Of a DNA stretch of 64,000 nucleotides, positions 1 through 64,000 are shown piece by piece. The stretch covers positions 487,089-551,088 of the forward strand of contig DATKZF010000003.1 in assembly GCA_035528115.1 (NCBI GenBank). The letters are read 5' to 3'. Source of the DNA: Candidatus Bipolaricaulota bacterium (GTDB lineage Bacteria > Patescibacteriota > Patescibacteriia > UBA11705 > DATKZF01). Below the pieces are notes generated by a model that worked only from the letters and a program-made list of their open reading frames with translations, ran no database searches and was not told where the DNA came from. The first letter of the stretch is position 1; every line of letters begins with the position of its first letter. Both the position numbers and the translations under genes were made by a program.

Positions 1-1
1 T

Positions 2-1342
2 ATCGACGACAAGGTTAAGAAAGGACAAATCATGGCTGACGGACCGTCAACGGAAAACGGTGAATTGGCGCTGGGTCAAAACGTCTTGATCGCTTACATG
101 GCCTGGGAAGGCAACAATTACGAAGACGCCATGATCATTTCGGAAAAATTGGTTCACTTCGATAGATTTTCTTCCGTTCATATCGACAATCATATTATTG
201 ATATTCGAGACACCAAGCTCGGACCCGAACAGGTCACCTCGGATATTCCCAATATCAGCGAAGACAAATTAATGAATCTTGACGCCGAAGGCATCGTGCG
301 CGTGGGCGCGGTGGTTTCTTCCGGCGACATTTTGGTCGGAAAAATCACGCCCAAAGGCGAAACCGAATTATCGGCCGAGGAAAAATTGCTGAAAGCCATT
401 TTCGGAGAAAAGGCCAGAGACGTGCGCGACACCTCGCTTCGTTTGGAGCATGGCGAGCACGGCAAAGTGGTGGACGTGAAAATATTTTCTCAGGAAAACG
501 GCGACAAACTGTCTCCGGGAGTACTCAAATCCATTCAGGTTTCCATTGCCAATTTGAGAAAAATTCAGGTCGGCGATAAATTGGCCGGCCGTCACGGCAA
601 CAAAGGCGTCATTTCCAAAATCGTGCCCGTGGAAGACATGCCGTTTAGCGAAGACGGCACGACAATTGACGTTATCTTGACGCCGCTGGGCATTTGCTCC
701 CGTATGAACTTGGGGCAGGTTTTGGAAACCCATTTGGGATTGGCCGCGCAAAAGCTCGGTTATAAAGTGGCCACGCCCGTGTTCAACGGCATTACGGAAA
801 AAACCATCAAAGAAGAATTGGTCAAAGCCGGTTATCCGGAAAGCGGCCAATTGACTTTATATAACGGCAAAACCGGCGAAGCGTTCGAGCATCAGGTGAC
901 GATCGGCATCAATTACATTTTGAAATTGAATCACATGGTGGAAGACAAGATTCACCAAAGATCAATCGGCCCTTACTCGCTGATCACTCAGCAGCCGCTC
1001 GGAGGCAAAGCGCAATTCGGCGGACAAAGATTCGGAGAAATGGAAGTCTGGGCGCTCGAAGCTTATGGCGCGGCGCACACTTTGCAGGAAATTTTGACCA
1101 TTAAATCCGATGACGTTGTGGGCAGAGCCAAAGCTTACGAATCAATTATCAAGGGAGAGCCGATTAAGCGGCTGAACGTGCCCGAATCCTTCAATGTCTT
1201 GGTCAGAGAATTGAAAGGCCTGTGCTTGGATGTCGAATTGCTCAAAGACGGAAAATCCATCGACTTGGAAAAGGAAGAAGAGTTTAGGGACAGAAGCGAG
1301 AGGCATCAACAAGTCGAGACCGCCAAAGAGCCGGTCGAGTAA
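2..1342 (+). CDS. rpoB: DNA-directed RNA polymerase subunit beta, C-terminal portion (5' end lies outside the window)
   Basis: Colinear with the E. coli RpoB C-terminus: [61 protein letters not shown]. The reading frame is open from position 2. Confidence 0.95.
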
Positions 1343-1375
1343 TTTAATCTTCATTTAATAATTACTTCTATATTT

Positions 1376-4300
1376 ATGAGCGAAGCATTAAAAATAAGAG
1401 ACTTTGATTCCATAAAGTTGAAGCTCGCCTCTCCGGAAGAAATCAAATCATGGTCTCACGGCGAAGTGACTCGGCCGGAAACCATCAATTACCGAACGCA
1501 AAAACCGGAAAAGGACGGCTTGTTTTGCGAAAAGATTTTTGGTCCCAGTAAAGATTGGGAATGCTATTGCGGCAAATATAAAAAAATCCGTTATCGCGGC
1601 ATTGTTTGCGACAAGTGCGGGGTGGAAGTGACTCGCTCGATTGTCCGCCGAGAAAGAATGGGGCATGTTGAATTGGCCACGCCGGTCACTCATATTTGGT
1701 TTTTGCGCGGTGTGCCGTCAAAAGTCGGTTTACTGCTGGATATGTCCATTCAGAAATTGGAAAAGGTGGTTTATTTCGCCAACTTCATTGTCATTGACGT
1801 TGATGAAGAAGGCAAAAAAGAAGAAATAGAAAATTTGAAAAAAGAATACAAATCAAGGAAAAAAGGCATTGACGGACAATTCAGCCAGCAAGTCAACGCG
1901 GCCAAAAACTCCGCTCAATTAAACGACAAAGAGAAAAAGAAGAAGTTGATTGAACTCAACAAATGGAAAGAAAAAGAATTGGAAGATTTGGAAAGCAATT
2001 TCGAGCAAACACAGAAAGAATTGAAAGATTTGGTGCCTTTGCAAATACTGGCTGAAAGCATGTATCAGGATTTGTCTTTGAAATACGGCCACATTTTCGA
2101 CGCCGGCATTGGCGCCGAGGCCGTCAGAAAGTTATTGCTCAAGGTGGATCTCGATCAGCTGATCAAAAAGCTGGATTCCGAAATTAAAAAAGAAAAAGCG
2201 ACCAAACAGAAAAAATCGATCAATCGCGTCAAGCTTTTGAAGAGTTTGCGCCGCAATAAAATTCAACCCGAATGGATGGTTCTGACCGCGGTGCCGATCA
2301 TTCCTCCGGATTTGCGTCCCATGGTGCCGCTCGATGGCGGACGTTTCGCCACCTCCGATTTGAACGACTTGTACCGTCGAGTGATCAGCAGAAACAATCG
2401 TTTGAAACGTTTGCTGGAACTGCGCGCGCCGGAAGTTATTTGTCGCAATGAAAAAAGAATGTTGCAAGAAGCCGTGGACGCTTTGATAGACAATTCCGCC
2501 AGAAAAACAAAAACCACCACCGCTTCCACCGGCCAGAAAAGAAGTTTGAAATCCATTGCCGATTATTTGAAAGGCAAACAAGGCCGATTCAGGCAAAATC
2601 TTTTGGGTAAAAGAATCGACTATTCCGGCCGAAGCGTTATTGTGGTCGGGCCGAATTTGAAACTTCATCAATGCGGTCTGCCGAAGAAAATGGCCTTGGA
2701 ATTGTTTAAGCCGTTTATCATTTCCAGATTAATCAAACAAGAATACGTTCATAATATCAGAAGCGCCAATCGCTTCATCGAAGCCGATCGTCCCGAAGTC
2801 TGGGATATTTTGGAAGAAGTTGTCTCGGGCGCGCACGTGCTTTTGAACAGAGCGCCGACCTTGCACAGATTGGGCATTCAGGCGTTCCAACCGGTTTTGA
2901 TCGAGGGCAAGGCCATTAAACTGCATCCGCTCGTTTGTTCCGCTTTTAACGCGGACTTTGACGGCGACCAAATGGCCGTGCATGTGCCTCTGACCGAAGA
3001 AGCCAAAAAAGAAGCCAGGGAAAGAATGTTGTCAACGCGCAATCTTTTAAAGCCGGCCACGGGTTTGCCGGTGGCGGTGCCCGCCATGGACATGATCTGG
3101 GGCTGTTATTACCTCACGTCTTTTAAAGACAATGATCATCCGAAAGCTTTCTGCGACACCAAGGAAGCCAAGATCGCGCATGCCTTGGGCAAAATAGGGC
3201 TGCAAGATAAAATTCTGGTCAAGGTCAAAAGCTCGGCTGATTTGGCGGTTAAAATCAAGAATGAAGAAGTGACTGAGACCACGGTGGGCAGAGTCATTTT
3301 CAACGAAATTTTGCCGGACGGATTGCCGTATTATAATGAATTGATCGATAAGAAAAAGTTGGGACAAATTGTCAGCTTGACTTTGGATATTTACGGCTTT
3401 GAGCTGACGGCCGAACTGCTGGATAAAATCAAGGAATTGGGTTTTGATCAATTGACGAAATCAGGATATTCCTGGGGCATGGACGATTTGCCGGATCTTA
3501 TCGGTAAAAAAGAATTGATTACCGAAGGCAACGGCCGAGTCGATGAAGTGCAAATGCAATTTGAAACCGGTCTTTTGACTGAAGATGAAAGATACAGCAA
3601 AGTCATTGAGATTTGGACTGACATCAAAGAGAAAGTGGTCAAACTCAGCCAAAACAGTTTGAATCCCGACGGCCCGGTTTATACCATGATCACTTCAGGT
3701 TCCAGAGGTTCCTGGGGGCAATTGACTCAAATGATGGGCATGAAGGGTTTGGTGACCAATCCATCCGGTCAGATTATCGAATTGCCGGTCAAAGCCAATT
3801 TTAAAGAAGGGTTTACCGTTCTCGAATATTATATTTCCACTCACGGCGCCAGAAAAGGTTTGTCCGATACGGCTCTGCGCACGGCCAATGCCGGTTATTT
3901 GACCAGAAGATTGGTGGACGTTTCCCAAGACGTGATCATCGTTTCCGATGATTGCGGCGATAAAGGCGGCGCTCTGTTCACCAAGGAAGAAAGCGATGTT
4001 ATCGGCCAGAGTTTGGTTGCCAGAATTACGGGCAAATACATCATGGAAGATATCAAAGATCCCAAGACCGGAGAGGTCATAGTCAAAAAGGGCGAGGTCA
4101 TTACTCATGACGTGGCCAGAGAATTGGAAAACATTGAATTGGACAAGGTGAAAGTGAGAACCGTGCTTAGTTGTAAATTGAGCAGAGGCTTGTGCCAAAA
4201 ATGCTACGGCTATGATTTGGCTTATAACAAACCCGTGGATATGGGCACCGCTGTCGGCATTATCGCCGCTCAGAGCATCGGCGAGCCCGGCACTCAGCTG

Positions 4301-5263
4301 ACCATGAGAACTTTCCATACCGGCGGCGTGGCCGGACAGGATATCACTCAAGGTTTGCCTCGAGTTGAAGAAATTTTCGAAGCGCGTCCGCCAAAGAAAA
4401 AAGCTTTGCTCAGCGAAGTGGACGGCGCGGTGACAATCATTGAAAAACCCAGAATCATTCAGGGTCCCAAAGGCGAAATCATCGCTCAGACCGCGTTCGG
4501 CGAAAGAGTGGTGAAAATTTCTTATCAAGATAAAGAAGTTGATACTTATAATTTCAAAGATCCGGCAGCCGTCGAACTGAAAGTCAAAGATGGCGACAAG
4601 GTCAGAGTGGGCGAAGTGCTTTTCTTGTCCGGCAAGAAAAAAGTCAAAGTGGTGCGAGACGGCAAGGTGGAACTCAAAGACAATAAAATCCTGATTTCGA
4701 ATGAGATGGCCAAAGAAAAAGAATACATAATTCCGGCCGGCACCACCCTTTGGATCAAAGACGGGCAAGCGGTCAAAAAAGGAGATCAATTGACCGAAGG
4801 CAGCATCAATTTGGATGAATTGTACGCGCTCAAAGGCAAGCAAGCGGTGCAAGAATACATTTTGAACGAAATTCAATATATTTATTCTTCGCAAGGTCAA
4901 AGATTGAATGACAAACACGTTGAAGTCATTTCCAGGCAAATGTTCTCCAGGGGTTACGTCAAAGATCCGGGAGACACTTATTTGCTGGAAGGCGAGATCG
5001 TGGAAAAAGCGGAATTGGAAGAGGCGAATCAGCAGGTTAGAAAAGGCGGCAAACTGGCTGTCAGCGAGGAAATATTCTTGGGCATTTCCAAGGTTTCGTT
5101 GACCACCAAGAGCTTCTTATCCGCCGCGTCTTTCCAGGAAACGGCCAGAGTGCTGATCAACGCCGCGGTCACGGGCAAGGTTGACCGATTGGAAGGCTTG
5201 AAAGAAAACGTCATCATCGGCAGGTTGATTCCGGCCGGAACAGGTTACGTGAAAAAACCTTAG
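1376..5263 (+). CDS. rpoC: DNA-directed RNA polymerase subunit beta'
   Basis: Contains the [14 protein letters not shown] catalytic motif, [20 protein letters not shown], and a zinc-binding CxxC...CxxC N-terminus. It sits 34 nt downstream of rpoB. Confidence 0.95.
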
Positions 5264-5269
5264 TGATTT

Positions 5270-5296
5270 CCGGCCGCTAATTCGCGGCCGGTTAAA
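5270..5296 (+). terminator. Hairpin CCGGCCGC-taattc-GCGGCCGG plus T-rich tail after rpoC
   Basis: An 8-bp perfect GC-rich inverted repeat lies directly after the rpoC stop codon. Confidence 0.6.
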
Positions 5297-5332
5297 TTAA
5301 TTCGAGCGGATAATTATTTTTAATTCGAACGT

Positions 5333-7180
5333 ATGAAAAATAACATCGCCAAAAATATTATCATTTTCATCGTGGTGTTTTTCATTATCGCCGCCATCTT
5401 CAGTTTGTACAATATTTCCTCGCAAGAGGTGGAAAATATCGGGGTGTCTCAGCTCATTTCCGAAATAGACAGCGGTCAAGTGAAAACAATAGGCGTGGAA
5501 GGCGATAATATCAATATCGCTTTGCAAGACGGTCATTTGCAGAAGTTGATGAAAGAGCCGACCGAATCTTTCTCGGATATCGTCAATAACTACGCGATTG
5601 ACCCGGCAAAATTATCGGGCATTGACATCCAAGTGGTTGAAGCGGAAGGCTGGGCTTTCTGGGCTTCGGCAATTTTGCCATATCTGCTGCCGTTTTTATT
5701 GATCGTGGCTTTTATTTGGTTCATGATGAGGCAGCTTCAGGGAGCGAACACCAAAGCCATGTCTTTCGGCCAAAGCCAGGCCAGAGAATTCAGCGCTCAA
5801 GGCAAAAACAAAATCACTTTCAAAGACGTGGCCGGAGTTATCGAAGCCAAAATCGAACTGGAGGAAGTGGTGGAATTTTTAAAGCATCCCAAAAAATTTC
5901 TTGATCTGGGAGCGAAGATTCCAAAAGGAGTTTTATTGATGGGCCCTCCGGGCACGGGCAAGACTTTGTTGGCCAGAGCAGTGGCCGGTGAAGCCAATGT
6001 GCCTTTCCTGAGCATTTCCGGATCGGAATTCGTGGAAATGTTCGTGGGCGTGGGAGCGTCGCGCGTTCGAGATTTATTTAAAAAAGCGAAAAAGAGCGCG
6101 CCGTGCATTATTTTCGTGGATGAAATCGACGCGGTGGGACGTCAGCGAGGCGCCGGACTGGGCGGTTCGCACGACGAGAGAGAGCAGACCTTAAATCAAA
6201 TTTTGGTCGAGCTGGACGGCTTTGACGCCAATACCAATGTTATCGTGATGGCCGCCACCAATCGCCCGGATGTTTTGGATCCGGCTTTGCTTCGCCCGGG
6301 CAGATTTGACCGACGGGTCATTCTTGATTTGCCGGACATTAAAGACAGACAGGCTATTTTGAACGTTCATTCCACCGGCAAGCCGTTTGATAAAGATATC
6401 AATTTAAGAAAAATAGCGGAGAGAACTCCGGGCTTTTCAGGCGCTGACTTGGCCAACTTATTAAACGAAGCCGCGATTTTAACGGCGCGACGGGACAAAT
6501 CCCAAATCGGCATGGATGAAGTCTTGGAAAGCATTGAAAAAGTGCTTTTGGGACCGGAAAGAAAAAGTCGGGTGCTCTCTGATGAAGAGAAAAATGTCAC
6601 GGCTTATCATGAGGCCGGACACGCTGTCGTGGCGCATCTTTTGCCCGGCACTGACCCGGTGCAGAAGGTATCCATTATTTCCAGAGGTTCGGCGGCCGGT
6701 TATACTTTGAAATTGCCGACAGCGGATAAAAATCTTCATAAAAGATCGGAATTTATTTCGGACTTGGCCATTTTTTTGGCCGGGCACACGGCTGAGAAAA
6801 TCATTTTCGGCGAGGTGACTACCGGAGCTTCGAATGATTTGCAAAAGGCCACCGAATTGGCGCACGACTTGATCACGCGATTCGGCATGAGCGATCATTT
6901 GGTGCCCAGAATTTACGGAGGAAAAGAAGAATTGGTTTTCTTGGGCAGAGATATCAGGGAGCAAAGAAATTACAGCGAAAAAGTGGCTGAATTGATTGAT
7001 CATGAAATTGACGGTCTGATTTCTGCCGCCATCAAAAGCGCGGAGCGGATTATAAACGACCATAGAGATAAATTGGACAAACTGGTGGCGCATCTTATGG
7101 AAAAGGAAACGATCGAAAGAGAAGAATTCGAAAAATTGATGGGGCCAAAAGAAGCCGTTGAAAACAAACAAGACAAATAA
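5333..7180 (+). CDS. ftsH: ATP-dependent zinc metalloprotease FtsH
   Basis: Two N-terminal TM helices, Walker A GPPGTGKT, a second AAA region and the HEAGHA zinc-binding motif. Confidence 0.95.
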
Positions 7181-7183
7181 TAG

Positions 7184-7211
7184 AAAAAGGCCGCTGACTT
7201 GGCGGCCTTTT
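7184..7211 (+). terminator. Hairpin AAAAAGGCCGC-tgacttg-GCGGCCTTTT after ftsH
   Basis: Perfect inverted repeat followed by a T run. It overlaps the 5' end of the ORF-track call 7199..8017, which argues for the downstream ATG at 7220 as the true start. Confidence 0.65.
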
Positions 7212-7219
7212 CAATTGAC

Positions 7220-8017
7220 ATGAAAAGAATCAAAGCCTTAATAATGATGCTGGCGCTATGCGTTGGCCTGGGCGCCTGCTCGGTTCAGGTGACTAACGAA
7301 GACGTTTCGACGGATTTTGACGCCAAGATAATCAAGACGGTCGAGTTCGAAGATTGGCGGGAAATCGAGCCCGGTTTGGCGATCAAACAATATTTGTTTG
7401 ATGACAAAATCACCATGACCGCGCTGAAATATTTCGGCGACAATTTCGACTGGGCGATCGCGCAAGATGTTGAGTCGCCCAAAACCGTGGCTGATTGGCA
7501 AAAAGCGCTAAAGGCCAAGGTCGCGATCAACGGGGGCTATTTCGACGAAAACAACGGTTCTACCGGCTATTTGTTGATTGACGGCCAAGAATACGGGAGA
7601 CCGAGCCGTGACGGGCAAAACGGCTATACGGGCATGCTGACCATAAAGGACGGTCGGCCGAGTTTGCGTTATTTGCCTGAAAATAATTACGCCGAAAACG
7701 AAAAATCGGATTTCGCCTTGCAGACTTTTCCCACGCTGATCAATAACGGCTCGAGCTTGATTGCCGTCGATAGTGGTAAAACCGCCAGACGACAGGTCTT
7801 GGCGCAAAACAAGAACGGAGAATTTTTCATCATCGCGGTCGAAGGTTTTGTCAGTCTGTATGAATTGGCCGATTGGCTGGCGAACTCGGAATTGGATTTG
7901 TCCATCGCTATCAATCTTGATGGCGGGCCTTCGGTCGGTTTGAGCGTTTATGTTGATGATTTCAATTATAATCTGGAATCGGCTTTCGTGCCCAACATTA
8001 TTTTCGCGACAAATTGA
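7220..8017 (+). CDS. Lipoprotein of the phosphodiester glycosidase (DUF2233, NAGPA-like) family
   Basis: Signal peptide with lipobox LGAC; the INGGYF and NLDGGPSVG motifs are typical of the DUF2233 phosphodiester glycosidase family. Confidence 0.6.
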   Translation: MKRIKALIMMLALCVGLGACSVQVTNEDVSTDFDAKIIKTVEFEDWREIEPGLAIKQYLFDDKITMTALKYFGDNFDWAIAQDVESPKTVADWQKALKAKVAINGGYFDENNGSTGYLLIDGQEYGRPSRDGQNGYTGMLTIKDGRPSLRYLPENNYAENEKSDFALQTFPTLINNGSSLIAVDSGKTARRQVLAQNKNGEFFIIAVEGFVSLYELADWLANSELDLSIAINLDGGPSVGLSVYVDDFNYNLESAFVPNIIFATN

Positions 8018-8059
8018 TTCGCTTGTTAATAACTATTTTTTTTAAAGCAAAACTTTTGA

Positions 8060-8091
8060 TATAATAAAATTAACTTGACGTCAAGTTAATT
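8060..8091 (+). promoter_or_regulatory. TATAAT -10 element (8060-8065) immediately followed by a perfect 24-bp palindrome AATTAACTTGAC|GTCAAGTTAATT (8068-8091)
   Basis: Read directly from the sequence; located about 45 nt upstream of the 8133 gene start. Candidate operator overlapping the transcription start. Confidence 0.45.
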
Positions 8092-8132
8092 TTAAAATTT
8101 GAATAAAAACAAAAAATTAAATAAAAATAAAT

Positions 8133-9209
8133 ATGCCATTGTACAGAATCATATTAAGGAGAGCTTGGCAGATCAGTTGGAAAAGAAAGTGGCTCTGGTT
8201 TTTGGGTTTTTTTGCCGCGTTTTTAAGCAATGAAACCATCTATGAATCGATTATTTCCGGTTTTAACAGTCGGTTTTCCGGCCAGAGTTTTTCATTATTG
8301 ACCAAGAATTTTTTCGGCCAAGGAATCTTCGATATTTTTAATGTCAGCTTTTTGAAAACGTGGTGGACTTCCGGAGCGACCGGGTTTACTTATTTGTTGC
8401 TTTTGACCGTGGCCTTTGTTTCGCTTCTGTTGTTTTTCATTTTCATTTCGGTGATTTCCCAAGCCGGTTTGATCAAAGCGGCCATTGCCAGCGACGTTAA
8501 GCAGCCATACGGATTGAAACGAGCGCTCAGAGACGGTATTGATCATTTTTGGCCGGTGTTGGGCTTGAACATCGTGACCAAAGGGGCGTTGTTCGGGATT
8601 TTGGCCGTGATCGCTTACGGGGTTAGCTTGTTGATCAAGGTTTGCTCCATAAATGCCATAGATTATATCTTGACGGCATTGTTTGTTTTGATTCTGGTTT
8701 TCGGTTCGCTTTTAATTTATTATTTGACCATTTACGGCACCGCCTTTATCGTTTTGCGCGGAAAAAAGATTTTTTCCAGCATCAAGCTGTCTTGGAGTTT
8801 GTTTTTTAATAATTTTTTGATCAACTTGGAAATGGCTTTGATCCTGTTTTGCTCCGTGGTGATCTTGTCCATTCTTTTAATCGCCGCGCTGTTTATTTTA
8901 AGCGCGCCGTTGATACTTTTGACCTTGCTTCTCGGCGTGGCCGCGGCCGCCAAGGGAGTTATCGTCATTGCCGCGCTCTGGGTGGTTTTGGTGGTGTTGA
9001 TGGTCTTTTTCTTCGGCTCATGGTATTCGACTTTTCAGATTTCTTGCTGGGCCATATTATTCGAGGAGCTGGCTTTGAAAAGAGGCAGATCGAAAATAGC
9101 CAGAATATTCGATTCAATGAAAAATTTGGTTAAAAAAACTCCGGCGAAGAAAAGAAAACCGGTTGTCAAACCTTTGGCCAGACGGACATATAATAGAAAG
9201 AAAAAATAA
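8133..9209 (+). CDS. Polytopic integral membrane protein (8 or more TM helices) with a basic K/R-rich C-terminal tail; function unknown
   Basis: Hydrophobic-helix periodicity throughout; the C-terminus is KKTPAKKRKPVVKPLARRTYNRKKK. Confidence 0.5.
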   Translation: MPLYRIILRRAWQISWKRKWLWFLGFFAAFLSNETIYESIISGFNSRFSGQSFSLLTKNFFGQGIFDIFNVSFLKTWWTSGATGFTYLLLLTVAFVSLLLFFIFISVISQAGLIKAAIASDVKQPYGLKRALRDGIDHFWPVLGLNIVTKGALFGILAVIAYGVSLLIKVCSINAIDYILTALFVLILVFGSLLIYYLTIYGTAFIVLRGKKIFSSIKLSWSLFFNNFLINLEMALILFCSVVILSILLIAALFILSAPLILLTLLLGVAAAAKGVIVIAALWVVLVVLMVFFFGSWYSTFQISCWAILFEELALKRGRSKIARIFDSMKNLVKKTPAKKRKPVVKPLARRTYNRKKK

Positions 9210-9222
9210 AATATTCAATAAA

Positions 9223-9247
9223 AAAAGGGCTTTGGCCCTTTTTTGTT
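9223..9247 (+). terminator. Hairpin AAGGGC-tttg-GCCCTT plus T run
   Basis: Inverted repeat followed by TTTTTTGTTTTT after the membrane protein gene. Confidence 0.55.
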
Positions 9248-9287
9248 TTTAAAAATCCTTGGAATTTTTTTATGGGAAAAAATGCGG

Positions 9288-9314
9288 AGAGCGGAAAGGC
9301 AAGCTTTCCGCTCT
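9288..9314. repeat. AGAGCGGAAAG-loop-CTTTCCGCTCT hairpin; first member of a dispersed hairpin family
   Basis: 11-bp perfect stem. Related copies are at 12812-12833, 12943-12965 and 32327-32359. Confidence 0.6.
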
Positions 9315-9372
9315 TTATGTCCTTTGTTTTTTCGACTGTGCTGTATACGACAGAGGAATTTAAATAACGGCA

Positions 9373-10509
9373 TTATTTTTTTCGCCAGAGAGTGATTACT
9401 CGCTCAATATGCTGGCCGGGTCGAAAATACTCCCAGGTATTCAGGCGGTCAAATGAATTTTTAAGCTCAGCCGAGATATTGACGTTGAAAATTCTTTCTT
9501 TGGTTTTAATTTTGGGAAAAATAAAGACGATGAACGCGCCGGGCGCCAAAATATTATTCAATGAATCGAATGCTTTCAAATATAAATTTTTTAATTCCTT
9601 GATCATCAGGAGTATTTCACTTTCTTTTTCCTTGCCGTACAGCGGCTTGCCCAAAAAAGGCTCGGTAATCACGGCGTCCGGAATGAAGGGCAGATCCTTT
9701 TTGGTCGCGATTGAAGCGTCCAATCTTTCGATAATGATTTGGGAAGATATATTGAATTTCAGTTTCAACCAATCAATGTTTTTTTCGCACTTTTTCAAGG
9801 TCTCCGAATTGATGTCGCTGCCGATGATTTTTTTTACGCCGGACAAAGCCGCTTGTTGCAAGATCGTGCCGAAGCCGCAAAACGGATCCCAAATCGATTC
9901 AGGTTTGACCGGCAATAAATTGACGGCCATCTGCGCGACTTTCGGGGGCAACATGCCAATTTTGGCATCGAATTCCGGCCGGCCGAAATCAAGTCGGTTC
10001 CATCTTTCAAAATCTTGAACGGCCGCGGAGCGGCCGAGCAAGAAATCGGTTCCGTCAAAGAAAACACACAGCTCGACGCCGTCTTCAATCAGTTTGTTTT
10101 TGGCCACGCTGACCGATGACAAAGCGTTGCCCACGGCTCGCACAAAACGGCAAGGCCTGTTTTCTTTGATCAGTTTTTTGATTTCTATGCCGAGCTTATA
10201 AAGCTTCAGATATTTTCCCGTGTAATCGCTCAAGCCGAAAACCATTTTATTTTTTGATGATAAATCTTCTATCAAGACGGCGAGTTTGGCCGGCTCGAGC
10301 TTTTTTTCTCGGTCGATTATTTCACCGAATTTCACGCAGCCGCCCAAACTCTCGAAAAGCGGTCGGTCGATCTTTTTTTGAGACGACAAAATCAGCGTGT
10401 CATTTTTTTCTGAGACAAGTTCGGTTTTTATCGCAGCCTTGGCCAGAACGCTCGCCAGCTCGGCTTTTGAAATCGCCGGAGTTTTTCCAAAGATGAAGAA
10501 ATATTCCAT
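9373..10509 (-). CDS. SAM-dependent RNA methyltransferase (UPF0020/Trm11-like putative N2-guanine methyltransferase with a THUMP-like N-terminal region)
   Basis: Motif I DPFCGFGT and an NPPY-like TEPFLGKP motif. The likely start is MEYFFIFG, preceded by TATAAT; the track's longer ORF would start inside that promoter. Confidence 0.6.
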   Translation of the reverse strand: MEYFFIFGKTPAISKAELASVLAKAAIKTELVSEKNDTLILSSQKKIDRPLFESLGGCVKFGEIIDREKKLEPAKLAVLIEDLSSKNKMVFGLSDYTGKYLKLYKLGIEIKKLIKENRPCRFVRAVGNALSSVSVAKNKLIEDGVELCVFFDGTDFLLGRSAAVQDFERWNRLDFGRPEFDAKIGMLPPKVAQMAVNLLPVKPESIWDPFCGFGTILQQAALSGVKKIIGSDINSETLKKCEKNIDWLKLKFNISSQIIIERLDASIATKKDLPFIPDAVITEPFLGKPLYGKEKESEILLMIKELKNLYLKAFDSLNNILAPGAFIVFIFPKIKTKERIFNVNISAELKNSFDRLNTWEYFRPGQHIERVITLWRKK

Positions 10510-10768
10510 ACTTTTTTCGATTATATAAAAGACTGCGCCATTGCCGTTGAGCACTTAAAATGTGTACCCAATACATTGAGCATTGAGTTGAGGAGAGAGA
10601 TTTTAGGGCCTCTGCATGACGTTACATGCCTTGACCCAAACATTTTTAATGCTGTATTGGTGAATGACGCAGTCTTTTATGGGTGATTTCAGCTTTTATT
10701 CTAACATTATGAAAAAAGTCGCGCAAGTTGATGCCAAAAAAGGCATTGAAATGACCTTGGCGATTGAT

Positions 10769-10797
10769 TGACAGAAACGTTGAAAATTGTTAAACTT
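10769..10797 (+). promoter_or_regulatory. Sigma-70-like promoter for infB: TTGACA, 17-nt spacer, TAAACT
   Basis: Read directly from the AT-rich intergenic region, 20-45 nt upstream of the infB ATG. Confidence 0.45.
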
Positions 10798-10818
10798 ATT
10801 TATGTTATTCAATAAAAT

Positions 10819-12801
10819 ATGAATGTAGCCGAATTGGCCAGAATATTAAAAGTGGGAACCAGAGATCTTTTGGAAACATTGCCGAAGCTTGGTTTTGATT
10901 TGGGCAAAAAGTCGATTAAAGTCAATGACAAAATGGCTCAGCAGATCATCGTGGCTTGGCGCGAATATGACAGAAAAATGCGGCAGGAAGAGCAATACCT
11001 CAAAGGCAAGGACAAGGACGCGGCCAAGGACGAGGAACCCAAGGGAGAAGTGGAAATTCCGCCGGTTTTAACGGTGCGTGATTTTTCTAAAATTTTGAAT
11101 TTGCCGGTGACCGGTGTGATTTCGGAATTGATGAAAAACGGAGTCATGGCTTCGGTCAATCAAAGAATAGATTTCGATACGGCGGCCATCATGGCCGAAG
11201 AATTGGGCTACACTCCGATTTTAAAAGATGAGGATGCGGGAGTTGAATTGAATCAGGATCTGAAATTGAAAAATATTTTCGAAAAGGAAAAAGAATCGCT
11301 CGAAAGTCGGGCGCCCGTAATCGTGGTCATGGGACACGTTGACCACGGCAAAACCAAATTGCTCGACGCCATTCGCAAAACTCACGTGATGGAAGGCGAG
11401 GCCGGCGGCATCACTCAGCACATTGGCGCTTATCAGGTTAATAAAAAGGGCAGGCAAATCACTTTTATCGATACGCCCGGTCATGAGGCGTTTACAGCCA
11501 TGAGATCGAGAGGCGCGAAAATAGCGGACATCGCCATTTTGGTGATCGCCGCGGATGACGGCATTAAACCGCAGACGGTTGAAGCCATAAAAATAGCTCA
11601 GGAAGCGGGTTTGACGATCGTGGTCGCCATAAATAAAATAGACAAGCCGGGCGCCAACGTTGAAAAAGTCAAACAGGATTTGACCAAATATAATCTTTTA
11701 CCCGAAGAATGGGGCGGCAAAATTATTGTCGCGCCGGTTTCGGCCAAAAATAATATCGGCATTGATGAATTGCTCGACAAAATTTTGTTCGTGGCCGACT
11801 TGGAAGCGGATAAAATCAGAGCCAATCCGAGCGGTGAATTCGTGGGCAGTATCATTGAGTCGCATATCGATAAAAACATGGGACCCGTGGCCACGGTATT
11901 GATTAAAAACGGCACTTTGAAAAAAGGAGAAAATTTATCGATTGACGGAGCGTACTTCGGCAAAGTCAGAGCCATGAAAAATTATAACGGCAAAGATGCG
12001 GATTTGGCCGGTCCGTCCATGCCCGTTCAGATCGTTGGTTTCAAAGTCGCTCCCAAAGTCGGAGACATCGTGGAAGCGGTCATGGATTTGAAAAAATCGA
12101 AACGCAAAGCGGATTATTTCAAGTTGTCAAAGCAGGAAGAATTCGTGCACATGCCTTCGCAAGAAGAAGATGATTCAACTTCGAACGTCACCAAATTGAA
12201 CGTGGTGATCAAAGCCGACGTACTGGGCTCGGAGGAAGCGGTTATCGAATCTTTGCAAAAAATTGAGAACAAGGAAATTAAAATAGATTTTGTTCAAAAA
12301 GGTTTGGGCAATATTACCGAGTCCGATGTGCTGGCCGCCGAGGCAAGCGGCGCCATGCTTTTGGGATTCAATGTCAGACCCACGGCCGAGGCTGAACTTT
12401 TGGCCAGAGACAAAGGCGTGGAAATTAAAATTTATAAAATTATTTACGAATTGATCGATGAGGTTAAAAATAAATTGAATGAAATTGTCAAACCTGAAAT
12501 AGTCAGGGAAAATTTGGGCAAGATGGAAGTGTTGGCATTGTTCAAAAAGACGGATAAGGGCCAAATCGTCGGCGGCAAAGTGATTTCCGGCAAAATCGAA
12601 GCCGGCAGCTCAGCTGCCGTTTTCAGAAAAGATGAATTCGTCGGCTTGGGTAAAATTTCCCAGTTGCAGGCGGGTAAACAAGAGGTTGCGGACGTGCCGG
12701 CCGGCCAGGAAGCGGGTATTCAATTTGAAGGTCAAACTCCAATCGAGGTTGGCGATGTGCTGGATGTTTATCGGGAAATAGAGAAAAAGAAAGTTATTTA
12801 A
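10819..12801 (+). CDS. infB: Translation initiation factor IF-2 (short form with a reduced N-terminal region)
   Basis: G domain VVMGHVDHGKTKLLD, DTPGHEAF, NKID; the domain order is colinear with bacterial IF-2. Confidence 0.95.
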   Translation: MNVAELARILKVGTRDLLETLPKLGFDLGKKSIKVNDKMAQQIIVAWREYDRKMRQEEQYLKGKDKDAAKDEEPKGEVEIPPVLTVRDFSKILNLPVTGVISELMKNGVMASVNQRIDFDTAAIMAEELGYTPILKDEDAGVELNQDLKLKNIFEKEKESLESRAPVIVVMGHVDHGKTKLLDAIRKTHVMEGEAGGITQHIGAYQVNKKGRQITFIDTPGHEAFTAMRSRGAKIADIAILVIAADDGIKPQTVEAIKIAQEAGLTIVVAINKIDKPGANVEKVKQDLTKYNLLPEEWGGKIIVAPVSAKNNIGIDELLDKILFVADLEADKIRANPSGEFVGSIIESHIDKNMGPVATVLIKNGTLKKGENLSIDGAYFGKVRAMKNYNGKDADLAGPSMPVQIVGFKVAPKVGDIVEAVMDLKKSKRKADYFKLSKQEEFVHMPSQEEDDSTSNVTKLNVVIKADVLGSEEAVIESLQKIENKEIKIDFVQKGLGNITESDVLAAEASGAMLLGFNVRPTAEAELLARDKGVEIKIYKIIYELIDEVKNKLNEIVKPEIVRENLGKMEVLALFKKTDKGQIVGGKVISGKIEAGSSAAVFRKDEFVGLGKISQLQAGKQEVADVPAGQEAGIQFEGQTPIEVGDVLDVYREIEKKKVI

Positions 12802-12811
12802 TTTCCTCCAT

Positions 12812-12839
12812 AGCGGAAAGTTTACCTTTCCGCTTTTTT
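12812..12839 (+). terminator. AGCGGAAAG-tttac-CTTTCCGCT hairpin plus TTTTTT (infB terminator; AGCGGAAAG family)
   Basis: Perfect stem followed by a T run, directly after the infB stop. Confidence 0.7.
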
Positions 12840-12942
12840 GTCCATTAAAAAAATTGAGAGCGGAGCGTTTTGCCTGGCAACAGGCGAGTTTTTCGTTGGA
12901 TTTGAATTTTGTTTTGGTTTAGGTCATTTTATTCCCTAAACC

Positions 12943-12965
12943 AGCGGAAAGCTTGCCTTTCCGCT
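12943..12965. repeat. Second AGCGGAAAG-cttgc-CTTTCCGCT hairpin, about 110 nt after the first
   Basis: Same stem sequence as 12812 with a different loop. Confidence 0.55.
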
Positions 12966-13046
12966 CTGTTCGCCTTATAGTCGGCACTTGCTCGCCAAGG
13001 CCGCTGTTTGCTATAATGAAATGGCTTTATTCATCACCTAAAATTT

Positions 13047-13370
13047 ATGGAAAAACATTTTACTGACGTCAATTTCGAAGATGAAGTTTTGAAATACGAA
13101 GGCCCGGTTTTAGTCGATTTTTTCGCTGAATGGTGCGGCCCGTGCAAGATGCAAGGCCCGATAATCGATGAATTGGAACAAGAAATGGATGGCAAGGCCG
13201 TTAAAATAGGCAAAATGGACGTGGACGCCAATCCCAAAACCGCGGAAAAATACGGAATTATGAGCATTCCGACTTTGATGATTTTTGTGAACGGCGAAGT
13301 CAAAGAAACCATGAACGGAGTGCACAATAAAGAAGATTTAAAAGGTAAATTGCAGAGTTTGCTTAAATAA
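13047..13370 (+). CDS. trxA: Thioredoxin
   Basis: WCGPCK active site; 107 aa; thioredoxin-fold consensus. Confidence 0.9.
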   Translation: MEKHFTDVNFEDEVLKYEGPVLVDFFAEWCGPCKMQGPIIDELEQEMDGKAVKIGKMDVDANPKTAEKYGIMSIPTLMIFVNGEVKETMNGVHNKEDLKGKLQSLLK

Positions 13371-13373
13371 AAT

Positions 13374-14354
13374 ATGGAAAACGAACAATACGATGTCATA
13401 ATAATCGGCGCGGGCGCGGCCGGTCTGACCGCGGCGATTTACGCGGGCAGAAGAGAGCTGAAAACCCTTGTTTTGACCAAAGACATCGGCGGCCAAGCCG
13501 CGATTACCGATGAGATTGAAAATTGGCCGGGAGAGATGTCCATTTTGGGCCCGGCGCTGATGGAGAAAATTAAAAACCAGGCTGAAAAATGGGGAGCTAA
13601 AATTGAATTTGACGAAGTTTCGAAAATAGAAAAAACCGGAGAATTTTTCACCGTTAAAACCGGCAGAGGAGAATTTTTAGGAACCGCGGTGATCCTGTGT
13701 TTTGGTTTGTCTCATCGGCGGCTGGGTATTCCCGGAGAAAAGGAGTTTGTCGGTAAGGGAGTGTCTTTTTGCGCCACCTGCGACGGCCCGCTTTTTCGAA
13801 ACAAGACGGTGGCCATAGCCGGCGGCGGCAATTCCGCCTTGGACGCGGCCGAATATTTGGCCAGGTTGGCGGAGAAGGTTTACATTATCATCAGAAAGGA
13901 CAGCTTCAGTGAGCGAGCGGAAACCGTCGCGGCTGACACAATCGCTGAATTGGAAAAACAAGGTAAAATCGAAATGAGATGGAATACGGACGTCAAAGAA
14001 ATCAAGGGCGATAAAACGGTCAAATCAATCATGCTTGAAAATACCAAGAGCGGCCAAGTCGAAGAACTGCCGATCAATGGAATATTCGTGGAGGTCGGCA
14101 TGATCCCGCAGACAAAGGCCATTGAAGGTTTGGTTGATTTGGACGAGCGCGGTCAGATTGTCATTGACCAAGCTTGCCAAACCAGCGCGCCCGGCATTTT
14201 CGCGGCCGGCGACGTCACCTGCAGTCCATACAAACAACTGGTTACTTCAGCGGGAGAAGGCGCCAAAGCGGCTTTGTCCGCTTACGCTTATTTGCGAAAG
14301 GCCAAAGGCGGACATGAGGGATCGTTGAGGGATTATAAGATGAAGAAAAAATAG
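13374..14354 (+). CDS. trxB: Thioredoxin-disulfide reductase
   Basis: FAD motif GAGAAGLTAA, redox-active CATCDGP, NAD(P) motif GGGNSA. It lies 3 nt after trxA, so the two form an operon. Confidence 0.9.
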   Translation: MENEQYDVIIIGAGAAGLTAAIYAGRRELKTLVLTKDIGGQAAITDEIENWPGEMSILGPALMEKIKNQAEKWGAKIEFDEVSKIEKTGEFFTVKTGRGEFLGTAVILCFGLSHRRLGIPGEKEFVGKGVSFCATCDGPLFRNKTVAIAGGGNSALDAAEYLARLAEKVYIIIRKDSFSERAETVAADTIAELEKQGKIEMRWNTDVKEIKGDKTVKSIMLENTKSGQVEELPINGIFVEVGMIPQTKAIEGLVDLDERGQIVIDQACQTSAPGIFAAGDVTCSPYKQLVTSAGEGAKAALSAYAYLRKAKGGHEGSLRDYKMKKK

Positions 14355-14417
14355 AGGTCATGGAAATACGGATGATTACGAGTTATATGGCATTATAAAA
14401 ACACCTAATTCACTATT

Positions 14418-14972
14418 ATGAAAGCGACAATACTACTTATCACCATAATCTTCCTCTTAACCGGCTGTAGTCAGAATAATGAAAATGTCATGCAAGTGGA
14501 TGAAACCCCCGATGTCCAAAGAGTCGTTTTGGATGAAACAAAGGCACCAAACACATACAATGACGAAGAATTAAATATTTCTTTTGAATTTCCATTAAAT
14601 TGGGAAATATATACACAAGAAAACGAGGAACACACTGTTTATTTTGAGCCTGAGGGTGATTACAATAGAACTATAATCTTTGATTATCAATCCGAAAGTT
14701 TTGACGAATACGAGAGGAGGGGCAATGTCGGTAAACCACCAAAAGCAGAGGATTACACGGAAGACTACCTGGTAAACTTCACGGAGAAATTAGCAGAAGA
14801 GATGTATTTCGCAGACAACCCAAACTATCCAGCTAGAATGTATCAAGGATTCGAGTCAGTCAAATACATAATAAAAATTGATGAAAAACACGTCATGTTT
14901 CGTCGAGAATATTGGTTGAACCAACAGGAAGAACAAGATCTAGTAGAAATATTAAATTCCCTTTCTTTCTAG
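14418..14972 (+). CDS. Acidic lipoprotein of unknown function
   Basis: Lipobox LLTGC. Its codon usage (ata/cta/tta/aca-rich) differs from the flanking genes. Confidence 0.45.
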   Translation: MKATILLITIIFLLTGCSQNNENVMQVDETPDVQRVVLDETKAPNTYNDEELNISFEFPLNWEIYTQENEEHTVYFEPEGDYNRTIIFDYQSESFDEYERRGNVGKPPKAEDYTEDYLVNFTEKLAEEMYFADNPNYPARMYQGFESVKYIIKIDEKHVMFRREYWLNQQEEQDLVEILNSLSF

Positions 14973-15169
14973 TAGTTTTTATAACACGATATAACAGCAT
15001 ATAACTGGCTCACTCTTGGTGCTGTTCTGACGAAAAATTGTAATACCAACGTTCGCGTAAATGCTTCGGCGGTGAGTCGCTGTCGCTCTATATTATACCG
15101 CCTCGCACTTCAGCTATACGCAAACGTCAGCTGAAATTGTGAAACATTTTATTCATTCACCAAACTCAT

Positions 15170-15580
15170 ATGAAAAAAACAGTAAGTCAATCATTGGTTT
15201 TTCTTTCCGGAGTAATCATCCTTGTTCTGGGAGGACTTAATATCCTGGCCTGGATTATTCTATTCAATGTAATTCAATCAATAAAAACACCCCCGCAATT
15301 CCTCATACCAATTTTAGAGGCCCTTATGGACGCATTAAAACATCCATTTCAAATAGTAATTTTATTACTAACCATGGTTTTAGGCATTGTTTTGGTGATA
15401 GCTTCAAAGAAAATGAAAAAGCCCGAAAAACTATTTCATTGGTCAGTGGCAGCACTAGTCATGGGATTAATCATACTTTTTGAGTTAAAAGGCGGGGGTA
15501 TTTTCGGTGGAATCACTGCCGGCATATTAAGCAGCGCAGGTGGAATATTTGGTTTAATTGAATCAACAAAAAAGACGTAG
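15170..15580 (+). CDS. Small membrane protein (3-4 TM helices) of unknown function
   Basis: Hydrophobic helices and a G-rich C-terminal segment; same atypical low-GC codon usage as 14418-14972. Confidence 0.4.
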   Translation: MKKTVSQSLVFLSGVIILVLGGLNILAWIILFNVIQSIKTPPQFLIPILEALMDALKHPFQIVILLLTMVLGIVLVIASKKMKKPEKLFHWSVAALVMGLIILFELKGGGIFGGITAGILSSAGGIFGLIESTKKT

Positions 15581-15717
15581 AAATACACGGCTTCAAAAAA
15601 CCGGGATAATTGATGGGAAGCGTGGATTAAAATATTAAATAAAAAATTAATTGAAAAGATTACAAATTTTATCTCGTACAATCCGTACGCAAAATCTTGT
15701 AAATCTTGTAACTAAAT

Positions 15718-16953
15718 ATGAACGCTTTTGAGAACGCCATGAAGCAGCTCGATAACGCCGCGCAAACGATAAATTTGGACAAAGATGTTCACGAAATGCT
15801 GAAAAGACCGCAAAAGACCATTGAGGTGAATTTGCCCGTGAGAATGGATGACAGTTCGTTGAAGTTTTTTGACGGTTATCGCGTGCAATACAATAATTGG
15901 CGCGGACCTTACAAAGGCGGCATCAGATATTTTCCACAGGTTGATTTGAATGAAGTGAAAGCTTTGTCTTTTTGGATGACCATAAAATGCGCGGTTTTGG
16001 ACATACCATTTGGCGGCGGCAAAGGCGGCGTGACCGTTGACCCCAAGAAATTGTCAGAAAAAGAATTGGAAAGTTTAAGCCGAGCATATATAAGAGCGAT
16101 TTATAATGACGTGGGTCCGGACAAAGACGTGCCCGCGCCCGATGTTTACACCACCCCGCAAATCATGGCTTGGATGACTGATGAATTTTCGAAAATAAAA
16201 GGCGAAGCGACTCCCGGTGTAATTACCGGAAAACCCATTGAAGCCGGCGGCTCGGCCGGACGCGACACGGCCACGGCTCAAGGCGGCTATTATCTCTTGA
16301 AGCATTTTATGGAAATGGAACAAAGAGAGCCGCAAAATCAGACCGTGGCCATTCAAGGCTTCGGCAATGCCGGTTCGGTCATGACTCAGTTATGCGAAAA
16401 AGACGGCTTAAAAGTGGTGGCGGTTTCCGACTCTCAAGGCGGAATTTTCAAAGCCGACGGCTTGGATATTTCAAAAGTCATTGAACATAAAGGGAAAAAC
16501 GGTTCGGTCCAAAATTTCGAAGGCGCGCAAAATATTTCAAATGAAGAATTGCTTGAACTTGATGTCCAATTTTTAATTCCGGCCGCTTTGGAAAATCAAA
16601 TCACCAAAGACAATGTCGATAGGATAAAAGCCAAAGCGATTTTGGAATTAGCCAACGGACCGATCGCGCCCGAGGCTGACGTGGCCTTATTCGAAAGAGG
16701 CATTAAGGTCATTCCCGATGTCCTGGCCAACGCCGGCGGAGTGACCGTTTCCTATTTCGAATGGTATCAGAACACGCATAATGAAAAATGGACGCGCGAA
16801 GAGGTTTTTGAAAAATTGAAACCGAAGATGATTGATAATTTCACGCAAGTTATCGAGCGATCGGAAAAATATCAAATTGATTATAGAAGAGCGGCGTTTG
16901 TTTTGGCGCTGGAGAGGCTGCAAGAATCCTGTAACATGAATCATGAAGCATAG
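15718..16953 (+). CDS. gdhA: Glutamate dehydrogenase (Glu/Leu/Phe/Val dehydrogenase family)
   Basis: Catalytic IPFGGGKGGV motif and Rossmann GFGNAGS. Confidence 0.9.
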   Translation: MNAFENAMKQLDNAAQTINLDKDVHEMLKRPQKTIEVNLPVRMDDSSLKFFDGYRVQYNNWRGPYKGGIRYFPQVDLNEVKALSFWMTIKCAVLDIPFGGGKGGVTVDPKKLSEKELESLSRAYIRAIYNDVGPDKDVPAPDVYTTPQIMAWMTDEFSKIKGEATPGVITGKPIEAGGSAGRDTATAQGGYYLLKHFMEMEQREPQNQTVAIQGFGNAGSVMTQLCEKDGLKVVAVSDSQGGIFKADGLDISKVIEHKGKNGSVQNFEGAQNISNEELLELDVQFLIPAALENQITKDNVDRIKAKAILELANGPIAPEADVALFERGIKVIPDVLANAGGVTVSYFEWYQNTHNEKWTREEVFEKLKPKMIDNFTQVIERSEKYQIDYRRAAFVLALERLQESCNMNHEA

Positions 16954-16957
16954 TTAC

Positions 16958-17124
16958 GAATTACAATTATCTAGTAGGCCGATTAATATATGTTACAAAT
17001 TACATTCATCAATAGTTTTAAGCCTGAGAATCTTGTGATTCGTAACAATCGCTTGAAAGCTAAATAGTCGATTGTAATACGTAACAAATAACCTAAAAGC
17101 TAAATAGAATTTTGTAATTCGTAA
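16958..17124. repeat. MITE-like element with no cargo, bounded by inverted repeats GTTACGAATTACAA ... TTTTGTAATTCGTAAC and containing internal partial copies
   Basis: The terminal inverted repeats are read directly. An internal 42-nt stretch (ACAAATAACCTAAAAGCTAAATAGAATTTTGTAATTCGTAAC) recurs inverted at 40480-40535. Confidence 0.6.
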
Positions 17125-17144
17125 CAAATCACTAATTTCATTAA

Positions 17145-17762
17145 ATGCATTACGAACTAATACTTCAAAAAAAAGGATATCACTTCATCGCCGGCATTGA
17201 TGAAGCCGGACGAGGGGCCTGGGCGGGCCCCTTGTTTGTCGGCGCCGTGATTTTGCCGCTGGGCGAATTGAAAAAATTCAAAGGCGTCGGGGATTCGAAA
17301 AAATTGACCGCGGAAAAAAGAGAAATTTGCGCCAAAACAATAAAAAAATATTGCGTGGCCTGGGCGATCGGCAGGGTCGAGTCCGGTGAAATCGATTCAT
17401 TGGGACTTCAAAACGCTCATTTGCTGGCGGTCGAAAGAGCGGTATTGGGGCTGGGCATCATGCCCGATTATGTGTTGGTTGACCGCATCGCCAAAGTGAA
17501 ATTTCCCATGCCTTTTGAAAACGTGATTAAAGGCGATGATAAATTCATTTCCGTGGGCGCGGCTTCGATTATGGCCAAGGTGGAAAGAGACGCTGAAATG
17601 AGCGAGCTGGAAAATAAATATCCCAATTATCATTTTAAAGAGCATAAAGGTTATGGCACAGGAGAGCACATGGACGAAATAGCCAAATTCGGCTTGTGCG
17701 ACCTTCATCGACGCTTGTTTTCCCCGATTAAGGAAATAGATAAAAAAATGCAGTTGTTTTAA
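17145..17762 (+). CDS. rnhB: Ribonuclease HII
   Basis: IAGIDEAGRGAWAGPLFVGAV matches the RNase HII active-site region (DEAGRG). Confidence 0.9.
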   Translation: MHYELILQKKGYHFIAGIDEAGRGAWAGPLFVGAVILPLGELKKFKGVGDSKKLTAEKREICAKTIKKYCVAWAIGRVESGEIDSLGLQNAHLLAVERAVLGLGIMPDYVLVDRIAKVKFPMPFENVIKGDDKFISVGAASIMAKVERDAEMSELENKYPNYHFKEHKGYGTGEHMDEIAKFGLCDLHRRLFSPIKEIDKKMQLF

Positions 17763-17782
17763 TGATTTGCTGTTGCTTGGAC

Positions 17783-17811
17783 TTGACAAGAAACAAAACC
17801 GGTGTTAATAT
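17783..17811 (+). promoter_or_regulatory. Sigma-70 promoter TTGACA, 17-nt spacer, TAATAT, followed by a GGAGGTGG RBS at 17843-17850
   Basis: Read directly; it drives the GC-rich ORF that starts at 17855. Confidence 0.5.
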
Positions 17812-17854
17812 ATCGACGTCATTTCACATCTCACAATTTGCGTGGAGGTGGCAG

Positions 17855-18274
17855 ATGTCCGATGACAGAAAATTCGAGGAGGCTTTCCCGGGAAGCTATG
17901 GACACTCGCAGCTCGATGAGGAGATTCCGAGCCAAGGTTCGGATCCCGAGTCCATGCTGCTTCAGGGCGGCCGAGAGCTTCGCCTTGACATGATCGGTGA
18001 TGAACTGGTCAGAAGGCTGACGCCGCGGGAGGAAAAGATCCTGCGCATGCGGTTCGGCATCGGCGAGGACGATGAGTCTCCGCTGAAGGACAAGGACATG
18101 TCGGAGGAAACTCGACGGCGCGTGGAATTGATCGAGCAGAAGTCGTTGAGGAATCCCCGCCATCCCTGCCAGAAGAATCAAGCCGAAGCTCGTCGCCGAG
18201 TGCTTGAGCTTTTGGCGAAATCCCGGCGCGATCTCCGCGCAGTTGTCGACATCGAAGAAGAAGCCGTGGGCTAG
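17855..18274 (+). CDS. Small protein made of a sigma-70 (RpoD-type) region 3.2/4 fragment, GC-rich and foreign-looking
   Basis: LTPREEKILRMRFGIG...TRRRVELIEQKSLRNPRHP is near-identical in pattern to RpoD LTAREAKVLRMRFGI...TRERIRQIEAKALRKLRHP, but the HTH turn TLEEVGKQFDV is replaced by EDDESPLKDKDMSEE. GC is about 58% with G/C-ending codons. Confidence 0.5.
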   Translation: MSDDRKFEEAFPGSYGHSQLDEEIPSQGSDPESMLLQGGRELRLDMIGDELVRRLTPREEKILRMRFGIGEDDESPLKDKDMSEETRRRVELIEQKSLRNPRHPCQKNQAEARRRVLELLAKSRRDLRAVVDIEEEAVG

Positions 18275-18296
18275 CAAGCACAGTTGTTAGCCTCTC

Positions 18297-18320
18297 AAGG
18301 ACTCGAAATCGGGTCCTTTT
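18297..18320 (+). terminator. Hairpin GGACTCG-aaat-CGGGTCC (one G-U pair) plus TTTT
   Basis: Directly after the stop of the sigma-fragment ORF. Confidence 0.55.
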
Positions 18321-18375
18321 AAAATTGTTTTAAGCCTTGAAAAAAAGGGTTGATTGGGATAGAATGTTAATGTTG

Positions 18376-18874
18376 GGTTACAAATTACAAATGAAGACGA
18401 ATAACACAAATGGTTACAAATATGCCTAATGATAAGGTCATATATCCGGAATTGAGTTATCAAATAGTCGGAATTTTGTTCGACGTGCACAATGAGATTG
18501 GAGGCAAAGTGAGCGAGAAAGTTATTTCGCGGGCAATCGCGTCGGATTTGGATAACTGTCATCTCAAGTATGAAAAAGAAATACAGGTCCCCGTTTTCTA
18601 CAAAGGAAAGCAGATTGGATATTATTTTCTTGATTTCTTAATAGAGGGGAAAATTGTGCTGGAAATAAAAAAGGGCTTTCGATTCGCAAATAAAGATTTT
18701 GATCAAATACATGATTATTTGCAGTCAACCGGTTTGAAATTGGGCATCTTGGCGATATTTTCGGACACAAAAGTAAAATTCAGAAGAATACTAAACGAGT
18801 ATTAATTTTTATTAAACAATGAATACAAATTTGTATTCATTTGTAACATTTGTACGGATTTGTAATTTGTAACC
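18376..18874. mobile_element. Mini-cassette bounded by perfect 16-bp inverted repeats GGTTACAAATTACAAA (18376-18391 and 18859-18874) carrying one GxxExxY-family gene
   Basis: Left inverted repeat GGTTACAAATTACAAA; right TTTGTAATTTGTAACC is its exact reverse complement. An 18-bp palindrome GAATACAAATTTGTATTC sits at the 3' side of the cargo. Confidence 0.6.
18410..18805 (+). CDS. GxxExxY-family small protein (TIGR04256-like, putative PD-(D/E)XK fold)
   Basis: Family-typical core VPVFYKGKQIG...DFLIEGKIVLEIK...QIHDYLQSTGLKLGILAIF and an N-terminal G..SE.V helix. Confidence 0.6.
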   Translation: MVTNMPNDKVIYPELSYQIVGILFDVHNEIGGKVSEKVISRAIASDLDNCHLKYEKEIQVPVFYKGKQIGYYFLDFLIEGKIVLEIKKGFRFANKDFDQIHDYLQSTGLKLGILAIFSDTKVKFRRILNEY

Positions 18875-18876
18875 TT

Positions 18877-21279
18877 ATGAAAAAGTATAATCATCAAAAA
18901 ATCGAAAAAAAATGGCAAGACTTATGGGAAGAAAAAGAGGTCTTTCAGGCTTTGGATTTTGATAAAACCGACAAGCCCAAATATTATTGTCTGATAGAAT
19001 TTCCTTATCCGTCAGGCCAGGGACTTCACGTGGGTCATCCGAGAAGCTACACGGCCATGGATGTCATTGTCAGAAAGAAAAGAATGGAAGGCTATAATGT
19101 TTTATTTCCCATCGGCTGGGACGCTTTTGGTTTGCCCACGGAAAATTACGCCATCAAGACGGGCATTCATCCGAAGCTGGCCACCTCGCAAAACATTAAA
19201 AGATTCACTCAGCAAATCAAAAGTCTGGGCTTGAGTTTTGACTGGTCAAGGGAAATAAACACCACCGATCCCAAATATTACAAATGGACGCAGTGGATTT
19301 TTTTGAAACTTTACGAAAACGGTTTGGCTTATAAAAAGAAAATAGCCATCAATTGGTGCCCGTCATGCAAAATCGGTTTGGCCAATGAAGAAGTGATAGA
19401 CAACAAATGCGAGCGTTGCGGCCATCAGGTGGAAAGACGAGACATGGAGCAATGGCTTTTGAAGATCACCGAATACGCCGATCGTTTGATTGAAGATTTG
19501 TCCACCGTGGATTATCCCGAGAGCGTCAGATCCGCGCAGATCAATTGGATCGGCAGGAGCTATGGCGCGGAAGTGGATTTTAAAATCAAAGATTCGGATA
19601 AGAAAATAACGGTGTTCACGACCAGGCCGGACACGCTTTTCGGCGCCACCTACGTGGTGCTTTCGCCGGAGCATGAATTGGTTTCAAAAATAACGGCCAA
19701 GGCTCAAAAAGCCAAGGTCGAAAAATACCAATTGGCGGCCAGAAAGAAATCCGATTTGGAAAGAACCGAAACCGGCAAGGAAAAGACGGGCGTTTTCACC
19801 GGCGCTTTTGCCATCAATCCGGTCAATGGAGAAGAATTGCCGATTTGGATCGCCGATTATGTTTTAGCCAATTACGGCACGGGCGCGATCATGGCCGTGC
19901 CGGCTCATGATGAGCGGGATTTTGAATTCGCGACCGCTTATAAATTGCCGATTGTGGAAGTGATTACAGGTGGAAATATAACCGAGCAAGCATACACGGG
20001 AGAGGGTGAATTAATCAATTCCGACTTTCTAAACGGTCTGACGGTCGAGGAAGCCAAAGACAAAATGATCGCTTGGTTGGAAAAAAACGAGGCCGGCAAG
20101 TACGCGGTCAATTATAAATTGAGAGATTGGGTTTTTTCGCGTCAACATTATTGGGGCGAGCCCATCCCGATCGTTTTTTGCAAAAAATGCGGGGAAGTGC
20201 CAATCCCGGAAAAAGATTTGCCCGTGGTTTTGCCCAAAGTCGATAATTACAAACCGACTGAGACCGGCGAGTCTCCCTTGGCGAATATTAAAGAATGGGT
20301 GAACGTCAAATGTCCGAAATGCGGCGGCCCAGCCAGAAGGGAAACTGACACCATGCCGAATTGGGCGGGCAGTTCCTGGTATTTTTTACGCTATTGCGAT
20401 CCGAAAAACGATAAAGCTTTTGCCGATCCGGACAAATTGAAATATTGGCTGCCCGTTGATTTGTACAACGGCGGCATGGAGCACACCACTTTGCATTTGC
20501 TGTATTCTCGATTTTGGCACAAATTTTTATACGATATTGGCCAAGTGCCGACTGCAGAACCGTACGCGGCGCGTCGCTCGCACGGCATGATTTTGGGCGA
20601 AGACGGCCAGAAAATGTCCAAATCCAGGGGCAATGTCATTAATCCTGATGGAATTATCAAAGAATACGGAGCTGATGTTTTGCGCGTTTATGAAATGTTT
20701 ATGGGGCCGTACGGCCAGGCCATTTCCTGGTCAACCAGCGGTCTTAACGGCGCGCGCCGATTTTTGGATCGGGTCTATAATTTCAAAGCGTTCAAAAACA
20801 ACGGTCATGAAGATGATCCGAACACTTTGATGCTTTTGCATCAGACCATAAAAAAGGTCACCGAGGACATCGATAAAATGAGATTCAATACTTGCGTTTC
20901 CGCTCTGATGATTTTGCTCAATGATTTTGAAGAGAAAAAAGTCGTGTCCAAAGACACTTGGAAAAAATATCTGATTTTGCTCTCGCCGTTCGCCCCTCAT
21001 CTGGCCGAAGAGCTGTGGAGTGAAATGGGTGAGAAAAGATCGATTTGTTCCGTGGCTTGGCCGGAGTATGACAAGGATAAGATCGTGGAAGAAAAAGTGA
21101 AAATCGTGGTTCAGATCAATGGCAAGCTTAAAGTGAGTTTTGAGGCCGAGGCCGGCATCTCCGAAGATGAGGCCAAGGAAGACGCTTTGGGATTGGAAAA
21201 GGTCAAGCAGGCGCTTAAAGATAAAAAAATAAAGAAAACGATTTTCGTTAAGGATAGGTTGATCAATTTCGTGGTTTGA
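18877..21279 (+). CDS. leuS: Leucine--tRNA ligase
   Basis: HIGH-type motif [14 protein letters not shown], editing domain and a zinc CxxC...CxxC. The ATG lies 2 nt after the right inverted repeat of the upstream cassette. Confidence 0.95.
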
Positions 21280-21336
21280 TTTTGAAATTTATTATTCAAT
21301 AATTGAAAAACGGTTTTTAAAAAACCGTTTTTGGGT

Positions 21337-21394
21337 GGAACCGCCATGCAGAGACGCGTCATGGCGCGTCTCTGCATGGCGGTTCTTTGTTTTC
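21337..21394 (+). terminator. Long perfect hairpin GGAACCGCCATGCAGAGACGCG-tcatgg-CGCGTCTCTGCATGGCGGTTC plus T-rich tail (AGAGACGCG family)
   Basis: 22-bp stem; a second short hairpin AAAAACGGTTTTT/AAAAACCGTTTTT precedes it at 21307-21333. Confidence 0.75.
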
Positions 21395-21448
21395 GTAAAT
21401 TTATGATAAAATAAAGTTGACTGATATTTTGTAAGTTTTTAGAAAATT

Positions 21449-22207
21449 ATGCAACTGATTCAAGATTTGCAAGCTCTGGGGTTAAATGACAAGGAGGCCA
21501 GAGTCTACGTATCCGCTTTGCAGCTCGGACTTGCCACGGTTCAAGATCTGGCCGAAAGCGCGGAAATCAACAGAACCACCACTTATAATCATGTGCGCAA
21601 TTTGATTGAGCGGGGTATGATTGTTTCCCATGAAAAGCAAGGCAAGATTTTTTTCGTGGCGGAAAAGCCTGAAAATTTTTACAAATTGATTGAGGCCAAA
21701 GAAGAAGAAATCAAAAAGCAGCAGCAAGTCTTTTTCGACATGCTGCCCGAGCTGAAGGCCTTGTATAATATTTCTCTGGAAAAACCCAAAATCAGACTTT
21801 TTGAAGGACTGGAAGGCTTGGAAGAAATGCAAAGGGACATTTTATACAGTCGCGAGCAAGTCATGTTCGGTTTTTATTGTTTGGATTTAGTCTTCGACGT
21901 TTTTCCCGATATTTACAAAAATTATTCCAAGCTCAGAGTTAAAGAAGGCATCAGGTCTAAAATCATTTACACCAAAAAGGCGGGGCAAATGTATTTCGAA
22001 GACGATGTCACGCGCCTGCGTGAGCGCAGGTTCGTGCCTTACGATTATTTTCCGTTTCAAAGCGACGTGACCATTTACGGTAATAAAATCGCGATCGCTT
22101 CGTTAAAAAACACATTGCACGGTATAATTATAAATAACGCGAAAATTGCGGAAAGCTTCAAACTTCTTTTTTCGCTGGCCTGGGAGGGCGCTAAAAAATA
22201 TAATTAA
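21449..22207 (+). CDS. TrmB-family transcriptional regulator
   Basis: N-terminal winged HTH LNDKEARVYVSALQLGLATVQDLAESAEINRTTTYNHVRNLIERGMI; TrmB-like architecture with a C-terminal effector domain. Confidence 0.55.
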   Translation: MQLIQDLQALGLNDKEARVYVSALQLGLATVQDLAESAEINRTTTYNHVRNLIERGMIVSHEKQGKIFFVAEKPENFYKLIEAKEEEIKKQQQVFFDMLPELKALYNISLEKPKIRLFEGLEGLEEMQRDILYSREQVMFGFYCLDLVFDVFPDIYKNYSKLRVKEGIRSKIIYTKKAGQMYFEDDVTRLRERRFVPYDYFPFQSDVTIYGNKIAIASLKNTLHGIIINNAKIAESFKLLFSLAWEGAKKYN

Positions 22208-22224
22208 TATGGGCTGCGAATAAC

Positions 22225-22977
22225 ATGCACAAATTGAAAACACAATTGATGGAATTCGGACTTTTCGAAAAAGAAGCCGAAGCTTATTTGAAATTGTTGT
22301 CGGCCGGAGAAGCGAAAATCAGCGAATTGGCCGCTTCGCCGGATGTTCTCGGGAGTTTTTTGGTGGCTTTGGATTCATTGGCCGACAGAGAATTGATCTT
22401 AAAAAATAAAGTCGGAGATGTTTTTTATTATCAAGCCAAAGACCCGGAACATGTGCTGGCCAGTCTTCAAGAGAAAAAGGCCAGAGCCGAATTAAGCCGC
22501 GATAAAATCGACAAGGTGATGCTTAATTTGAATTGGCTTTATACTCAATCCGGAGGCAAGAAAGAAAAAGCGGCCGGAGTTTATCAAGGTTACGAAGGCG
22601 TGCTGGAAATCAGAAAAAAGATTTTTGAAAAAAAACACCAGAATATTTACAACATCACGTCGCTTCACCAATATTTGCCCAGAGCGCATGTGGAATCCAT
22701 GCTGGAGAACGTCAATGAATCTTATTTGGCCATTGTGCCCCAGCGCGATGAAAAATATTTGAAGGAATTGGACGGCTTAACCGGTAAAAATTCCAAATTA
22801 AAAATCAAACTCGCGCCTGACGCCATGTGGCCGGATAAATCGGAGGTTTTGATTTTTGGAGATTACGTCGCTTTCGGCGATATTGAAGATGAGCAAAGAT
22901 TCGTTTTAATTCAAAACGAACTGGTGGCGCAAAACATGAAAACCATGTTTGAAAATATGTGGAGCGATTTAAAATAA
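22225..22977 (+). CDS. TrmB-like regulator, more divergent paralogue
   Basis: FEKEAEAYLKLLSAGEAKISELAA HTH pattern; adjacent and co-oriented with 21449-22207. Confidence 0.45.
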   Translation: MHKLKTQLMEFGLFEKEAEAYLKLLSAGEAKISELAASPDVLGSFLVALDSLADRELILKNKVGDVFYYQAKDPEHVLASLQEKKARAELSRDKIDKVMLNLNWLYTQSGGKKEKAAGVYQGYEGVLEIRKKIFEKKHQNIYNITSLHQYLPRAHVESMLENVNESYLAIVPQRDEKYLKELDGLTGKNSKLKIKLAPDAMWPDKSEVLIFGDYVAFGDIEDEQRFVLIQNELVAQNMKTMFENMWSDLK

Positions 22978-23135
22978 ATGTCCGGGAATCGTCTTTGGCG
23001 ATCCCCGGAATTGACGCGCGCCGAATTTGCGATTTCGGTAAAGGCCGCAGTGAAAGATTCCTTTCCCGCCCCCTTTCAGTGCCGGTACTTGGAACCTTTC
23101 GGGCACCAGATCGGTTGGGGTTTTAGCCCTGGTGG

Positions 23136-23408
23136 CTACCGGTTTTTGAATGCCAGCAGCACGCACAACCAATAGACGATCGCCACGCGCTTTGCGATTT
23201 CGCGTTTGCGGATGTCCATGGCGGTCCTTTCCCAGCCTCCGCCGGACAAGCCGGCGCTGCCCGCTCTAAAGCCGCCCTTGGGCGACGACTCGGCGGCCAC
23301 GTAGCGGGAGAGAGATTGTCTCTCCGGCGTACCGGTTAAGGCCTCCTTTCCGGCTTCGGTTGTGCGATTGGCAACTTTGCCCGGCACAACGGATTTTTCT
23401 GGGTCCAT
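23136..23408 (-). CDS. Hypothetical GC-rich small protein with a single C-terminal TM anchor
   Basis: RBS-like GAGGG upstream of ATG (MDPEKS...); C-terminus KRVAIVYWLCVLLAFKNR is hydrophobic; high-GC3 codons. Coding status is uncertain. Confidence 0.25.
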   Translation of the reverse strand: MDPEKSVVPGKVANRTTEAGKEALTGTPERQSLSRYVAAESSPKGGFRAGSAGLSGGGWERTAMDIRKREIAKRVAIVYWLCVLLAFKNR

Positions 23409-23586
23409 TCCTAGACCCTCAGGACCTCGGAGCTCACTTGAATCCTCCTGTCGATCTGGGCGCACGTGTCTGTATTATTATAACATAAAAAAGCGTAAAA
23501 ATTCGCAAAAAAATGCTCATTGGGAGTTGTTTTTATTTTTGGAGTAATTGCGGTATAATGTTTGTGCTAAAAACTTTCTGAATATT

Positions 23587-24678
23587 ATGAAAATAGCGCT
23601 TATTCACGACAATTTGGTGCAGGAAGGCGGAGCTGAAAAGGTGCTGGCCGCCTTGTGCGAGATGTTTCCGGAAAGTCCGGTTTTTACCTTGGTACATAAT
23701 AAAAATAAGACTCAGTCTTTTTGGGGCAATAAAGAAATCAGGACGTCTTTTCTTCAAAAATTGCCTTTTGGCGTCAGCAAATTTCAATGGTTTTTAATGT
23801 GGATGCCCGCGGCTACGGAAAAGCACGATTTGAGCGAGTTTGATTTGATCATCTCCAGCTGTTCGGATTTCGCCAAGGGCGTCATTACCAAGCCGACCGC
23901 CAAGCACATCTGTTATTGCCACACGCCCACCAGGTATTTGTGGATTGAAAGCCAGAAATACGTGGACACTTTGAGAAAAAATAGCTTGGTGAAAAAATTC
24001 CTGCCCATTGCCTTGAGCAAATTGCGCTTATGGGACAGAATGGCCGCTGACAGAGTGGATGTCTTCGTGGCCAATTCCAATGTGGTCGCGCAAAGAATAA
24101 AAAAATATTACGGACAAGACAGTCGAGTTATTTTTCCTCCGGTGGAAACCTCCAAATTTTTCATCAGCTCTCGGCCCAAAAAATATTTTTTGGCCGGTGG
24201 CCGGTTGGTGCCGTACAAAAGGTTTGACTTGGCCATTACCGCGTTCAATCGACTCAATATGCCGCTGAAAATATTCGGCGACGGTTCGGAAAAAAAGAAT
24301 TTGATGAAACTGGCCAAAAACAACATTGAATTTTTAGGTAAAGTTTCGGATTCTAAAAAGGCTGAACTTTTCGCGGACAGCAAAGCGTTCATCAATCCGC
24401 AGGAAGAAGATTTCGGCATCACCAGCATCGAGGCCATGGCCAGCGGCCGTCCAGTAATCGCTTTTCGAGCCGGCGGCGCGCTCGACACGGTCATTGACAA
24501 TGAAACCGGAATTTTTTTCGACAGGCAAAATTGGGAAGATCTCGCTTATCGCGTCCTGAGCTTTGACGAAAAATCGTTTGACCCTGAAACGATCAGAGCG
24601 CACGCTCAAAATTTCGATTTGGAAATATTCAGGAATAAAATGAAAGAATTGATTTCCAGCCAGCCGCTAATGGATTAA
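23587..24678 (+). CDS. GT4-family glycosyltransferase (glycosyl transferases group 1)
   Basis: N-terminal MKIALIHDNLVQEGGAEKV and a C-terminal GT4 donor-binding region (FGITSIEAMASGRPVIA). Confidence 0.85.
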   Translation: MKIALIHDNLVQEGGAEKVLAALCEMFPESPVFTLVHNKNKTQSFWGNKEIRTSFLQKLPFGVSKFQWFLMWMPAATEKHDLSEFDLIISSCSDFAKGVITKPTAKHICYCHTPTRYLWIESQKYVDTLRKNSLVKKFLPIALSKLRLWDRMAADRVDVFVANSNVVAQRIKKYYGQDSRVIFPPVETSKFFISSRPKKYFLAGGRLVPYKRFDLAITAFNRLNMPLKIFGDGSEKKNLMKLAKNNIEFLGKVSDSKKAELFADSKAFINPQEEDFGITSIEAMASGRPVIAFRAGGALDTVIDNETGIFFDRQNWEDLAYRVLSFDEKSFDPETIRAHAQNFDLEIFRNKMKELISSQPLMD

Positions 24679-24687
24679 CGATCCGAT

Positions 24688-25824
24688 ATGAAAAACATCG
24701 CCATCGACGTTCGGTGCCTCCTGGAGGAGCGGCTGACCGGCGTCGGAGAATACACTTTTAATCTTTTAAAGTCGATTTTCGATATTGATCGCAATAATCA
24801 ATATTTTTTATTTTACAATCAAAGCGAGCCGTTTTTGGGGCATATTAAAAAGCTGGAAGCTGAAAACGTCACGCTCTGCGGATTCAAGATTCCCAATAAA
24901 TTTTTGAATTTGTCGCTAGGGGTGTTCGGCCGGCCTTTTTTGGATTCGCTGGTCGAGACTCAATGCAAGACTAAAATTCATCAGTTTTTTTTCCCCAACA
25001 TCAATTTTTTGTCGGTATCCCCGCTATGCAAATATATGGTCACTTGCCATGATTTATCTTTTGAAATTTTTCCGTATTTTTTTTCAACCAGACAAAAATT
25101 ATGGCACAAGGCGGTCAGGCCAAAAAGAATCTTCGAGCGCGCGGAAAAAATAATTTCGGTTTCCGCCAACACTAAAAAAGATTTGATTCAAGAATACAAT
25201 TTGAACCCCAATAAAATAGAGGTTATTCATTCGGGCATTGATATTAATTTGGACAAGTCAAAAAACGGAGAAATAAAAAGAAAATACGATTTGCCCGAGC
25301 GCTACATTTTGAGCTTGGGCACTCTGGAGCCCAGAAAGAATATTGAAACGCTCATCCAAGCGTTTGCCATGCTCAAAAAGCAAACCGAGGCGCCTCACAA
25401 ATTGATTATCGCCGGCGGCAAAGGCTGGAAGTACAAAAAGATTTTCGAGCTGGCCGCGAAAACAGATTTGGCCAAAGATATAATTTTTATCGGCTACATT
25501 CCGGCGTCGGACAAACCCAATATTTTGGCGCTGGCCGATGTTTTCGTTTATCCGTCTTTTTACGAAGGTTTCGGTTTTCCGCCCATTGAAGCCATGGCTT
25601 CGAGATGTCCGGTTATTTCCAGCCATGTGGCCTCGTTGCCGGAAATTTGCGAGAACGCGGCGCTGTTGATCGATCCTTACAGCATAGTGGATTTGTTTTT
25701 CGCCATGAAGGAAGTTTTGCGAGACAAAAATTTGAGAGTCAGTCTGATCGGCAAAGGGTTCGTGCAATCTTCGAAATTTTCGTGGCCGGAAGCGGCGGAG
25801 AAATTTTTAAAATTGATAAATTAA
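24688..25824 (+). CDS. GT4-family glycosyltransferase
   Basis: EGFGFPPIEAMASRCPVISS donor-binding motif; GT-B fold pattern. Confidence 0.85.
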   Translation: MKNIAIDVRCLLEERLTGVGEYTFNLLKSIFDIDRNNQYFLFYNQSEPFLGHIKKLEAENVTLCGFKIPNKFLNLSLGVFGRPFLDSLVETQCKTKIHQFFFPNINFLSVSPLCKYMVTCHDLSFEIFPYFFSTRQKLWHKAVRPKRIFERAEKIISVSANTKKDLIQEYNLNPNKIEVIHSGIDINLDKSKNGEIKRKYDLPERYILSLGTLEPRKNIETLIQAFAMLKKQTEAPHKLIIAGGKGWKYKKIFELAAKTDLAKDIIFIGYIPASDKPNILALADVFVYPSFYEGFGFPPIEAMASRCPVISSHVASLPEICENAALLIDPYSIVDLFFAMKEVLRDKNLRVSLIGKGFVQSSKFSWPEAAEKFLKLIN

Positions 25825-26130
25825 TGCTACGGATAGTTAATTCTAATAGGACAAGCTATGTTTGGGTGTAATCGTTTGCTACGGATATGAACTTCCAAAT
25901 AGCTTGGCTATGCGAATAAATTTAAAATAGCGACAGCATGGCTGAAGCTATTGTCGCGGGCGCTCGGCCTGCGCGGCGATGCGCGCGAATTCTTCGTATG
26001 TGTTGAATCCCATGACGACCATGCGGTGGTAAGTATCGCCGTTGTCGTCCGCGTCAGCGAAGATGTGCGGAGATGAGTCCGGCGTGATTCGTTCTACCCA
26101 CGCCTGAGATCCGCCAGGGAATGACTGAAT

Positions 26131-26322
26131 TCAGGTTTGCGCGGCATGAGCGTTCTCCTTGCCGTTGGCCAGGGCGTTGTATTTGTTGATGCCCATGATA
26201 ACAGCCACTTCGCGGCCGTTTTCGCAGATGAAGCTGATGGGCGCTTCCGGTCGGCAGTGTTGGGGGAGCCTCTCCCGCAACTTGTCGATCGGAGTTCTGT
26301 CTCGGATAATGTCGCTTGGCAT
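26131..26322 (-). CDS. Phd/YefM-family type II antitoxin-like protein (62 aa) in a GC-rich islet
   Basis: AAGGAGG RBS 5 nt upstream; APISFICENGREVAVIMGINKYNAL matches the Phd/YefM beta-strand/helix core (ITRxGKPVAVLxSxEEYExL). Confidence 0.5.
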   Translation of the reverse strand: MPSDIIRDRTPIDKLRERLPQHCRPEAPISFICENGREVAVIMGINKYNALANGKENAHAAQT

Positions 26323-26379
26323 GGCGTCCTCCTTGGTTGATATGATAAAATTAGCATAGGACGGCGGGATTGACAAATT

Positions 26380-26604
26380 CATGGATCACATATCATGGAG
26401 CACATAGCACGTATCATGCCTGCCCGCCGTAGCTTAAGAGCGAAGGCGGGGATCACCTATCATGAAACAAAAGAACATGAGACGGAAAAACAGAGAAACA
26501 AGGCCGACGCTGTTGTCATCTCGACCGAAGCGGAGAGATCTTTTCCTAATTCTTCGGAATAGATTTCTCCATCCCCAATTTCTAATTTCCGGTTTCTTAT
26601 TACC
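26380..26604. repeat. Dispersed intergenic repeat, copy A, directly upstream of the GT4 gene at 26624
   Basis: Shares a roughly 110-nt core with 46322-46547 (CATGAAAC..AAGGCCGACGCTGTTGTCATCTCGACC..GAAGCGGAGAGATCTTTTCCTAATTCTTCGGAATAGATTTCTCC..TCCGGTTTC..ATTACC) and an ATCATGGATCAC head that also appears inverted at 40565-40612. Confidence 0.65.
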
Positions 26605-26623
26605 CATTATTGTTAAATAAATT

Positions 26624-27748
26624 ATGCGCATAGGCATTGACGCTCGAATGTACGGCAGTCAGCAGACCGGCATCGGCAATTACATTAAAAATCTGACCGA
26701 GGCGCTTTTTGAAATCGATCGAAAGAACGAATACGTTTTGTTTTTGAGAGAACCGCAATTTTCCGAATATCAAATCCCTTATGCGAACGTTAAAAAAGCC
26801 AAAGTCACCCCGCGTTGGTACGGTTATGGAGAACAGCTGATTTTGCCTTTTCAATTGATGAGGGAAAAAATCGATATCATCCATTTCCCGCATTTTAATT
26901 CTCCGCTTTTTTATTTCAAACCGTCCGTGGTCACCATTCATGATGTGACCCCTTATCACTTCCCGGGACATCGCATGTCGTCATGGCTTCGGCGAGCCGG
27001 ATTTCGGCTGATTTTCAAGAATTCGGTCAAAAGAGCCCGCCAAGTCATCTGCGTGTCGCAAAGCACAAAAAACGATGTGATCAAGTATTTTCACGTTCCT
27101 GAGGATAAGCTGTTGGTAACTCACCTGGGGGTAAAAAAGCATTTTCGAAAAATTGAAAATCATGGTATAATAAATAAGTTGAAAGAAAAATACGGGATAA
27201 AAAAGCCCTTCATTTTTTACGTTGGCGTGTGGAGAAACCATAAAAATTTGCCGGGCCTGCTGAAAGCTTTTCAATTGCTTAAAACGCGATACAAATTGGA
27301 CTATCAATTGGTGCTGGGCGGCAATGAAGATCCTCATTATCCGGAGGTTCGCCAGACTTGGGAAAAATTGGGTCTGGCCAAGGACATTGTTTTGCCCGGA
27401 TTCATTCCGGAAAAGGAATTGCCTCTTTTTTACAATGCCGCGGCCGCTTATGTCATTCCTTCGTTCATCGAAGGATTCGGTCTGATCGGCATTGAAGCCA
27501 TGGCCTGCGGCGCGCCGGTCGTTTCTTCAAACACCAGCAGTTTGCCCGAAGTTTTGGGAGACGTGGCCGAATATTTCAATCCCGAAGACGAAAATGAAAT
27601 GGCGCGAAAAATATTCGAAGTTTTAACGGACAATGACAAGCGTTCAAAAATGGTTGCCAAAGGGTTTGAACAAATAAAAAAATATTCGTGGGAAGATTGC
27701 GCTCGAAAGACGCTGGACGTTTACGAACGGATTTATAAAAATAAATAA
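26624..27748 (+). CDS. GT4-family glycosyltransferase
   Basis: MRIGIDAR...GIGNY N-terminus and EGFGLIGIEAMACGAPVVSS. Confidence 0.85.
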   Translation: MRIGIDARMYGSQQTGIGNYIKNLTEALFEIDRKNEYVLFLREPQFSEYQIPYANVKKAKVTPRWYGYGEQLILPFQLMREKIDIIHFPHFNSPLFYFKPSVVTIHDVTPYHFPGHRMSSWLRRAGFRLIFKNSVKRARQVICVSQSTKNDVIKYFHVPEDKLLVTHLGVKKHFRKIENHGIINKLKEKYGIKKPFIFYVGVWRNHKNLPGLLKAFQLLKTRYKLDYQLVLGGNEDPHYPEVRQTWEKLGLAKDIVLPGFIPEKELPLFYNAAAAYVIPSFIEGFGLIGIEAMACGAPVVSSNTSSLPEVLGDVAEYFNPEDENEMARKIFEVLTDNDKRSKMVAKGFEQIKKYSWEDCARKTLDVYERIYKNK

Positions 27749-27750
27749 TT

Positions 27751-30273
27751 ATGGCAAAGTCGGCCAAAATAAAAAAAACAACCGGAGTCAAAAAAGCTAA
27801 AATAAAAAAACCGGTTGAAAAAGCTTCGGCCAAAAAAAATTCGGCGAAAAAAACGGTTAAGAAAAAAATCGCGGCCAAAACAAAACCGGTCAAATCCAAA
27901 AAAAGGGTTGTGACAAAAAAAAGGACTGTCTCGCCGATTAAAGCAAGCAAGCGGACAGAGCTGGCCAAAAAAGATTCGTCGAAAGAATTGGCCAAATTGA
28001 TCGCCGGCGAAGCGATGTCTGACATCGGCGCTGATTTTATTTTAAATAAAGCTTCTTTGGAGAAAAAAGACAGGCCGAATGTTTTCGTTTACAATAAACC
28101 TCAACCGAAAGTATCAGCGCATTTGCTTGATTTGAAAAACAGAATAGAAATTATCGAGGAAGAGACGGATTCTTTCACGATTTCTCGCGATACTTGCGAC
28201 GATTTCGCGCCGGTCAAATTATTAAAAGAAGAATTAAGCGAGCAATTCACCAAACCCAAGCTTTTCATTTTGCCGCTCGGCTGGGTAAAGGCTTTGGCCG
28301 GATTTATTGTTTTTTCATTGATCGTGGCCGGTCCCATTCAAGCTTTCGGCAATTATTATAAATTGAATAAAACTAAAGAAAGCGTGATCGGCTTGGCCAC
28401 GGGCGGTTTGAATGATCTGAAAACGGCTCAGGACAGCGCGGCCGGGAAAAATTTGGCGAAAGCGGGACAATATTTCAGTAGCGCCGGCGGCAATTTCAGT
28501 TCTGCAAAAGAGCAATTGGACGATATCAATGTTTTGCTCCAACCGATTTTGAAAATGATTCCCGTCGAAGGCAAGACTCTCGGAGACGCCGAGAATTTAT
28601 TGATCGTGGGAGAAAATTTATCGGTTTTGGGCCGATCGATCTCGGAAATATTCGATTTTTTTTACAATGACTCGTCGTCAATCACGGTAAAAATCGCCCG
28701 CATTAAGGAAGATAGCGCGAATCTTTTGCCGATCGCCGAGGAGACCGCGGAAAAAATAAAAAAAATAAATCCGAACGCGGTGCCGGAAGAAAACAAAGAA
28801 CAATTCGAACAGGCCAAAGAATTGATTGAAAAATTCGTCGCCGATTTGAAAACGATAGATTCATTATCCGATTTTTTGCTGGAAGTTCTCGGCGATTCGC
28901 AGAAAAAAAGATATTTGGTGGTTTTCCAAAACGATCGCGAGCTCAGACCGACCGGAGGATTTATAGGCAGTTACGCGATGGTGGACATATATCAAGGCGA
29001 AATTAAGAATATCGACATGCCCGGCGGCGGTTCGTATGATTTGCAAGGCGGCTTGCTGGAAAAAATCATCCCGCCAAAGCCCCTTTTATTGATCAATAAT
29101 CGTTGGGAATTTCAGGATTCGAATTGGTTTTTCGATTTTCCTTCTTCCGCGCGAAAAATGGCCTGGTTTTACGAAGCGGCCGGCGGACAGACCGTGGACG
29201 GAGTCATCGCGATCAACGCCGGATTGATCGAGGAATTATTGGCGTATTTGCCGCCGATCGATTTATCGGAATATGGCAAATCAATCAATGCCGACAATTT
29301 TATTGACGAGATTCAAAAATCAGTGGAACTCGAATACGATCGGTCGATAAACAGGCCAAAGCAGATTTTGTCCGACATGGCGCCGAAATTTCTTGAAGCC
29401 ATTTTTGAGGCCAAAGAAAATAATTTGATGAACATCGCTCAAACCTTGAACCGGAGTTTCGCGAAAAAGGACATCATGATGTATTTGGACGATCCCGAGA
29501 TGGAAACGGCGGTCATGGATTACAATTGGGCGGGCGAGGTAAAGGAAACGTCCATGGATTATCTGGCCGTGGTGGCCGCCAATATCGGCGGTCAGAAAAC
29601 CGACGGGGCGATCAAACAAGACATGGAATTGGTTTCGTCAATCGACAATCGCGGATTCATTATCAATCATTTGACCGTTAAAAGACGCCATAACGGCTCG
29701 CCGGACAATGTTTTTGAGAACGCGACCAACAGAGTGTATTTGAAAATTTACGTGCCTCAGGGCAGTCAAATCATTAATTCCTCAGGTTTTTCCAAAATTG
29801 ATGCCGGAGAATTTTTTCCATTGGCCGCGGGCGCGAAGCAAGACGAGTTTTTGTCCGATGAAGAAAGATTGATCGGCGTGGACAAATTATCCGGCTTGCA
29901 AATTTACGAAGAAGAAGGCAAAACCGTGTTCGCTGATTGGGTGGAAACTAAAGTCGGCGAGGAGTCGCAAATTGAAATTTCGTACATGCTGCCTTGGCAA
30001 TTAACCATGCCGGAAAAGTCCGAGGGCCTCGGCGCGATTTTCAATTCGCTTTTCAAAAAAGATCAAGAAGCGAATTATTATTCTTTGCTGATTCAAAAAC
30101 AATCGGGCGCGAAAAGCCGGCTCAGCGCTTCGGTGATATTGCCGGGCAAACAACAAATAACTTGGACATACCCTCAGGATTTTATTTTGGACGGTAAATC
30201 AAAAGGAACGTTAAACGCGGATCTGGACACCGATCAAATGATCGGTTTGGTATTCGAACCTCAAAAAAACTAA
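27751..30273 (+). CDS. Membrane-anchored DUF4012-family protein with an N-terminal lysine-rich histone-H1-like tail
   Basis: KKxxAKK repeats, one TM helix, then YLVVFQNDRELRPTGGFIGSYAMVDIYQGEIKNIDMPGGGSYD, which matches the DUF4012 signature. Confidence 0.7.
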   Translation: MAKSAKIKKTTGVKKAKIKKPVEKASAKKNSAKKTVKKKIAAKTKPVKSKKRVVTKKRTVSPIKASKRTELAKKDSSKELAKLIAGEAMSDIGADFILNKASLEKKDRPNVFVYNKPQPKVSAHLLDLKNRIEIIEEETDSFTISRDTCDDFAPVKLLKEELSEQFTKPKLFILPLGWVKALAGFIVFSLIVAGPIQAFGNYYKLNKTKESVIGLATGGLNDLKTAQDSAAGKNLAKAGQYFSSAGGNFSSAKEQLDDINVLLQPILKMIPVEGKTLGDAENLLIVGENLSVLGRSISEIFDFFYNDSSSITVKIARIKEDSANLLPIAEETAEKIKKINPNAVPEENKEQFEQAKELIEKFVADLKTIDSLSDFLLEVLGDSQKKRYLVVFQNDRELRPTGGFIGSYAMVDIYQGEIKNIDMPGGGSYDLQGGLLEKIIPPKPLLLINNRWEFQDSNWFFDFPSSARKMAWFYEAAGGQTVDGVIAINAGLIEELLAYLPPIDLSEYGKSINADNFIDEIQKSVELEYDRSINRPKQILSDMAPKFLEAIFEAKENNLMNIAQTLNRSFAKKDIMMYLDDPEMETAVMDYNWAGEVKETSMDYLAVVAANIGGQKTDGAIKQDMELVSSIDNRGFIINHLTVKRRHNGSPDNVFENATNRVYLKIYVPQGSQIINSSGFSKIDAGEFFPLAAGAKQDEFLSDEERLIGVDKLSGLQIYEEEGKTVFADWVETKVGEESQIEISYMLPWQLTMPEKSEGLGAIFNSLFKKDQEANYYSLLIQKQSGAKSRLSASVILPGKQQITWTYPQDFILDGKSKGTLNADLDTDQMIGLVFEPQKN

Positions 30274-30276
30274 ATT

Positions 30277-32289
30277 ATGATCGATAAAAAATCGTACAAT
30301 CAAGAAGAAAAAAAAGACAAAGGCAAAGAAGCCGTTGAGTCGGCCGATAAATCGGGAAGATTCAGCAGAAAAGAAAAAAAACAGTCTAAAAAAAGGCATG
30401 GGTTCAGTTTTTTTTCCAAACCTTCGAAAGCCATTGAATCGATAGCCTCGATTTACAAGCAAACGGACGAATTGTTTAAAAATAATGCGCCGATTGACGG
30501 TGAGGTTAAGGAAGAAGAGCAAATCCTGGCGCAGATCATGGAAAAAAGAAAAATCAGAAGGAAAAGAATGATAATTTTTTCGGCATTGTGCGGATTGGCT
30601 ATTATCGCCGGAGCCAGCGTGTTCGGATTTTTCGTTTTCAACAAGCGCCAGCAATTTTCCGAAGATAAAATAAATATTGAAATTCTCGGTCCGTCCGAGG
30701 CGATTATCGGCCAGGAAATTTCATATCTGATTAATTATGAAAATAAAGGAAATATTGATATCGATGACGTCAATGTTTTTATCAAATTGCCCCAGGGTTT
30801 TGATTTGATCGAAAAAATACCTGAGACCGATGGCACCAATTGGCATTTTGACAAATTGAAAGTGGGGGAATCCGGGCAAATAAAATTAACGGGTAAGCTT
30901 ATTGATCGAGCTGATTCCGAACAAAAAATGGCCGTGACTTTGAGCTATCAGCCGGAGAATTTCAGCTCCGAATTTTCCACGGGTGAAAATTTTTACACCC
31001 AGCTTCTGCCCGCGGAAATAGACACTGAGGTTTCCAGTCCGGAAACGGCCGCGCCCGGGCAAAAAATCAATTTGGTTATTTCTTATCAAAACAATTCGGA
31101 GAACGATTACGATAAATTCATTTTGAAACTATCGGCGCCGGCTGATTTTCAAATGCTGTCCAGTCAGCCCCAGGCGACGAATAACGAATGGCTGATAGAA
31201 AACATCGGCGCCGAATCGGACAAGCAAGAAATATCGGTCGAGGGCAAATTCGGCGAAGACTTGAATTTGGCCGAAGTCGAAATTGAGCAAAAATTTTCTT
31301 TGCAGGTTTTGTATCCGGGCAAGCTCGATAATAAGTTTTTGCAAAAAGAAGAGGGATTTTCCATCAGGCTTTCGGATGAAGAAATTTTCACCTATTTGAT
31401 CATCAACGGCAAAACGGAAAACAGCAACACTTGTTTCGGCAATGATTTAACCGGCAGTATTATTTTCAAAAACACGGGCGATAAGTCATTTGAAAATTTG
31501 ACCGCGAAATTGATCATCGAGCAATCACCCGTGGACGTGCTGGATTGGCAAAATTCCAATTTCGCCGGCGGCGTTAAGGCGAATATCGAAAACGGCAAAG
31601 AAATAAAATGGAGCCTTTCCGGCTTGCAGGCCAACAGCGAAAAAGTCATTGATTTTAAAATCCCGGTGGCCAAGCTGAGCGCTTTGAGCGATTTTTCAAA
31701 TGACAGTCTTTCCGCGCAAAAGCTTAAATTCCATTCGACCCTGTCCTTTCCGGATGAAGCTCGAACAATCGACAGCTCAGCGCTCGAAATAGGTTTGAAC
31801 AGCGATTTGAAATTGGGCATCAAGGCTTTGTATTATGACGCCGAGGGCAATGCCTTGGGCTCAGGGCCTCTGCCGCCGCAAGCCAATAAGAAGACGGAAT
31901 ATGTGATTTATTGGGATATTTCAAACAATTTGCATGAAATAACGGACATAAAAGTCAAAACAAAATTGGCCGAGAAAGTCAGCTGGGTGGGCGAGCAAAA
32001 AATTGGCGTCGGACAAATGAATTTTAACGCGGACACAGGTGAAGTGGTTTGGGAAATAAACCGGTTGCCCAAAAATATCAATGAGTCCCACGCCAATTTC
32101 AGAATCGGCTTGCGACCGCTTTCGGAAGACATCAGCAAGCTGATGAAATTGACCGAGACGACCACCATTGAAGCCAAGGACGCGGTGACCGGGGAAACGA
32201 TCGTCATGTCGCTTAATCCGATCACCAGCAATTTGGAATTCGATGACAAGGGCAAGGAAAAGGGAGTGGTGATACAAGAAATAGAATAA
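30277..32289 (+). CDS. Membrane-anchored surface protein with DUF11-type conserved repeat domains
   Basis: Basic N-terminus, TM helix, and repeated segments resembling DUF11/TIGR01451 (GQEISYLINYENKGNIDIDDVNV..LPQGF; GQKINLVISYQNNSEND). Confidence 0.5.
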   Translation: MIDKKSYNQEEKKDKGKEAVESADKSGRFSRKEKKQSKKRHGFSFFSKPSKAIESIASIYKQTDELFKNNAPIDGEVKEEEQILAQIMEKRKIRRKRMIIFSALCGLAIIAGASVFGFFVFNKRQQFSEDKINIEILGPSEAIIGQEISYLINYENKGNIDIDDVNVFIKLPQGFDLIEKIPETDGTNWHFDKLKVGESGQIKLTGKLIDRADSEQKMAVTLSYQPENFSSEFSTGENFYTQLLPAEIDTEVSSPETAAPGQKINLVISYQNNSENDYDKFILKLSAPADFQMLSSQPQATNNEWLIENIGAESDKQEISVEGKFGEDLNLAEVEIEQKFSLQVLYPGKLDNKFLQKEEGFSIRLSDEEIFTYLIINGKTENSNTCFGNDLTGSIIFKNTGDKSFENLTAKLIIEQSPVDVLDWQNSNFAGGVKANIENGKEIKWSLSGLQANSEKVIDFKIPVAKLSALSDFSNDSLSAQKLKFHSTLSFPDEARTIDSSALEIGLNSDLKLGIKALYYDAEGNALGSGPLPPQANKKTEYVIYWDISNNLHEITDIKVKTKLAEKVSWVGEQKIGVGQMNFNADTGEVVWEINRLPKNINESHANFRIGLRPLSEDISKLMKLTETTTIEAKDAVTGETIVMSLNPITSNLEFDDKGKEKGVVIQEIE

Positions 32290-32326
32290 CGCAAAATAAA
32301 TTCCAAGTTCCAAATATCAAATGTAT

Positions 32327-32359
32327 TAAAATAGCGGAAAGCTTGTCTTTTCGCTATTT
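32327..32359 (+). terminator. ATAGCGGAAAG-cttgtc-TTTTCGCTAT hairpin plus T run (AGCGGAAAG family)
   Basis: Imperfect stem located after the 30277-32289 gene. Confidence 0.5.
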
Positions 32360-32591
32360 TATGATAATTGTTTTTTTACTTCCAATTTGGTTTGCCTGCG
32401 ATTGTATGTTTTTTTGCTGGCTATCTTTTTCGTCGGCCGATGCAAAACGCCGGATTTTTTGCGGGTTTTTCGGCGAAGGCTTTTGATTTTTTCTCCGGGA
32501 GAATCGTAAATTTTAACAATGATTTTCTTTTTCATAAAATTTTTTGTTTTGTTGAATTAATTATATCATGAATTTATTTTCGGCGCGCGGG

Positions 32592-32644
32592 CGTCCGGGG
32601 GCGGCCGCCCTCGGACGTAGAGACGCGCCATGGCGCGTCTCTAC
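32592..32644. repeat. Two consecutive GC-rich hairpins: CGTCCG..CGGACG and GTAGAGACGCGCC-atgg-CGCGTCTCTAC (AGAGACGCG family)
   Basis: The second hairpin is nearly identical to those at 21352 and 51584. Confidence 0.6.
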
Positions 32645-33752
32645 AACGCGCGTTCGCGCGTTCGTCCGCGCGCCAAATCAAAAAGCGGCCATGAAAGCCG
32701 CTTTTAGATTAGCATCAACCTGCCATTTTACCCGATCAAGATGCTGTTGCCAAAAAACTGGATAGTTGGAGAGAGATTTAAAGAACATCTATCTCGTTTT
32801 TGGCAAACAGTATGCTGACAGGGTAAATCGCTCGCGAATCCTACCCGAATTTAACTATACGATGTATGACTTATTACTTGTAACTTCAAATCGTTAATTA
32901 AATTCGGGTAGGCGGGAAAAACTAGTTTGTTTTTCCCACCGGCTTCACCACTTACGGTAGGTTACACCGCCTTGCTTTGCTGGCGAGGCTGACGAGGGCC
33001 GGACACACGTATGCCCGGGAGCGGTTATTAACGGATCTCTCCGTCACTCCAGAGAAAGGCTACACCCCAAGGATTACTCCCCGAAAGGTTCACCAGCCCG
33101 TTGGAGCCAACCGCTGCGCAAAGTCCCCCGGATGGACAATCAGCGCTGTCGCGCCTTCTTCACGTCGGGCGCCCATCACGGTCATACCCAACGCTGCCTC
33201 ATTATGAGCATCTCTACTCCATCTCCTTGTAGATTGCCCTTGCCATGGAACCGGTCTTCGAAATTAGTGAAGACCGTCCCCCAAGTTTTTTATCTTGTTA
33301 CACAACTCCTATGGCCGGCCGTTTTTCAAATAGGTCCGGCTTGTTCGAAGCGTTGCAAGGGGTGGGGACTCTTCAGGGAGAGATCCCCTGTGGCGGATGA
33401 GCGATGGACCCTTTTTGGCGTTGGAGCTGAAAGCTCCTGGGTCCTGCGGTCGCGTGTCGCGCGACGCTTCATCCGCCGTTTCCGGTCCGGCCATCCTGAT
33501 GGCCGGCTAGCCTCGTTCTGGGCGCACCCGGCTAGCTGGGCGCGTTCTTTATGAGCACTGATACTCTCCTTTCTCGGTGATAAAGAATGAGCGCGCGCTC
33601 CCTTAGCCTATTTGGCCGAAGGAGCCGCCGTACGCGCTCAGCCAGCCTGAGTCTCCAAGTTAATCTTCGAAAATCAGGTTGGCCGGAGACGTCCTAGGTG
33701 AGGTTGTCTCCGATGGGGGAAAGAACGAGGAGGGGTGGGGTGGGGGAAAGGG

Positions 33753-34100
33753 TTACTTCTTCTTGCTCTTCTTGCCCTTCTCCTTACGAGCCTGGGACTG
33801 CAGCCCGGTCTGGCCCGACTCGGAGCCCTTGCTCTGGAGTCGGATCTCGCGATCGTTGTCGGCCCGCGCCTTGCGCCGCGCCTCCTGGTCCGCCGGCCGT
33901 CCCTTGCGGACGCCGCCGGGGCGGTTGAATTCCATTTTTCGGCCCCCGCTCCAACTGCCCCAGGGGGAGCTGACGGAGGATCGTCGGTTGCACTCCTCGA
34001 TGCGCTTGAGCACGAGCGGTGGTGGCTCCACGGAGACGAGCACGCATTTCGTCTGGGTCGGGGTGGGATCGGATTCTTTCGTGATCGCAACCATGTTCAT
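33753..34100 (-). CDS. Hypothetical small basic protein (115 aa) with a lysine-rich C-terminus inside a GC-rich islet
   Basis: Strong AAGGAGGG RBS 5 nt upstream of ATG and a TTGACA -35-like element; the sequence is not low-complexity except for the KEKGKKSKKK tail. Confidence 0.35.
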   Translation of the reverse strand: MNMVAITKESDPTPTQTKCVLVSVEPPPLVLKRIEECNRRSSVSSPWGSWSGGRKMEFNRPGGVRKGRPADQEARRKARADNDREIRLQSKGSESGQTGLQSQARKEKGKKSKKK

Positions 34101-34939
34101 TCCCTCCTTGGGGTGGGGTGGTTGTGTGTCCCTGAAACTACGATGTAGATGAGCGTGCTAAAGAAAGATTTGAAGGGTCATATAAATTAATAATTACCCT
34201 TGTCTTTTTTAGCTTTCTCTCTCCTCTACATCCCGGTTTCAGCGACTCTTTAAGGAAAAAAATAGACAGAAAAGATTCTGCCAGATCGCGAATCACAGCT
34301 TCGCGATAGCCTTGAACGAAAATTATGCTTTGTTCAGGGCTTGGCTGACTCTCTCCCAAAAGTCCGCTTGGTTTTCAAAGTTTCATTGTGACTTGGTATT
34401 ATATCATAATTTAATGAATTTGTCAAGCGTGGACGTAAAAAGGATTCATATTTTATCTAAAATTACATAAATCAAGAAGGATTATTAAGAGATGGCTTGT
34501 TTCGTCTCGCGCATTTGGCGCTTCGACGACCCACTTTTTGACGCCAAAAAGTGGGCAACCTGCCTGCCGGCAGGCAGGAAAGCGCTGGGGGAAAATGATT
34601 CGTAAAGCGACAATTTAATGTTAACAATCTCGCGACGGCTCAGCATTTTCCCCCAGACCCCCGGTGCTATCCGCGCGTGATTCGTCGATATTAGGACTTT
34701 TGCCTTTTATCTGCCTCATTGTTTTACCAAGGTTCGATTTTAACCGGCCAAAGAGGCAGGTAGCCGGCTACCTGCTTTTGAGAAATTAAGGAACGCTGAG
34801 GAGACCCCTGACGAATGCAAGGGGACGACGAAGCGAACCGGACGTTAGTCCATAACCTGCCCCCCGACCTTTAAAATAAGCAATAAAAAGGGAGGGGGGA
34901 CAAGGGGGGAGGGTTAAAATTATGAGGTTTCATGGCATA

Positions 34940-34975
34940 AAAAAAGCCGCCCCATTCGGGGCGGCTTGAAATTGA
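34940..34975. terminator. Bidirectional hairpin AAGCCGCCCC-attc-GGGGCGGCTT flanked by A and T runs
   Basis: Lies directly 3' of the minus-strand sugar transferase gene. Confidence 0.65.
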
Positions 34976-34984
34976 CGTTTATTA

Positions 34985-36412
34985 TTAAATGGCCGATAAA
35001 CCTTTTAGCACCACCCATGGCGTTTTCAAGAAAATCCACAAATCAAGGCGATATGACCAATTTTCAATATAATAGATGTCCATTTTTGCTTCTTCGTCAA
35101 AGGGCAGATCCGATCGTCCGCTGATTTGAGCCAGACCCGTTAATCCGGGTTTTATATCCAAGGTTCGAGTTTGCTCCTGAGAATAATTGGCCACTTCTCG
35201 GGGCTGATGAGGACGCGGGCCGACCAGGCTCATGTTGCCGATCAGCACATTGAAAAATTGCGGCAATTCGTCAATGCTGAACTTTCTGATGAATTTGCCG
35301 ACCTTGGTCACTCGCGGATCTTTTTTGATTTTATACAACGCGCCCCGCGACGCCCGTTGTTCCTTGATCAATTTATTTTCATACTCAAGCGCCTTTTTTC
35401 CGGCCTTGGTATTTTCATCCGTGCTGAATTCATTGTACATGGATCTGAATTTGTAAACGAAAAATTTATTGCCGTATTGTCCGACCCTTTCATTTTTGTA
35501 AATTATCGGGCCGCGCGACGTGATTTTAATGGCCAGAGCTGTCAACAATAAAATGGGGGAAAGCAGTAGCAATAAAATGAATGAGAAAACAATGTCCGCG
35601 GTTCGCTTAATGATTTTTCTCCAGCCGTCGAGCGGAGTTTTTTTGATTTCAATCACGGGAATGCCTCCGATCATGTGGGATTCGATGTTCGTGGACCTGG
35701 CCTCAAAAGGGCCTGCCGCGTATTTGAAAACGATGTGATTGTATTTGGCGAAATTCAAAAGTTTGATGGAATCTTTTCTGGAAATGTTGGGATCGGATTG
35801 AATGATTTCGTCAATGAAATATTTTTTGTGCCATTCGACCAACTTGTCGAAGGCCGTCGAATCGATTTCTTTGATTTGTCCGATGATTTTGAGTCCGAGC
35901 GAAGATTCCTTGTTTATCGTGTCTTTGATCGTCTGGGTGTACGCGTTATAGCCTACCAGCACGACTTTGTTAGTGCCCCAGCCCGTTTTGTACAAATGAT
36001 TTTGAATCATTCTGATGATAAATCTGCCCAGCACGATATAGACAATGCTCAATATCCAGGCGGCCAGAACAATGAATCTGGATTCAAAGAGTTCTCGCAC
36101 GAAAAACATGTAAATGATAATGGCGGCCATGCCCGTGGAACAAGCCATGAAAATGCGCGCCAATTCATCGGTCAAGGTCGGTTTTTTGAAATTGTAAAGT
36201 CTGCTTATAAAGAAGAAAAGAATCCAGACGACGGAGACGACGAGCGCCGCGATAATGTATTTGTCAAAAGGCAAATCAAAAATTACCGGTCTTATCTCGG
36301 TAATTTCTTGCTTGAATCTTAAAAAATACGCGGTAATGGCGGCCAGCAACAATAAAATATAGTCTGTCGCCAACCTAATAAGGACGAAAATTAATTCGGA
36401 TTTTTTTATCAT
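34985..36412 (-). CDS. Polyprenyl-phosphate glycosyl-1-phosphate transferase (WbaP/CpsE-type bacterial sugar transferase)
   Basis: Four N-terminal TM helices; C-terminal catalytic domain with KFRSM and DELPQFFNVLIGNMSLVGPRP motifs. Confidence 0.85.
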   Translation of the reverse strand: MIKKSELIFVLIRLATDYILLLLAAITAYFLRFKQEITEIRPVIFDLPFDKYIIAALVVSVVWILFFFISRLYNFKKPTLTDELARIFMACSTGMAAIIIYMFFVRELFESRFIVLAAWILSIVYIVLGRFIIRMIQNHLYKTGWGTNKVVLVGYNAYTQTIKDTINKESSLGLKIIGQIKEIDSTAFDKLVEWHKKYFIDEIIQSDPNISRKDSIKLLNFAKYNHIVFKYAAGPFEARSTNIESHMIGGIPVIEIKKTPLDGWRKIIKRTADIVFSFILLLLLSPILLLTALAIKITSRGPIIYKNERVGQYGNKFFVYKFRSMYNEFSTDENTKAGKKALEYENKLIKEQRASRGALYKIKKDPRVTKVGKFIRKFSIDELPQFFNVLIGNMSLVGPRPHQPREVANYSQEQTRTLDIKPGLTGLAQISGRSDLPFDEEAKMDIYYIENWSYRLDLWIFLKTPWVVLKGLSAI

Positions 36413-37321
36413 AGCATGGGTTTTATTGGAAGATAAATGACTACTATCATTATGCCAGTTTTATCGGTGTCTGGCAATGTCATTTGGCTTCCAATGATCT
36501 AAATAAGCCTGTAAGCCGAATTCTGTGGCCTCCGCCAAGAATTCGAACGGCAGATTTTAGAACCTGTCGGCCGAAGCCTTGGCGAAGGTCGATGACCATC
36601 TATCTAGGTCCGACATTGCTGCCGGACTCAAGCGAGCTACCAAATTTGCTCTTGCACCTGATAGGGTTTACCACGCTTGGACGTTGCCGTCCAAGGAGAG
36701 AAGTATGATTTAAATGGTCACGTGAACAATTTAACTTTTTTTCTTCTCACTTTTCACCTTTGGCCGCGAAGCGGCCACCCTGAGTGAGGAGCAGTGCGAC
36801 GAATCGAAGGGTGTAGATGTATCCTTCGACTCGCTATGCTCGCTCAGGATAGTCGCTTCGCGACTAGTATAGTCTCTGTGGCACTGGCCGTCGGCCGAGT
36901 TTCTTTCGACCCTATCTCAGAAATAATTTTCTATTCAATTGGCGAATTTAGGCTGCAAATTGTTCAAAACTCGTCACCATAATAATCATATTATGCTTCT
37001 TCGTCTTTCACAATTTTCGCTCTAAATTCGCTCAATCTCATTACGAAACTTATGTCTGAGATAGGGTCTTGTTATCTCGGCATCGCCCGGACGTTATCCG
37101 GTATCATTTTTTATGGTGTTCGGACTTTCCTCCCTCCTTCGCTCCTTGCTGCGCTCGAGCTTCGAAGGGCAAGCCCTCTTAGTTTGCGAGGGGGGTTGCC
37201 GTTCTTGGCTTCAAACAAAGCAAGGAGCGAAGAAGAGCGGTCATCCGGCTTATTCAGATCAATGAAATTATAGCAAAAAAATGATGAAATGTCAATGGTA
37301 ATTTAAAAACCGCCAGCATGG

Positions 37322-38674
37322 CTAGCGGTTGAGGAAGTTACGAAAAGCGTCGGTCACGACCATCTGCTCGAGGCGCTCGCCACAAGTGATGATGCCAAGC
37401 TGCGCGTCCGGGAAGTGTGAGGTCGAGGAATTTGTGACTCCAAGCAGGAAGTCCTGCGCCTCGTCCGGCAGTTGACTGAAACTTCTGGCCGCGCCCGTCC
37501 CGCTTTTCCAGCCGTTGAAATTGACAACGTCGGGCTCGCACAGGTCCCAGTCAGCAATGCGAGCGGGCGGGTACGCGAAGCGCTCGCCGCGAAGTTGCCA
37601 GGTATCCACGACCGGGATTTTAGGTTGACTGTCGAGCACGTCCAGTTTCGTAAAGCACAGGAAGTTCGGCGCGCAGAGCCGAATTCCTTGTCGAAGGAGC
37701 GGGAGATTGAGCGGGCCGCAACGTCGAGGGCGTCCGGTGGTGACGCCGAATTCCGCGCCGCGTTGTCGCAGAGACTCTCCGGTGTCGGATTTGTCTTCGC
37801 CGGGAAAAGGCCCGCCGCCGACTCTGGTGGCGTAGAGCTTGGATACTCCGATCGTGAACGCGATGTCCATTATCGTCAATCCCGCTTGCGCGATCAGGCC
37901 GGCTGCGGTCGTTGATGACGAAGTGACGTACGGGTACGTCCCGAACAGCCGATCAAGCAGAGCTCCTTGGCCCGGTTCGATCAGGCCGATGTCGCCGTTG
38001 CGTTTGATTTCATCGATTACTCGTAAGGTGTCCGTGACGCGACCGCCCAGCTTTCGGACGGAGTCAATGACATTGTCCACTTCGCATTTTTCTTCGGGCC
38101 GGCCGCAGCCGCGCAAGATGGCGTTGGCGAGGTCGTACGCCAGCTTGAGCCTCTGTTCAGCTTTGTCGCCGCTCTCAAGCAGTTCAAAGAATGTCGGTCC
38201 GACCCGGAATGCCTGCATGGCGTAGGTCGGGCCGATGCCGCTGCCCGTGGTGCCGATACGGTCATTGCCCATGAGAATTTCGATGGCCGCTTCGACCGAA
38301 CGATAGATCGGCAAAACGACTTGAGCGCGACCGTCGATCAAGGTTGGCGAGACGTTGACTCCTTGGGCGCGCAGGTCCGTCATTTCTTTTTTCAGCGCGA
38401 CTGGGTCGATGACCATGCCAGCTGCCAAAATGGCCGTGATGTCGGGATCGAACACGGCCAGCGGCAGGTAATGGCTTTTTTGGAGTCGACCGAAGCTGTC
38501 TCTGTACGAATGGCCGGCATTGCCGCCGCCATTGGGCCGAATGGCCCATTTGATGCGCGGGTTGTGGCTCTGCTTCATCAGCTGAGCCAGACGCAGAGAG
38601 ACAGACCCTTTGCCGTTGTCTCCGAACGTCAAATCGGAGAGTAAAATGAACCTGCCGCGAAGATTAGGCATCAT
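37322..38674 (-). CDS. purA: Adenylosuccinate synthetase-family protein, divergent and GC-rich
   Basis: P-loop GDNGKGS (PurA GDEGKGK), GGGNAGHS (catalytic His), TTGSGIGPTY, YATRVGGGPFP, GVTTGRPRRCG, and the GTP-specificity motif TKLD. About 62% GC, in contrast to the AT-rich promoter TTGACT-17-TAAACT upstream. Confidence 0.8.
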   Translation of the reverse strand: MMPNLRGRFILLSDLTFGDNGKGSVSLRLAQLMKQSHNPRIKWAIRPNGGGNAGHSYRDSFGRLQKSHYLPLAVFDPDITAILAAGMVIDPVALKKEMTDLRAQGVNVSPTLIDGRAQVVLPIYRSVEAAIEILMGNDRIGTTGSGIGPTYAMQAFRVGPTFFELLESGDKAEQRLKLAYDLANAILRGCGRPEEKCEVDNVIDSVRKLGGRVTDTLRVIDEIKRNGDIGLIEPGQGALLDRLFGTYPYVTSSSTTAAGLIAQAGLTIMDIAFTIGVSKLYATRVGGGPFPGEDKSDTGESLRQRGAEFGVTTGRPRRCGPLNLPLLRQGIRLCAPNFLCFTKLDVLDSQPKIPVVDTWQLRGERFAYPPARIADWDLCEPDVVNFNGWKSGTGAARSFSQLPDEAQDFLLGVTNSSTSHFPDAQLGIITCGERLEQMVVTDAFRNFLNR

Positions 38675-38751
38675 GGCCTCTCTTTCTTTGTATGTCATTG
38701 CCCATGGAAAGTTTAGAAGCTTTGAGGAGAAAAGTCAATCATTGCGCAATT

Positions 38752-38784
38752 AAAAAACAAGCCCTATTTTAGGGCCTGTTTTTG
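38752..38784. terminator. Bidirectional hairpin GCCCT-atttt-AGGGC with flanking A and T runs
   Basis: Lies between the convergent 3' end of 38801-39403 and the promoter region of the purA-like gene. Confidence 0.45.
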
Positions 38785-38800
38785 ATATATTGAGCTTTTT

Positions 38801-39403
38801 TTACGCTTCCGGGTATTTGGTGATATCGATTATTTTGCCGTCGTCATCCATTAAGATAATGACTGTCGGCTCCATGTCAGTGTCATTGGGAAAGGCTTGA
38901 ACTTCCCACATGTAATGATAATCAAGTCCGTTATATCTCAGCAAAGAAACGATCACTATCGCGTCCGGGTTGGCCGCTTTGAAAGCGTCGATTTCGCTTT
39001 TAGCCAGATTATAGATGGCCGGGCTGTCGGTCTTTAAGGCTTCGCCGCCTTGCTGTTCATAAGAACATTCGCCTTGATCGGTCGAGCTGACGACCATTTC
39101 TTGCTTGACCGTCAGATATTTGATTTTGTTTTGCGATGGCGAGCAATAGTAGAAGAACCAAGCGTTGCTCGTGCCTTCTTCATTGAGCGGCGATTGAAAA
39201 GTCTTTTCCACGACCGCGTCGGACGCCCATTTTTTCGCTTCAAGGTCGGCGACTTTTTTGGCTTCCAAGATGGTCATCATGGTTTTTCCCGGAGTCACCA
39301 CTTCAGGTTGCGCTGTTTTGTTTACAACCGGAGTTTTTTCGGCGCAAGCCGCTCCCGAAAGAACCAGAGCCGCCATTGCTAAAACGAAAATTGCTTTTTT
39401 CAT
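38801..39403 (-). CDS. Secreted protein of unknown function (signal peptide, predicted AXA-type cleavage)
   Basis: N-terminal MKKAIFVLAMAALVLSGAACA signal peptide followed by a small acidic domain. Confidence 0.45.
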   Translation of the reverse strand: MKKAIFVLAMAALVLSGAACAEKTPVVNKTAQPEVVTPGKTMMTILEAKKVADLEAKKWASDAVVEKTFQSPLNEEGTSNAWFFYYCSPSQNKIKYLTVKQEMVVSSTDQGECSYEQQGGEALKTDSPAIYNLAKSEIDAFKAANPDAIVIVSLLRYNGLDYHYMWEVQAFPNDTDMEPTVIILMDDDGKIIDITKYPEA

Positions 39404-39406
39404 AGT

Positions 39407-40390
39407 TTATTCGTTAATTATTAACCCTATGTTTTTTTTGACTCTCGCTAATGTTTTTTCGGATATTTTTTTCGCTTCGCGCAAGCCTTGTCCCAGAATT
39501 TTTTGCGCTTCTTTATCATCGACGTTTCTCATTCTTTCTTGAATCGGAACCAGGAATTCTATGATTTTTTCAGCCAAATCTTTTTTGAATTCCGAATAAG
39601 CCGCGCCTTTGTACTTTTTTTCAATTTCTTTGATTTCTTCCCCGGAAACCAGATGGTAAATGGTCAGCAAGTTTGAAAGCGCGGGTTTGTCTTTGGCATA
39701 AACGATGTCAGAACCGGAATCAGTGACCGCTTTCATTATTTTTTTTCTGACGACTTCCGGCGTATCGGTCATGGCGATGTAATTCAATTCGGATTTGGCG
39801 GACTTGCTCATTTTTTGGGTCGGATCGTCAAGTCCCATGACGCGAGCGCCTAATTTCGGCACGATCGGTTCGGGAATTTTGAAGGTGTCGCCGTAAATTT
39901 TATTGAATTTTTTGGCGATTGTTCTGGTCAATTCCACGTGCTGGATTTGGTCCTCTCCCACGGGCACGACATCAGTGCCATAGAGTAAAATGTCGGCCGC
40001 CATCAGCACCGGATAATCAAACAGGCCGGTATTGATGTTTTCTTTGTGCTTTTGGGACTTGTCTTTGAATTGCGTCATGCGCTCCAGCTCGGCCATTGGC
40101 GTGATGGTGTTTAATATCCAGGCCAGCTCGGCGTGCTCAGGCGCTTGCGATTGAATGAACAGTGAGCATTTTTTAGGATCAAGGCCGGCGGCGAGATAGA
40201 GCTTTGCCAAATTATAGGTATTTCTTTTCAGCTTTTCCGGATCTTGATAAACCGTCAAAGCATGCAAATCAACGATGCAAAACAAACAATCATACTCATT
40301 GATGAATTTGATCCAATTTTTGATGGCGCCGAAATAATTGCCCAGATGAATTACGCCGCTCGGCTGAATGCCGCTGAAGACTCTTTTCAT
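39407..40390 (-). CDS. trpS: Tryptophan--tRNA ligase
   Basis: Class I N-terminal GIQPSGVIHLGNYFGA and KMSKS. Confidence 0.9.
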   Translation of the reverse strand: MKRVFSGIQPSGVIHLGNYFGAIKNWIKFINEYDCLFCIVDLHALTVYQDPEKLKRNTYNLAKLYLAAGLDPKKCSLFIQSQAPEHAELAWILNTITPMAELERMTQFKDKSQKHKENINTGLFDYPVLMAADILLYGTDVVPVGEDQIQHVELTRTIAKKFNKIYGDTFKIPEPIVPKLGARVMGLDDPTQKMSKSAKSELNYIAMTDTPEVVRKKIMKAVTDSGSDIVYAKDKPALSNLLTIYHLVSGEEIKEIEKKYKGAAYSEFKKDLAEKIIEFLVPIQERMRNVDDKEAQKILGQGLREAKKISEKTLARVKKNIGLIINE

Positions 40391-40394
40391 ATTA

Positions 40395-40612
40395 CGAATT
40401 ATTACTTCTAATAAGCTAGCCTTGGTTTTAGGTTTTGTGAATCGTTACGAATGATTACAAATACGTTTATGTTACGAATTACAATATTCTATTTAGCTTT
40501 CAGGTTATTTGTTACGAATTACAATATTCTCAGGCATAAAGCTATAGGTGAATGTAATTTGGAAAAATGCTCCATGATACGTGATCCATGATCTATGGTA
40601 ACGTCTCGTAAT
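40395..40612. repeat. Intergenic array of GTTACGAAT(G)ATTACAA repeat units, plus an inverted copy of the 42-nt repeat ACAAATAACCTGAAAGCTAAATAGAATATTGTAATTCGTAAC and an inverted partial ATCATGGATCAC head
   Basis: The GTTACGAATTACAAT motif occurs twice in tandem (40493, 40523). The 42-nt stretch at 40480-40535 is the reverse complement, with 2 mismatches, of 17080-17124. The stretch 40565-40612 is the reverse complement of the head of the repeat at 26380. Confidence 0.6.
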
Positions 40613-40650
40613 AATATTTTACCAAATCCAAGCCTCATTTGTCGAGGAAA

Positions 40651-42384
40651 TTAAACTTCAATGACCACGGGCAAAATCATGGGTCGGCGTTTGGTTTTTT
40701 TGAACAAAAACGCGCCGATTTCATTTCTCAGCCTGTTCTTTATGTCATTGGCATCTGCCGGAGTGTTGTCGTTGTTGTCCTTGGCTATTTTTTTCACCAG
40801 CGCGCGAGCCGCTTCGACCAATTCTTTGCTTTCTTTCATGTAAATGAAGCCTCTGGAAATAATATCCGGACTGCCGATCAGCGCGCCCGATCTTTTGCTG
40901 AGGGTGGCGATGACGACAAACATGCCGTCTTCCGACATTTGTCGGCGATCGCGCAAAACTATATTGCTGACGTCGCCCACGCCCAGTCCGTCAACCATGA
41001 CGTATTCGGTGGGCACTCGTTCTTTGGTCAGATTTCCCTTGGCTTGCCCGCCTTGTCTGGCGAATTCAATCACTTGGCCGTTATCGGCCACCAGAATGTT
41101 TTCTTTGGGCATGCCCAGTTGTTCGGCTATGTCGGCGTTGGCTTTGAGCATGTAGTGATTGGCTTCGATTGGGATATAATATTCGGGTTTCAATAATCTG
41201 ATCATCATTTTCAAGTCTTCTTGCATGGCGTGTCCGCCGGCGTGGACATCCATCAATTGGTAATGATAAACCTTGGCGCCTTGTCTGGCGAAGGTATCCT
41301 TTAAGCTTTGGATGGTCCTTTCATTTCCGGGAATGACCGAAGAAGAGAAAATAATCGTATCGCCTTTGGCCACGGTCAGGAATCGATGATCGTTGTTGGC
41401 GATTCTCATCAAAACGGCATTGCTTTCTCCTTGCGCGCCGGTGCCGACGATCACTTGCTTGCTCTGCGGCAATTTCATGAAGTCATTTTGTTCGACAATG
41501 GTGCCGGGTTTTATTTTCATGTAGCCAAGTTCGGTGGCGATGTCGACGTTGGAGATCATACTGCGGCCGTCGAGATAAATTTTTCTGCCGAGCTTTTCGC
41601 AAATACTGATGATTTGCTGAACGCGATTTAATGACGAAGCGAATGTGCCCACGATAATTCTGCCCGGCGCGTCCGCGAATATTTTGCTGATATCTTCCGA
41701 TACTTTGCTTTCGGAAATTTGATAACCCGGTTTTTCCGCGTTGGTGCTGTCCGCCATCAACGCCATTACGCCTCTGGCGCCGAATTGGGCGATGCGGTTC
41801 AAATCCGCGGGCTTGTCGTTGATCGGGTTAAAGTCGATTTTAAAATCTCCCGTGTGAATGATATTGCCGACCGGCGTCGAAATGAACACGCCGAAGCTGT
41901 CCGGGATATTGTGATTGACTCTGAAAAATTCGACTTTGAATTTGCCCAGCTGAATGGCGTCCTTTTCCGGATCCACCATTTGAATATTGAGTTTGCCGGT
42001 GTGAAATTCTTCATGCCGTTTTTGAATGATGCCGGCCGTGAGCTTGGCCGTATAGATGGTGGGGTTGCCGAGCTCGGGAATAAGATAAGAAACGGCCCCA
42101 ATGTGATCATAATGGCCGTGAGTGATTATCACTCCTTTGATTTTTTTCACTTTGTCTTTCAAATAAGTGATGTCGGGAATGATAAAATCAATGCCCGGCA
42201 TGTTTTCTTCCGGGAATTGCAAACCAAGGTCAATGATAATAATGTCATTGCCGTACTCGATCGCGGTCATGTTGCGGCCGACTTCTTCGAGTCCGCCGAG
42301 CACGATGAGCCGCAGTTTGTTTAAGCTGGGTCTGGGGACCCATCTTTTTCTGGCAGAAGGGGCCTGTGTTGTTTTTTGTCTCAT
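40651..42384 (-). CDS. rnj: Ribonuclease J (metallo-beta-lactamase, beta-CASP)
   Basis: HGHYDHIGA motif, beta-CASP region and C-terminal domain; 577 aa. Confidence 0.9.
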   Translation of the reverse strand: MRQKTTQAPSARKRWVPRPSLNKLRLIVLGGLEEVGRNMTAIEYGNDIIIIDLGLQFPEENMPGIDFIIPDITYLKDKVKKIKGVIITHGHYDHIGAVSYLIPELGNPTIYTAKLTAGIIQKRHEEFHTGKLNIQMVDPEKDAIQLGKFKVEFFRVNHNIPDSFGVFISTPVGNIIHTGDFKIDFNPINDKPADLNRIAQFGARGVMALMADSTNAEKPGYQISESKVSEDISKIFADAPGRIIVGTFASSLNRVQQIISICEKLGRKIYLDGRSMISNVDIATELGYMKIKPGTIVEQNDFMKLPQSKQVIVGTGAQGESNAVLMRIANNDHRFLTVAKGDTIIFSSSVIPGNERTIQSLKDTFARQGAKVYHYQLMDVHAGGHAMQEDLKMMIRLLKPEYYIPIEANHYMLKANADIAEQLGMPKENILVADNGQVIEFARQGGQAKGNLTKERVPTEYVMVDGLGVGDVSNIVLRDRRQMSEDGMFVVIATLSKRSGALIGSPDIISRGFIYMKESKELVEAARALVKKIAKDNNDNTPADANDIKNRLRNEIGAFLFKKTKRRPMILPVVIEV

Positions 42385-42561
42385 AATGTTTTTTATGGAA
42401 GTTAAATAATTACAAATAATTAAATCCGTTAGGACAAGCTTGATTTTGGTTCTAAGAATTAATTACAAATAGTTACGAACAAACAAATTTATAAATTAGG
42501 AAAGTAATAAGTAATTGAAAAGGTGGTAGCTGTTTAGGTGGCTATCTAAAAAGCTAAGAAG

Positions 42562-44421
42562 CTACTGGTTTGAAGATTTCCATTTCCTCTTCGTGTTGAC
42601 GTACCATTCGCTGATTTTAGCGAAGCGATGCGCCGGAGTGATAATTTGATGAGTGGTCAGCCCGTTGATTTTTTTGCTTACCGGATAAGTGTAGGTGGTA
42701 TTGAACAAGAAAATCGCCGGAGCTTCTTCCGTAAGTATTTTTTGGAATTCAATATAATTTGTTTCCCGCTCTTTCGGATCCGTTACCGATCTGGCGTCTT
42801 CCAGGAATTTGTCGGCTTTCGCGTTTTTAAAGCAAGACAAGTTAAGTCCCGGATGCTTGCATTGGTCCGAATGCCAAAACGGAAACGGATCGGGGTCTTG
42901 CCCCAGAATTTCTCCGTAAAGCAGCATTTGATATGAGCGATCTTTGATGACGTTTTTTTGAATTTCATTGACGTCCAGAATATTGAGGTTTACTTTGACG
43001 CCGATTTGTTGCCAATACTGTTGAATATGCTTGGAGATTTTTTCGAAATCGGTTTGATTGGGCGCGGTGAGCGTAAATTCAAGGTATTCAGCGCCTTTTT
43101 TTCTGACTTGAAACGGATACGCTTGCTCGGAATCCTCGTTTTGATAATCGGTCAGCGCCCAACCCGCGTCATCCAGGATTTTTTTAGCTTGCTCGATGTT
43201 GAAGTCGTATTTTTTGATATCTTCGGTATAGCCGATATAGCCGGGCAGAATCGGGCTGTCAATAACAACGGCTGAGCCGGCGTAAACCGCTTCGGCCAGT
43301 TGCGGCTTGTCAATGGCATAGGCCAGCGCCTGTCTGATGTTTTTTTCTTTCAACGTTTTGTTGTCTCCGCCGACGTTTATGAAAATGGAAACATATTGCG
43401 GCAATGCGAACTCATTGAAATTAAGCCCTCGATTATTGAAAATTTCGGATTTGTATTTTTCGGGCAAGTAGCTGATGCCTTCGATTTTTTTGTTGTTGAT
43501 CGCGTCAATGGCGGAATTGAAATCCGGATAAAATTTAAAAGTTAATTTATCGATCAAAGGCGAAGTCCCATGGTACAAGTCATTTCTGATCAAGCTGACG
43601 CTTTTGAGCGAGCCGTTGGTTTCTTTGGTCAAAGATTTTATTTTGTAAGGCCCGCTGCCCACCGCCTTCAAATTCGCCTCGGCCAAATTGGTGTTGCCCG
43701 CGGGAATGTCCAGCCAGACATGTTCGGGCAAGATGCCGAAAGTCAGGGATTCCGCAAAGGGCGCGAAAGGATTTTCCAGCTTGAATTTTATGGTGGAGTC
43801 ATCTATTTTTTCCGTGGTGACGCCGGCAAAGTTGAAAATCAGAGGGCTTTTCGTTTGTGGATCCTTGATTCTTTCAATGGTGAAAATCACGTCGTCGGCC
43901 GTGAGTTTTTCGCGGTCATCCCAATATAAGTCAGGTTTTAATTTAAGAGTATATTCTTTTTGATCTTCGCTGATTGTCATGTTTTCTGCCAAGTCATTGG
44001 CCAGGACCTGTCCGGGTTCGAATTTCAAAAGTCCGGAAAATAGTAAAAAAGAAAGATCCAGGTCGACATCGTTTGTCTGCGCGAGAATCGGGTTGATGTA
44101 TTTCGGCGCTCCCACCAATCCTTCCGTGTATTCGCCTCCGGGAGCCGCGACCAGTTCTGAATGAGTCATATAAACGTTGCCGGCCAAAGTCAGCCCGCAA
44201 ATCGTCAAAACGCCCAGAAGAATTTTTATCGCCATTGATTCTTTTTTGGAAAAAAACTTGGAGATGTATTTCAATTGTTTTAAAGACGGAACCGCTTTTG
44301 ATTTATTCAAATCTTGCACCAGCTTTTGATCGATCTGGGTTTGATATTGCGCTTGTTTCAGCCGTTCCCGGCGTTTTTTATCGTTTTTACCACGATAAAA
44401 TTTGTGAAAAAAAACATTCAC
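42562..44421 (-). CDS. ABC transporter substrate-binding protein, family 5 (peptide/nickel, OppA/DppA-like), membrane-anchored
   Basis: N-terminal TM anchor, then an SBP family-5 fold pattern (about 560 aa extracellular). Confidence 0.7.
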   Translation of the reverse strand: MNVFFHKFYRGKNDKKRRERLKQAQYQTQIDQKLVQDLNKSKAVPSLKQLKYISKFFSKKESMAIKILLGVLTICGLTLAGNVYMTHSELVAAPGGEYTEGLVGAPKYINPILAQTNDVDLDLSFLLFSGLLKFEPGQVLANDLAENMTISEDQKEYTLKLKPDLYWDDREKLTADDVIFTIERIKDPQTKSPLIFNFAGVTTEKIDDSTIKFKLENPFAPFAESLTFGILPEHVWLDIPAGNTNLAEANLKAVGSGPYKIKSLTKETNGSLKSVSLIRNDLYHGTSPLIDKLTFKFYPDFNSAIDAINNKKIEGISYLPEKYKSEIFNNRGLNFNEFALPQYVSIFINVGGDNKTLKEKNIRQALAYAIDKPQLAEAVYAGSAVVIDSPILPGYIGYTEDIKKYDFNIEQAKKILDDAGWALTDYQNEDSEQAYPFQVRKKGAEYLEFTLTAPNQTDFEKISKHIQQYWQQIGVKVNLNILDVNEIQKNVIKDRSYQMLLYGEILGQDPDPFPFWHSDQCKHPGLNLSCFKNAKADKFLEDARSVTDPKERETNYIEFQKILTEEAPAIFLFNTTYTYPVSKKINGLTTHQIITPAHRFAKISEWYVNTKRKWKSSNQ

Positions 44422-44438
44422 AAAGTGTCAGTTTATTT

Positions 44439-44660
44439 TTAGAGAATGATTTGAAGGAAAGATGTTCCCAGGAACAGTATCGATAGAGCGATGGTGAGAT
44501 TGAATAAAGTTTTTTCAATGCCTCGCTTGGTTCTGTACACGGCGCCGCTGCCTCCGAATACTCCGGAAAGGCCGCTGCCGCGATTTTGCAATAAAATAAC
44601 GATCATCAGCAAAACGCTGATAACCATTTGCGAGATAATGATTATGTTTGAGTAATTCAT
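44439..44660 (-). CDS. secG: Preprotein translocase subunit SecG
   Basis: LLQNRGSGLSGVFGGSG signature between two TM helices; 73 aa. Confidence 0.8.
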   Translation of the reverse strand: MNYSNIIIISQMVISVLLMIVILLQNRGSGLSGVFGGSGAVYRTKRGIEKTLFNLTIALSILFLGTSFLQIIL

Positions 44661-44755
44661 ATGATATTGACAGCATATATTGAAAACGCGTTTTTGTCAA
44701 TAAGGTGAAAAAACGGTTTTGGGGAACTTTTTAAAAAGTGCTATAATATCAACTG

Positions 44756-45439
44756 ATGAATACCGAACAAAAATTGCGTGACAGACAGTGGTTTAAGTTG
44801 GCCATGATTGTATTGGGCGTTTTTTTAGTCATCATGCTTGTCGAATTGAAATTGCATAATCCTTTCGAAAAAATCAAATTGATAAATCAATCGTCGAATG
44901 AGGAAATTCTCGACATGACGAGCGTAGTTACTTCAAGCGATCCTTTCCTGGGCAATGAACAAGCCAAAATTCAAATAGTCGAATTCGGAGATTTCGCTTG
45001 TCCGTATTGCCGGCAGGCCGCGCCGATCATGCGATCATTGATGGCCGAGTATCAGGATAAGGTTTTTTTTCAATTCAGGGATTATCCGGTGGTGACGACC
45101 GAGTCGATGTGGCTGGCCATGGCCGCGGATTGCGCTGACGAGCAGAATAAATTTTGGGCTTTCTCGGACAAGCTTTTTCAAAATCAAGGAGAGGTCAGTG
45201 AAGAAACCATTTATAATTTGGCGAAAAGCGTAGGCTTAGCCACGGACAGATTTAAAAATTGTTTGACAACACAGAAATATAAAAGCGAGGTGGTCGAAGA
45301 TTTCAATGACGGAGAAGCTTTGAAAATTGAAGGCACGCCCACTTTTTTCATTAACGGCAGAAAAGTCAAAGGCGTCCCGGACGCCGAAATTTGGAGAAGT
45401 CTTTTGGATGAGCTGATCTCCTTATATGAAGAAAATTAA
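44756..45439 (+). CDS. DsbA-family thiol:disulfide oxidoreductase, membrane-anchored
   Basis: N-terminal TM helix and a thioredoxin fold with CPYC active site. Confidence 0.75.
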   Translation: MNTEQKLRDRQWFKLAMIVLGVFLVIMLVELKLHNPFEKIKLINQSSNEEILDMTSVVTSSDPFLGNEQAKIQIVEFGDFACPYCRQAAPIMRSLMAEYQDKVFFQFRDYPVVTTESMWLAMAADCADEQNKFWAFSDKLFQNQGEVSEETIYNLAKSVGLATDRFKNCLTTQKYKSEVVEDFNDGEALKIEGTPTFFINGRKVKGVPDAEIWRSLLDELISLYEEN

Positions 45440-45986
45440 TATGAGAGAAATAAGAATACACGGTCGAGGCGGACAAGGCACGGTGACCGCGGCGGAACTT
45501 TTGGCCATGGCGATTTTTCATGACGGCAAATATTCCCAAGCATTTCCATTTTTTGGCGTGGAGCGCCGAGGCGCGCCCGTTGAAGCTTACGTTAGAATAG
45601 ATGATAAGCCGATCAGATTGCGCAGTCAGGTTTATGCCCCCTGTTTTTTAATAATTATGGATATGAGTTTGGCCGAATTGCCGCAAGTGTTTCATGGAGT
45701 GAAAAAAGACGCTATGGTTTTGGTCAACAGCGAAAAAAAATTGAAATTAAAAAATTTCAAAGTTTTTAATGTGCCGGCCACGTCCATTGCCTTGGAAGCC
45801 ATGGGCAATCCGCTTTTGATAAACACTTCTTTAATGGCCGCTTTCGCCGCCATCACCGGTTTGGTCAAATTCGATTCTTTGGTCGAAGCGGTCAAAGACA
45901 GGCTCGCGCATAAAGGCGAAGAGGTGATTAAAAAAAATATCATTGCCATGAAGGTGGCGAAGAAATATATTGAGGAGAGCTTGTAG
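45426..45986 (+). CDS. porG: Pyruvate/2-oxoacid:ferredoxin oxidoreductase gamma subunit
   Basis: IRIHGRGGQGTVTAAELLAMA...FGVERRGAPV. Confidence 0.8.
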   Translation: MKKINMREIRIHGRGGQGTVTAAELLAMAIFHDGKYSQAFPFFGVERRGAPVEAYVRIDDKPIRLRSQVYAPCFLIIMDMSLAELPQVFHGVKKDAMVLVNSEKKLKLKNFKVFNVPATSIALEAMGNPLLINTSLMAAFAAITGLVKFDSLVEAVKDRLAHKGEEVIKKNIIAMKVAKKYIEESL

Positions 45987-46040
45987 CTGGTAGGGTGTAG
46001 CTGGTTAGGTGGCTACCTAATAACCTAATAAGCTACAAGC
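45979..46040. repeat. Imperfect palindromic element GCTTGTAGC...TTAGGTGGCTACCTAA...GCTACAAGC filling the porG-porD intergenic region (GCTTGTAGC/TAGGTGGC family)
   Basis: It starts inside the last codons of porG. Related copies are at 42519-42567 and, split around a cargo gene, at 47741-47760 and 48136-48157. Confidence 0.65.
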
Positions 46041-46047
46041 TAATATT

Positions 46048-46326
46048 ATGAAGAACAAATTATCCACAAAACCCGGCACAACCAAATTGAACAATACGGG
46101 CGATTGGCGGACTTATAAGCCGGTGGTTGATCATAAGCGTTGTATCGCCTGCGGCGTTTGTTCCCGCGTTTGTCCGGAAGGGTGCATTTTTTCAGTGGGA
46201 GAAAAAATGCTTCAAAAAGGCGGTAAAGTTTTTTTCGAACACGATTTGGACTATTGCAAGGGCTGCGGTATTTGCGCGGAAGAGTGTCCGGTCAAGTGCA
46301 TTGAGATGGTTCGGGATAAATCATGA
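46048..46326 (+). CDS. porD: 2-oxoacid:ferredoxin oxidoreductase delta subunit (2x[4Fe-4S] ferredoxin)
   Basis: CIACGVCSRVCP and CKGCGICAEECP cluster motifs. Confidence 0.8.
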   Translation: MKNKLSTKPGTTKLNNTGDWRTYKPVVDHKRCIACGVCSRVCPEGCIFSVGEKMLQKGGKVFFEHDLDYCKGCGICAEECPVKCIEMVRDKS

Positions 46327-46547
46327 ATCATGGATCATGAAACGAAAGAATATGAGACAGAAAGACAGAGAAACAAGGCCGACGCTGTTGTCATCTCGAC
46401 CTCTCGACCTTGCTCGGGGCAGGCCGAAGCGGAGAGATCTTTTCCTAATTCTTCGGAATAGATTTCTCCAACCCCAATTTTTCCGCCAAAGGCGGATCCG
46501 CCTCGGGCGGATAATTTCCGGTTTCCGGTTTCCGGTTTCTCATTACC
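46322..46547. repeat. Dispersed intergenic repeat, copy B (with insertions), upstream of porA
   Basis: Same core as 26380-26604; it carries an extra (TTTCCGG)x3 tract. Confidence 0.65.
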
Positions 46548-46569
46548 ATACATCACATTTGTAACTATT

Positions 46570-46588
46570 CCTGCCTGCGGCAGGCAGG
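46570..46588. repeat. Palindrome CCTGCCTGC-g-GCAGGCAGG (second copy, CCTGCCTGCCGGCAGGCAGG, at 34559-34578)
   Basis: Read directly; the two copies share an identical 9-bp arm. Confidence 0.6.
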
Positions 46589-46640
46589 CGTAAAAAAATA
46601 AGGCAAAGGCAAGCTAATTAGTTTTAAGAATTCGTAACGT

Positions 46641-47741
46641 ATGAAAAAATGCATCGAAGGCTCCGAGGCCATAGCCGAAACAATCAAACTCTGCCGGCCG
46701 GAAGTGGTGGCTGTTTTTCCGATTACGCCGCAGACTCATATAATAGAGCATTTGGCTCAATATAAAGCGGACGGAGACGCTGATTATGAATATATCAGAG
46801 CGGAGAGCGAGTTTTCCGCGGCTTCCATTATTTTGGGCGCGGCCGCCATGGGCTCCCGCGTTTACACGGCTTCCAGTTCGCAAGGACTGCTTTTGATGAC
46901 TGAGGTGATTTACAATATCGCGGGCATGCGTTTACCCGTGGTCATGACCGCGGCCAACAGAGCCATTTCGGCGCCGCTGAACATTTGGAATGATCAACAA
47001 GATGTCATGCCGTTTCGGGACGCGGGTTGGCTGATGCTTTTCGCGGAAGACAATCAGGAAGCGGTTGATTTTCATTTGATGGCTTATAAAATAGCGGAAA
47101 GATTTTCTTTGCCGGCCATGGTTTGCGTGGACGGCTTCGTATTAACGCATACCTTTGAAACCGTTGATTTGCCTTCAAGCGCTGAGGTTAAAAAATTTTT
47201 GCCGCGATTTTCTCCGAAAAAAAATTCGGCTTTGGACGTGATTCGGCCGGTAAGTTTGGGGTGTTTTGCCACGCCGGACGATTATCAGGAAATCAGACTG
47301 GAATTGCACGAAGATTTATTGAAAACAAAAGAAGCTTTTTTATCGGAAGCCGTAAAATTCAAACAGATTTTCGGCCGACAATTGAATGTCTGTCAGTATT
47401 ACGGCCCGGCAAACGCGAAGACCGTGATTGTTTCCATGGGTTCGGTTTTGGGCACCATAAAAGAAGCGGTTGATGAGCTGAATAAAAAAAGCGGCCAAGT
47501 CGGCGTTTTGAAAATTACCATGTTTCGGCCTTTCCCGGAAAAAGAAATTTTTGATATTTTAAAAAACAGAAAAAAAGTCATTGTTTTGGACAAGTCGATT
47601 TCTCTCGGTCGCGGCGGAATTTTATTCAATGAAATCAAACAATGTTTGTCAGGATCAAAGGTTGAAGTGAAGGGAGTCGTGGAGGGATTGGGAGGCAGAG
47701 ATGTGACCATGGGATTTGTTTCTGAGCTTGTAGCTTTTTAG
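46641..47741 (+). CDS. porA: 2-oxoacid:ferredoxin oxidoreductase alpha subunit
   Basis: N-terminal GSEAIAE...CRPEVVAVFPITPQT and the domain order of POR alpha. Confidence 0.85.
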   Translation: MKKCIEGSEAIAETIKLCRPEVVAVFPITPQTHIIEHLAQYKADGDADYEYIRAESEFSAASIILGAAAMGSRVYTASSSQGLLLMTEVIYNIAGMRLPVVMTAANRAISAPLNIWNDQQDVMPFRDAGWLMLFAEDNQEAVDFHLMAYKIAERFSLPAMVCVDGFVLTHTFETVDLPSSAEVKKFLPRFSPKKNSALDVIRPVSLGCFATPDDYQEIRLELHEDLLKTKEAFLSEAVKFKQIFGRQLNVCQYYGPANAKTVIVSMGSVLGTIKEAVDELNKKSGQVGVLKITMFRPFPEKEIFDILKNRKKVIVLDKSISLGRGGILFNEIKQCLSGSKVEVKGVVEGLGGRDVTMGFVSELVAF

Positions 47742-48157
47742 CTTGTAGGTTGTAGGTGGCAAAATATGGAAAAACAAGTAATAAACAGTTATAAGGATTT
47801 GATTGTTTGGCAGAAAGCCATGGACTTGGTGGTTGCCGTTTATAAGCTTACGGATAAGTTCCCAAGAGAAGAAGCGTACGGGCTTACTTCTCAGATGCGA
47901 CGCAGCTCCATTTCCATTCCTTCAAATATTGCGGAAGGAAGAAGGCGCGGAACAAGAAGAGAGTACAGGCACTTCTTAATTGTCGCGTATTCATCGGGAG
48001 CTGAGCTTGAAACTCAACTTGAAATCGCGAAAAGATTAAATTTTTCGGAAGATATCGTTTATAATGTCGCTGCTGATTTATTAGAGGAGATTATGAAAAT
48101 ATTAAATTCAATGACGTCGTCGCTTTATGTCTAAAGCCACCTAATCAGCTAACAAGC
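47741..48157. mobile_element. Cassette bounded by imperfect inverted repeats GCTTGTAGGTTGTAGGTGGC (left) and GCCACCTAATCAGCTAACAAGC (right) carrying a four-helix-bundle gene, inserted between porA and porB
   Basis: The outer 6 bp (GCTTGT) and inner 8 bp (TAGGTGGC) of the two arms are perfect reverse complements. An empty abutting-palindrome version is at 45979-46040. Confidence 0.55.
47766..48134 (+). CDS. Four-helix-bundle protein (TIGR02436, the 23S rRNA intervening sequence protein family)
   Basis: YKDLIVWQKAMDLVVAVYKLTDKFPREEAYGLTSQMRRSSISIPSNIAEG...GAELETQL matches the family consensus closely. Confidence 0.7.
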   Translation: MEKQVINSYKDLIVWQKAMDLVVAVYKLTDKFPREEAYGLTSQMRRSSISIPSNIAEGRRRGTRREYRHFLIVAYSSGAELETQLEIAKRLNFSEDIVYNVAADLLEEIMKILNSMTSSLYV

Positions 48158-48162
48158 TCATT

Positions 48163-50613
48163 ATGAAAATAAAAAAAACAACTCTCGCCATATTATTACT
48201 GGTCATCATGTCCGCGATGTTTGGATTTTCGGAGTTGGCCAAAGCCGCCGACTTGCGCGAAGCCATTCCGAATTTGAAAATTTCCATTCCCACTTTGCAG
48301 GAAGGGTTCCAACAGCCGGTGGTGATCAGCAAATGTCCCAAGGACAAACCCAATTGCGCGCCAAACGAGAAGCAGGCGTTCGCTTCGATTCCGTGGATCG
48401 CGCAGTATGTCAGCGCCATTTACAAATACGCGCTCGGTCTGGCCGCGATAATGGCCACGATTTCCGTGATGATCGGCGGCGTCTTGTACCTGACATCGGC
48501 AGGCAATCCTCAGCGCATCGGCACGGCTAAAAACATGATTATCGGCGCCATCTCGGGCATGGCCATTATTATTTTTTCTTATGTCTTTTTAAATTTGATC
48601 AATCCTGAACTGGTGAAATTAAGCCCGATCGAAATACAAACCGTGCTCGAAGAGCAGCTGGCCACGGGTCAAAGTTGCAGCAGTTTGGGTGGACAATTTT
48701 TAGTGCAGGTCGGCGCTGAAACGACCGATCCCAGTAACGCTTCCAATCACAGTAAATATTTGTGCGGCTCTTATTATCCGGTGTCCGTGGCCGCGGGCGC
48801 GGCCGGTTCGGCCGGAGGATCATGTCTCGGAGATTTTTGTCCGACCGGCAGTTGCGTTGAATTTGAAGGCAATACCCAGTGCGTTAACGCGCTTTTTTAC
48901 GGAACCATCAAGAGAACGGGTTTGGGCAGAATTATTGATAAAATAACCTTGATGGGAATAACTTCGGATAATGAAGTGGTGACGATTAAAGAATATCCGA
49001 TCAGCGGCACGGATTCATATATTATTCCGTTGACCGGAGATATCGACGCCAAGGTCAGAAACGCGCAAAAATTTTTCTTTTTGATTGAAATCAATGATAC
49101 CGACAATTGGGCGTATTGGGCGAAATTCCAAGCCACCAAAAATCAAAGCTTAATGGATTTGATCGGAGACAGAATTGCCGGAGCCTTTACCCCTACATGG
49201 GATGATGACGTTCCCGCTGTCAGAAGCTATAAAGATTCCAATAAGGCGATATTGGGCACGGCTCTGCCCATTCCCGTAGAACTTAGTCAGGCTCTGGGCA
49301 AAGCTTGCGAGACTTGCAGGGTTTTTGAAAGAGATCCGGAGACCTGGCAGCACTGGACGGCAAAGCCGTTTTGCAAGTTTTGGACGGCCGAAGAAGTGCT
49401 GGGCATCATTGGGGCAAACGGCGGACTGGGCATCAGAGTGAATTTCGACACGGATGATTTCCCTGAAGATTATACGAAGGTTGAAGCGGATGAATTGGCT
49501 ATTTACAACACCATGCCTTGCGGGCCGATCTATGGCTGCGATTTGAAATACGAAGAAAATAGCGCATATACGCAGTATGATCCGAAAAAAACCAAAGCCG
49601 AATGCGAAGCAGCCGCGAAATCGTCAGCCGGTCAGACTGTCGGCGGCGGTTCTTGTCAAATAAACGAGGTCTGGACCACCAAAAATGATCCTGACGGCAA
49701 TCCATTGGTTTGCCTGCCGGCGGGCGGTGTGGGTCAATATGAATGGTCCGGCGGCAAGGAAGGAGAGGCCATTGATAACTCTAACCTGGTTAATCCAAAA
49801 GATGTGCAACATTTTGGCGTGGAATTGCATAGTCGATATGCGAGTCTTGGCACTCAATTACCGACCGTGTCTTGCGTTGACGGCACCAAACCGACTTGGT
49901 TGGACGCGCAAGGAGCTTGGGACGCGGTGGGTTGCGAAAAAACTACGGGGGATGTCTATTATTGTTCGGGCAGATGTTTGGGACCGGATAAACAGGTTTC
50001 GTCTACGCCGGGTTCAAAATGCATTGGCGGTGTTTCTTGCTTCCCGTTCAACGGTCAAAAATTGATTTGCAATATGTCATCGCAGACTTGTCAATTCGGC
50101 GTCTGGGGAGATTATTGCGCCAGCGATATTCACTGCGACACTAGTTCCGGCTTTACTTGCAATATGGATCTGAAGGCTTGCGTTAAGAACGGCGCCGGGC
50201 AGCAGTGGCAAGCATGTTCGAGTGATGCTGATTGCGGCGGTTCATTGAAATGCTTATATCCTGCTTATATTGATTCGGATAATGGCGGTTGCGGCACATT
50301 TCCGGAAAGTTTTCCTGAAGCCGCGCGAGGTTCATGGGAAGACGTCAATTATGGTAGCAGCACTAATAATAGAAAAATTTGTTGGGATCCGGCGAAAAAT
50401 AATGACGTAAATGGCCTTTGCGATTGTGAAGCGAATCTTCAATGCGGGTCGGACAATGAGAAATGGTCGGATGCGGAGTTATGTAATACGGACGGTTTGA
50501 ATTATTGCTCTTCGGTTATCGAGGGCGCTAGGTGCGATACGGACAAAGACACGCCGCTGGCCGGAGGATATATTTGCGATGAAAGAAATTATCTAATTAA
50601 AAAAATTCAGTAA
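48163..50613 (+). CDS. Large cysteine-rich extracellular protein with signal peptide and an N-terminal two-helix hydrophobic hairpin resembling a VirB2/TrbC-type pilin module (inference)
   Basis: Signal peptide MKIKKTTLAILLLVIMSAMFG. The hairpin LGLAAIMATISVMIGGVLYLTSAGNPQRIGTAKNMIIGAISGMAIIIFSYVFL is followed by about 650 aa with more than 40 Cys, including repeated C-x-S-D-x-x-C units. The gene sits between porA and porB. Confidence 0.55.
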   Translation: MKIKKTTLAILLLVIMSAMFGFSELAKAADLREAIPNLKISIPTLQEGFQQPVVISKCPKDKPNCAPNEKQAFASIPWIAQYVSAIYKYALGLAAIMATISVMIGGVLYLTSAGNPQRIGTAKNMIIGAISGMAIIIFSYVFLNLINPELVKLSPIEIQTVLEEQLATGQSCSSLGGQFLVQVGAETTDPSNASNHSKYLCGSYYPVSVAAGAAGSAGGSCLGDFCPTGSCVEFEGNTQCVNALFYGTIKRTGLGRIIDKITLMGITSDNEVVTIKEYPISGTDSYIIPLTGDIDAKVRNAQKFFFLIEINDTDNWAYWAKFQATKNQSLMDLIGDRIAGAFTPTWDDDVPAVRSYKDSNKAILGTALPIPVELSQALGKACETCRVFERDPETWQHWTAKPFCKFWTAEEVLGIIGANGGLGIRVNFDTDDFPEDYTKVEADELAIYNTMPCGPIYGCDLKYEENSAYTQYDPKKTKAECEAAAKSSAGQTVGGGSCQINEVWTTKNDPDGNPLVCLPAGGVGQYEWSGGKEGEAIDNSNLVNPKDVQHFGVELHSRYASLGTQLPTVSCVDGTKPTWLDAQGAWDAVGCEKTTGDVYYCSGRCLGPDKQVSSTPGSKCIGGVSCFPFNGQKLICNMSSQTCQFGVWGDYCASDIHCDTSSGFTCNMDLKACVKNGAGQQWQACSSDADCGGSLKCLYPAYIDSDNGGCGTFPESFPEAARGSWEDVNYGSSTNNRKICWDPAKNNDVNGLCDCEANLQCGSDNEKWSDAELCNTDGLNYCSSVIEGARCDTDKDTPLAGGYICDERNYLIKKIQ

Positions 50614-50615
50614 TT

Positions 50616-51530
50616 ATGACAGCCAATAATTCATACCATTCTCCATTTCAACACCTGATCAATCCCGGCCACACGGCTTGCGCGGGTTGCGGTTTGATGG
50701 TGGCCATGATTAATGTTCTCGACGCGCTCGGGCCGAACACCATTGTGGTCGGAGCCACGGGTTGCAGCGAAGTGACCACCAGCAAATATCCGCAAAGCGC
50801 ATTTAAGGTGCCCTGGATTCATTCGGTTTTCGAAAATCCGGCGGCCGTGGCCACGGGCATTGAGGCTGTTTTGAAAAAAAGAGGTCAAGATAAAGACATT
50901 AATGTGTTGGCTTGGGGAGGGGATGGCGCCATTTTTGATATTGGCATCGGTTTTATTTCCGCCGCATGGGAGAGGCGGGAAAATTTTTTGCTGGTGTGCC
51001 TCGACAATGAGGCATACATGAACACGGGCATTCAGTCCAGCGGCGCCACGCCGCTTGACGCTTATACCATGACCACGCCGTCCGGCGAAAAATCCTGCGG
51101 CAATGCGAATTTGAAAAAAGACATGATCAGGATCGCTTTGGCGCATGACGTAGCGTACGCGGCCACGGCCACCATCGGCGATTTGACCGATTTGACCAAT
51201 AAAGTTAAAAAAGCGGCGAAAATAAAAGGGCCGAAATACATTCAGGTTTTAACGACCTGCATTCCCGGCTGGAACGTGGAGCCGAAATTGTCGATCAATT
51301 TGGCCAGGCTGGCTCAGCAGACGGGCATTTATCCGGTTCTCGAATATGAATACGGTAAATTAACCAATGTGAAAAAAGTGGCCAAGGATCGGCCGAGAGT
51401 GGAAGAATATTTGAAGCCGCAGGGCAGGTTCAAGCATTTGTTTTCCAAAAGCGGCAAGTGCCAGAGCGGCATTGAAGCGATTCAAACGTTGGCGGATGAG
51501 AATGTGGAAAAGTACGGGTTGTTGAAATAA
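50616..51530 (+). CDS. porB: 2-oxoacid:ferredoxin oxidoreductase beta subunit (TPP-binding)
   Basis: CAGCGLMVA..., GCSEVTT and GDG TPP-binding patterns; starts 3 nt after the preceding gene. Confidence 0.85.
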   Translation: MTANNSYHSPFQHLINPGHTACAGCGLMVAMINVLDALGPNTIVVGATGCSEVTTSKYPQSAFKVPWIHSVFENPAAVATGIEAVLKKRGQDKDINVLAWGGDGAIFDIGIGFISAAWERRENFLLVCLDNEAYMNTGIQSSGATPLDAYTMTTPSGEKSCGNANLKKDMIRIALAHDVAYAATATIGDLTDLTNKVKKAAKIKGPKYIQVLTTCIPGWNVEPKLSINLARLAQQTGIYPVLEYEYGKLTNVKKVAKDRPRVEEYLKPQGRFKHLFSKSGKCQSGIEAIQTLADENVEKYGLLK

Positions 51531-51552
51531 AATAAATTAGGCGGCGGCCGCG

Positions 51553-51613
51553 AAAACGACGAATGAAAATTCGTCGTTTTATTGTAGAGGCGCGCCGCGG
51601 CGCGTCTCTACAA
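51553..51613 (+). terminator. Two hairpins after porB: AAAACGACGAAT-gaaa-ATTCGTCGTTTT and GTAGAGGCGCGCC-gc-GGCGCGTCTCTAC (AGAGACGCG family)
   Basis: Both are perfect or near-perfect inverted repeats. Confidence 0.65.
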
Positions 51614-51752
51614 TGGCGGCATCGCCGCCCGCGGCCGCCTTTTGACGCCTTTCAAAAATTGTGTTAAACTGATTCGCAAGGTGTTTAACTTCCCGACGAG
51701 AAAAAAAACGAAAAATTTCAAAAAACTTTTCGCCTCACTCGTCGCGTTTTCT

Positions 51753-54629
51753 ATGAGCAAAACCATAAAAATAAAAGGCGCCAGAGTAAACAATTTAAAA
51801 AACATCAGCTTGGAGATTCCCAGAAATAAATTGGTGGTCATCACCGGACTGTCCGGCTCGGGCAAGTCGTCTTTGGCTTTTGACACGATTTACGCGGAAG
51901 GACAAAGACGCTACGTGGAAAGTTTATCGTCTTATGCCCGGCAATTTTTGGATGTGCAGGACAAGCCCGATGTGGATCAGATCGAAGGCCTGTCTCCGGC
52001 GATCGCCATTGATCAAAAATCTTCCTCGAGAAATCCTCGTTCGACCGTGGGCACGATCACGGAAACCTATGATCTTTTGCGTTTGTTGTATTCGAAAATA
52101 GGCATTCCGCATTGTCCCAAATGCGGCCGGGAAGTGTCCCGTCAGACAGTTGAGGAAATAGTCGATAAAATTTGGGATATTGACCATCATTTGAATATTA
52201 TGGTGCTGGCCCCGATCATAAAGGATCAAAAGGGCAAGCATCATAATGTCCTGGAAGAATTGCAAAAAGCCAATTATTATCAAGTCAGATTGGACGGCAT
52301 TGTTTATAATATAGAAGAAGCGCTGGATCTGATCATGGATAAACAAAAAAGGCATACCGTCGAAGCGGTGGTTGATCGAGTCGTTTTAAGCGGCGACAAA
52401 GAAGAAAAAAAACAATTGGCCGAATCCGTGAAAATCGCCCTTGATTTGGGCGACGGGCTGGTGATCATTCAGCGATCGGATAGAGAAGAAGATGAAATAT
52501 TCAGTCAATATTATAATTGTCCCGTTTGCAACATCAGTTTGCCGGAAATCGATTTGAGAAGTTTTTCATTCAATTCTCCGAATGGCGCTTGCGCCGAATG
52601 CAGCGGTCTGGGCATTAAGCAGGAAGTGGATCCGGAATTGGTGATTTCCAATCCGAGATTGACGCTCGCCGAAGGCGCGATCAAGCCATGGACTAAAATA
52701 TTTTCCACGCAAACCACGAATTGGCAATTACTCGAGGCAGTTTCGCAAAAACACAAGTTTTCGCTTAACATTCCGGCCGGCAAGCTGTCTTCAAAAGCCA
52801 AAGAGGTGATTTTATACGGCACGGGCGGAGAATTATATCAGATCGGCAGCAAATCAATGTCGTTTGAAGGAGTGATTCCGTATTTGGAAAACAAATATAA
52901 GATTACGGATTCCGATTATATCAGAAAAGAAATCGAAAAATACATGCGCATGCATATTTGCCCGTCATGCGAGGGCAAAAGGCTAAAACCCGAATCTCTG
53001 GCCATAACGATCGGCGGGTTGAATATTTCGCAGGTGGCTGATTTGCCGATCAGTAAAATAATTTTGTACATCAATGAATTGGTGGACACGGCCGTCAAAA
53101 AAGGCGCTAAGATTTCGGTCAGAGGAAAATTGATCAAAGAAAAAATGGTTGAAAGATCCATCTTTATCGGCAAGCAAATTTTTAAGGAATTAAAGCGGAG
53201 GCTCGGTTTTATCGAAGACGTGGGTTTGAGCTATTTGACTTTGGATCGCAGCGCGAACACTTTGTCCGGCGGCGAAGCCCAGCGCATCAGGCTGGCCACT
53301 CAGATGGGCGCCAAACTCGCGGAAGTCGTGTATGTGTTGGATGAACCGACCATCGGTTTGCATCAAGCGGACATTCATAAATTAATCGGCACGCTTTTGG
53401 AATTAAAAGCGCAGGATAATACGGTGATTGTGGTCGAACATGATGAAACCACCATGATGGCGGCTGATCAGATAATCGATATCGGACCCGGCGCCGGCGT
53501 GGGCGGCGGGGAAGTGGTCGCTCAGGGCACGCCCGAGCAGATAAAAAAGAATCCGAAATCTTTGACCGGCAAATATTTGTCGGGCAAGCTTAAAATCGAA
53601 ACATTGAAAATCGATCGCCGAAAAAGAGGCAATGGCAAGAAAATTTCGATCAAAGGCGCGACCGCCAATAATTTAAAAAACATCAACGTTGACATTCCGC
53701 TCGGCAAGTTCGTCTGCATCACCGGCGTTTCCGGTTCGGGCAAATCCACTTTGATGAGCGATATTTTGTCCAAAGCCCTGGCCAAAACGTTTTATCGCTC
53801 CAAGGAAATGCCGGGCGAGCATAAGAAAATAGAAGGCATTCAATATTTGGACAAAGTCATTACCATCGACCAATCGCCGATCGGCCGCACGCCGAGGTCA
53901 AACCCCGCGACCTATACCGGTTTATTCACTTATATTCGAGATTTGTTCACTCAAATGCCGGAAGCGAAAATTAAAGGTTTTGACGCGGGCAGATTCAGCT
54001 TCAATGTCAAAGGCGGCCGGTGCGAAGCTTGCGGCGGCGATGGACTGGTTAAAATAGAGATGCAGTTTTTGCCCGATGTTTACGTGATTTGCGAAGAATG
54101 CAAAGGGAAAAGATATAATAAAGAGACTCTTGAAATTCATTATCGCGGCAAAAATATTTCCGATGTTTTAGACATGACCGTTTCTCAAGCCAAGGAATTT
54201 TTTCAAGACATTCCGATTTTAAATGAAAAGTTGTCAGTGCTCGAAGAAGTCGGTTTGGGATATTTGACGCTCGGTCAGCCGGCCACCACTTTATCCGGCG
54301 GCGAAGCGCAAAGAATCAAATTGGCCACGGAATTATCGAGATATTCCACAGGCAAAACATTGTATATTCTGGACGAGCCCACCACCGGACTTCATTTCGA
54401 CGATATCAATCGTTTGTTATTGATCTTGAATAAGCTGGTTGACAAAGGCAACTCGGTTTTAATCGTGGAGCATAATTTGGATGTCATCAGGCAATCGGAT
54501 TGGGTGATAGATTTGGGACCCGAAGGAGGAGAAGAAGGCGGCTACTTGGTGGCCGAGGGTTCTCCCGATCAGGTGGCCAAGGTTAAAAAATCCGTGACCG
54601 GGCAGTATTTGAAGAAAATGAGAGACTGA
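51753..54629 (+). CDS. uvrA: Excinuclease ABC subunit A
   Basis: Two ABC ATPase modules (GLSGSGKSSL, GVSGSGKSTL), zinc-finger CxxC pairs and LSGGEAQR signature motifs. The start is at MSKTIKIKGARVNNLKN. The ORF ends with TGA at the expected C-terminus (TGQYLKKMRD). Confidence 0.95.
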   Translation: MSKTIKIKGARVNNLKNISLEIPRNKLVVITGLSGSGKSSLAFDTIYAEGQRRYVESLSSYARQFLDVQDKPDVDQIEGLSPAIAIDQKSSSRNPRSTVGTITETYDLLRLLYSKIGIPHCPKCGREVSRQTVEEIVDKIWDIDHHLNIMVLAPIIKDQKGKHHNVLEELQKANYYQVRLDGIVYNIEEALDLIMDKQKRHTVEAVVDRVVLSGDKEEKKQLAESVKIALDLGDGLVIIQRSDREEDEIFSQYYNCPVCNISLPEIDLRSFSFNSPNGACAECSGLGIKQEVDPELVISNPRLTLAEGAIKPWTKIFSTQTTNWQLLEAVSQKHKFSLNIPAGKLSSKAKEVILYGTGGELYQIGSKSMSFEGVIPYLENKYKITDSDYIRKEIEKYMRMHICPSCEGKRLKPESLAITIGGLNISQVADLPISKIILYINELVDTAVKKGAKISVRGKLIKEKMVERSIFIGKQIFKELKRRLGFIEDVGLSYLTLDRSANTLSGGEAQRIRLATQMGAKLAEVVYVLDEPTIGLHQADIHKLIGTLLELKAQDNTVIVVEHDETTMMAADQIIDIGPGAGVGGGEVVAQGTPEQIKKNPKSLTGKYLSGKLKIETLKIDRRKRGNGKKISIKGATANNLKNINVDIPLGKFVCITGVSGSGKSTLMSDILSKALAKTFYRSKEMPGEHKKIEGIQYLDKVITIDQSPIGRTPRSNPATYTGLFTYIRDLFTQMPEAKIKGFDAGRFSFNVKGGRCEACGGDGLVKIEMQFLPDVYVICEECKGKRYNKETLEIHYRGKNISDVLDMTVSQAKEFFQDIPILNEKLSVLEEVGLGYLTLGQPATTLSGGEAQRIKLATELSRYSTGKTLYILDEPTTGLHFDDINRLLLILNKLVDKGNSVLIVEHNLDVIRQSDWVIDLGPEGGEEGGYLVAEGSPDQVAKVKKSVTGQYLKKMRD

Positions 54630-54783
54630 TTAATGATTATTCGCAGCCATTTGTGGCAAACCCATAAACCAAAAACCAAGGCAAGCCATTCAGACGCTAT
54701 GATTTGTAATGTGTTTGTAATAAATATGACGCTAAGGCTAGCTAAGTAGCCGCAATAATTCGTAACGTGTTTGTAACGTATTT

Positions 54784-54812
54784 AAAAAGCTGTCTATGTT
54801 TAGACAGCTTTT
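54784..54812. terminator. Bidirectional hairpin AAAAGCTGTCTA-tgtt-TAGACAGCTTTT
   Basis: Perfect 12-bp stem between convergent uvrA and the REC gene. Confidence 0.7.
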
Positions 54813-55255
54813 TTCGTGGTTTTCCTTTTTTTCGAGAAAAGGCTTATGATCAAATCGATCAATCTTGCCGGACGCAGGGGCTTGTCGATGTAAGCGTCGG
54901 GCTCAAACAGCGGCGAGGTCAGAGCATTGATGTCCGGTCCAATGCCGGTCATGATGATGATCACCGGAGTTTGTCCATCCTTTTTTTCTTCCAGACGGAT
55001 GTTCTTGCATGCCTCCCAGCCGTTCATGGCGGGCATCATCACGTCCAGAAGGACGATATCCGGACAATGCTCGCGGTAGAGTGTTACCGCTTCGCATCCG
55101 TCGGCAGCTTTGAGCAGCTCTGCCTCGGGGAAGGCGCGACTAAAGATGGTTCCCATCATGTCTACCAGAAATTGGTCATCGTCAGCCACCAGGATGCTGG
55201 CGGGAATTGCTCCGGCGACAACCCTTTGTACCCATTTTATTTTCGGATCTCCCAT
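54800..55255 (-). CDS. Stand-alone response-regulator receiver (CheY-like REC) domain protein
   Basis: ILVADDD...LLDVMMPAMNGWE...IIMTG REC motifs with the phospho-acceptor Asp; no output domain, and no kinase in the window. GC-rich codons. Confidence 0.7.
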   Translation of the reverse strand: MGDPKIKWVQRVVAGAIPASILVADDDQFLVDMMGTIFSRAFPEAELLKAADGCEAVTLYREHCPDIVLLDVMMPAMNGWEACKNIRLEEKKDGQTPVIIIMTGIGPDINALTSPLFEPDAYIDKPLRPARLIDLIISLFSKKRKTTKKAV

Positions 55256-55337
55256 GCCGCCACCTCCTTGTTTTTTGGGGACGATAAAAAGAGCTTATGA
55301 TAAATAAAAAAAATTGGCAAGTCGCCAATTTTTTGAG

Positions 55338-55658
55338 TTATTTGATTTCTCTAAGTCTTTTATGAGTGGTTCTAAGATGCCCAAGTTTCGCCCGCCTGAC
55401 TTTGTATTCTTTGGCTGTCTCTATTTTTTCAATAACCGGTGAATGCAAGGGGAAGATTTTTTCAACTCCGATGCCGTCCGAGACTTTTCTGACCGTGATC
55501 GTGGCTCCGATTTCAGAGCCATGTTTTCTGGCCAAAACCAAGCCTTCAAAAATCTGGACTCTTTCTTTTTCTTCTCCTTTGGGTGTTAACTCTTTGATTC
55601 TTTGATGCACCGCGACCACTTTGCCGGGCTGAACTTCAGGGTAAATATCTTTTTTCAT
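55338..55658 (-). CDS. rplS: 50S ribosomal protein L19
   Basis: 106 aa; IFEGLVLARKHGSEIGATITVRKVSDGIGVEKIFPLHSP matches L19. Confidence 0.9.
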   Translation of the reverse strand: MKKDIYPEVQPGKVVAVHQRIKELTPKGEEKERVQIFEGLVLARKHGSEIGATITVRKVSDGIGVEKIFPLHSPVIEKIETAKEYKVRRAKLGHLRTTHKRLREIK

Positions 55659-55810
55659 AGGGTTACAAATTACGAATGTTTTGTAAAAAGGTTACCAATG
55701 GTTACGAATTTACAAATAATTTTTAGTTTATTATAAATTTTATCTCGTATGCTAAAGCCTGTACATCTTGTAACTAACAGATATGATTTTAGCTTTTTGG
55801 AGAGAAATTG

Positions 55811-56368
55811 TCAAGCATTCTCAAAAATGATTTTTTCGCAGTCTTTGACCGCTTGTTTGAGCTCGTTTTCTTTGTTTTTTACAATGAAATCGGCATGTTT
55901 GGCCATGGCCAGCTCGGCAGGCAGTTGCTCCAATCTTTTTTTCAATTTTTCGGGATCCATATTCCTTTTTTCGATCCTTTTTTTCAAAATTTCCGAGTTG
56001 GGAACCTCAAGGAAAATTTTGATTATGCTCTTTTGTGAAAATTCGTTTTTATCAATGGATAAAGGGTCAATGGTTATCAACGGTGTTTTGCCGGCCTGCC
56101 AAATTTGTTCAATTTCCTTGAGAGCTTTGCCGTAATAATTGCCGTAAACCAAATCCCATTCCAGCAGCGCGTTTTTATCGATCAATTTTTTGAAATCCTT
56201 GACGGAGATAAAATTATACTCGCCCGCTACTTCTTTGGACTTTCTACGAGGCCTGGTGGTGTAAGTCATGGGCCGCGCCAATTCGTCCGGCTGGTTTTTT
56301 AGGAGTTTGTTGACAATGGTTGTTTTTCCCGAGCCTGAAGGGCCGGAAATCAAGATCAATTTTTTCAT
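55811..56368 (-). CDS. gmk: Guanylate kinase
   Basis: P-loop GPSGSGKTT and YTTRPRR motif. Confidence 0.9.
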   Translation of the reverse strand: MKKLILISGPSGSGKTTIVNKLLKNQPDELARPMTYTTRPRRKSKEVAGEYNFISVKDFKKLIDKNALLEWDLVYGNYYGKALKEIEQIWQAGKTPLITIDPLSIDKNEFSQKSIIKIFLEVPNSEILKKRIEKRNMDPEKLKKRLEQLPAELAMAKHADFIVKNKENELKQAVKDCEKIIFENA

Positions 56369-57978
56369 AAATCCAAAAAATCTTTTCTATGAGCTTGAAT
56401 AAAGGCCGCGGCTTCTTCTTTTGAGGATATTTTGTCGCTGAGTTGCTCTTCGCGCAAACGCTTTTTAATCTCGCTGATCCAAGGCCCTCCTTTTTTGCCT
56501 TCAAAAAGTTCCATGATTTCGCCGCCATTCAATAATTCGACCGGAGTGTCGATTCTGGCCGCCAGAGTCGCTTTGATTTTCTCCATTCTTTTTATCAGCG
56601 CTTTGAATTTATCCGTGGAAGGCGAGCCGTCGGGGCGGAGCGAGCCGAGCGCGTCCAAATAATGAAGCATCATTAGGCGTTGGCCTCGGGAACCCATGAA
56701 ATATTTTTCAATCGTTGTTGCTTTAAGCGTTGCCGGGTCGCCAGCGGTGGCGATCATGTGATTTTCAATCAGAAATTTGACGCGCTCGACTTGTTTTCTG
56801 GAAAATCTTAATTTGCGTAAAATGGTTTCCGACATTTTGGCGCCGACATTCTCATGGCCGTAAAAAACGATTTTTTTCTTGCCATCTTTTTCTATTTCTT
56901 TTTTGGTCGCTGGTTTGCCCACATCATGCAATAAAACTGCCATGATGAACGACCCGTCGATTTTGGCTTCCGGAAATTGCGCTTTGAATTCCGGAGAATT
57001 TATTTTTTCAATCATTAATTTAGTGTGCTCGATGACATCGCCTTCGTAGTGATGTTCCGGCGGCTGTTCGCAGCCTTTGAGTTTGTCTATTTCTGGGATT
57101 ATTTGTTCAAAGACGCCGGCTTTGTCGAAAAGTTCAAAAGCGAGAGAAGGATTGGTTTCAAGGGCTTTGAGCATTTCTTTTCTGATAGTGTCTTCGGGCA
57201 CGACTCTTTCGGTTTGCCCCTCATTGTTTGTTCTGGTGTCATTTAAATGTTTGGCGTTTTCCACGATGGCTTGCCAGGTTTTCGGTTCTATTCGAAAATC
57301 AAGCTGGCAGGCAACGCGAATGGCGCGCAAAATTCTGGAATAATCTTCTTTGAATCTCTCGTTGGGGTCGCCGACCGCGCGAATGATTTTATTTTCCAAA
57401 TCTTTTCGGCCGCCGAAAGGATCAATTAATTTTCCTTCGCGCGCGTCAAAAGCCATGGCATTGATGGTCAGGTCTCTGCGGCTCAAATCGGTTTCAATCG
57501 GCAAGTTCGGATCATATTGGACTTCAAAATCTCTTTTGCCGCCGCCGCCGGTGGACATTTCAGTGCGCGGAAAAGCAAAGTCCATGGCTTCGGTCAAGGT
57601 CGAGTCCGCGGGCATGAATTTGTTGACGCCGAAGTTTTTTCCGGTCAGATCTAGGCTGCCTTTTTCTTTGGTCAGAGCTTTTTCCAATTGCGCTTGCGTG
57701 ATTTTACCCAAAACAAAATCATAGTCTTTGGACGGTCTGTCCAAAAACGAGTCTCTGACAATGCCTCCGACCATGTAAATTTTTAATTCGGGAAGTTCGG
57801 GATTGGTAATGAGGTCATCGATAGTTCTTTTTACGGACGGCTCGTCCAAAATTCTTTGACGGAGTTTGTCTTCGATTCGTTCTTGTTTTTTAAAAATATT
57901 TTCGAAGAATTTCATATAATTTCCACCCCACTTTCTTGTCCGCCGTAGCGTTAGCGAAGGCGGGAGTGGGCATGGCAA
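56365..57978 (-). CDS. cca: CCA-adding tRNA nucleotidyltransferase with HD domain (poly(A) polymerase/CCA family)
   Basis: Pol-beta NTase motif GGIVRDSFLDRPSKDYDF and HD motif LLHDVGKP. Overlaps gmk by 4 nt. Confidence 0.8.
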   Translation of the reverse strand: MPCPLPPSLTLRRTRKWGGNYMKFFENIFKKQERIEDKLRQRILDEPSVKRTIDDLITNPELPELKIYMVGGIVRDSFLDRPSKDYDFVLGKITQAQLEKALTKEKGSLDLTGKNFGVNKFMPADSTLTEAMDFAFPRTEMSTGGGGKRDFEVQYDPNLPIETDLSRRDLTINAMAFDAREGKLIDPFGGRKDLENKIIRAVGDPNERFKEDYSRILRAIRVACQLDFRIEPKTWQAIVENAKHLNDTRTNNEGQTERVVPEDTIRKEMLKALETNPSLAFELFDKAGVFEQIIPEIDKLKGCEQPPEHHYEGDVIEHTKLMIEKINSPEFKAQFPEAKIDGSFIMAVLLHDVGKPATKKEIEKDGKKKIVFYGHENVGAKMSETILRKLRFSRKQVERVKFLIENHMIATAGDPATLKATTIEKYFMGSRGQRLMMLHYLDALGSLRPDGSPSTDKFKALIKRMEKIKATLAARIDTPVELLNGGEIMELFEGKKGGPWISEIKKRLREEQLSDKISSKEEAAAFIQAHRKDFLDL

Positions 57979-58005
57979 CGAAGCCGACTGAAAGTCGGGC
58001 AGAAA

Positions 58006-58944
58006 TTAGAGTTTTTTAAAAAAATCATCTAAATCCCCATCAAGAGCAATTTTATATTCCAACTTATCTCCATTCAAATCCTCAAACGACAAATAATAGG
58101 CTTGCAAAAACATGCGGACTATTTTGGCCGGCTTGTATTTTTTCGTTTTGTACAGCGGATCGCCGACCACCGGGTGGTTTAGCGCCAGAAAATGCACTCT
58201 GATTTGATGCGTTCGGCCCGTTTTCGGCGAGACATCGACCAGCGAGTATTTCGGGCTGGTTTTGATGACTTCATATTCGGTCAAAGCGCTTTTGCCGAGA
58301 GTTGAATTAAACGGATGAGCCGCCATGGCGCCGCTTTGCGCGCTTCTGCCCACGCGAAAAGACATTTCATCCTCGAGCGAATCCGGTCGGCCGTAAATGA
58401 GAGCGTAGTATTTTTTGGTGATGAGCCTTTTTTTGAATTGCGATTTCAAATGCTCGAACATTTTTTGATTCTTGGCGATGACCATCAGGCCGGAAGTTTC
58501 TTTGTCTAGGCGATGAACAATGCCGGGGCGATTCGGGTCTTCTCCCACTTTGGCGATGGAAGGATGTTTTTTCATCAGCCAGTCGACCAATGTTTTTTCA
58601 GCGCTCGTTTTAGTCGGATGAACCAAAAGATTCGCCGGTTTGTAAATGATCAGCCAGTCATCCTTTTGGTCGAGAATTTTAATTTTTTTGAGAATCCCCG
58701 CGTTCTGATTTTCTTTCGGCGGTTTTTTCAATACGTCCGCCGGCCGGGACGCCGTTTCTTTTTTTATTTCGACAAGGTCTCTCGCCTTTAAAAAGCGGTG
58801 AGCGGTCGCCTTTTTTCCGTTAACCTCAATCAAACCGGCCAAAATACGTTTCTTTATTTGGCTGCGGGTCGACTCAGTCAGCTTTTTATTGAGGAATTTA
58901 TCCAGGCGCCAACCGTGGAATTGTTCGTCTATCTTATATTTCAT
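58006..58944 (-). CDS. RluA-family 23S rRNA pseudouridine synthase (RluD-like, with an S4 domain)
   Basis: HRLDKETSGLMVIAKN catalytic motif and an N-terminal S4-like region. Confidence 0.85.
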   Translation of the reverse strand: MKYKIDEQFHGWRLDKFLNKKLTESTRSQIKKRILAGLIEVNGKKATAHRFLKARDLVEIKKETASRPADVLKKPPKENQNAGILKKIKILDQKDDWLIIYKPANLLVHPTKTSAEKTLVDWLMKKHPSIAKVGEDPNRPGIVHRLDKETSGLMVIAKNQKMFEHLKSQFKKRLITKKYYALIYGRPDSLEDEMSFRVGRSAQSGAMAAHPFNSTLGKSALTEYEVIKTSPKYSLVDVSPKTGRTHQIRVHFLALNHPVVGDPLYKTKKYKPAKIVRMFLQAYYLSFEDLNGDKLEYKIALDGDLDDFFKKL

Positions 58945-59013
58945 GAATCCAGTCTATCATTTCCGCTGAATTTTTTCAATTGAAAAACGACGATCGTGAG
59001 ACAATCGTCGCTA

Positions 59014-60003
59014 TTAGGCGGCAAAATCGAAAATTTGCTTTTCGATGTCCGCTCGAGGGATCAGGCCTTCCCCGGACTGATTGACCAGCCTTAGAATGGT
59101 CTGGTTGTCGAGTCCGTTACTTGCGAGAATCTCTTTCGCTTCCTTCCTGCTTAGGATACCTTGTCCGCGCAGACTGGACATGGCCTTGAGCAGAGTCTCT
59201 TTGTCTTCTCCCACGGCGGCCATGAAGGCGGATAGAATCCATTTGCTGGTTTGCTTGATGGAAAGCAGGGCGTCGCAAATTCTGTCCACGTTCCAGTTGT
59301 TTGCCAGCAATGAAACGACGATTCTGCCCGCAGTCCACTTGGCCGGTCCGAACAGCTGGCGATAGAGGTGCGAAGCGATATTGTAGTCGCTCCACTTGGC
59401 GCTCTCCAGGGCGCGGATTATTCTCGAATCTTTCCAGCCGGCCGCTTGCAGCGCTCGGAACGTTTGATCCGGACCGATTTTCGTGTCCCCGAACGCCTTG
59501 ACGATCCGCATGTCGCCCCAGCCGATGATCGAAAGGATGGAAACAATGATGTCAAAGGTGTCGAATTTCCAAATGTTGGCAACTAGCTCGTCGTCCGTCC
59601 AGACTCGCGACAAGGCTTTGCAGATCCGACGCAAGGCTTTTTTTCGCGTCTTGTCCGGCAATTTCGTGCCCGGCTTGTCCTCCGTGAAGCCGATCTGGTA
59701 GCACAGGAGAAAACTATCGTGCAGAAAATACAAGCCATTTGCGACCATAAGCAGTTCCACCAGGTATTTTTTCTCAATGGCGGAGTGCCGCAAGGCGCGC
59801 ACGATCTTGGCGTCGAACCAGCCGGCCGCGAAAAGGTCATTGACGATCTCGATGTTTCGCCTTTTCTCTTCAAGCGACCCCGGGGTTTTGGAAAAACCCA
59901 GGCCGGCGAGCAGGGTTTGATCGATTCTGGCGATATTTGCCGGGTGTTTTTTCGCCAGTCTGTCCGCTTCGCGCAGAGTTTTTTTCAGTATCGCCAAATC
60001 CAT
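59014..60003 (-). CDS. Repeat protein with 6 or more copies of a roughly 30-aa motif a-G-W-x-D-x-R-I-(V/I)-R-A-L; function unknown
   Basis: AAGWFDAKIVRALRHS, IIGWGDMRIVKAFGDT, AAGWKDSRIIRALESA, KWSDYNIASHLYRQL, KWTAGRIVVSLLAN, NWNVDRICDALLSI; AAAAAGGAGGGGGAC RBS before ATG. Confidence 0.45.
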   Translation of the reverse strand: MDLAILKKTLREADRLAKKHPANIARIDQTLLAGLGFSKTPGSLEEKRRNIEIVNDLFAAGWFDAKIVRALRHSAIEKKYLVELLMVANGLYFLHDSFLLCYQIGFTEDKPGTKLPDKTRKKALRRICKALSRVWTDDELVANIWKFDTFDIIVSILSIIGWGDMRIVKAFGDTKIGPDQTFRALQAAGWKDSRIIRALESAKWSDYNIASHLYRQLFGPAKWTAGRIVVSLLANNWNVDRICDALLSIKQTSKWILSAFMAAVGEDKETLLKAMSSLRGQGILSRKEAKEILASNGLDNQTILRLVNQSGEGLIPRADIEKQIFDFAA

Positions 60004-60078
60004 GTCCCCCTCCTTTTTGCCGTACAGATAAGTTAGCATGAATCCATAATTAAAAAAAGCCGGCTTGGTGAAGCTGGC

Positions 60079-60552
60079 TTAAAATCCGGGAGGCAGATTG
60101 GGATTGATGGCTTGAGACAATGACCTTCTGAAGGCGAGGAAGCTTTCCGGCGTTCGAAAGAATTTCGCCATGTCGGTTATCCTGCCATGGCCATTGCCGT
60201 AAACCGCCAAAGTGGCGACGGAGTTCTCTCCTGCTTGAATGCTGTGCCATACATCCGGCGCCAGACTCAACTGACAAATGCTGTCGTTATCTAATTTCTT
60301 TGGGGGCATGGCGACACATTGGTGATTTCCATCTTTGTCCCAGAGATGCACAACGACGCTGTTGTTTCCGCCGGTGACCGTCAAAAAAGCCATTTCTCCT
60401 TCATTGTAGGCTCCGTCGGCGTATTGAGTGCCGGGAGAGATCATTTGAATCGACGGGAGCCCATCCGGCCCGTCGTCTATTTTAGGGTAGGAGTGGCTGG
60501 GGGAGCAGACGAGGAGGCATCCTCCTAACAGTGTTTGTTTCGTTGCGCCCAT
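60079..60552 (-). CDS. Small cupin-like protein, possibly a WxcM/FdtA-like sugar 3,4-ketoisomerase fold (weak)
   Basis: AAAGGAGG RBS. PDVWHSIQAGENSVATLAVYGNGH resembles the P.VWH..........VLAS.Y segment of FdtA/WxcM-type cupins. Only weak similarity is seen by eye. Confidence 0.35.
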   Translation of the reverse strand: MGATKQTLLGGCLLVCSPSHSYPKIDDGPDGLPSIQMISPGTQYADGAYNEGEMAFLTVTGGNNSVVVHLWDKDGNHQCVAMPPKKLDNDSICQLSLAPDVWHSIQAGENSVATLAVYGNGHGRITDMAKFFRTPESFLAFRRSLSQAINPNLPPGF

Positions 60553-60645
60553 CGTTTCCTCCTTTGTTCTGAAAGGAAGTTTACTTGGCCGGTCGGGTTT
60601 TGTCAATTTAAAAGCGGCGGATTGATAAGACAATCGCCGCTTGAG

Positions 60646-60831
60646 CTATTTGGATGTTTTGATTTTTTTTCTGGAAGAAATCCCCGTGCCGAGAATTACC
60701 GAGCTTAGGAACATTCCTCCTCTCCCGATGGTCAGCGACAATCCGGGAATACCAAAGGAAACGCTGATGCCGTTACGTGAAAAACTCAGCCACAAGTTAC
60801 GGCCAAGTCTGACGTGTGTTCTGAAATTCAT
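60646..60831 (-). CDS. DUF4236-family small protein, copy A (61 aa counting from the internal Met)
   Basis: MNFRTHVRLGRNLWLSFSRNGISVSFGIPGLSLTIGRGG...ILGTGISSRKK matches the DUF4236 pattern (M.FR..I.LG.G.RLN.SK.G.S.S.G.PG...........G.PGTG.S). Coordinates could be off by 1 nt. Confidence 0.5.
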   Translation of the reverse strand: MNFRTHVRLGRNLWLSFSRNGISVSFGIPGLSLTIGRGGMFLSSVILGTGISSRKKIKTSK

Positions 60832-60880
60832 GTTGCCTCCGTTTAAAAGCGGCGGATTGATAAGACAATCACCGCTTGAG

Positions 60881-61066
60881 CTATTTGAATTTTTTGATTT
60901 TTTTTCTCGAAGAAACACCCGTGCCCGGAATGCCCGTATTGAGAAAAATTCCTTTTCTGCCAATGTTAATCGATATGCCTGGGATGCCGATAGAGAAGCT
61001 GACGCCGTTTTTTGAAATATTCAAGCGCGCATTGCGGCCGAGCCTGATTCTTTTTTGGAAGCGCAT
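60881..61066 (-). CDS. DUF4236-family small protein, copy B (61 aa)
   Basis: MRFQKRIRLGRNARLNISKNGVSFSIGIPGISINIGRKGIFLNTGIPGTGVSSRKKIKKFK; tandem paralogue of copy A. Confidence 0.6.
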   Translation of the reverse strand: MRFQKRIRLGRNARLNISKNGVSFSIGIPGISINIGRKGIFLNTGIPGTGVSSRKKIKKFK

Positions 61067-61129
61067 GACTTTATCTCCTTTTCAAGAAAAGAGGCGGCTT
61101 GGATTGTCCAAACCGCCTCATGTCATTGA

Positions 61130-61663
61130 TTACTCCTTCTTGCGGCCGGCGTCCTTTTCCGGAGCCTCTTCGAGAACCTTGATCTTGGTGATGGCCTCGA
61201 AGGCCGGCTCGAGCTGCTGGAGCAGGGTTGCCATCATTTCACGGCCCGTGCCCTGCATGCAGTACTCGGCCACCTTGGCCACGGTCTCGCAGTTGGGGAT
61301 GAACCCGTACTGCGTGGACAGGTAGTGCACCGCGCTGGCCACGAACAGCGGCTCGAGCATGTGGCCGAGCGCGGTGTCGAAGAACTTGGGGTAGGTGTCG
61401 CCCAAGGTGCGGCGCAAGATGCCAATCATCAAGTCGCACGCTTCTTCGGATCCGGCGATCTTGGCGCCGTGCTTGAGGTTGACTGTGACAGCATGGAGAG
61501 TCTGATTGGGCTTGTCGGTCATGCTGGACATGGTGGTTTCTCCTTGGGTGGTGGTTTGTTTATCGGTCTGCGGTATTTCGCCGAGCGCCTGGGCTGCGTC
61601 CTCTCCTGCAGCCTCGCCGAGCGCTTCGGCGATTCTTTTTTTGACATCCTTGACACTGCTCAT
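61130..61663 (-). CDS. Hypothetical protein (about 177 aa) with very GC-rich, G/C-ending codons; foreign-looking
   Basis: GGAAGGAG RBS. The ATG overlaps the upstream gene's stop (TAATG). Codons are dominated by ctg/gtg/gcc/aag/ttc/cac, unlike host genes. No recognisable domain. Confidence 0.4.
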   Translation of the reverse strand: MSSVKDVKKRIAEALGEAAGEDAAQALGEIPQTDKQTTTQGETTMSSMTDKPNQTLHAVTVNLKHGAKIAGSEEACDLMIGILRRTLGDTYPKFFDTALGHMLEPLFVASAVHYLSTQYGFIPNCETVAKVAEYCMQGTGREMMATLLQQLEPAFEAITKIKVLEEAPEKDAGRKKE

Positions 61664-62217
61664 TAATTTTCTCCTTCCGTTACCGCATCCTCTTTTTTTT
61701 CTTTCTTCTCCTCCTTCTTGGTTCCCTTCTCCTTGCCCCCATTCTTCCTGAGGGCTTTCTCTTTGTCTTGCCGCGAAAGAATGCTCTCCATGAGAGCATC
61801 GATGACGATTTGGACTGATAGCCATGAGTCGCATTGCCCCAGCTCACGAATGACATCATCGTCATCAATGACTGAAGTCTTGACGTGGTCTTTTAGCGAA
61901 TCTCCCAGAATAAGGTAGCATAAGTGGCAATGCGGGCAGATTTTGATGAAGTCGCCGGCAAACTTCATGATGATATAGTAGTGACTCCTGCACTCATAGC
62001 ATGGCTGAGCGGTGAAGAAATGGACAGCCTTGCTTGGGTTGCCGGCCGCGTTTTCGATTCGTCTTTTCAAAGCGCTAATGATGGCTTCTCCATTGATTTC
62101 CCACGGATTCTTGTGTGAAAAATAGTTAATAAGCTCTTTTCTTACGTTAATGTCCATGTCTTGAGCTCCTTTGTCTCCGCGGGTTTTTAAGTTATCAATG
62201 AACATGTAAGGAAGCAT
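61663..62217 (-). CDS. Hypothetical zinc-ribbon protein (CxxC...CxxC) with a K/E-rich C-terminal tail
   Basis: CYECRSHYYIIMKFAGDFIKICPHCH; the tail is KEKGTKKEEKKEKKED. A TATAAT lies immediately upstream of the ATG, so the transcript may be leaderless. Confidence 0.4.
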   Translation of the reverse strand: MLPYMFIDNLKTRGDKGAQDMDINVRKELINYFSHKNPWEINGEAIISALKRRIENAAGNPSKAVHFFTAQPCYECRSHYYIIMKFAGDFIKICPHCHLCYLILGDSLKDHVKTSVIDDDDVIRELGQCDSWLSVQIVIDALMESILSRQDKEKALRKNGGKEKGTKKEEKKEKKEDAVTEGEN

Positions 62218-62333
62218 TATAACAATTTAAAAAATGATGTCATTAATATGTTAAATTTAATTATTGATATTTGTCTTTATTTTGTCTAAAATTAAATAAA
62301 ATGCTCGAAATATAAAAATATTGTTCGTAAAAA

Positions 62334-62361
62334 TTGACAAAAATTATTAATTTGATATAAT
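62334..62361 (+). promoter_or_regulatory. Consensus sigma-70 promoter TTGACA, 16-nt spacer, TATAAT for the TrmB-like gene at 62368
   Basis: Perfect -35 and -10 hexamers read directly from the sequence. Confidence 0.6.
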
Positions 62362-62367
62362 AAATGC

Positions 62368-63192
62368 ATGGAAATTAAAGCGGAACAAATCAAACTGATC
62401 AGCGAATTGAAAAAGGCGGGATTAAAGCAAAAAGAAGCGGAGATTTATGCCGCTCTTTTGGAATTGGGCGGCGCTTATCCGTCCAAAATCGCGGAATACA
62501 CGAAATTGAACAGAAGCACGGCTTATAAAATTTTGGAGGAATTGGCCATTAAAGGCCTGGTTTCTGAATTGCGAAAAGGAAAAAAACTTTACTATCAGAT
62601 TGAAAAACCCGAAAAATTGGTTAGGTTCGCCGACAGTCAGATCAGGCTCGCGGAAAATCGTTTGGAAAATGCCAAAAAGATATTGCCGGAAATAGAAGGA
62701 TTGTTTACCTTGACTCCTCATAAACCAAAGGTAATGTTTTATGAAGGGCTTGACGGCGTGCTCAAGGTTTACGCCGATCATGTTGAAGTGAAAGAAACTT
62801 ATGAGATGTTGGCTTATTCAAACGCCGCCGAGTATTTGAAATTCATTCCCAAAAAAGACCAGGAAGCATATACGAAGAAAAAGGAGAAATTGAAAATTAA
62901 AACAAGAGGCATTGTGCCGGATACGGTGATTGATAAAAGTTACAATAAAGTCGCTTACGCTAAAATCGAAAAAAGCATTTGGCCAAAGATCCGCTATATT
63001 CCGGCAAAGATGTTTCCTTATCATGGCGAAGTTACAATTTACGGCAAAGATAAGGTCTCTTTGATAAATTTCAGAAAAGGAGCGTATGTCGGCGTTATTA
63101 TAGAAGATCAAGACATTCACGACATGATGGCCATGATTTTTGAGCTGGCTTGGGCCGGTGCCAAGGAATTCGAGAAAGAGAAAAAAGTTTGA
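62368..63192 (+). CDS. TrmB-family transcriptional regulator (third paralogue)
   Basis: KEAEIYAALLELGGAYPSKIAEYTKLNRSTAYKILEELAIKGLVSE winged HTH. Confidence 0.6.
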   Translation: MEIKAEQIKLISELKKAGLKQKEAEIYAALLELGGAYPSKIAEYTKLNRSTAYKILEELAIKGLVSELRKGKKLYYQIEKPEKLVRFADSQIRLAENRLENAKKILPEIEGLFTLTPHKPKVMFYEGLDGVLKVYADHVEVKETYEMLAYSNAAEYLKFIPKKDQEAYTKKKEKLKIKTRGIVPDTVIDKSYNKVAYAKIEKSIWPKIRYIPAKMFPYHGEVTIYGKDKVSLINFRKGAYVGVIIEDQDIHDMMAMIFELAWAGAKEFEKEKKV

Positions 63193-63201
63193 TTTTTGGA
63201 G

Positions 63202-64000
63202 ATGACAATGATATCATTGAATAAATCAAAGAAAAATATGACTCAAACATTCATTAAAGACTTCAAAGAATTCATCGAAAAACAGGTTTCAATCAAAGGC
63301 TGGGTTTATAATCTGCGCTCATCGGGCGCGATTATGTTTTTGCAGATTCGAGACGGCTCGGGCTTTGTTCAGACCGTGGTGTCCAAAAAAGAAGTTGACG
63401 ACAAGGTTTGGATAGAGGCGCAAAAGATTACCACGGAAAGTTCGGTTGAATTGACCGGCAAAGTGACCGAGCATCCCAAGCAAAAAGGGGTTTTCGAATT
63501 GCAAGTTTCAGCAGTTAAAATTATTCAAATCGCCGCCGAATACCCGATCGGAAAAAAAGAGCACGGCCCTGAATTTCTTTTGGACAACCGGCACCTGTGG
63601 CTGCGCGCTCCCAAACAATGGGCTGTTTTGCGCGTTCGAAACACCATTATCAACGCGACTTACGAATATTTGAATAAAGAAGGTTTTATAAAAATTGATT
63701 CGCCGATTTTAACGCCCGTGTCTTGCGAAGACACCACCACTTTATTTGAAACCGATTATTTTGATTTGGGCAAAGCTTATTTATCGCAATCAGGCCAGCT
63801 GTACATTGAAGCGGCCATATTTTCCGTGGGCAGATGCTTTGACTTCGGCCCGACATTTCGAGCGGAAAAATCAAAAACCAGAAGGCATTTGACCGAGTTT
63901 TGGATGATGGACGCTGAGGCCGCGTTTGTCGAGCATGAAGAGAATATGAAAGTGCAGGAAGGATTGATTTGCTTTATCATTGAAAAAGTTCTCGAGAGAA
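63202..64000 (+). CDS. asnS: Asparagine--tRNA ligase, N-terminal portion (runs past the window end)
   Basis: OB-fold anticodon-binding N-terminus and class IIb motif 2 FRAEKSKTRRHLTEFWMMDAE (AsnRS type); GGAG RBS. Confidence 0.85.
   Translation, partial: MTMISLNKSKKNMTQTFIKDFKEFIEKQVSIKGWVYNLRSSGAIMFLQIRDGSGFVQTVVSKKEVDDKVWIEAQKITTESSVELTGKVTEHPKQKGVFELQVSAVKIIQIAAEYPIGKKEHGPEFLLDNRHLWLRAPKQWAVLRVRNTIINATYEYLNKEGFIKIDSPILTPVSCEDTTTLFETDYFDLGKAYLSQSGQLYIEAAIFSVGRCFDFGPTFRAEKSKTRRHLTEFWMMDAEAAFVEHEENMKVQEGLICFIIEKVLER

Follow-up and report, generated by a model that had tools for sequence, protein, structure and literature searches.

A gene of the four-helix-bundle (4HB) family, flanked by complementary arrays of short words, occupies the junction between porA and the next gene, p816, on the plus strand of the 64,000-nt stretch of DNA analysed here (the window). 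The left arm (GAGCTTGTAGCTTTTTAGCTTGTAGGTTGTAGGTGGC, 47724-47760) is an array of ~7-nt TAG words (TAGCTTT, TAGCTTG, TAGGTTG and TAGGTGG), the 122-aa ORF (47766-48134) was assigned to PF05635/TIGR02436 by profile matches, and the right arm (48136-48159; in full GCCACCTAATCAGCTAACAAGCTC) carries the reverse-complement words GCCACCTA..AGCTAACAAGCTC. The last six codons of porA and its stop codon TAG (47739-47741) lie inside the left arm, the inner end of which holds an SD-like AGGTGG about 8 nt upstream of the 4HB ATG. The cassette, ~436 nt in size, fits its cargo tightly, with 5 nt between the left arm and the 4HB ATG, 1 nt between the 4HB stop codon and the right arm, and 3 nt between the end of the right arm and the ATG of p816 (start 48163). 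No recombinase was found inside the cassette, and no direct repeat of the kind left by target-site duplication was visible beside its arms or beside those of a gene-less hairpin at 45978-46041; inverted ends were present, with fuzzy arm boundaries. Two loci from independent assemblies (L001, JGI; L002, Logan) were 100% identical to the window and the exact 4HB protein was present on 8 contigs, so the sequence is genuine and no assembly artefact. An earlier reading made from the letters alone (the sequence-only reading) had described the halves of a palindrome around exactly one 4HB gene, the left half beginning within the last porA codons, and the arm coordinates bear this out. Its single rigid palindrome was not recovered: each arm is built up from words of ~7 nt (TAGCTxx / TAGGTxx, or the reverse complements of these), and periods of 7, 8 and 14 reported by TRF at 45982-46035 and 47739-47757 place the arms with heptamer arrays, that is, tandem 7-nt intergenic units.

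In the predicted fold of the RNA from 47715 to 48170, the arms paired across the 4HB gene in both the MFE and the centroid structure (z = -3.1; 0 of 100 shuffles as stable), giving the arrangement of an intervening sequence (IVS) in which complementary termini form a stem with an S23p ORF in the loop. Scored on DNA only, the arms were imperfect and ranked low among the examples (score 23, z = 4.6), a value reached by 37 of 1064 control genes (3.5%). The word TAGGTGGC occurred 5 times against 0.48 expected, a count reached in 0 of 100 shuffles, with 4 of the 5 occurrences lying within the cassette and two gene-less hairpins of the window.

The 4HB protein matched Pfam PF05635 over profile positions 1-106 of 106 (129.4 bits; cut-off 33.8), TIGR02436 (124.6 bits; cut-off 24) and NF008911 (137.3; cut-off 137). 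A phmmer search of the PDB returned the pentameric four-helix-bundle structures 2GSC (XCC0516; E = 4e-23) and 2RLD (E = 4e-4); 2GSC is a homopentamer (PMC4990558), and by homology to it the 4HB protein is presumably a pentamer as well. The isoelectric point of the window protein was 7.9, with a median of 9.3 in the sampled, mostly basic, 4HB proteins. PF05635/TIGR02436 is a very large family of unassigned function (22,918 clusters at 50% identity in a single-sequence search). The accessory protein Avd of diversity-generating retroelements (DGRs), which binds the reverse transcriptase (RT) and RNA, has a homologous four-helix-bundle fold. The 4HB protein matched Avd models in PHROG ('Avd protein of DGR', E = 4e-7) and in Pfam (bAvd, E = 8e-7), with scores below the cut-offs of NF033474 (24.9 versus 80) and PF22296 (29.9 versus 40); the neighbours porA and p816 were without a reverse-transcriptase domain, and no template/variable repeat pair was noticed. 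The protein carried none of the nuclease domains of homing endonucleases (LAGLIDADG, GIY-YIG, HNH, PD-(D/E)XK), and PADLOC, which covers known anti-phage defence systems, gave no match for 4HB, p816 or the GxxExxY gene described below. Membership of the HEPN RNase superfamily was considered and dropped, a HEPN survey having made no mention of the 4HB family.

Gene-less hairpins and a second cassette in the window

Unsplit copies of the palindrome had been proposed at two further sites, and both exist, the second being clearly the weaker. The first, a gene-less hairpin of TAGCT/TAGGT words at the porG/porD junction (45978-46041, plus strand), had a predicted stability of -29 kcal/mol (z = -3.35); its first word holds the porG stop codon TAG (45984-45986), and its right half, given earlier as GCCACCTA, actually reads GGCTACCTAA. 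Its left arm was 86% identical (30/35) to the left arm of a 4HB cassette on an unrelated metagenome contig (L086). The second, of the same words (about 42522-42568; -16 kcal/mol, z = -2.1), lies downstream of a minus-strand peptide-binding-protein (SBP) gene, the stop codon of which (TAG, 42562-42564, minus strand) is in the first word, and it was less stable on the transcribed strand. The stop codons of porG, porA and the SBP gene thus all fall within the first word of the respective element. These unsplit copies are best regarded as separate elements, probably gene-less derivatives or non-autonomous copies.

The same design recurs at 18376-18874 (plus strand), where a GxxExxY / PDDEXK_3 gene lies between inverted arms of TTACAAA / TTTGTAA words (18376-18424 and 18826-18874); its ORF spans 18410-18805, with the ATG at 18422 as the likely start, and it had no match in viral_contigs. 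A second inverted-repeat family with this cargo had also been foreseen, and DUF559 and GIY-YIG genes were found in the same arrangement. Nuclease domains were thus found in the cargo of sister cassettes (PDDEXK_3 in GxxExxY, DUF559 and GIY-YIG).

The hairpins could alternatively be ordinary punctuation of the por operon, acting as rho-independent terminators, attenuators or mRNA-stabilising stems, with 4HB an ordinary resident gene. Their position right at gene junctions would fit, as would the ability of stable 3' hairpins to stabilise upstream mRNA segments. However, the stems had no T tail (the post-stem sequences were AATATTATG and ATTATG), no terminator-like call was made at 42522-42568, at 45978-46041 or at the cassette arms, and the terminator-like hairpins of this genome are of a different kind (A/T-flanked GC stems), and plain terminators, a possibility raised in the sequence-only reading itself, were rejected. 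The imperfect word palindromes escaped a scan for ungapped hairpins, which returned only terminator-like hairpins and another palindrome family.

The por operon in related genomes

The gene order SBP-dsbA-porG-porD-porA-(p816)-porB-uvrA was kept in about 60 Patescibacteria loci, and the 4HB insert at the porA/p816 junction was absent from the relatives compared there. The junction was a bare spacer of 9 nt in L165 and of 28 nt in L003, with neither gene nor palindrome; L163 had a 101-nt gene-less hairpin of other words (TTACGGA), and L166, the closest relative (76% PorA identity), had instead a GxxExxY gene with its own TTGATT/AATCAA arms. At the porG/porD junction, 10 nt (L163), 2 nt (L165) and 70 nt (L003) were found, again with no palindrome. 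The porG gene of L163, which has no hairpin, ends AGC TTG TAA, which may reflect microhomology with the element word AGCTTGTAGCT, an excision footprint or chance. Genes of the 4HB family were found elsewhere in por operons, at porD/porA (L014, L044, L034), porG/porD (L020) and porA/porB (L058), as were GxxExxY genes, at dsbA/porG (L045), porG/porD (L060) and porD/porA (L029), a DUF559 gene (L009) and a GIY-YIG gene (L044).

Compared with close relatives, the gene together with its arms is an insertion, and the hairpins are likewise insertions. A closer strain without the insert was sought, but the nearest PorA was 76% identical while L001 and L002 were 100% identical, so that no strain-level polymorphism was available; mobility is suggested by presence or absence among species 24-30% diverged in PorA. 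The explanation by operon punctuation is already contradicted by the comparative data, with junctions that are bare in L165, L003 and L163, a 4HB gene that sits at other junctions or is absent in orthologous operons, and the same cassette design in unrelated contexts such as cas6/cas4 and RNR genes; we give it hardly any credence.

The sequence-only reading had offered two interpretations, the ends of a tiny element or an insertion hotspot. Spelled out, the latter would mean that a heptamer-word palindrome was present first as a landing pad, and that recombination or break repair afterwards copied the 4HB gene into the middle of it, either by itself or together with short homologous ends; the unsplit hairpins would then be empty sites and the split ones filled. 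The two unsplit hairpins of the same words less than 6 kb from the filled one, the tight boundaries of the cargo, and the gene-less hairpin of L163, placed exactly at the porA junction where the window and L166 have a gene, would all fit such a history. Yet the truly empty orthologous junctions (L165 and L003) are without a palindrome, an observation that does not support a hotspot; the words of the L163 hairpin differ from those of the window arms, and the 86% identity of the 45978-46041 arm to an unrelated cassette arm fits derivation from a cassette. The tiny element with a one-gene cargo agrees better with the joint absence of gene and arms in relatives, and with word sequences that track the 4HB clade (see below).

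Split arrays around related genes in other bacteria

Flank complementarity was measured by match/mismatch local alignment with shuffles, which replaced RNAduplex energy, a measure rejected as confounded by GC content because Actinobacteria loci dominated. By this measure, 9 of 13 cassettes exceeded the 99th percentile of the 1064 control genes (Mann-Whitney p = 4e-8). In an unbiased census of non-coding inverted repeats, 10 of the 11 that were split by 151-700 nt enclosed a 4HB, GxxExxY, DUF559 or GIY-YIG gene, compared with 35 unsplit hairpins. A regular-expression census (at least 3 TAGs at 6-8-nt spacing) found 4 arrays versus 5.2 expected and did not beat shuffles.

A set of 80 metagenome 4HB loci, chosen by similarity to one protein (45-66% identity) and therefore sampling one part of PF05635, contained none (0/80) located in rRNA. 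Among 74 metagenomic 4HB genes (GC 30-64%), 33 scored at least 28 and 43 had z of at least 4. A 7-nt period was present in 23 of the 33 high-scoring upstream flanks and in 22 of the 33 downstream flanks, and 31 of the 33 had truly split arms, as has the window; that the gene merely sits between two complete palindromes, a candidate description that was rejected, was true of L085 (and, by eye, of L087). Polarity was pronounced: 33 of 73 genes had TAG words on the upstream side and CTA words on the downstream side, and 3 of 73 had the reverse order, while 38 of 73 had no cross-pairing and no self-paired flank within 100 nt at the threshold used. The same design was seen in cultured cyanobacteria, for example in Nostoc edaphicum with (TAGGGAG)n / (CTCCCTA)n, although clear inverted-repeat flanks (IR score of at least 30) were present in 4 of 10 cyanobacterial examples.

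The upstream gene ended in TAG at 34 of 54 cassettes versus 52 of 194 controls (p = 2e-6), and its stop was the first of a periodic series of stops in 25 of 54 versus 20 of 194 (p = 2e-8); a word period of 7 nt places a stop codon in all frames. Word sequence was correlated with the relatedness of the 4HB proteins (Mantel test; 0 of 999 permutations reached the observed correlation), and TAGCT/TAGGT words were abundant in 9 of 16 relatives with at least 54% identity versus 3 of 62 others (p = 5e-9). Arm words thus co-vary with the 4HB clade across unrelated hosts (GC 0.32-0.54), which indicates that gene and arms travel, or are selected, together. Sense stems were not significantly more stable than antisense stems (20 of 33, p = 0.15) and, together with the lower stability of the 42522-42568 hairpin on its transcribed strand, this means that selection could act on the DNA and not on the RNA.

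This last result, together with array lengths that differ widely among loci, would be expected if the arrays were a by-product of DNA metabolism, slippage next to stop codons making heptamer arrays, template switching copying them in inverted form, and small genes merely surviving in between, with arms that have no function in RNA or for the protein. Slippage has been proposed as a cause of heptamer repeats (discussed in PMC4679880 and PMC4692102). Such a process does not account, however, for the presence of the same four small-protein families inside 10 of 11 mid-sized split repeats, for the conservation of words within a 4HB clade (54-66% protein identity) across hosts, for the prevalence of TAG-first polarity by 33 to 3, or for the joint absence of gene and arms from relatives, and we consider it unlikely. 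The landing-pad history fares slightly better but is still unlikely: unsplit hairpins do outnumber split ones in the census, and in L085 an unsplit hairpin built from the words of the 4HB cassette lies 1.4 kb from it, but covariation of words with the 4HB clade is unexpected if genes enter any host palindrome.

A proposed transposase-less cassette and its known counterparts

The explanation that we favour, with a probability of roughly 60%, is that a small insertion cassette with neither promoter nor transposase carries the 4HB gene as its cargo, and that it resembles the ORF-bearing IVSs of 23S rRNA but sits in an mRNA operon. The proposed order is host gene, ~7-nt TAG-word array, SD-like motif and 4HB ORF, reverse-complement words and next host gene, where the upstream host ORF usually runs into the left array and terminates on its first stop word. 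The cassette would be transcribed by read-through from the host operon, and its arms could pair in the transcript as an interrupted stem of ~22-26 bp that hides the 4HB ribosome-binding site. By analogy with rRNA IVSs, RNase III may cut this stem, which would free a hairpin-capped 4HB mRNA and split the host cistrons. The clade-specific words may be recognised by the 4HB protein, as their covariation suggests, although co-inheritance after horizontal transfer would also yield such covariation; if it does recognise them, the protein would serve the element as a maintenance or spread factor of its own. Gene-less hairpins would be decayed or non-autonomous copies, and the DNA may move by recombination or by template switching at the arrays. 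A wider proposal, that PF05635 proteins bind their own flanking 7-nt words and form with the inverted arrays widespread transposase-less mobile elements of REPIN/RAYT type (gene-bearing copies autonomous, gene-less ones non-autonomous), that rRNA IVSs are only a special case, and that much of the heptamer-repeat excess (STRR, GGGAATC and TAACTGA types) is their footprint, is speculative and on balance doubtful.

The gene-in-split-hairpin design around the 4HB family in very different bacteria links this family to heptamer repeats, and gives a common frame for the function of both that could be tested through word binding, an RNase III site and the dependence of hairpins on a cognate gene. PF05635/TIGR02436 was named for a rare location in 23S rRNA, whereas the sampled members are typically cassette cargo in operons. 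Through such cassettes host genes acquire new 3' ends and stop codons, operons (por, cas6-cas4, RNR genes) are interrupted, and false guilt-by-association links may arise, for example a CRISPR-linked 23S rRNA IVP.

Several known systems share part of this design. In REPIN/RAYT systems, a single-copy gene for a Y1 (IS200-like) transposase, the RAYT, is flanked by inverted short palindromic repeats, and gene-less copies are dispersed intergenically. The single-copy gene between inverted repeats and the dispersed gene-less copies are common to both, but here the protein is a four-helix bundle with no sign of catalysis and the repeats are tandem 7-nt words instead of a fixed REP; no Y1 (IS200/IS605-like) transposase was enclosed, the enclosed gene matching only PF05635 and bAvd. 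MITEs that are processed in RNA (for example the Correia elements of Neisseria) are short, intergenic and co-transcribed and have inverted ends, and a mobile insertion cassette (MIC) consists of a passenger gene between inverted ends with the transposase absent. The gene-less hairpins resemble the former and the cassette the latter, although neither IS-type terminal repeats nor a target-site duplication was seen, and we know of no cognate transposase for cassette or hairpins.

Heptamer repeats have been catalogued since 1990, to our knowledge with no explanation. The arrays of cyanobacteria (STRR), Xanthomonas/Nostoc and Beggiatoaceae are tandem 7-nt units in intergenic positions, often overlapping or abutting stop or start codons, and have no assigned function. 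In many bacteria no class of long simple repeat is more over-represented than heptamers (PMC4679880, PMC4692102), among them the GGGAATC arrays of Xanthomonas, with 70-75 convergent (inverted) pairs, and the GGGGA(T/C)T arrays of Nostoc (PMC4692102), and the TAACTGA arrays of Beggiatoaceae, which in forward orientation give stops in all three frames (PMC4679880). Xanthomonas campestris ATCC 33913, which carries XCC0516, has 186 GGGAATC arrays. In these two studies the arrays are not tied to PF05635, with no mention of S23, 23S or four-helix (PMC4692102, PMC4679880), whereas here they are the arms of a cassette.

In rRNA genes of the CPR, non-intron insertions encode 23S_rRNA_IVP or GIY-YIG ORFs (PMC11270868), the same two small-protein families in the same phylum-level group, scattered over several sites. 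They sit in 16S and 23S rRNA genes, however, and flanking inverted arrays and operon junctions are undescribed there (PMC11270868). The 23S rRNA IVSs themselves lie in helix 9, 25 or 45, whereas the window cassette lies in a protein-operon junction between porA and a protein gene, and the only Rfam match in the window was RNase P RNA. Here the left arm also provides the stop codon on which the upstream gene ends, which sets it apart from an rRNA IVS. The arms of the window cassette are 7-nt stop-word arrays; the RNase III excision known for IVSs is proposed here by analogy only. The element of Coxiella burnetii has 428-444 nt, a 28-bp terminal stem, an S23p ORF and an RNase III cut, and ORF-containing IVSs in general have no recombinase and a sporadic distribution for which horizontal transfer is suspected (PMC4990558). 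With the IVSs of Leptospira and Coxiella burnetii, the window cassette has in common its PF05635 cargo, its size, its sporadic distribution with suspected horizontal transfer, the bracket of complementary termini and the absence of a recombinase.

Complementary arms around the four-helix-bundle gene

The por operon in the window runs from a DsbA-like gene (44756-45439) through porG (gamma; 45426-45986), porD (46048-46326), a 314-nt spacer (46327-46640), porA (46641-47741), a 122-aa PF05635/TIGR02436 four-helix-bundle (4HB) gene (47766-48134) and p816 (48163-50613; 816 aa, no clear family) to porB (50616-51530). The flanks of the 4HB gene, GAGCTTGTAGCTTTTTAGCTTGTAGGTTGTAGGTGGC at 47724-47760 (spanning the final six codons and TAG stop of porA) and GCCACCTAATCAGCTAACAAGCTC at 48136-48159 (from one base past the 4HB stop to three bases short of the next ATG), base-pair across the gene in both minimum-energy and centroid folds (z = -3.1; equalled by 0 of 100 shuffles). 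Gene-less hairpins of the same words (repeat units of about 7 nt) lie at 45978-46041 between porG and porD (-29 kcal/mol, z = -3.35) and, in weaker form, at about 42522-68 (z = -2.1). The sequence-only reading of a palindrome split around the 4HB gene and unsplit elsewhere was thus confirmed at these positions, with the correction that, in the porG/porD hairpin, the right half is GGCTACCTAA and not GCCACCTA. The halves do pair, but they are better described as short arrays of ~7-nt TAG words and their reverse complements than as a single palindrome. TAGGTGGC occurred five times (0.48 expected), and porG, porA and the SBP gene on the minus strand each have their stop within the first word of their own hairpin. 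An SD-like AGGTGG forms the inner end of the 4HB left arm, and the arms in the window are imperfect by comparison with those of other cassettes. None of these hairpins is terminator-like, the terminator-like hairpins of this genome being of another kind.

Between porA and porB, p816 (48163-50613) gave a weak T4SS_pilin-like match at its N-terminus and nothing else; homologues occupy the same position in about half of Patescibacteria por operons, a conserved and unusual break in the operon.

Insertion states in orthologous por operons

PorA-based retrieval yielded 80 loci from species-level genomes, to which four closer relatives were added by protein search. The window belongs to a metagenomic contig of 604 kb (JGI 3300031565, Ga0307379_10000002). 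Its relatives were Patescibacteria (Buchananbacteria, Falkowbacteria, Parcubacteria), and the gene order SBP-dsbA-porG-porD-porA-(p816)-porB-uvrA was kept in about 60 Patescibacteria. At the porA/p816 junction, the relatives (L-numbered comparison loci) form a natural series: a 9-nt spacer in L165 (PorA identity 72%), a 28-nt spacer in L003 (70%), a 101-nt spacer formed by a hairpin of TTACGGA/TCCGTAA words without a gene (-41 kcal/mol) in L163 (72%), a GxxExxY (PDDEXK_3) gene flanked on its two sides by TTGATT/AATCAA words in the closest relative, L166 (76%; positions 1998-2390, Logan SRR29278616_48637), and the 4HB gene with TAGCT/TAGGT words in the window. In sister lineages, one and the same junction thus hosts two different cassette families. 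Between porG and porD, a gene-less TAGCT-word hairpin was present in the window, L166 and the distant L037, and L163, L165 and L003 had 10, 2 and 70 nt, respectively, without a hairpin. These bare junctions indicate that the 4HB gene and the hairpins are additions to an ancestral compact operon, and the proposal that the palindrome halves are the ends of a tiny element was supported and generalises widely, gene and arms being inserted relative to these relatives. The companion proposal, that the unsplit palindrome marks an empty target site, was not supported, since truly empty orthologous junctions contain no palindrome; entry of genes into a pre-existing palindrome may still be a secondary route. 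No strain-level insertion polymorphism was found, L166 being the nearest non-identical relative. In L163, the hairpin-free porG ends AGC TTG TAA (5578-5586), and in the window it ends AGC TTG TAG, the hairpin's first word; this could reflect insertion-site microhomology, an excision footprint or chance.

Other Patescibacteria carried 4HB genes at porD/porA (L014, L044, L034), porG/porD (L020) and porA/porB (L058), GxxExxY genes at dsbA/porG (L045), porG/porD (L060) and porD/porA (L029), a DUF559 gene (L009) and a GIY-YIG gene (L044), so por operons have been colonised repeatedly, at differing junctions. Flank complementarity (local alignment of the 80 nt upstream with the reverse complement of the 80 nt downstream) exceeded the 99th percentile of 1064 control genes in 9 of 13 por cassettes (Mann-Whitney p = 4e-8). 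An unbiased count of inverted repeats outside coding sequence, taken over the window and about 70 Patescibacteria loci, gave 67 pairs. In 35 of them, the unsplit ones, the arms were at most 30 nt apart; these comprised terminators, word hairpins and a type, TGTCATTCC...GGAATCCAG, that is linked to GIY-YIG genes. The arms were 31-150 nt apart in 16 pairs and over 700 nt apart in 5. The other 11, with 151-700 nt between the arms, enclosed five 4HB, three GxxExxY, one DUF559 and one GIY-YIG gene, and one porG between two like hairpins.

Several further repeats were observed in the window. A GxxExxY gene (18376-18874) is bracketed by a TTACGAA/TTACAAA word family, gene-less copies and nested palindromes of which lie at 16953-17145, 40391-40570, 46593-46637, 54666-54768 and 55646-55677. 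The porD/porA spacer holds a repeat 91-98% identical to a copy 20 kb away (26452-26581), edged by AATCATG words overlapping the porD stop and by TTTCCGG words, and containing a TGTCATCTCGACC...GGAGAGATC hairpin like those beside GIY-YIG genes in L059, L031 and L046; its sequence suggests a member, without a gene, of a third type of cassette. Three intergenic sites (21338-21385, 32617-32644, 51581-51614) carry a perfect, GC-rich palindrome, GTAGAGACGCGCCATGGCGCGTCTCTAC, which constitutes a family distinct from the word hairpins. The RNase P RNA (RF00010, 142.8 bits; 36496-37181, minus strand) measures 686 nt against a 367-nt model; a 186-nt insertion falls close to position 93 of the model, and further ones measure about 80, 36 and 50 nt. 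Heptamer (STRR) insertions are known from cyanobacterial RNase P RNAs. Region 32290-34985 contains two small ORFs set among long ORF-poor gaps (842, 124 and 832 nt), and gave no Rfam match at the gathering threshold.

Stop-word arrays across the 4HB family

Scanning metagenomes with the window's 4HB protein as query gave 80 loci (45-66% identity, GC 30-64%), a sample biased toward one part of the PF05635 family; none of the 80 lay in an rRNA gene. Among 74 loci with usable flanks, the complementarity score was at least 28 in 33 and z at least 4 in 43, and 31 of the 33 high scorers were truly split, their arms pairing only across the gene. The flanks consist of tandem repeats, such as (TAGGGAC)n...(CCCTAAT)n, (GTGGTTA)n...(CACTAAT)n and (GGTAACA)n...(CCTGTTA)n; a period of 7 nt dominated upstream in 23/33 and downstream in 22/33. 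TAG words upstream with CTA words downstream were found in 33 of 73 loci and the reverse in 3, a polarity that exposes a ribosome on either strand to stop words before it reaches the centre. The neighbouring gene upstream was co-directional in 57/65 cases, ended in TAG in 34/54 (52/194 control ORFs; p = 2e-6), and had as its stop the first of a periodic stop series in 25/54 (20/194 controls; p = 2e-8), at a median of 53 nt from the 4HB ATG. The window, with its TAG stop in the first word, conforms to this family-wide pattern.

Protein similarity correlated with flank word content (Mantel test, 0/999 permutations). TAGCT/TAGGT words are common to the window's clade (54-66% identity, host GC 0.32-0.54), 9 of whose 16 members had at least four, as against 3 of 62 others (p = 5e-9). 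Neutral DNA would be randomised at such divergence, so either a clade-specific constraint maintains the words or they were co-transferred recently. The gene-less hairpin between porG and porD has a left arm identical at 30 of 35 positions to that of a 4HB cassette on an unrelated contig (L086), and another locus (L085) combines a cassette with a gene-less hairpin built from the same words. Gene and arms thus belong together, and from the covariation we infer that the mostly basic protein (median pI 9.33 in 79 members; 7.9 in the window) may recognise its own words.

The pattern recurs on annotated plasmids of cultured cyanobacteria: in Nostoc edaphicum, (TAGGGAG)n/(CTCCCTA)n arrays lie between the two RNR genes, and Calothrix brevissima and Stanieria have comparable arrays. 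In type I-D CRISPR-Cas operons, a 4HB gene separates cas6 from cas4 on Anabaena sp. 90 pANA02 (L171, 1195-1563; comparable array) and Pseudanabaena galeata pPg_01 (L175, 1201-1560; direct (AAAGCTA/AAAGCCA)n arrays on both sides, an unusual variant), which may explain the listing of '23S rRNA IVP' among CRISPR-linked proteins (PMC10910872).

Proposed mode of action and relation to known systems

The 4HB unit is an inserted, promoterless cassette without a recombinase and usually has the orientation of the gene upstream of it; its left array ends that gene's ORF whatever the reading frame, and its arms are able to pair. By analogy with ORF-bearing intervening sequences (IVSs) of 23S rRNA, the transcript stem would be an RNase III site and would also sequester the SD-like AGGTGG. 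The test for RNA-level selection was not significant, and the palindromes may instead act at the DNA level. No target duplication was seen at the cassette.

A single-sequence search put the 4HB family at 22,918 clusters at 50% identity. The gene scored under the cut-offs for Avd of diversity-generating retroelements (DGRs), its adjacent genes being por and p816 and not a reverse transcriptase, and PADLOC returned no match. Heptamer arrays are known as STRR, as Xanthomonas GGGAATC (70-75 convergent pairs) and as TAACTGA, which puts a stop in every frame (PMC4692102, PMC4679880); a link to PF05635 is absent from both papers, and a full-text literature search found no paper making it. The arms of the 4HB cassettes tie this very large family of unknown function to a decades-old heptamer-repeat puzzle. 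REPIN/RAYT is an architectural analogue, but its protein differs from 4HB. The closest known system is the ORF-bearing 23S rRNA IVS, which carries PF05635 cargo, closes in a terminal stem of 28 bp and is excised by RNase III (PMC4990558); CPR rRNA insertions, too, encode 23S_rRNA_IVP or GIY-YIG (PMC11270868). The window's element resembles the IVS in anatomy, cargo family and size, but lacks its defining rRNA location, and is classed as a putative IVS-type cassette that sits in mRNA operons and has inverted heptamer arrays of stop words for arms.

Follow-up and report, generated by a model that had tools for sequence, protein, structure and literature searches.

The genes for the four subunits of 2-oxoacid:ferredoxin oxidoreductase (POR) are known from the porCDAB/porGDAB operons of archaea and anaerobic bacteria, in which the order gamma-delta-alpha-beta is canonical. 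Two further described systems resemble parts of the locus presented here. T4SS_pilin proteins (PF18895) and their arrays in Patescibacteria are characterized by a signal peptide, two transmembrane helices and a short basic loop (PMC12102498, PMC10633639). The intervening sequences (IVS) in the 23S rRNA of Coxiella burnetii, Leptospira and Xanthomonas carry an S23p/four-helix-bundle ORF (PF05635) in the loop closed by a long terminal stem. The Coxiella IVS comprises 428 nt with a 28-bp stem and heptamer repeats and is excised by RNase III (PMC4990558).

In the stretch of 64,000 nucleotides analyzed here (the window), all four POR subunits are encoded on the plus strand in the canonical order and gave full-length matches in Pfam and NCBIfam: porG (gamma subunit, equivalent to porC; 45426–45986; PF01558 2e-41, TIGR02175 195 bits), porD (delta subunit, ferredoxin-like with 2x[4Fe-4S]; 46048–46326; TIGR02179 94 bits, plus Fer4 families), porA (alpha subunit; 46641–47741; PF01855 2e-69, PF17147 7e-30, NF040682 PorA_Arch 451 bits) and porB (TPP-binding beta subunit; 50616–51530; PF02775 6.5e-18, NF008819 PorB 331 bits). 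In contrast to canonical por operons, 2.9 kb of DNA with non-enzyme genes separates the alpha gene from the beta gene. Furthermore, the operon starts with a gene for a membrane-anchored DsbA-like thiol:disulfide oxidoreductase (44756–45439, plus strand; PF13462 4e-34, PF01323 9e-20), which extends 14 nt beyond the porG start and is translationally coupled to porG. The 2.9-kb interruption by two genes, already described in an earlier sequence-only reading, was confirmed by the ORF coordinates and by the Pfam and NCBIfam assignments. It contains, both on the plus strand, a four-helix-bundle gene of 122 aa from the 23S rRNA intervening-sequence protein family (47766–48134; PF05635 7.8e-38 with full profile coverage, TIGR02436 1.8e-36, NF008911 137.3 bits at a cutoff of 137) and, between this gene and porB, an ORF of 816 aa (48163–50613), here called BIG. 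The BIG stop codon is separated from the porB start by 2 nt. Spacers of 2–28 nt in the window, overlapping genes in relatives and the lack of promoter or terminator signals above chance make the proposed co-transcription of BIG with the oxidoreductase genes plausible.

PorB was used to collect about 72 por operons of other bacteria and archaea for comparison. In these operons from outside the Patescibacteria, porA and porB are adjacent with an estimated gap of at most ~380 nt. The porA/porB split is highly non-random and peculiar to the Patescibacteria group. The nearest PorB homologues bearing a taxon name more specific than 'bacterium' (55–82% identity) are labelled Patescibacteria, Parcubacteria, Falkowbacteria or Buchananbacteria, the exception being the window's own record, which is labelled Bipolaricaulota. 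BIG homologues were recognized at loci L003, L006–L010, L011, L091, L092, L094, L100–L104, L106–L108, L112 and L118, with PorB identities to the window from 81% down to 52%. Wherever the contig of a recognizable homologue includes porA or porB, the homologue is situated between the two genes or abuts one of them. Only two of the Patescibacteria por operons were sampled via PorB alone and are independent of BIG, namely a Falkowbacteria operon (L118), which thus provides an independent test of the BIG position, and a GTDB locus (L011). In every lineage examined, BIG is tightly packed against, or overlaps, porA and porB: the porA junction shows a 4-nt overlap or a spacing of 1–30 nt (L094, L118, L104, L107 and L011), and the porB junction shows a spacing of 2–25 nt or an 11-nt overlap. 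The dsbA-por-BIG arrangement is not invariant, as a homologue adjoins uvrA without porB at L093 and two smaller pilin-like genes flank porB at L113. That BIG has been kept inside por in lineages so far apart may indicate a genuine functional connection with the enzyme.

These data bear on the proposal of the sequence-only reading that the whole 2.9 kb is inserted DNA, taken here in the sense of a recent foreign insertion, a mobile island with a surface-protein gene. The four-helix-bundle gene fits this proposal, being bounded by an inverted repeat, AT-richer than its neighbours and missing from relatives, as does the adjacency of the alpha and beta genes everywhere outside Patescibacteria. However, the position of BIG is shared by lineages with as little as 52–64% PorB identity to the window. 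With a GC3 of 0.52, within the range of its neighbours (0.50–0.61), the gene looks native, and it has neither bounding repeats nor accompanying mobility genes. A recent insertion of the whole region is therefore highly improbable. The term inserted DNA remains appropriate for the four-helix-bundle cassette but not, if recent insertion is meant, for BIG, a homologue of which is found at the same position down to 52–58% PorB identity.

We favour an explanation, to which we assign a probability of roughly 0.68, in which the por interruption consists of two unrelated parts of very different age, a resident BIG and a later cassette, with the following roles. BIG would be a long-standing resident of a dsbA-porG-porD-porA-X-porB operon across a wide range of Patescibacteria (CPR bacteria). 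Its product is predicted to be exported via the Sec pathway, to be anchored in the cytoplasmic membrane by a pilin-like hairpin whose loop points into the cytoplasm, and to expose a disulfide-bonded ectodomain at the cell surface. These disulfides would probably be formed by the membrane-anchored DsbA-like oxidase from the head of the operon. BIG would share an mRNA with the oxidoreductase genes but act as a fast-evolving surface or contact protein, not as a part of the enzyme, and its place in the operon would reflect co-expression and frozen gene order. A small selfish cassette bounded by a hairpin and similar in build to 23S rRNA intervening sequences would have entered the porA-BIG spacer later. 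By analogy, its stems may act in the polycistronic mRNA as RNase III-type processing sites or as determinants of stability. On this explanation, the operon of a core fermentation enzyme in ultrasmall Patescibacteria carries a conserved gene for a predicted cysteine-rich surface protein.

The N-terminal part of BIG begins with a signal peptide (48163–48246, plus strand; aa 1–28, ...LAKA/ADL), which was deduced from the hydropathy profile, with a signal-peptide-like stretch at aa 3–29, and is kept in all orthologues. It is followed by a VirB2-like T4SS_pilin module (48397–48612, plus strand; aa 79–150) with two transmembrane helices and a short basic loop. Hydropathy places the helices at about aa 86–114 and 119–151, separated by the loop AGNPQRIGTAKN, and an AF2 model places them at 77–111 and 116–146 (pLDDT ~70–79). 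The module contains the conserved motifs IPWIAQY and INPxL. PF18895 covers aa 79–146; the N-terminus alone reached 27.1 bits at a gathering cutoff of 26.6, and all nine of nine orthologues matched the family. Moreover, hhalign of the module with a pilin from a real T4SS cluster gave a probability of 98.7% (E = 1.8e-16). The N-terminus of BIG is a genuine VirB2/TrbC-type T4SS_pilin module, as had been suspected from its two hydrophobic helices. The two findings that the sequence-only reading had named as speaking against it came apart: relatives do share the position of BIG, but its N-terminus is still pilin-like.

Besides this architecture, BIG and the T4SS_pilin arrays have in common their restriction to Patescibacteria, rapid divergence and cysteine-bearing extracellular parts (PMC12102498, PMC10633639). 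Unlike T4SS_pilin proteins, BIG is an 816-aa single-copy protein with a 650-aa ectodomain of an unannotated family, and its gene is embedded between the alpha and beta POR genes, not near virB4 or other T4SS genes. BIG modules scored 150–206 bits, as against 65–140 bits for array pilins, and BIG is a separate orthologous group. The homology of the module to VirB2-like pilins in real T4SS clusters raises the possibility that BIG is a working T4SS pilus component, a decorated or tip pilin with an adhesin domain, that depends on machinery encoded at another site of the genome and lies within por only incidentally. In Patescibacteria, VirB2-like pilins are widespread and frequently encoded at a distance from virB4 (PMC12102498), and the predicted pilin subunits of Southlakia epibionticum are essential (PMC10633639). 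We nevertheless consider a pilus role rather unlikely: none of the window ORFs scanned was recognized as a T4SS gene, and a globular extension of 650 aa per subunit is hard to fit into VirB2-type helical packing. In addition, L004 encodes the same module in fusion with peptidase and amidase domains, which suggests that it is a generic anchor.

The ectodomain (48613–50613, plus strand; aa 151–816) contains 38 cysteines, an even number at conserved positions. In alignments, its membrane-proximal part is conserved (IEINDT...DDD...GIRVNFDxDDFPED). The description of BIG as extremely cysteine-rich was overstated for the protein as a whole, which has 40 cysteines (4.9%), and applies to the last 216 aa (10.2%). 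Likewise, the supposedly repeated CxSDxxC units are reduced to two occurrences, at aa 652 and 685. The ectodomain (~650 aa) had no match in Pfam, NCBIfam or PDB sequences; Foldseek returned nothing at E < 0.05, with a best AF2 model at pLDDT 59.8. An exhaustive profile search with the ectodomain retrieved only 12 proteins among 1.84 billion representatives. BIG contains neither CxxCH nor ferredoxin-type cysteine motifs, and no heme or Fe-S motif. In the C-terminal half, BIG orthologues share the dense CxCxxxxDCxxGxxC spacing of the eukaryote-type cysteine-rich Dickkopf_N and EB modules, and the UniRef name of the Falkowbacteria orthologue is taken from Dickkopf_N. Membership in these families was rejected, as the orthologues scored below threshold (E = 0.01–0.02, 15–16 bits versus cutoffs of 24–25), pointing to a compositional resemblance; BIG of the window gave no match at all. 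Between the window and L003, BIG is 33% identical overall (53% in the N-terminal module, ~30% in the ectodomain) as compared to 79% for PorB, 80% for UvrA and 72% for PorA. BIG evolves 2–3 times faster than the Por subunits. A disulfide-rich surface protein, as originally proposed, is still the most reasonable reading of the sequence. Since the ectodomain has no recognizable fold or family, the term surface or contact protein describes a kind of function, not a mechanism.

The most informative neighbour of this 38-cysteine ectodomain is the DsbA-like gene, which was absent from the first reading. It heads every por-type locus with available upstream sequence and lies 5′ of porG in L003, L011, L101, L103, L104, L107 and L118. 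It is also found directly 5′ of cysteine-rich pilin-like arrays without por (L105, L114, L115 and L116). BIG and DsbA might be integrated with the oxidoreductase as a membrane tether or extracytoplasmic redox partner linking ferredoxin-based metabolism to thiol oxidation. This would explain why BIG stays between porA and porB. A six-gene arrangement with junctions of the translational-coupling type is kept over deep divergence; Patescibacteria generally have no respiratory chain (PMC10633639), which puts the route of DsbA re-oxidation in question. Such integration appears improbable, however, because the predicted cytoplasmic part of BIG is a loop of only ~12 residues, common to ordinary pilins, because heme and Fe-S motifs are lacking, and because a catalytic partner would be expected to evolve more slowly than the ectodomain does. 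Moreover, module homologues occur together with DsbA at the loci without por, and the L093 homologue persists beside uvrA without porB. The whole neighbourhood (SBP, secG, dsbA ... uvrA, rplS, gmk) is conserved in order anyway.

Between porA and porB, the four-helix-bundle cassette alone behaves as an insertion. This IVS-like stem-loop (47740–48158, plus strand; ~420 nt) is bounded by a left arm, AGCTTGTAGGTTGTAGGTGGC (47740–47760), which overlaps the porA stop codon, and a right arm, GCCACCTAATCAGCTAACAAGCT (48136–48158), which ends 4 nt before the BIG start codon. The reported inverted repeat is real but imperfect: the arms pair and enclose the whole ORF in both MFE and centroid folds. The arm duplex has a free energy of −36.2 kcal/mol (z = −4.4 versus shuffles), and a mini-construct folds with −28.6 kcal/mol (z = −4.6). 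A Shine-Dalgarno-like AGGTGG motif is located inside the left arm. The gene has a GC content of 0.396 and a GC3 of 0.407, as compared to 0.50–0.61 for GC3 in its neighbours, and the cassette is missing at the same site in L003, L006, L091, L101 and L011. In addition to size, PF05635 ORF and stem, the cassette shares with 23S rRNA IVS short tandem heptamer-like repeats and an AG-rich ribosome-binding site in the 5′ arm (PMC4990558). Whereas these IVS are located in helix 25 or 45 of 23S rRNA, the cassette separates protein-coding genes within an mRNA operon, its arms abut the upstream stop and downstream start codons, and ORF-less derivatives as well as other hairpins are present in neighbouring spacers. 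The porG-porD spacer harbors an ORF-less hairpin (45978–46041, plus strand; −29.1 kcal/mol, z = −3.3) with arms homologous to those of the cassette, and the window cassette arms align with these as well as with the arms of the L095 cassette. The porD-porA spacer (46327–46640, plus strand; 314 nt) is enlarged and structured (fold z = −4.5), with ~190 nt extra in the alignment relative to ~125 nt in relatives. It contains three copies of TTTCCGG (46515–46535) and the palindrome CCTGCCTGCGGCAGGCAGG (46570–46588). All four occurrences of the exact 9-mer AGCTTGTAG in the window fall into these por spacers. Homologues of the four-helix-bundle protein number in the thousands at 63–74% identity, all named ones being from Patescibacteria, and at L098 two copies are interleaved in a T4SS operon.

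A por operon split between its alpha and beta subunit genes, as noticed in the sequence-only reading, was confirmed by ORF listing and profile scans. A membrane-anchored DsbA-like gene (44756-45439) overlaps porG (45426-45986) by 14 nt and is followed by porD (46048-46326), porA (46641-47741), a 122-aa four-helix-bundle (4HB) gene (PF05635/TIGR02436; 47766-48134), an 816-aa ORF referred to here as BIG (48163-50613), porB (50616-51530) and then uvrA. Full-length gamma, delta, alpha and beta subunits were recognized by Pfam (PF01558, Fer4 families, PF01855 with PF17147, and PF02775, respectively), and the NCBIfam models PorC, PorD, PorA and PorB were matched at E = 1e-27 to 1e-135. The top NCBIfam models are of the pyruvate type, all with scores under the equivalog cutoffs (PorA_Arch 451 vs 550, PorB 331 vs 405). 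In about 72 por operons of other bacteria and archaea, collected by a PorB-based scan of GTDB genomes, the alpha and beta genes are adjacent with an estimated distance of at most ~380 nt, whereas 2,874 nt separate them in the window. The numbers of promoter and terminator hits were those expected by chance, and the operon had no intergenic sites. From the sequence, co-transcription of BIG with the oxidoreductase appears likely.

The nearest PorB and 4HB homologues with a taxon name beyond "bacterium" all belong to Patescibacteria (Parcubacteria, Falkowbacteria, Buchananbacteria, Magasanikbacteria and Portnoybacteria). Therefore, the organism was regarded here as belonging to the candidate phyla radiation (CPR). 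The label Candidatus Bipolaricaulota of the source assembly (proteins HUT22598-HUT22637) is probably wrong. A comparison locus from another genome with the same operon, L011, is likewise labeled Gammaproteobacteria.

BIG turned out to be an old, conserved member of the operon, ancestral rather than inserted. A homologue search in 5.8 billion proteins returned four close BIG homologues with 31-34% identity, and an exhaustive profile search among 1.84 billion representatives with the ectodomain only (residues 151-816, after the second helix) recovered just 12 proteins. Wherever the contig suffices (loci L003, L006-L010, L091, L092 and L094), the BIG homologue is located between porA and porB. 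The same position was found in L011, which came from the PorB-based GTDB scan, and in a Falkowbacteria operon (L118) retrieved via PorB (58% identical) with BIG not used as query. The latter has the order dsbA, porG, porD, porA, a gene for a 783-aa protein with 70 cysteines, and porB. The 783-aa gene overlaps porA by 4 nt, and the N-terminus of its product scored 171 bits against the HMM of the VirB2-like N-terminal module of BIG. A metagenome scan for the motif IPW[IL]AxY yielded 18 loci, nine of which (L100-L104, L106-L108 and L112) encode por-embedded large proteins. Junctions between porA and BIG are tight in all loci (4-nt overlap or 1-30 nt spacing), and those between BIG and porB show 2-25 nt spacing or an 11-nt overlap. 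The composition of BIG (GC 0.484, GC3 0.52) is in line with the neighboring genes. The idea of inserted DNA between porA and porB was thus partly wrong because BIG belongs to the operon in relatives, including the two found through PorB alone; it stands for the 4HB element (the cassette, described below), which is the sole insertion of the two intervening parts.

BIG diverges much faster than its neighbors. Identities between the window and L003 were 79% for PorB, 80% for UvrA, 72% for PorA and 47% for DsbA, but 33% for BIG. The arrangement with BIG between porA and porB is not invariant. A variant por operon (L113, 313-4792) contains porD, porA, a 332-aa pilin-like gene, porB and a 394-aa pilin-like gene, with every junction overlapping or within 6 nt. 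In L093 (1-5909), a BIG homologue is located immediately upstream of uvrA, with no intervening porB. The gene before this homologue is a fragment encoding the C-terminal portion of a different cysteine-rich protein; this fragment was considered as PorA or DsbA and is neither. The por genes may have been lost or moved in the L093 lineage.

The resemblance of the BIG N-terminus to VirB2-type pilins, suspected from the sequence alone, was substantiated by two profile methods. The N-terminal 167 aa reached the cutoff of PF18895 (T4SS_pilin) with 27.1 bits (E = 4.6e-6; cutoff 26.6), which the full-length protein just missed (24.7 bits), and the N-termini of all nine orthologues matched this family (best 1.8e-8). 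Using hhalign, the profile of the orthologue N-termini aligned with a pilin of 242 aa (137 columns, 98.7% probability, E = 1.8e-16), whose gene in a Parcubacteria MAG (L098:10231-10959) has PrgI, TraC-like and VirB4-like genes as neighbors. Hydropathy peaks of BIG (aa 3-29, 86-114 and 119-151) and an AlphaFold2 model (helices 77-111 and 116-146) agree in predicting a signal peptide followed by two long helices, which are joined by the loop AGNPQRIGTAKN. The AlphaFold2 pLDDT was 36 with a 4-sequence alignment, which was unusable, and 59.8 with 11 sequences. According to the positive-inside rule and the analogy to VirB2, the loop would be cytoplasmic, and the 666 residues past the INPEL motif would be outside; the 816-aa protein has ~666 aa past the second helix.

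This ectodomain contains 38 cysteines, of which ~30 are invariant in a comparison of five orthologues. The membrane-proximal part shares the motifs IE(I/L)NDT, DDDYY and G(I/V)RV(D/N)(I/F)D..F.ED among orthologues, while the C-terminal halves are composed of CxCxxxxDCxxGxxC-like units. BLAST searches connected the ectodomains in a chain from the core clade to L092/L093/L094, to L108, to L011/L104/L107 and weakly to L118. Searches of the ectodomain against Pfam, NCBIfam and PDB sequence profiles gave no match, and fold comparison gave no significant one. PDB sequence-profile searches returned nothing for either the whole family or the N-terminal module, and NCBIfam has no family for BIG. The repeated cysteine units had suggested a comparison of the C-terminal part with cysteine-rich repeat models, and this brought no match above cutoff: BIG of the window did not match EB, Dickkopf_N, EGF-like or other known families in Pfam and NCBIfam, and its orthologues attained only 15-16 bits against cutoffs of 24-25. 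Database names of the orthologues include "pilin", "hypothetical protein" and "Dickkopf N-terminal cysteine-rich domain-containing protein"; the Dickkopf-domain name is spurious. A role of the cysteines in binding a redox cofactor was rejected because the ectodomain contains no CxxCH or ferredoxin-type motif and is predicted to be outside. The earlier description of a disulfide-rich surface protein holds up as a prediction from the sequence.

VirB2-like pilins are widespread and pilin arrays are variable in Patescibacteria (PMC12102498), and predicted pilin subunits proved essential in a cultured species (PMC10633639). Together with the pilin module itself, this background might favor BIG as a real component of a T4SS pilus. 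However, a typical VirB2-like pilin would be a small protein consisting mostly of the pilin module and would be encoded beside virB4 or other T4SS genes or in a tandem array. In contrast, BIG has 816 aa and shows neither context within the window, where it is the sole module-bearing ORF in 64 kb and where no T4SS families were detected among the ORFs scanned. In addition, L004 contains the module in fusion with peptidase C39-like and amidase domains, which speaks for its frequent use as a membrane anchor of extracellular domains and not as a polymerizing pilin. We consider a genuine pilus component unlikely. By analogy to L004, two ORFs of 840 and 670 aa at 27751-32289 were inspected as further module proteins; they match DUF4012 and DUF11 instead. 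A literature search on por together with pilin in Patescibacteria revealed nothing relevant and no report of a por-embedded member.

The most informative neighbor of BIG is DsbA. A membrane-anchored DsbA-like gene comes first in every por-type locus with upstream sequence, and such a gene also immediately precedes cysteine-rich pilin-module genes at four loci with no por nearby: L105 (1055-6391), L114 (2176-6203), L115 (591-6316) and L116 (2775-5119). The first three carry arrays of 3-4 pilin-module genes and L116 a single gene of 546 aa; the pilin-module genes at these non-por loci encode 343-546 aa. As DsbA and pilin-module genes occur together with and without por, the recurrent functional pair is DsbA and a cysteine-rich pilin-like protein, and the por genes lie inside this unit in one large lineage. 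We propose that BIG would be a fast-evolving, membrane-anchored surface protein that is folded by DsbA and co-expressed with the oxidoreductase. Alternatively, the DsbA-like oxidase, the pyruvate:ferredoxin oxidoreductase and the VirB2-like cysteine-rich surface protein might form a conserved three-part module of Patescibacteria. A surface structure for host contact would then be tied to fermentative energy metabolism in its production or its function, through regulation or a physical link, and BIG would have a role within the operon instead of being a passenger. This seems rather improbable to us. A direct functional tie between BIG and the oxidoreductase would also fit the position between porA and porB; with por-free loci and the exceptional arrangement in L093 on the opposite side, we regard it as very improbable.

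Patescibacteria account for a large share of bacterial diversity and have a lifestyle of attachment to other cells. No part of their biology is more important, or less well understood, than the surface and secretion proteins. The BIG orthologues form an unannotated VirB2-like group whose large ectodomain is predicted to be rich in disulfides, which is moderately interesting for CPR biology. Their genomic address, the porA/porB interval with dsbA upstream, is diagnostic and provides a simple marker despite fast evolution. Furthermore, the locus suggests a testable pair of enzyme and substrate, with the DsbA-like protein as oxidase and BIG as its likely target, and it is a specific example in which to ask if Patescibacteria regulate surface structures jointly with core fermentation.

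The cassette, a stem-loop element of ~420 nt (47740-48158), carries the 4HB ORF in its loop. This ORF is intact, preceded by AGGTGG, and matches PF05635 over its full length (129.4 bits vs cutoff 33.8) as well as TIGR02436 (124.6 vs 24). The terminal inverted repeats (47740-47760 and 48136-48158) pair in MFE and centroid folds, and the arm duplex has a free energy of -36.2 kcal/mol (z = -4.4). The left arm contributes part of the porA stop codon, and the right arm extends to 4 nt from the BIG ATG. With a GC3 of 0.41, the cassette is AT-richer than its surroundings, and it is absent from the corresponding spacers of L003, L006, L091, L101 and L011. The spacer of L009 (697-829) retains the apparent 3' end of a 4HB ORF and the right arm, so that the insertion may predate this species. 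The porA-BIG spacer of L003 (7900-8000) contains an "empty" 30-bp hairpin with TTACGGA-type repeats (-41 kcal/mol, z = -6).

The architecture resembles the intervening sequence (IVS) of the Coxiella 23S rRNA, which comprises 428 nt with a 28-bp stem, heptamer repeats and an S23p ORF and is excised by RNase III (PMC4990558). Both elements are of similar length (~420 vs 428 nt) and hold a PF05635 ORF within a terminal stem. Coxiella-type IVSs reside in helix 25 or 45 of 23S rRNA, whereas the cassette is flanked by porA and another protein-coding gene in an mRNA operon; an Rfam scan of the window detected no rRNA, with RNase P as the sole match. Thousands of proteins are homologous to the 4HB protein with 63-74% identity, and those that carry a taxon name all come from Patescibacteria. 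In L095 and L098, 4HB genes are located between co-directional genes, with flanking stems sharing the motifs GGTTGTAGG / TAGCTTTTTAG. Two 4HB genes are interleaved in the T4SS operon of L098, the Parcubacteria MAG (4599-5841; 261-aa gene, 4HB, PrgI, 4HB, TraC-like, VirB4-like). Short flanking stems with GTTGTAG-type heptamers were also noted there. Elements so far described in 23S rRNA thus also occur in mRNA operons of these genomes, which has to be considered in gene calling and when operon expression is modeled. A smaller possibility is that IVS-type hairpin cassettes with 4HB or PD-(D/E)XK ORFs routinely colonize intercistronic spacers of CPR operons as RNA-processing sites. The arm motif GGTTGTAGG has no further copies in the window, and a literature search on four-helix-bundle or GxxExxY cassettes as mobile elements gave nothing relevant.

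Related structures were found in other por spacers. Between porG and porD (45978-46041), an ORF-less hairpin (-29.1 kcal/mol, z = -3.3) provides the porG stop codon, and its arms align with the cassette arms. Within the window, the 9-mer AGCTTGTAG has only four exact copies, all of them in these por spacers. The porD-porA spacer (46327-46640) measures 314 nt vs ~125 nt in relatives. The ~190 nt of extra sequence are repeat-rich and structured, with three copies of TTTCCGG and a 19-nt palindrome (fold z = -4.5), and may represent another decayed hairpin element.

Outside the por operon, a second cassette of similar design is present just upstream of leuS (18376-18874). It harbors an ORF of the PD-(D/E)XK nuclease family (PF13366; 18410-18805) within a 49-nt inverted repeat, the outer 17 nt of which are perfect, and its right arm stops just before the probable leuS ATG at 18878. 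The RNase P RNA match on the minus strand (36496-37181) covers the entire 367-position model but extends over 686 nt; the gene thus contains large insertions.

What the first reader, a model, noticed from the sequence alone, without database searches (positions are those of the whole stretch)
59014..62217. Five-to-six-gene minus-strand cluster of uncharacterised small proteins
On one strand, with short or no gaps, lie: a CxxC..CxxC zinc-ribbon protein; an ATG overlapping its stop (TAATG); a foreign GC-rich 177-aa protein; two tandem DUF4236 paralogues, each with its own hairpin; a small cupin-like protein; and a 330-aa protein built from GW-x-D-x-R-I-x-R-A-L repeats. The cluster is divergently flanked by a TrmB-like regulator with a perfect consensus promoter. 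None of these has an assigned function and the combination is not a known operon. The mix of a nucleic-acid-binding-type zinc ribbon, a repeat scaffold and small DUF proteins, with heterogeneous GC, makes it a candidate accessory module (phage-defence, anti-defence or symbiosis-related).
Basis: inference. Interest (0 to 1): 0.6.

Follow-up and report, generated by a model that had tools for sequence, protein, structure and literature searches.

The report
Lineage-specific small genes, not one module
The six small genes are real, but they are two or three separately inherited, lineage-specific units of an ultra-small uncultured bacterium, sitting between housekeeping genes, and nothing links them to phage defence.

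Summary
There are six minus-strand genes: a Zn-ribbon protein A, a TAATG-coupled GC-rich protein B, two tandem DUF4236 mini-genes with near-identical hairpins, a 157-aa protein E and a 329-aa GW-repeat protein F. A TrmB-like regulator with a perfect 12/12 promoter faces them.

Comparison with about ten related metagenomic loci splits the cluster:
- **TrmB | A–B–DUF4236.** This order and its bidirectional promoter are conserved in 3–4 lineages. TrmB–A–B is removed as one clean 3-kb block in another lineage.
- **E.** It is a degenerate FdtA/WxcM-like cupin without the catalytic His pair. It sits next to rluD–cca in at least six lineages.
- **F.** It is an α-solenoid of roughly 14-residue W-turn repeats, weakly UBA-like. 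It occurs with or without E and with or without A–B.

There are no PADLOC or phage matches except the generic DUF4236 domain. No integrase, tRNA or restriction-modification genes lie nearby, and the flanks are housekeeping.

B is not recently foreign. Its GC3 excess is kept in all five lineages although neighbouring synonymous sites are saturated. I cannot explain this.

Verdict: ordinary lineage-specific genes in a variable interval. One plausible small regulator-linked operon is present, and functions remain unknown.

The parts
62368..63192 (+). TrmB-like winged-helix regulator (274 aa), transcribed divergently from the cluster
   Evidence: Pfam PF01978 scores 54.2 bits against a cut-off of 25.6. 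Orthologues 71-81% identical sit in the same position in L002, L004 and L018.
62334..62361 (+). Consensus sigma-70-type promoter of the regulator (TTGACA-16-TGnTATAAT). The ATG lies 7 nt downstream, so the mRNA is probably leaderless.
   Evidence: It scores 12/12. The blocks TGTTCGTAAAAATTGACA and TTTGnTATAATAAAnnCATGGAAA are invariant in four lineages.
62216..62243 (-). Promoter of the A-B transcript (ATGACA-16-TGnTATAAT, 11/12)
   Evidence: The -35 and -10 hexamers and a 5'UTR block (GTTAA..TTC.TTGAYAA) are conserved in four lineages.
61663..62157 (-). Gene A: a 164-aa zinc-ribbon protein (CYEC...CPHC) with a Lys/Glu-rich tail. JGI calls it from 62205 (180 aa).
   Evidence: Sequence. An AAAGGAG RBS precedes the ATG at 62157. 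Fast-evolving homologues with one to many CxxC pairs lie upstream of B in L002, L004, L018 and L019. It has no Pfam family.
61130..61663 (-). Gene B: 177 aa, with a variable disordered N-terminus and a conserved helical core of about 110 aa. It is coupled to A through TAATG and is GC3-rich.
   Evidence: The family has only 5 members. It matches no Pfam, PDB or PHROG entry. The AF2 model has pLDDT 48 and is unusable.
61091..61119 (-). Strong hairpin plus U-run after B. The RBS of gene C follows directly, leaving no room for a promoter.
   Evidence: -27.1 kcal/mol, z -7.4. A homologous hairpin lies after B in L004, and a comparable hairpin plus U-run lies after B in L019.
60881..61066 (-). Gene C: a stand-alone DUF4236 mini-protein (61 aa, pI 12)
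   Evidence: PF14020, 66.4 bits. It matches 11 PHROG families. A DUF4236 gene follows B in L004 (79% identical) and in L019.
60849..60875 (-). Hairpin after C (GCGGTGATTGTCTTATCAATCCGCCGC, then UUUUAAA)
60646..60831 (-). Gene D: the second DUF4236 mini-protein (61 aa), a tandem duplicate of C
   Evidence: PF14020, 40.3 bits. It belongs to the 235-bp tandem duplication. It is 60% identical to C in protein and 69% in coding DNA.
60614..60640 (-). Hairpin after D, differing by 1 nt from the one after C
60578..60606 (-). Possible own promoter of E (TTGACA-17-TAAACT, 10/12)
   Evidence: This is a consensus match only.
60079..60552 (-). Gene E: a 157-aa degenerate FdtA/WxcM-like cupin that lacks the HxH catalytic pair
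   Evidence: It has five real homologues of 145-158 aa. The profile of the family matches the neighbouring PF05523 protein of L016 in hhalign with 97.5% probability and E 5e-12. The HxH columns are Q and Y in the window protein.
60057..60080 (-). Hairpin plus U7 after E
   Evidence: -10.1 kcal/mol, z -2.35.
59014..60003 (-). Gene F: a 329-aa all-alpha repeat protein. Helices of about 10 residues are joined by 4-residue turns that carry W or GW.
   Evidence: The AF2 model has pLDDT 82.6 and pTM 0.66. Orthologues 29-37% identical occur in L002, L010 and L017. Pfam UBA matches below threshold at 13.3 bits.
58986..59012 (-). Terminator hairpin after F, upstream of rluD
   Evidence: -15 kcal/mol, z -3.6.

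Best explanation
The stretch is not one module. It is a juxtaposition of lineage-specific chromosomal genes of a small-genome uncultured bacterium, most likely Patescibacteria/CPR. The genes lie in a variable interval between an Asn/Asp-tRNA ligase gene and rluD-cca.

**Unit 1: TrmB-like regulator and the A-B-DUF4236 transcript.** The regulator and the divergent transcript start from a conserved back-to-back promoter region.
- A (zinc ribbon) and B are translationally coupled and probably act as a pair.
- The DUF4236 mini-genes follow a strong hairpin with no room for a promoter of their own. I infer that they are expressed by read-through, at a lower level than A-B.
- I infer that the regulator controls both promoters through the conserved TGTTCGT/TTGACAA-containing blocks.

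**Unit 2: E.** E is an FdtA/WxcM-like cupin that has lost the catalytic histidines. It therefore probably binds a ligand or a partner and does not isomerise a sugar nucleotide. It is a syntenic neighbour of rluD-cca throughout the clade.

**Unit 3: F.** F is a soluble alpha-solenoid scaffold. It is usually but not always next to E.

**Shown:** gene structures, homologies, synteny, the block deletion, conserved promoters, and the absence of defence or phage signals.

**Inferred:** co-regulation by the TrmB-like protein, A-B complex formation, read-through expression of DUF4236, and the ligand-binding and scaffold roles of E and F.
For: **Synteny**
- Window: aaRS-TrmB|A-B-DUF4236x2-E-F-RluD-CCA.
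- L004: aaRS-TrmB|A-B-DUF4236.
- L018: TrmB|A-B.
- L019: A-B(ATGA overlap)-DUF4236.
- L002/L007/L013: aaRS-TrmB|A-B-(294 aa, reverse)-F-VWA-AAA5.
- L010-12 are about 86% identical in DNA to L002, but a clean 3.05-kb block carrying TrmB-A-B is absent.
- L017: F-E-HTH-x-RluD-CCA. L016: F-E-cupin. L015: E-RluD. L021/22: cupin-E-RluD. L023: cupin-E-RluD-CCA.

**Regulatory region.** The bidirectional promoter region is conserved in four lineages, although 4-fold sites of the TrmB gene are only 22-42% identical.

**Transcript structure.** A and B overlap as TAATG. A hairpin lies between B and DUF4236, directly followed by the RBS, in the window, L004 and L019.

**E as a cupin.**. FdtA His49 and His51 are essential (PMC2943079).

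**F fold.**

**No defence or mobile signal.**, and the housekeeping neighbours.
Against: - All relatives are close, and several contigs are only 1-4 kb long. Co-occurrence therefore cannot be separated from inherited gene order, and some 'absences' are only contig ends.
- No transcript data exist, so the terminator-like hairpins could make five separate units or one attenuated operon.
- The operator motif rests on four sequences.
- The GC3 anomaly of B is unexplained by this account.
- PADLOC dates from 2023, so newer defence systems would be missed.
Confidence: 0.6

Rival explanations
1. One reading: the six genes form one accessory module for phage defence, anti-defence or symbiosis, regulated by the TrmB-like protein.
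For: - The genes share a strand and have short gaps.
- The aaRS-to-rluD interval varies between relatives and elsewhere holds a MoxR-type AAA_5/VWA pair and a reverse transcriptase.
- TrmB-A-B is dispensable.
- DUF4236 occurs in phage proteins.
Against: - The genes dissociate among relatives.
- Five terminator-like hairpins lie inside the cluster.
- PADLOC gives no hit for any of the six proteins.
- A, B, E and F have no viral relatives.
- There is no integrase, tRNA or restriction-modification gene, and the flanks are housekeeping.
- E and F stay syntenic with rluD-cca in many lineages, which fits vertical inheritance.
Confidence: 0.07
2. The cluster, or at least B, E and F, is a recently acquired foreign island, as its heterogeneous and elevated GC suggests.
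For: - B has GC3 0.80, F 0.69 and E 0.60, against 0.54 +/- 0.055 for the other genes.
- Another GC-rich gene in the window, purA, may be horizontally acquired.
Against: - B orthologues exceed their neighbours in GC3 in all five lineages, at the same locus.
- Synonymous sites of the adjacent TrmB gene are near saturation over the same divergence, so a neutral foreign signature should have decayed.
- F in L002 has ordinary local GC3, 0.23.
- No mobility genes or repeats flank the cluster.
- No GC-rich donor homologues were found among 5.8 billion proteins.
Confidence: 0.1
3. The GC3-rich sequence of B is constrained at the nucleic-acid level, for example by a structured RNA, an overlapping antisense gene or a protected mRNA. 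On this view B's coding function is secondary.
For: - The GC3 excess is maintained in five lineages, with codons 101-160 at 0.95.
- It does not follow the direction of expression-linked bias: L19 has GC3 0.42.
- The B mRNA folds slightly better than shuffles, z -2.2.
- The antisense frame is open over all 178 codons in the window.
Against: - The antisense frame has 5 stops in L019 and 3 in L002.
- The protein core is strongly conserved, with invariant motifs NLKHGAKIAGSE, CMQGTGRE and QLEPAFE.
- The folding z-score is weak.
- Rfam gives no match.
Confidence: 0.08

Closest known systems
TrmB-family regulators with a divergently transcribed target operon (for example the archaeal TrmB sugar regulons). 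This comparison rests on my own knowledge.
   Same: - The N-terminal TrmB winged helix is present (PF01978).
- The regulator sits back-to-back with a small operon and shares a conserved intergenic region.
- Regulator and target genes are lost together.
   Different: - The target genes are a zinc-ribbon protein, an unknown helical protein and DUF4236, not a sugar transporter or a glycolytic gene.
- No TrmB-type palindromic operator was identified.
- Binding was not tested.
FdtA/WxcM-like cupins (Pfam PF05523; dTDP-4-keto-6-deoxyglucose 3,4-ketoisomerases; PDB 2PA7, 4ZU4)
   Same: - The E family aligns with a bona fide PF05523 protein encoded next to its L016 orthologue (hhalign 97.5%).
- That neighbour matches WxcM-like and FdtA structures.
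- E shares the LWD..GN...(I/V)WH...FF pattern and is of similar size.
   Different: - E itself gives no Pfam or PDB hit.
- The His-x-His catalytic pair, essential in FdtA (PMC2943079), is replaced by Q and Y in the window protein.
- No sugar-nucleotide pathway genes lie nearby.
UBA/TS-N-like helical motifs and alpha-solenoid repeat proteins (TPR, HEAT, designed helical repeats)
   Same: - F is predicted to be all-alpha, with short helices and regular turns.
- Foldseek returns only designed helical repeats and TPR proteins.
- The L-x-A-A-G-W-x-D-x-R-I-x-x-A-L unit resembles the UBA helix1-MGF-helix2 motif.
- A distant relative, P0009, passes the Pfam UBA threshold at 30.1 bits.
   Different: - F scores below the UBA threshold: 13.3 bits, and 18.6 bits for the L017 orthologue, against a cut-off of 22.4.
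- The unit is about 14 residues with an invariant Trp in the turn, and matches no Pfam repeat.
- TM-scores to all PDB and BFVD hits are 0.35 or lower.
DUF4236 (Pfam PF14020)
   Same: C and D are full-length matches above threshold.
   Different: Here the domain is the whole 61-aa protein and is tandemly duplicated. In the viral contig L020 it is the N-terminal domain of a 457-aa protein with hydrophobic, probably membrane-spanning, stretches, and several matching PHROG profiles are much longer than the domain. The only paper that mentions the family does not address its function.
Anti-phage defence islands and PADLOC systems
   Same: The only shared features are that the genes are small and uncharacterised and lie in an interval that varies between relatives.
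   Different: - PADLOC gives no hit for the six proteins.
- No neighbouring defence, restriction-modification, Abi or integrase genes are present.
- No mobility signature is present.

Membership tests
DUF4236 (PF14020) | Match to the Pfam model above its gathering score (27 bits) over the full 55-position profile | tested here: met
   C scores 66.4 bits and D scores 40.3 bits, both over profile positions 1-55.
TrmB family regulator (PF01978) | N-terminal TrmB winged-helix domain above the gathering score (25.6 bits) | tested here: met
   54.2 bits over residues 14-78. NCBIfam TrmB equivalogs score far below their cut-offs, so this is a TrmB-like protein and not an orthologue of a characterised TrmB.
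TrmB family regulator (PF01978) | Binds an operator in the promoter of the adjacent genes | not testable with these tools
   Only conserved intergenic blocks were seen.
FdtA/WxcM-like cupin (PF05523) | Sequence match of the protein itself to the family model | tested here: not met
   E gives no Pfam hit at E <= 0.1 other than noise, and the E-family profile gives no PDB hit.
FdtA/WxcM-like cupin (PF05523) | Homology to a recognised member (fold-level relationship) | tested here: met
   The E-family profile against the L016 PF05523 protein gives hhalign probability 97.5%, E 5.4e-12, over 83 columns. That protein hits PDB 4ZU4, 4MZU and 2PAM.
FdtA/WxcM-like cupin (PF05523) | Catalytic His-x-His pair (FdtA His49/His51; PMC2943079) | tested here: not met
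   In alignment A7 the GAHAH of the bona fide member aligns with T-Q-Y-A-D in the window protein. Only some E homologues keep one His.
UBA/TS-N domain (PF00627) | Match above the gathering score (22.4 bits) | tested here: not met
   F scores 13.3 bits and the L017 orthologue 18.6 bits. Only the distant repeat protein P0009 passes, at 30.1 bits.
Zinc ribbon | Two CxxC knuckles about 15-25 residues apart, conserved in homologues | tested here: met
   The window protein has C-Y-E-C...C-P-H-C. Three of the four Cys are invariant, along with the Pro of CPxC, in the three-sequence alignment A4, and L004 lacks one Cys of the first pair. The L018 and L019 homologues carry one to many CxxC pairs. Metal binding was not tested.
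Single operon | Same strand, short gaps, one promoter, no internal terminators | tested here: inconclusive
   The genes share a strand and the gaps run from -1 to 93 nt. However, five hairpin plus U-run sites lie inside the cluster. There is no room for promoters before C and D, and there is a possible promoter before E.
Known anti-phage defence system / defence island | Match of at least one component to a defence-system model | tested here: not met
   PADLOC-DB v2 gives 0 hits for A-F. Only the HTH of the regulator resembles Csa3/CasR HTH domains.
Known anti-phage defence system / defence island | Neighbourhood enriched in defence or mobility genes | tested here: not met
   Within 10 kb on each side the genes are UvrA, a response regulator, L19, Gmk, CCA, RluD, aaRS x2, PEP-utilising enzymes, ScpA/B and a D-Ala-D-Ala carboxypeptidase-like protein. 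The window has no tRNA.

The most novel reading that the evidence does not exclude
TrmB|A-B-DUF4236 could be a previously undescribed, regulator-linked four-gene cassette restricted to a small clade of ultra-small bacteria. It would be gained or lost as a unit. Its central protein B would be under an unusual, selection-maintained constraint on synonymous sites (GC3 up to 0.95 in a genome of about 45% GC), pointing to exceptional expression, mRNA protection or a dual RNA/protein role. E and F would be an equally undescribed pair of a catalytically dead cupin and a W-turn alpha-solenoid.
Probability: 0.2. Interest if true: 0.45.

Novelty: new member of a known kind. Interest (0 to 1): 0.22.

Why it matters
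- Little changes for biology at large. The result removes a candidate 'defence island' and shows it to be a set of lineage-specific genes.
- The work yields three small annotations:
  - E is a degenerate FdtA-like cupin.
  - F is a new W-turn helical-repeat family.
  - The two DUF4236 mini-genes were replaced by a spurious antisense ORF in the JGI gene calls.
- The one puzzling point is that B keeps a strong GC3 excess across lineages whose neighbouring genes are saturated at synonymous sites. If this reflects selection, it would be an unusual single-gene case of codon or mRNA-level constraint in a reduced genome.

Tried and rejected
**Family libraries.** Pfam, NCBIfam, PHROGs and PADLOC scans of all six proteins gave only DUF4236. 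Scanning every member of the A and B families at E <= 5 gave no consistent weak family.

**PDB sequence searches.** Profiles of F, B and E gave nothing.

**Structure**
- The F model is good, but Foldseek against PDB and BFVD returned only generic helical repeats with TM <= 0.35.
- The B model has pLDDT 48 and was not searched.

**Viral and phage searches.** IMG/VR scans found no relatives of A, B, E or F, and GenBank phage searches found none of B or F. One scan failed because the E alignment had no conserved stretch to search with.

**Metagenome scan with B.** It found only the L002 organism again, plus a chance match inside a 223-aa ORF with no other similarity to B (L014).

**Long multi-repeat hits to E.** The Filamin/Big-domain proteins were rejected as biased, non-homologous matches after Pfam.

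**Overlapping antisense gene in B.** Rejected, because the frame has stops in L019 and L002.

**Expression-linked codon bias for B.** Rejected, because L19 has GC3 0.42.

**Rfam.** No credible RNA family in 54-64 kb.

**Tandem repeats.** Tandem Repeats Finder found no array in the repeat-rich stretch of L010.

**Literature.** DUF4236 appears in one unrelated paper.

Full report
**1. What is in the sequence**

The minus strand of 59014-62217 carries six genes, each preceded by an AAGGAG-type ribosome-binding site.

| Gene | Coordinates | Length | Main feature |
|---|---|---|---|
| A | 61663-62157 | 164 aa | Zinc ribbon CYEC...CPHC with a Lys/Glu-rich tail |
| B | 61130-61663 | 177 aa | ATG overlaps A's stop as TAATG |
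| C | 60881-61066 | 61 aa | DUF4236 |
| D | 60646-60831 | 61 aa | DUF4236 |
| E | 60079-60552 | 157 aa | Degenerate cupin (section 4) |
| F | 59014-60003 | 329 aa | W-turn helical repeats |

- The first ATG of the A reading frame, at 62217, lies inside the -10 box. JGI calls A from 62205.
- Only C and D match a curated family: DUF4236 at 66.4 and 40.3 bits, against a cut-off of 27. NCBIfam, PHROGs and PADLOC add nothing for A, B, E or F.
- C and D belong to a 235-bp tandem duplication. Their coding parts are 69% identical, while the 39 nt after the stop, including a 27-nt hairpin, match at 38 of 39 positions. That hairpin occurs nowhere else in the window.
- Hairpin plus U-run structures follow B, C, D, E and F (two of them also pass the stricter scan).
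- The divergent gene at 62368-63192 is a TrmB-like regulator (PF01978, 54.2 bits). Its promoter is a perfect TTGACA-16-TGnTATAAT, and the ATG lies 7 nt downstream.
- A has an 11/12 promoter at 62243-62216.

**2. Where it comes from**

- The window is part of a 604-kb contig from JGI metagenome 3300031565. Identical proteins lie on contigs of up to 763 kb.
- GenBank holds the same proteins as 'hypothetical protein' in a MAG labelled Candidatus Bipolaricaulota.
- The nearest species representatives found with the TrmB-like protein are labelled Patescibacteria, Candidatus Uhrbacteria and, implausibly, Gammaproteobacteria.
- I treat the organism as a small-genome uncultured bacterium, probably Patescibacteria. 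This is an inference.
- Within 10 kb on either side, all genes with a Pfam hit are housekeeping: UvrA, a response regulator, L19, Gmk, CCA-adding enzyme, RluD, two Asp/Asn-tRNA ligases, PEP-utilising enzymes, ScpA/B and a carboxypeptidase-like protein. The window has no tRNA.

**3. Comparison with relatives splits the cluster**

Exact-protein look-ups and scans gave about ten related loci.

| Locus | Gene order |
|---|---|
| Window | aaRS-TrmB \| A-B-DUF4236x2-E-F-RluD-CCA |
| L004 (TrmB 77% identical) | aaRS-TrmB \| A-B-hairpin-DUF4236, then contig end |
| L018 | TrmB \| A-B |
| L019 | A-B (ATGA overlap)-hairpin-DUF4236 |
| L002/L007/L013 (TrmB 71%) | aaRS-TrmB \| A(347 aa)-B-(294 aa, reverse)-F-VWA-AAA5 |
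| L010-12 | aaRS-(294 aa, reverse)-F-VWA-AAA5-...-RT-RluD-298aa-CCA |
| L017 | F-E-HTH_3-DUF7980-RluD-CCA |
| L016 | F-E-FdtA-like cupin |
| L015 | E-RluD |
| L021/22 | (294 aa, reverse) \| cupin-E-RluD |
| L023 | cupin-E-RluD-CCA |

- L010-12 are about 86% identical to L002 in DNA. The 3,053 bp that hold TrmB, A and B are replaced there by about 106 bp.
- More distant TrmB loci (42-60% identity) have none of these genes.

Three conclusions follow.
- TrmB, A and B (usually followed by DUF4236) travel together and can be lost together.
- E is a stable neighbour of rluD.
- F occurs with or without E, and with or without A-B.

**4. What the proteins are**

*E.*
- A full HMMER search of 1.84 billion representatives gave five real homologues of 145-158 aa. 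It also gave biased hits to Ig-repeat proteins, which I discarded.
- In L016, L021 and L023, E lies next to a second small protein. Only the L016 neighbour was scanned against Pfam, and it matches FdtA/WxcM-like (PF05523, E 7e-11) and the WxcM-like/FdtA crystal structures. The L021 neighbour resembles it only weakly in tblastn (E 9e-6), and the L023 fragment was judged from its sequence.
- The E-family profile aligns to the L016 neighbour with 97.5% probability.
- FdtA needs His49 and His51 (PMC2943079). The window protein has Gln and Tyr at those columns.
- E is therefore a cupin of FdtA ancestry that is probably not an isomerase.

*F.*
- F has three full-length relatives in 5.8 billion proteins, and the L017 locus adds a fourth that is cut at its N-terminus. 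One distant protein, P0009, is built from the same A-G-W-D-D-x-R-I-x-K-A-L unit and passes the Pfam UBA threshold.
- The AlphaFold model (pLDDT 82.6) is all-alpha. It shows about 20 helices of roughly 10 residues joined by 4-residue turns that carry the Trp.
- Foldseek finds only designed repeats and TPR proteins, with TM <= 0.35.
- I read F as a soluble scaffold. This is an inference.

*A.* It belongs to a fast-evolving family with one to many CxxC pairs and low-complexity tails.

*B.* It has a variable N-terminus and a well-conserved core of about 110 residues with no detectable relatives beyond five sequences. Its model failed, with pLDDT 48.

*DUF4236.* It is a very basic 55-residue domain. 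In the viral contig L020 it forms the N-terminus of a 457-aa protein, and several matching PHROG profiles are much longer than the domain.

**5. Transcription**

- The 210-bp region between A and the regulator is conserved in four lineages. The conserved blocks are TGTTCGTAAAAATTGACA and TTTGnTATAATAAAnnCATGGAAA on the regulator side, and the -35 and -10 hexamers plus a GTTAA..TTC.TTGAYAA block in the 5'UTR on the A side.
- Four-fold sites of the regulator gene are only 22-42% identical between the same genomes. The intergenic conservation therefore indicates constraint.
- I infer autoregulation and co-regulation by the TrmB-like protein.
- The hairpin after B is followed at once by the RBS of DUF4236 in the window, L004 and L019. 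No promoter can fit there, so DUF4236 is most simply expressed by read-through at a reduced level. This is an inference.
- E has a 10/12 promoter-like site of its own.

**6. The GC anomaly of B**

- B has GC3 0.80, rising to 0.95 in codons 101-160. The other genes average 0.54 +/- 0.055.
- Its orthologues exceed their immediate neighbours in every lineage:

| Lineage | B GC3 | Neighbours' GC3 |
|---|---|---|
| L004 | 0.83 | 0.38-0.55 |
| L018 | 0.78 | 0.31-0.39 |
| L019 | 0.57 | 0.24-0.37 |
| L002 | 0.43 | 0.18-0.27 |

- Neighbouring synonymous sites are saturated, so a foreign signature should have decayed. The excess appears to be maintained.
- It does not follow the direction of expression-linked bias, since L19 has GC3 0.42.
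- It is not explained by a conserved antisense ORF.
- The mRNA folding signal is weak, z -2.2.
- I leave this unexplained.

**7. Defence, anti-defence or symbiosis?**

- PADLOC gives no hit for any of the six proteins.
- IMG/VR holds no relatives of A, B, E or F, and GenBank phages hold none of B or F.
- No mobility genes are present.
- What remains of that reading is that the aaRS-to-rluD interval is plastic. In relatives it holds a MoxR-type AAA_5/VWA pair, a reverse transcriptase and repeats. TrmB-A-B is also dispensable.

**8. Verdict**

The interpretation as one accessory module is not supported.
- The stretch is a juxtaposition of a small regulator-linked operon (TrmB|A-B-DUF4236), a degenerate cupin and a helical-repeat protein. 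All are lineage-specific and of unknown function.
- Interest is low. The only real oddity is the maintained GC3 excess of B.

Noticed in passing
window 60641-61015 (+) versus 60646-61066 (-): The JGI gene calls for this contig place a 121-aa ORF on the opposite strand where the two 61-aa DUF4236 genes lie. Both mini-genes are therefore missing from that annotation, and the antisense ORF is probably spurious.
   Followed up: partly
window 37322-38698 (-): The adenylosuccinate synthetase gene (PF00709) is the only other strongly GC-rich gene in the window (GC 0.59, GC3 0.70). It may be a horizontally acquired purine-salvage gene.
   Followed up: no
window 17762-18274 (+): A 170-aa ORF with raised GC (0.55, GC3 0.66) has no Pfam match.
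   Followed up: no
window 62334-62368 and 62205-62243: Both divergent promoters sit so close to the first ATGs that the regulator mRNA should be leaderless. The ATG at 62217, the first in the A reading frame, is part of the -10 hexamer.
   Followed up: partly
window 60842-60920 and 60607-60685: The last roughly 75 nt of each DUF4236 unit (C-terminal SSRKKIK codons plus hairpin) are about 95% identical, while the rest of the duplicated genes has diverged to about 65%. This could reflect gene conversion or a constraint on the 3' end and hairpin.
   Followed up: partly
L010 10550-14570, L011 and L012 (same interval in relatives); L002 13980-16440: In relatives, the aaRS-to-rluD interval holds four extra elements. 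They are a MoxR-type AAA_5 ATPase, a 564-aa VWA protein, about 2 kb of dispersed 80-500-nt repeats with no called genes, and a 524-aa protein with RVT_1, RNase_H and RVT_3 domains. Tandem Repeats Finder found no regular array.
   Followed up: partly
L016 1100-1498, L021 1103-1588, L023 1-216: E orthologues are often paired with a second small cupin. The L016 copy still carries the GAHAH catalytic motif. The window genome has only the degenerate copy at this locus.
   Followed up: partly
L018 1505-1790: Between A and B in L018, an uncalled reading frame encodes further CxxC zinc-ribbon repeats. It is either a split or frameshifted A gene or an extra small gene.
   Followed up: no
records behind the window, L007, L005 and L006: Taxonomic labels of closely related MAGs disagree: Candidatus Bipolaricaulota, 'uncultured Gammaproteobacteria', Patescibacteria and Candidatus Uhrbacteria. 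At least some are probably mislabelled.
   Followed up: no
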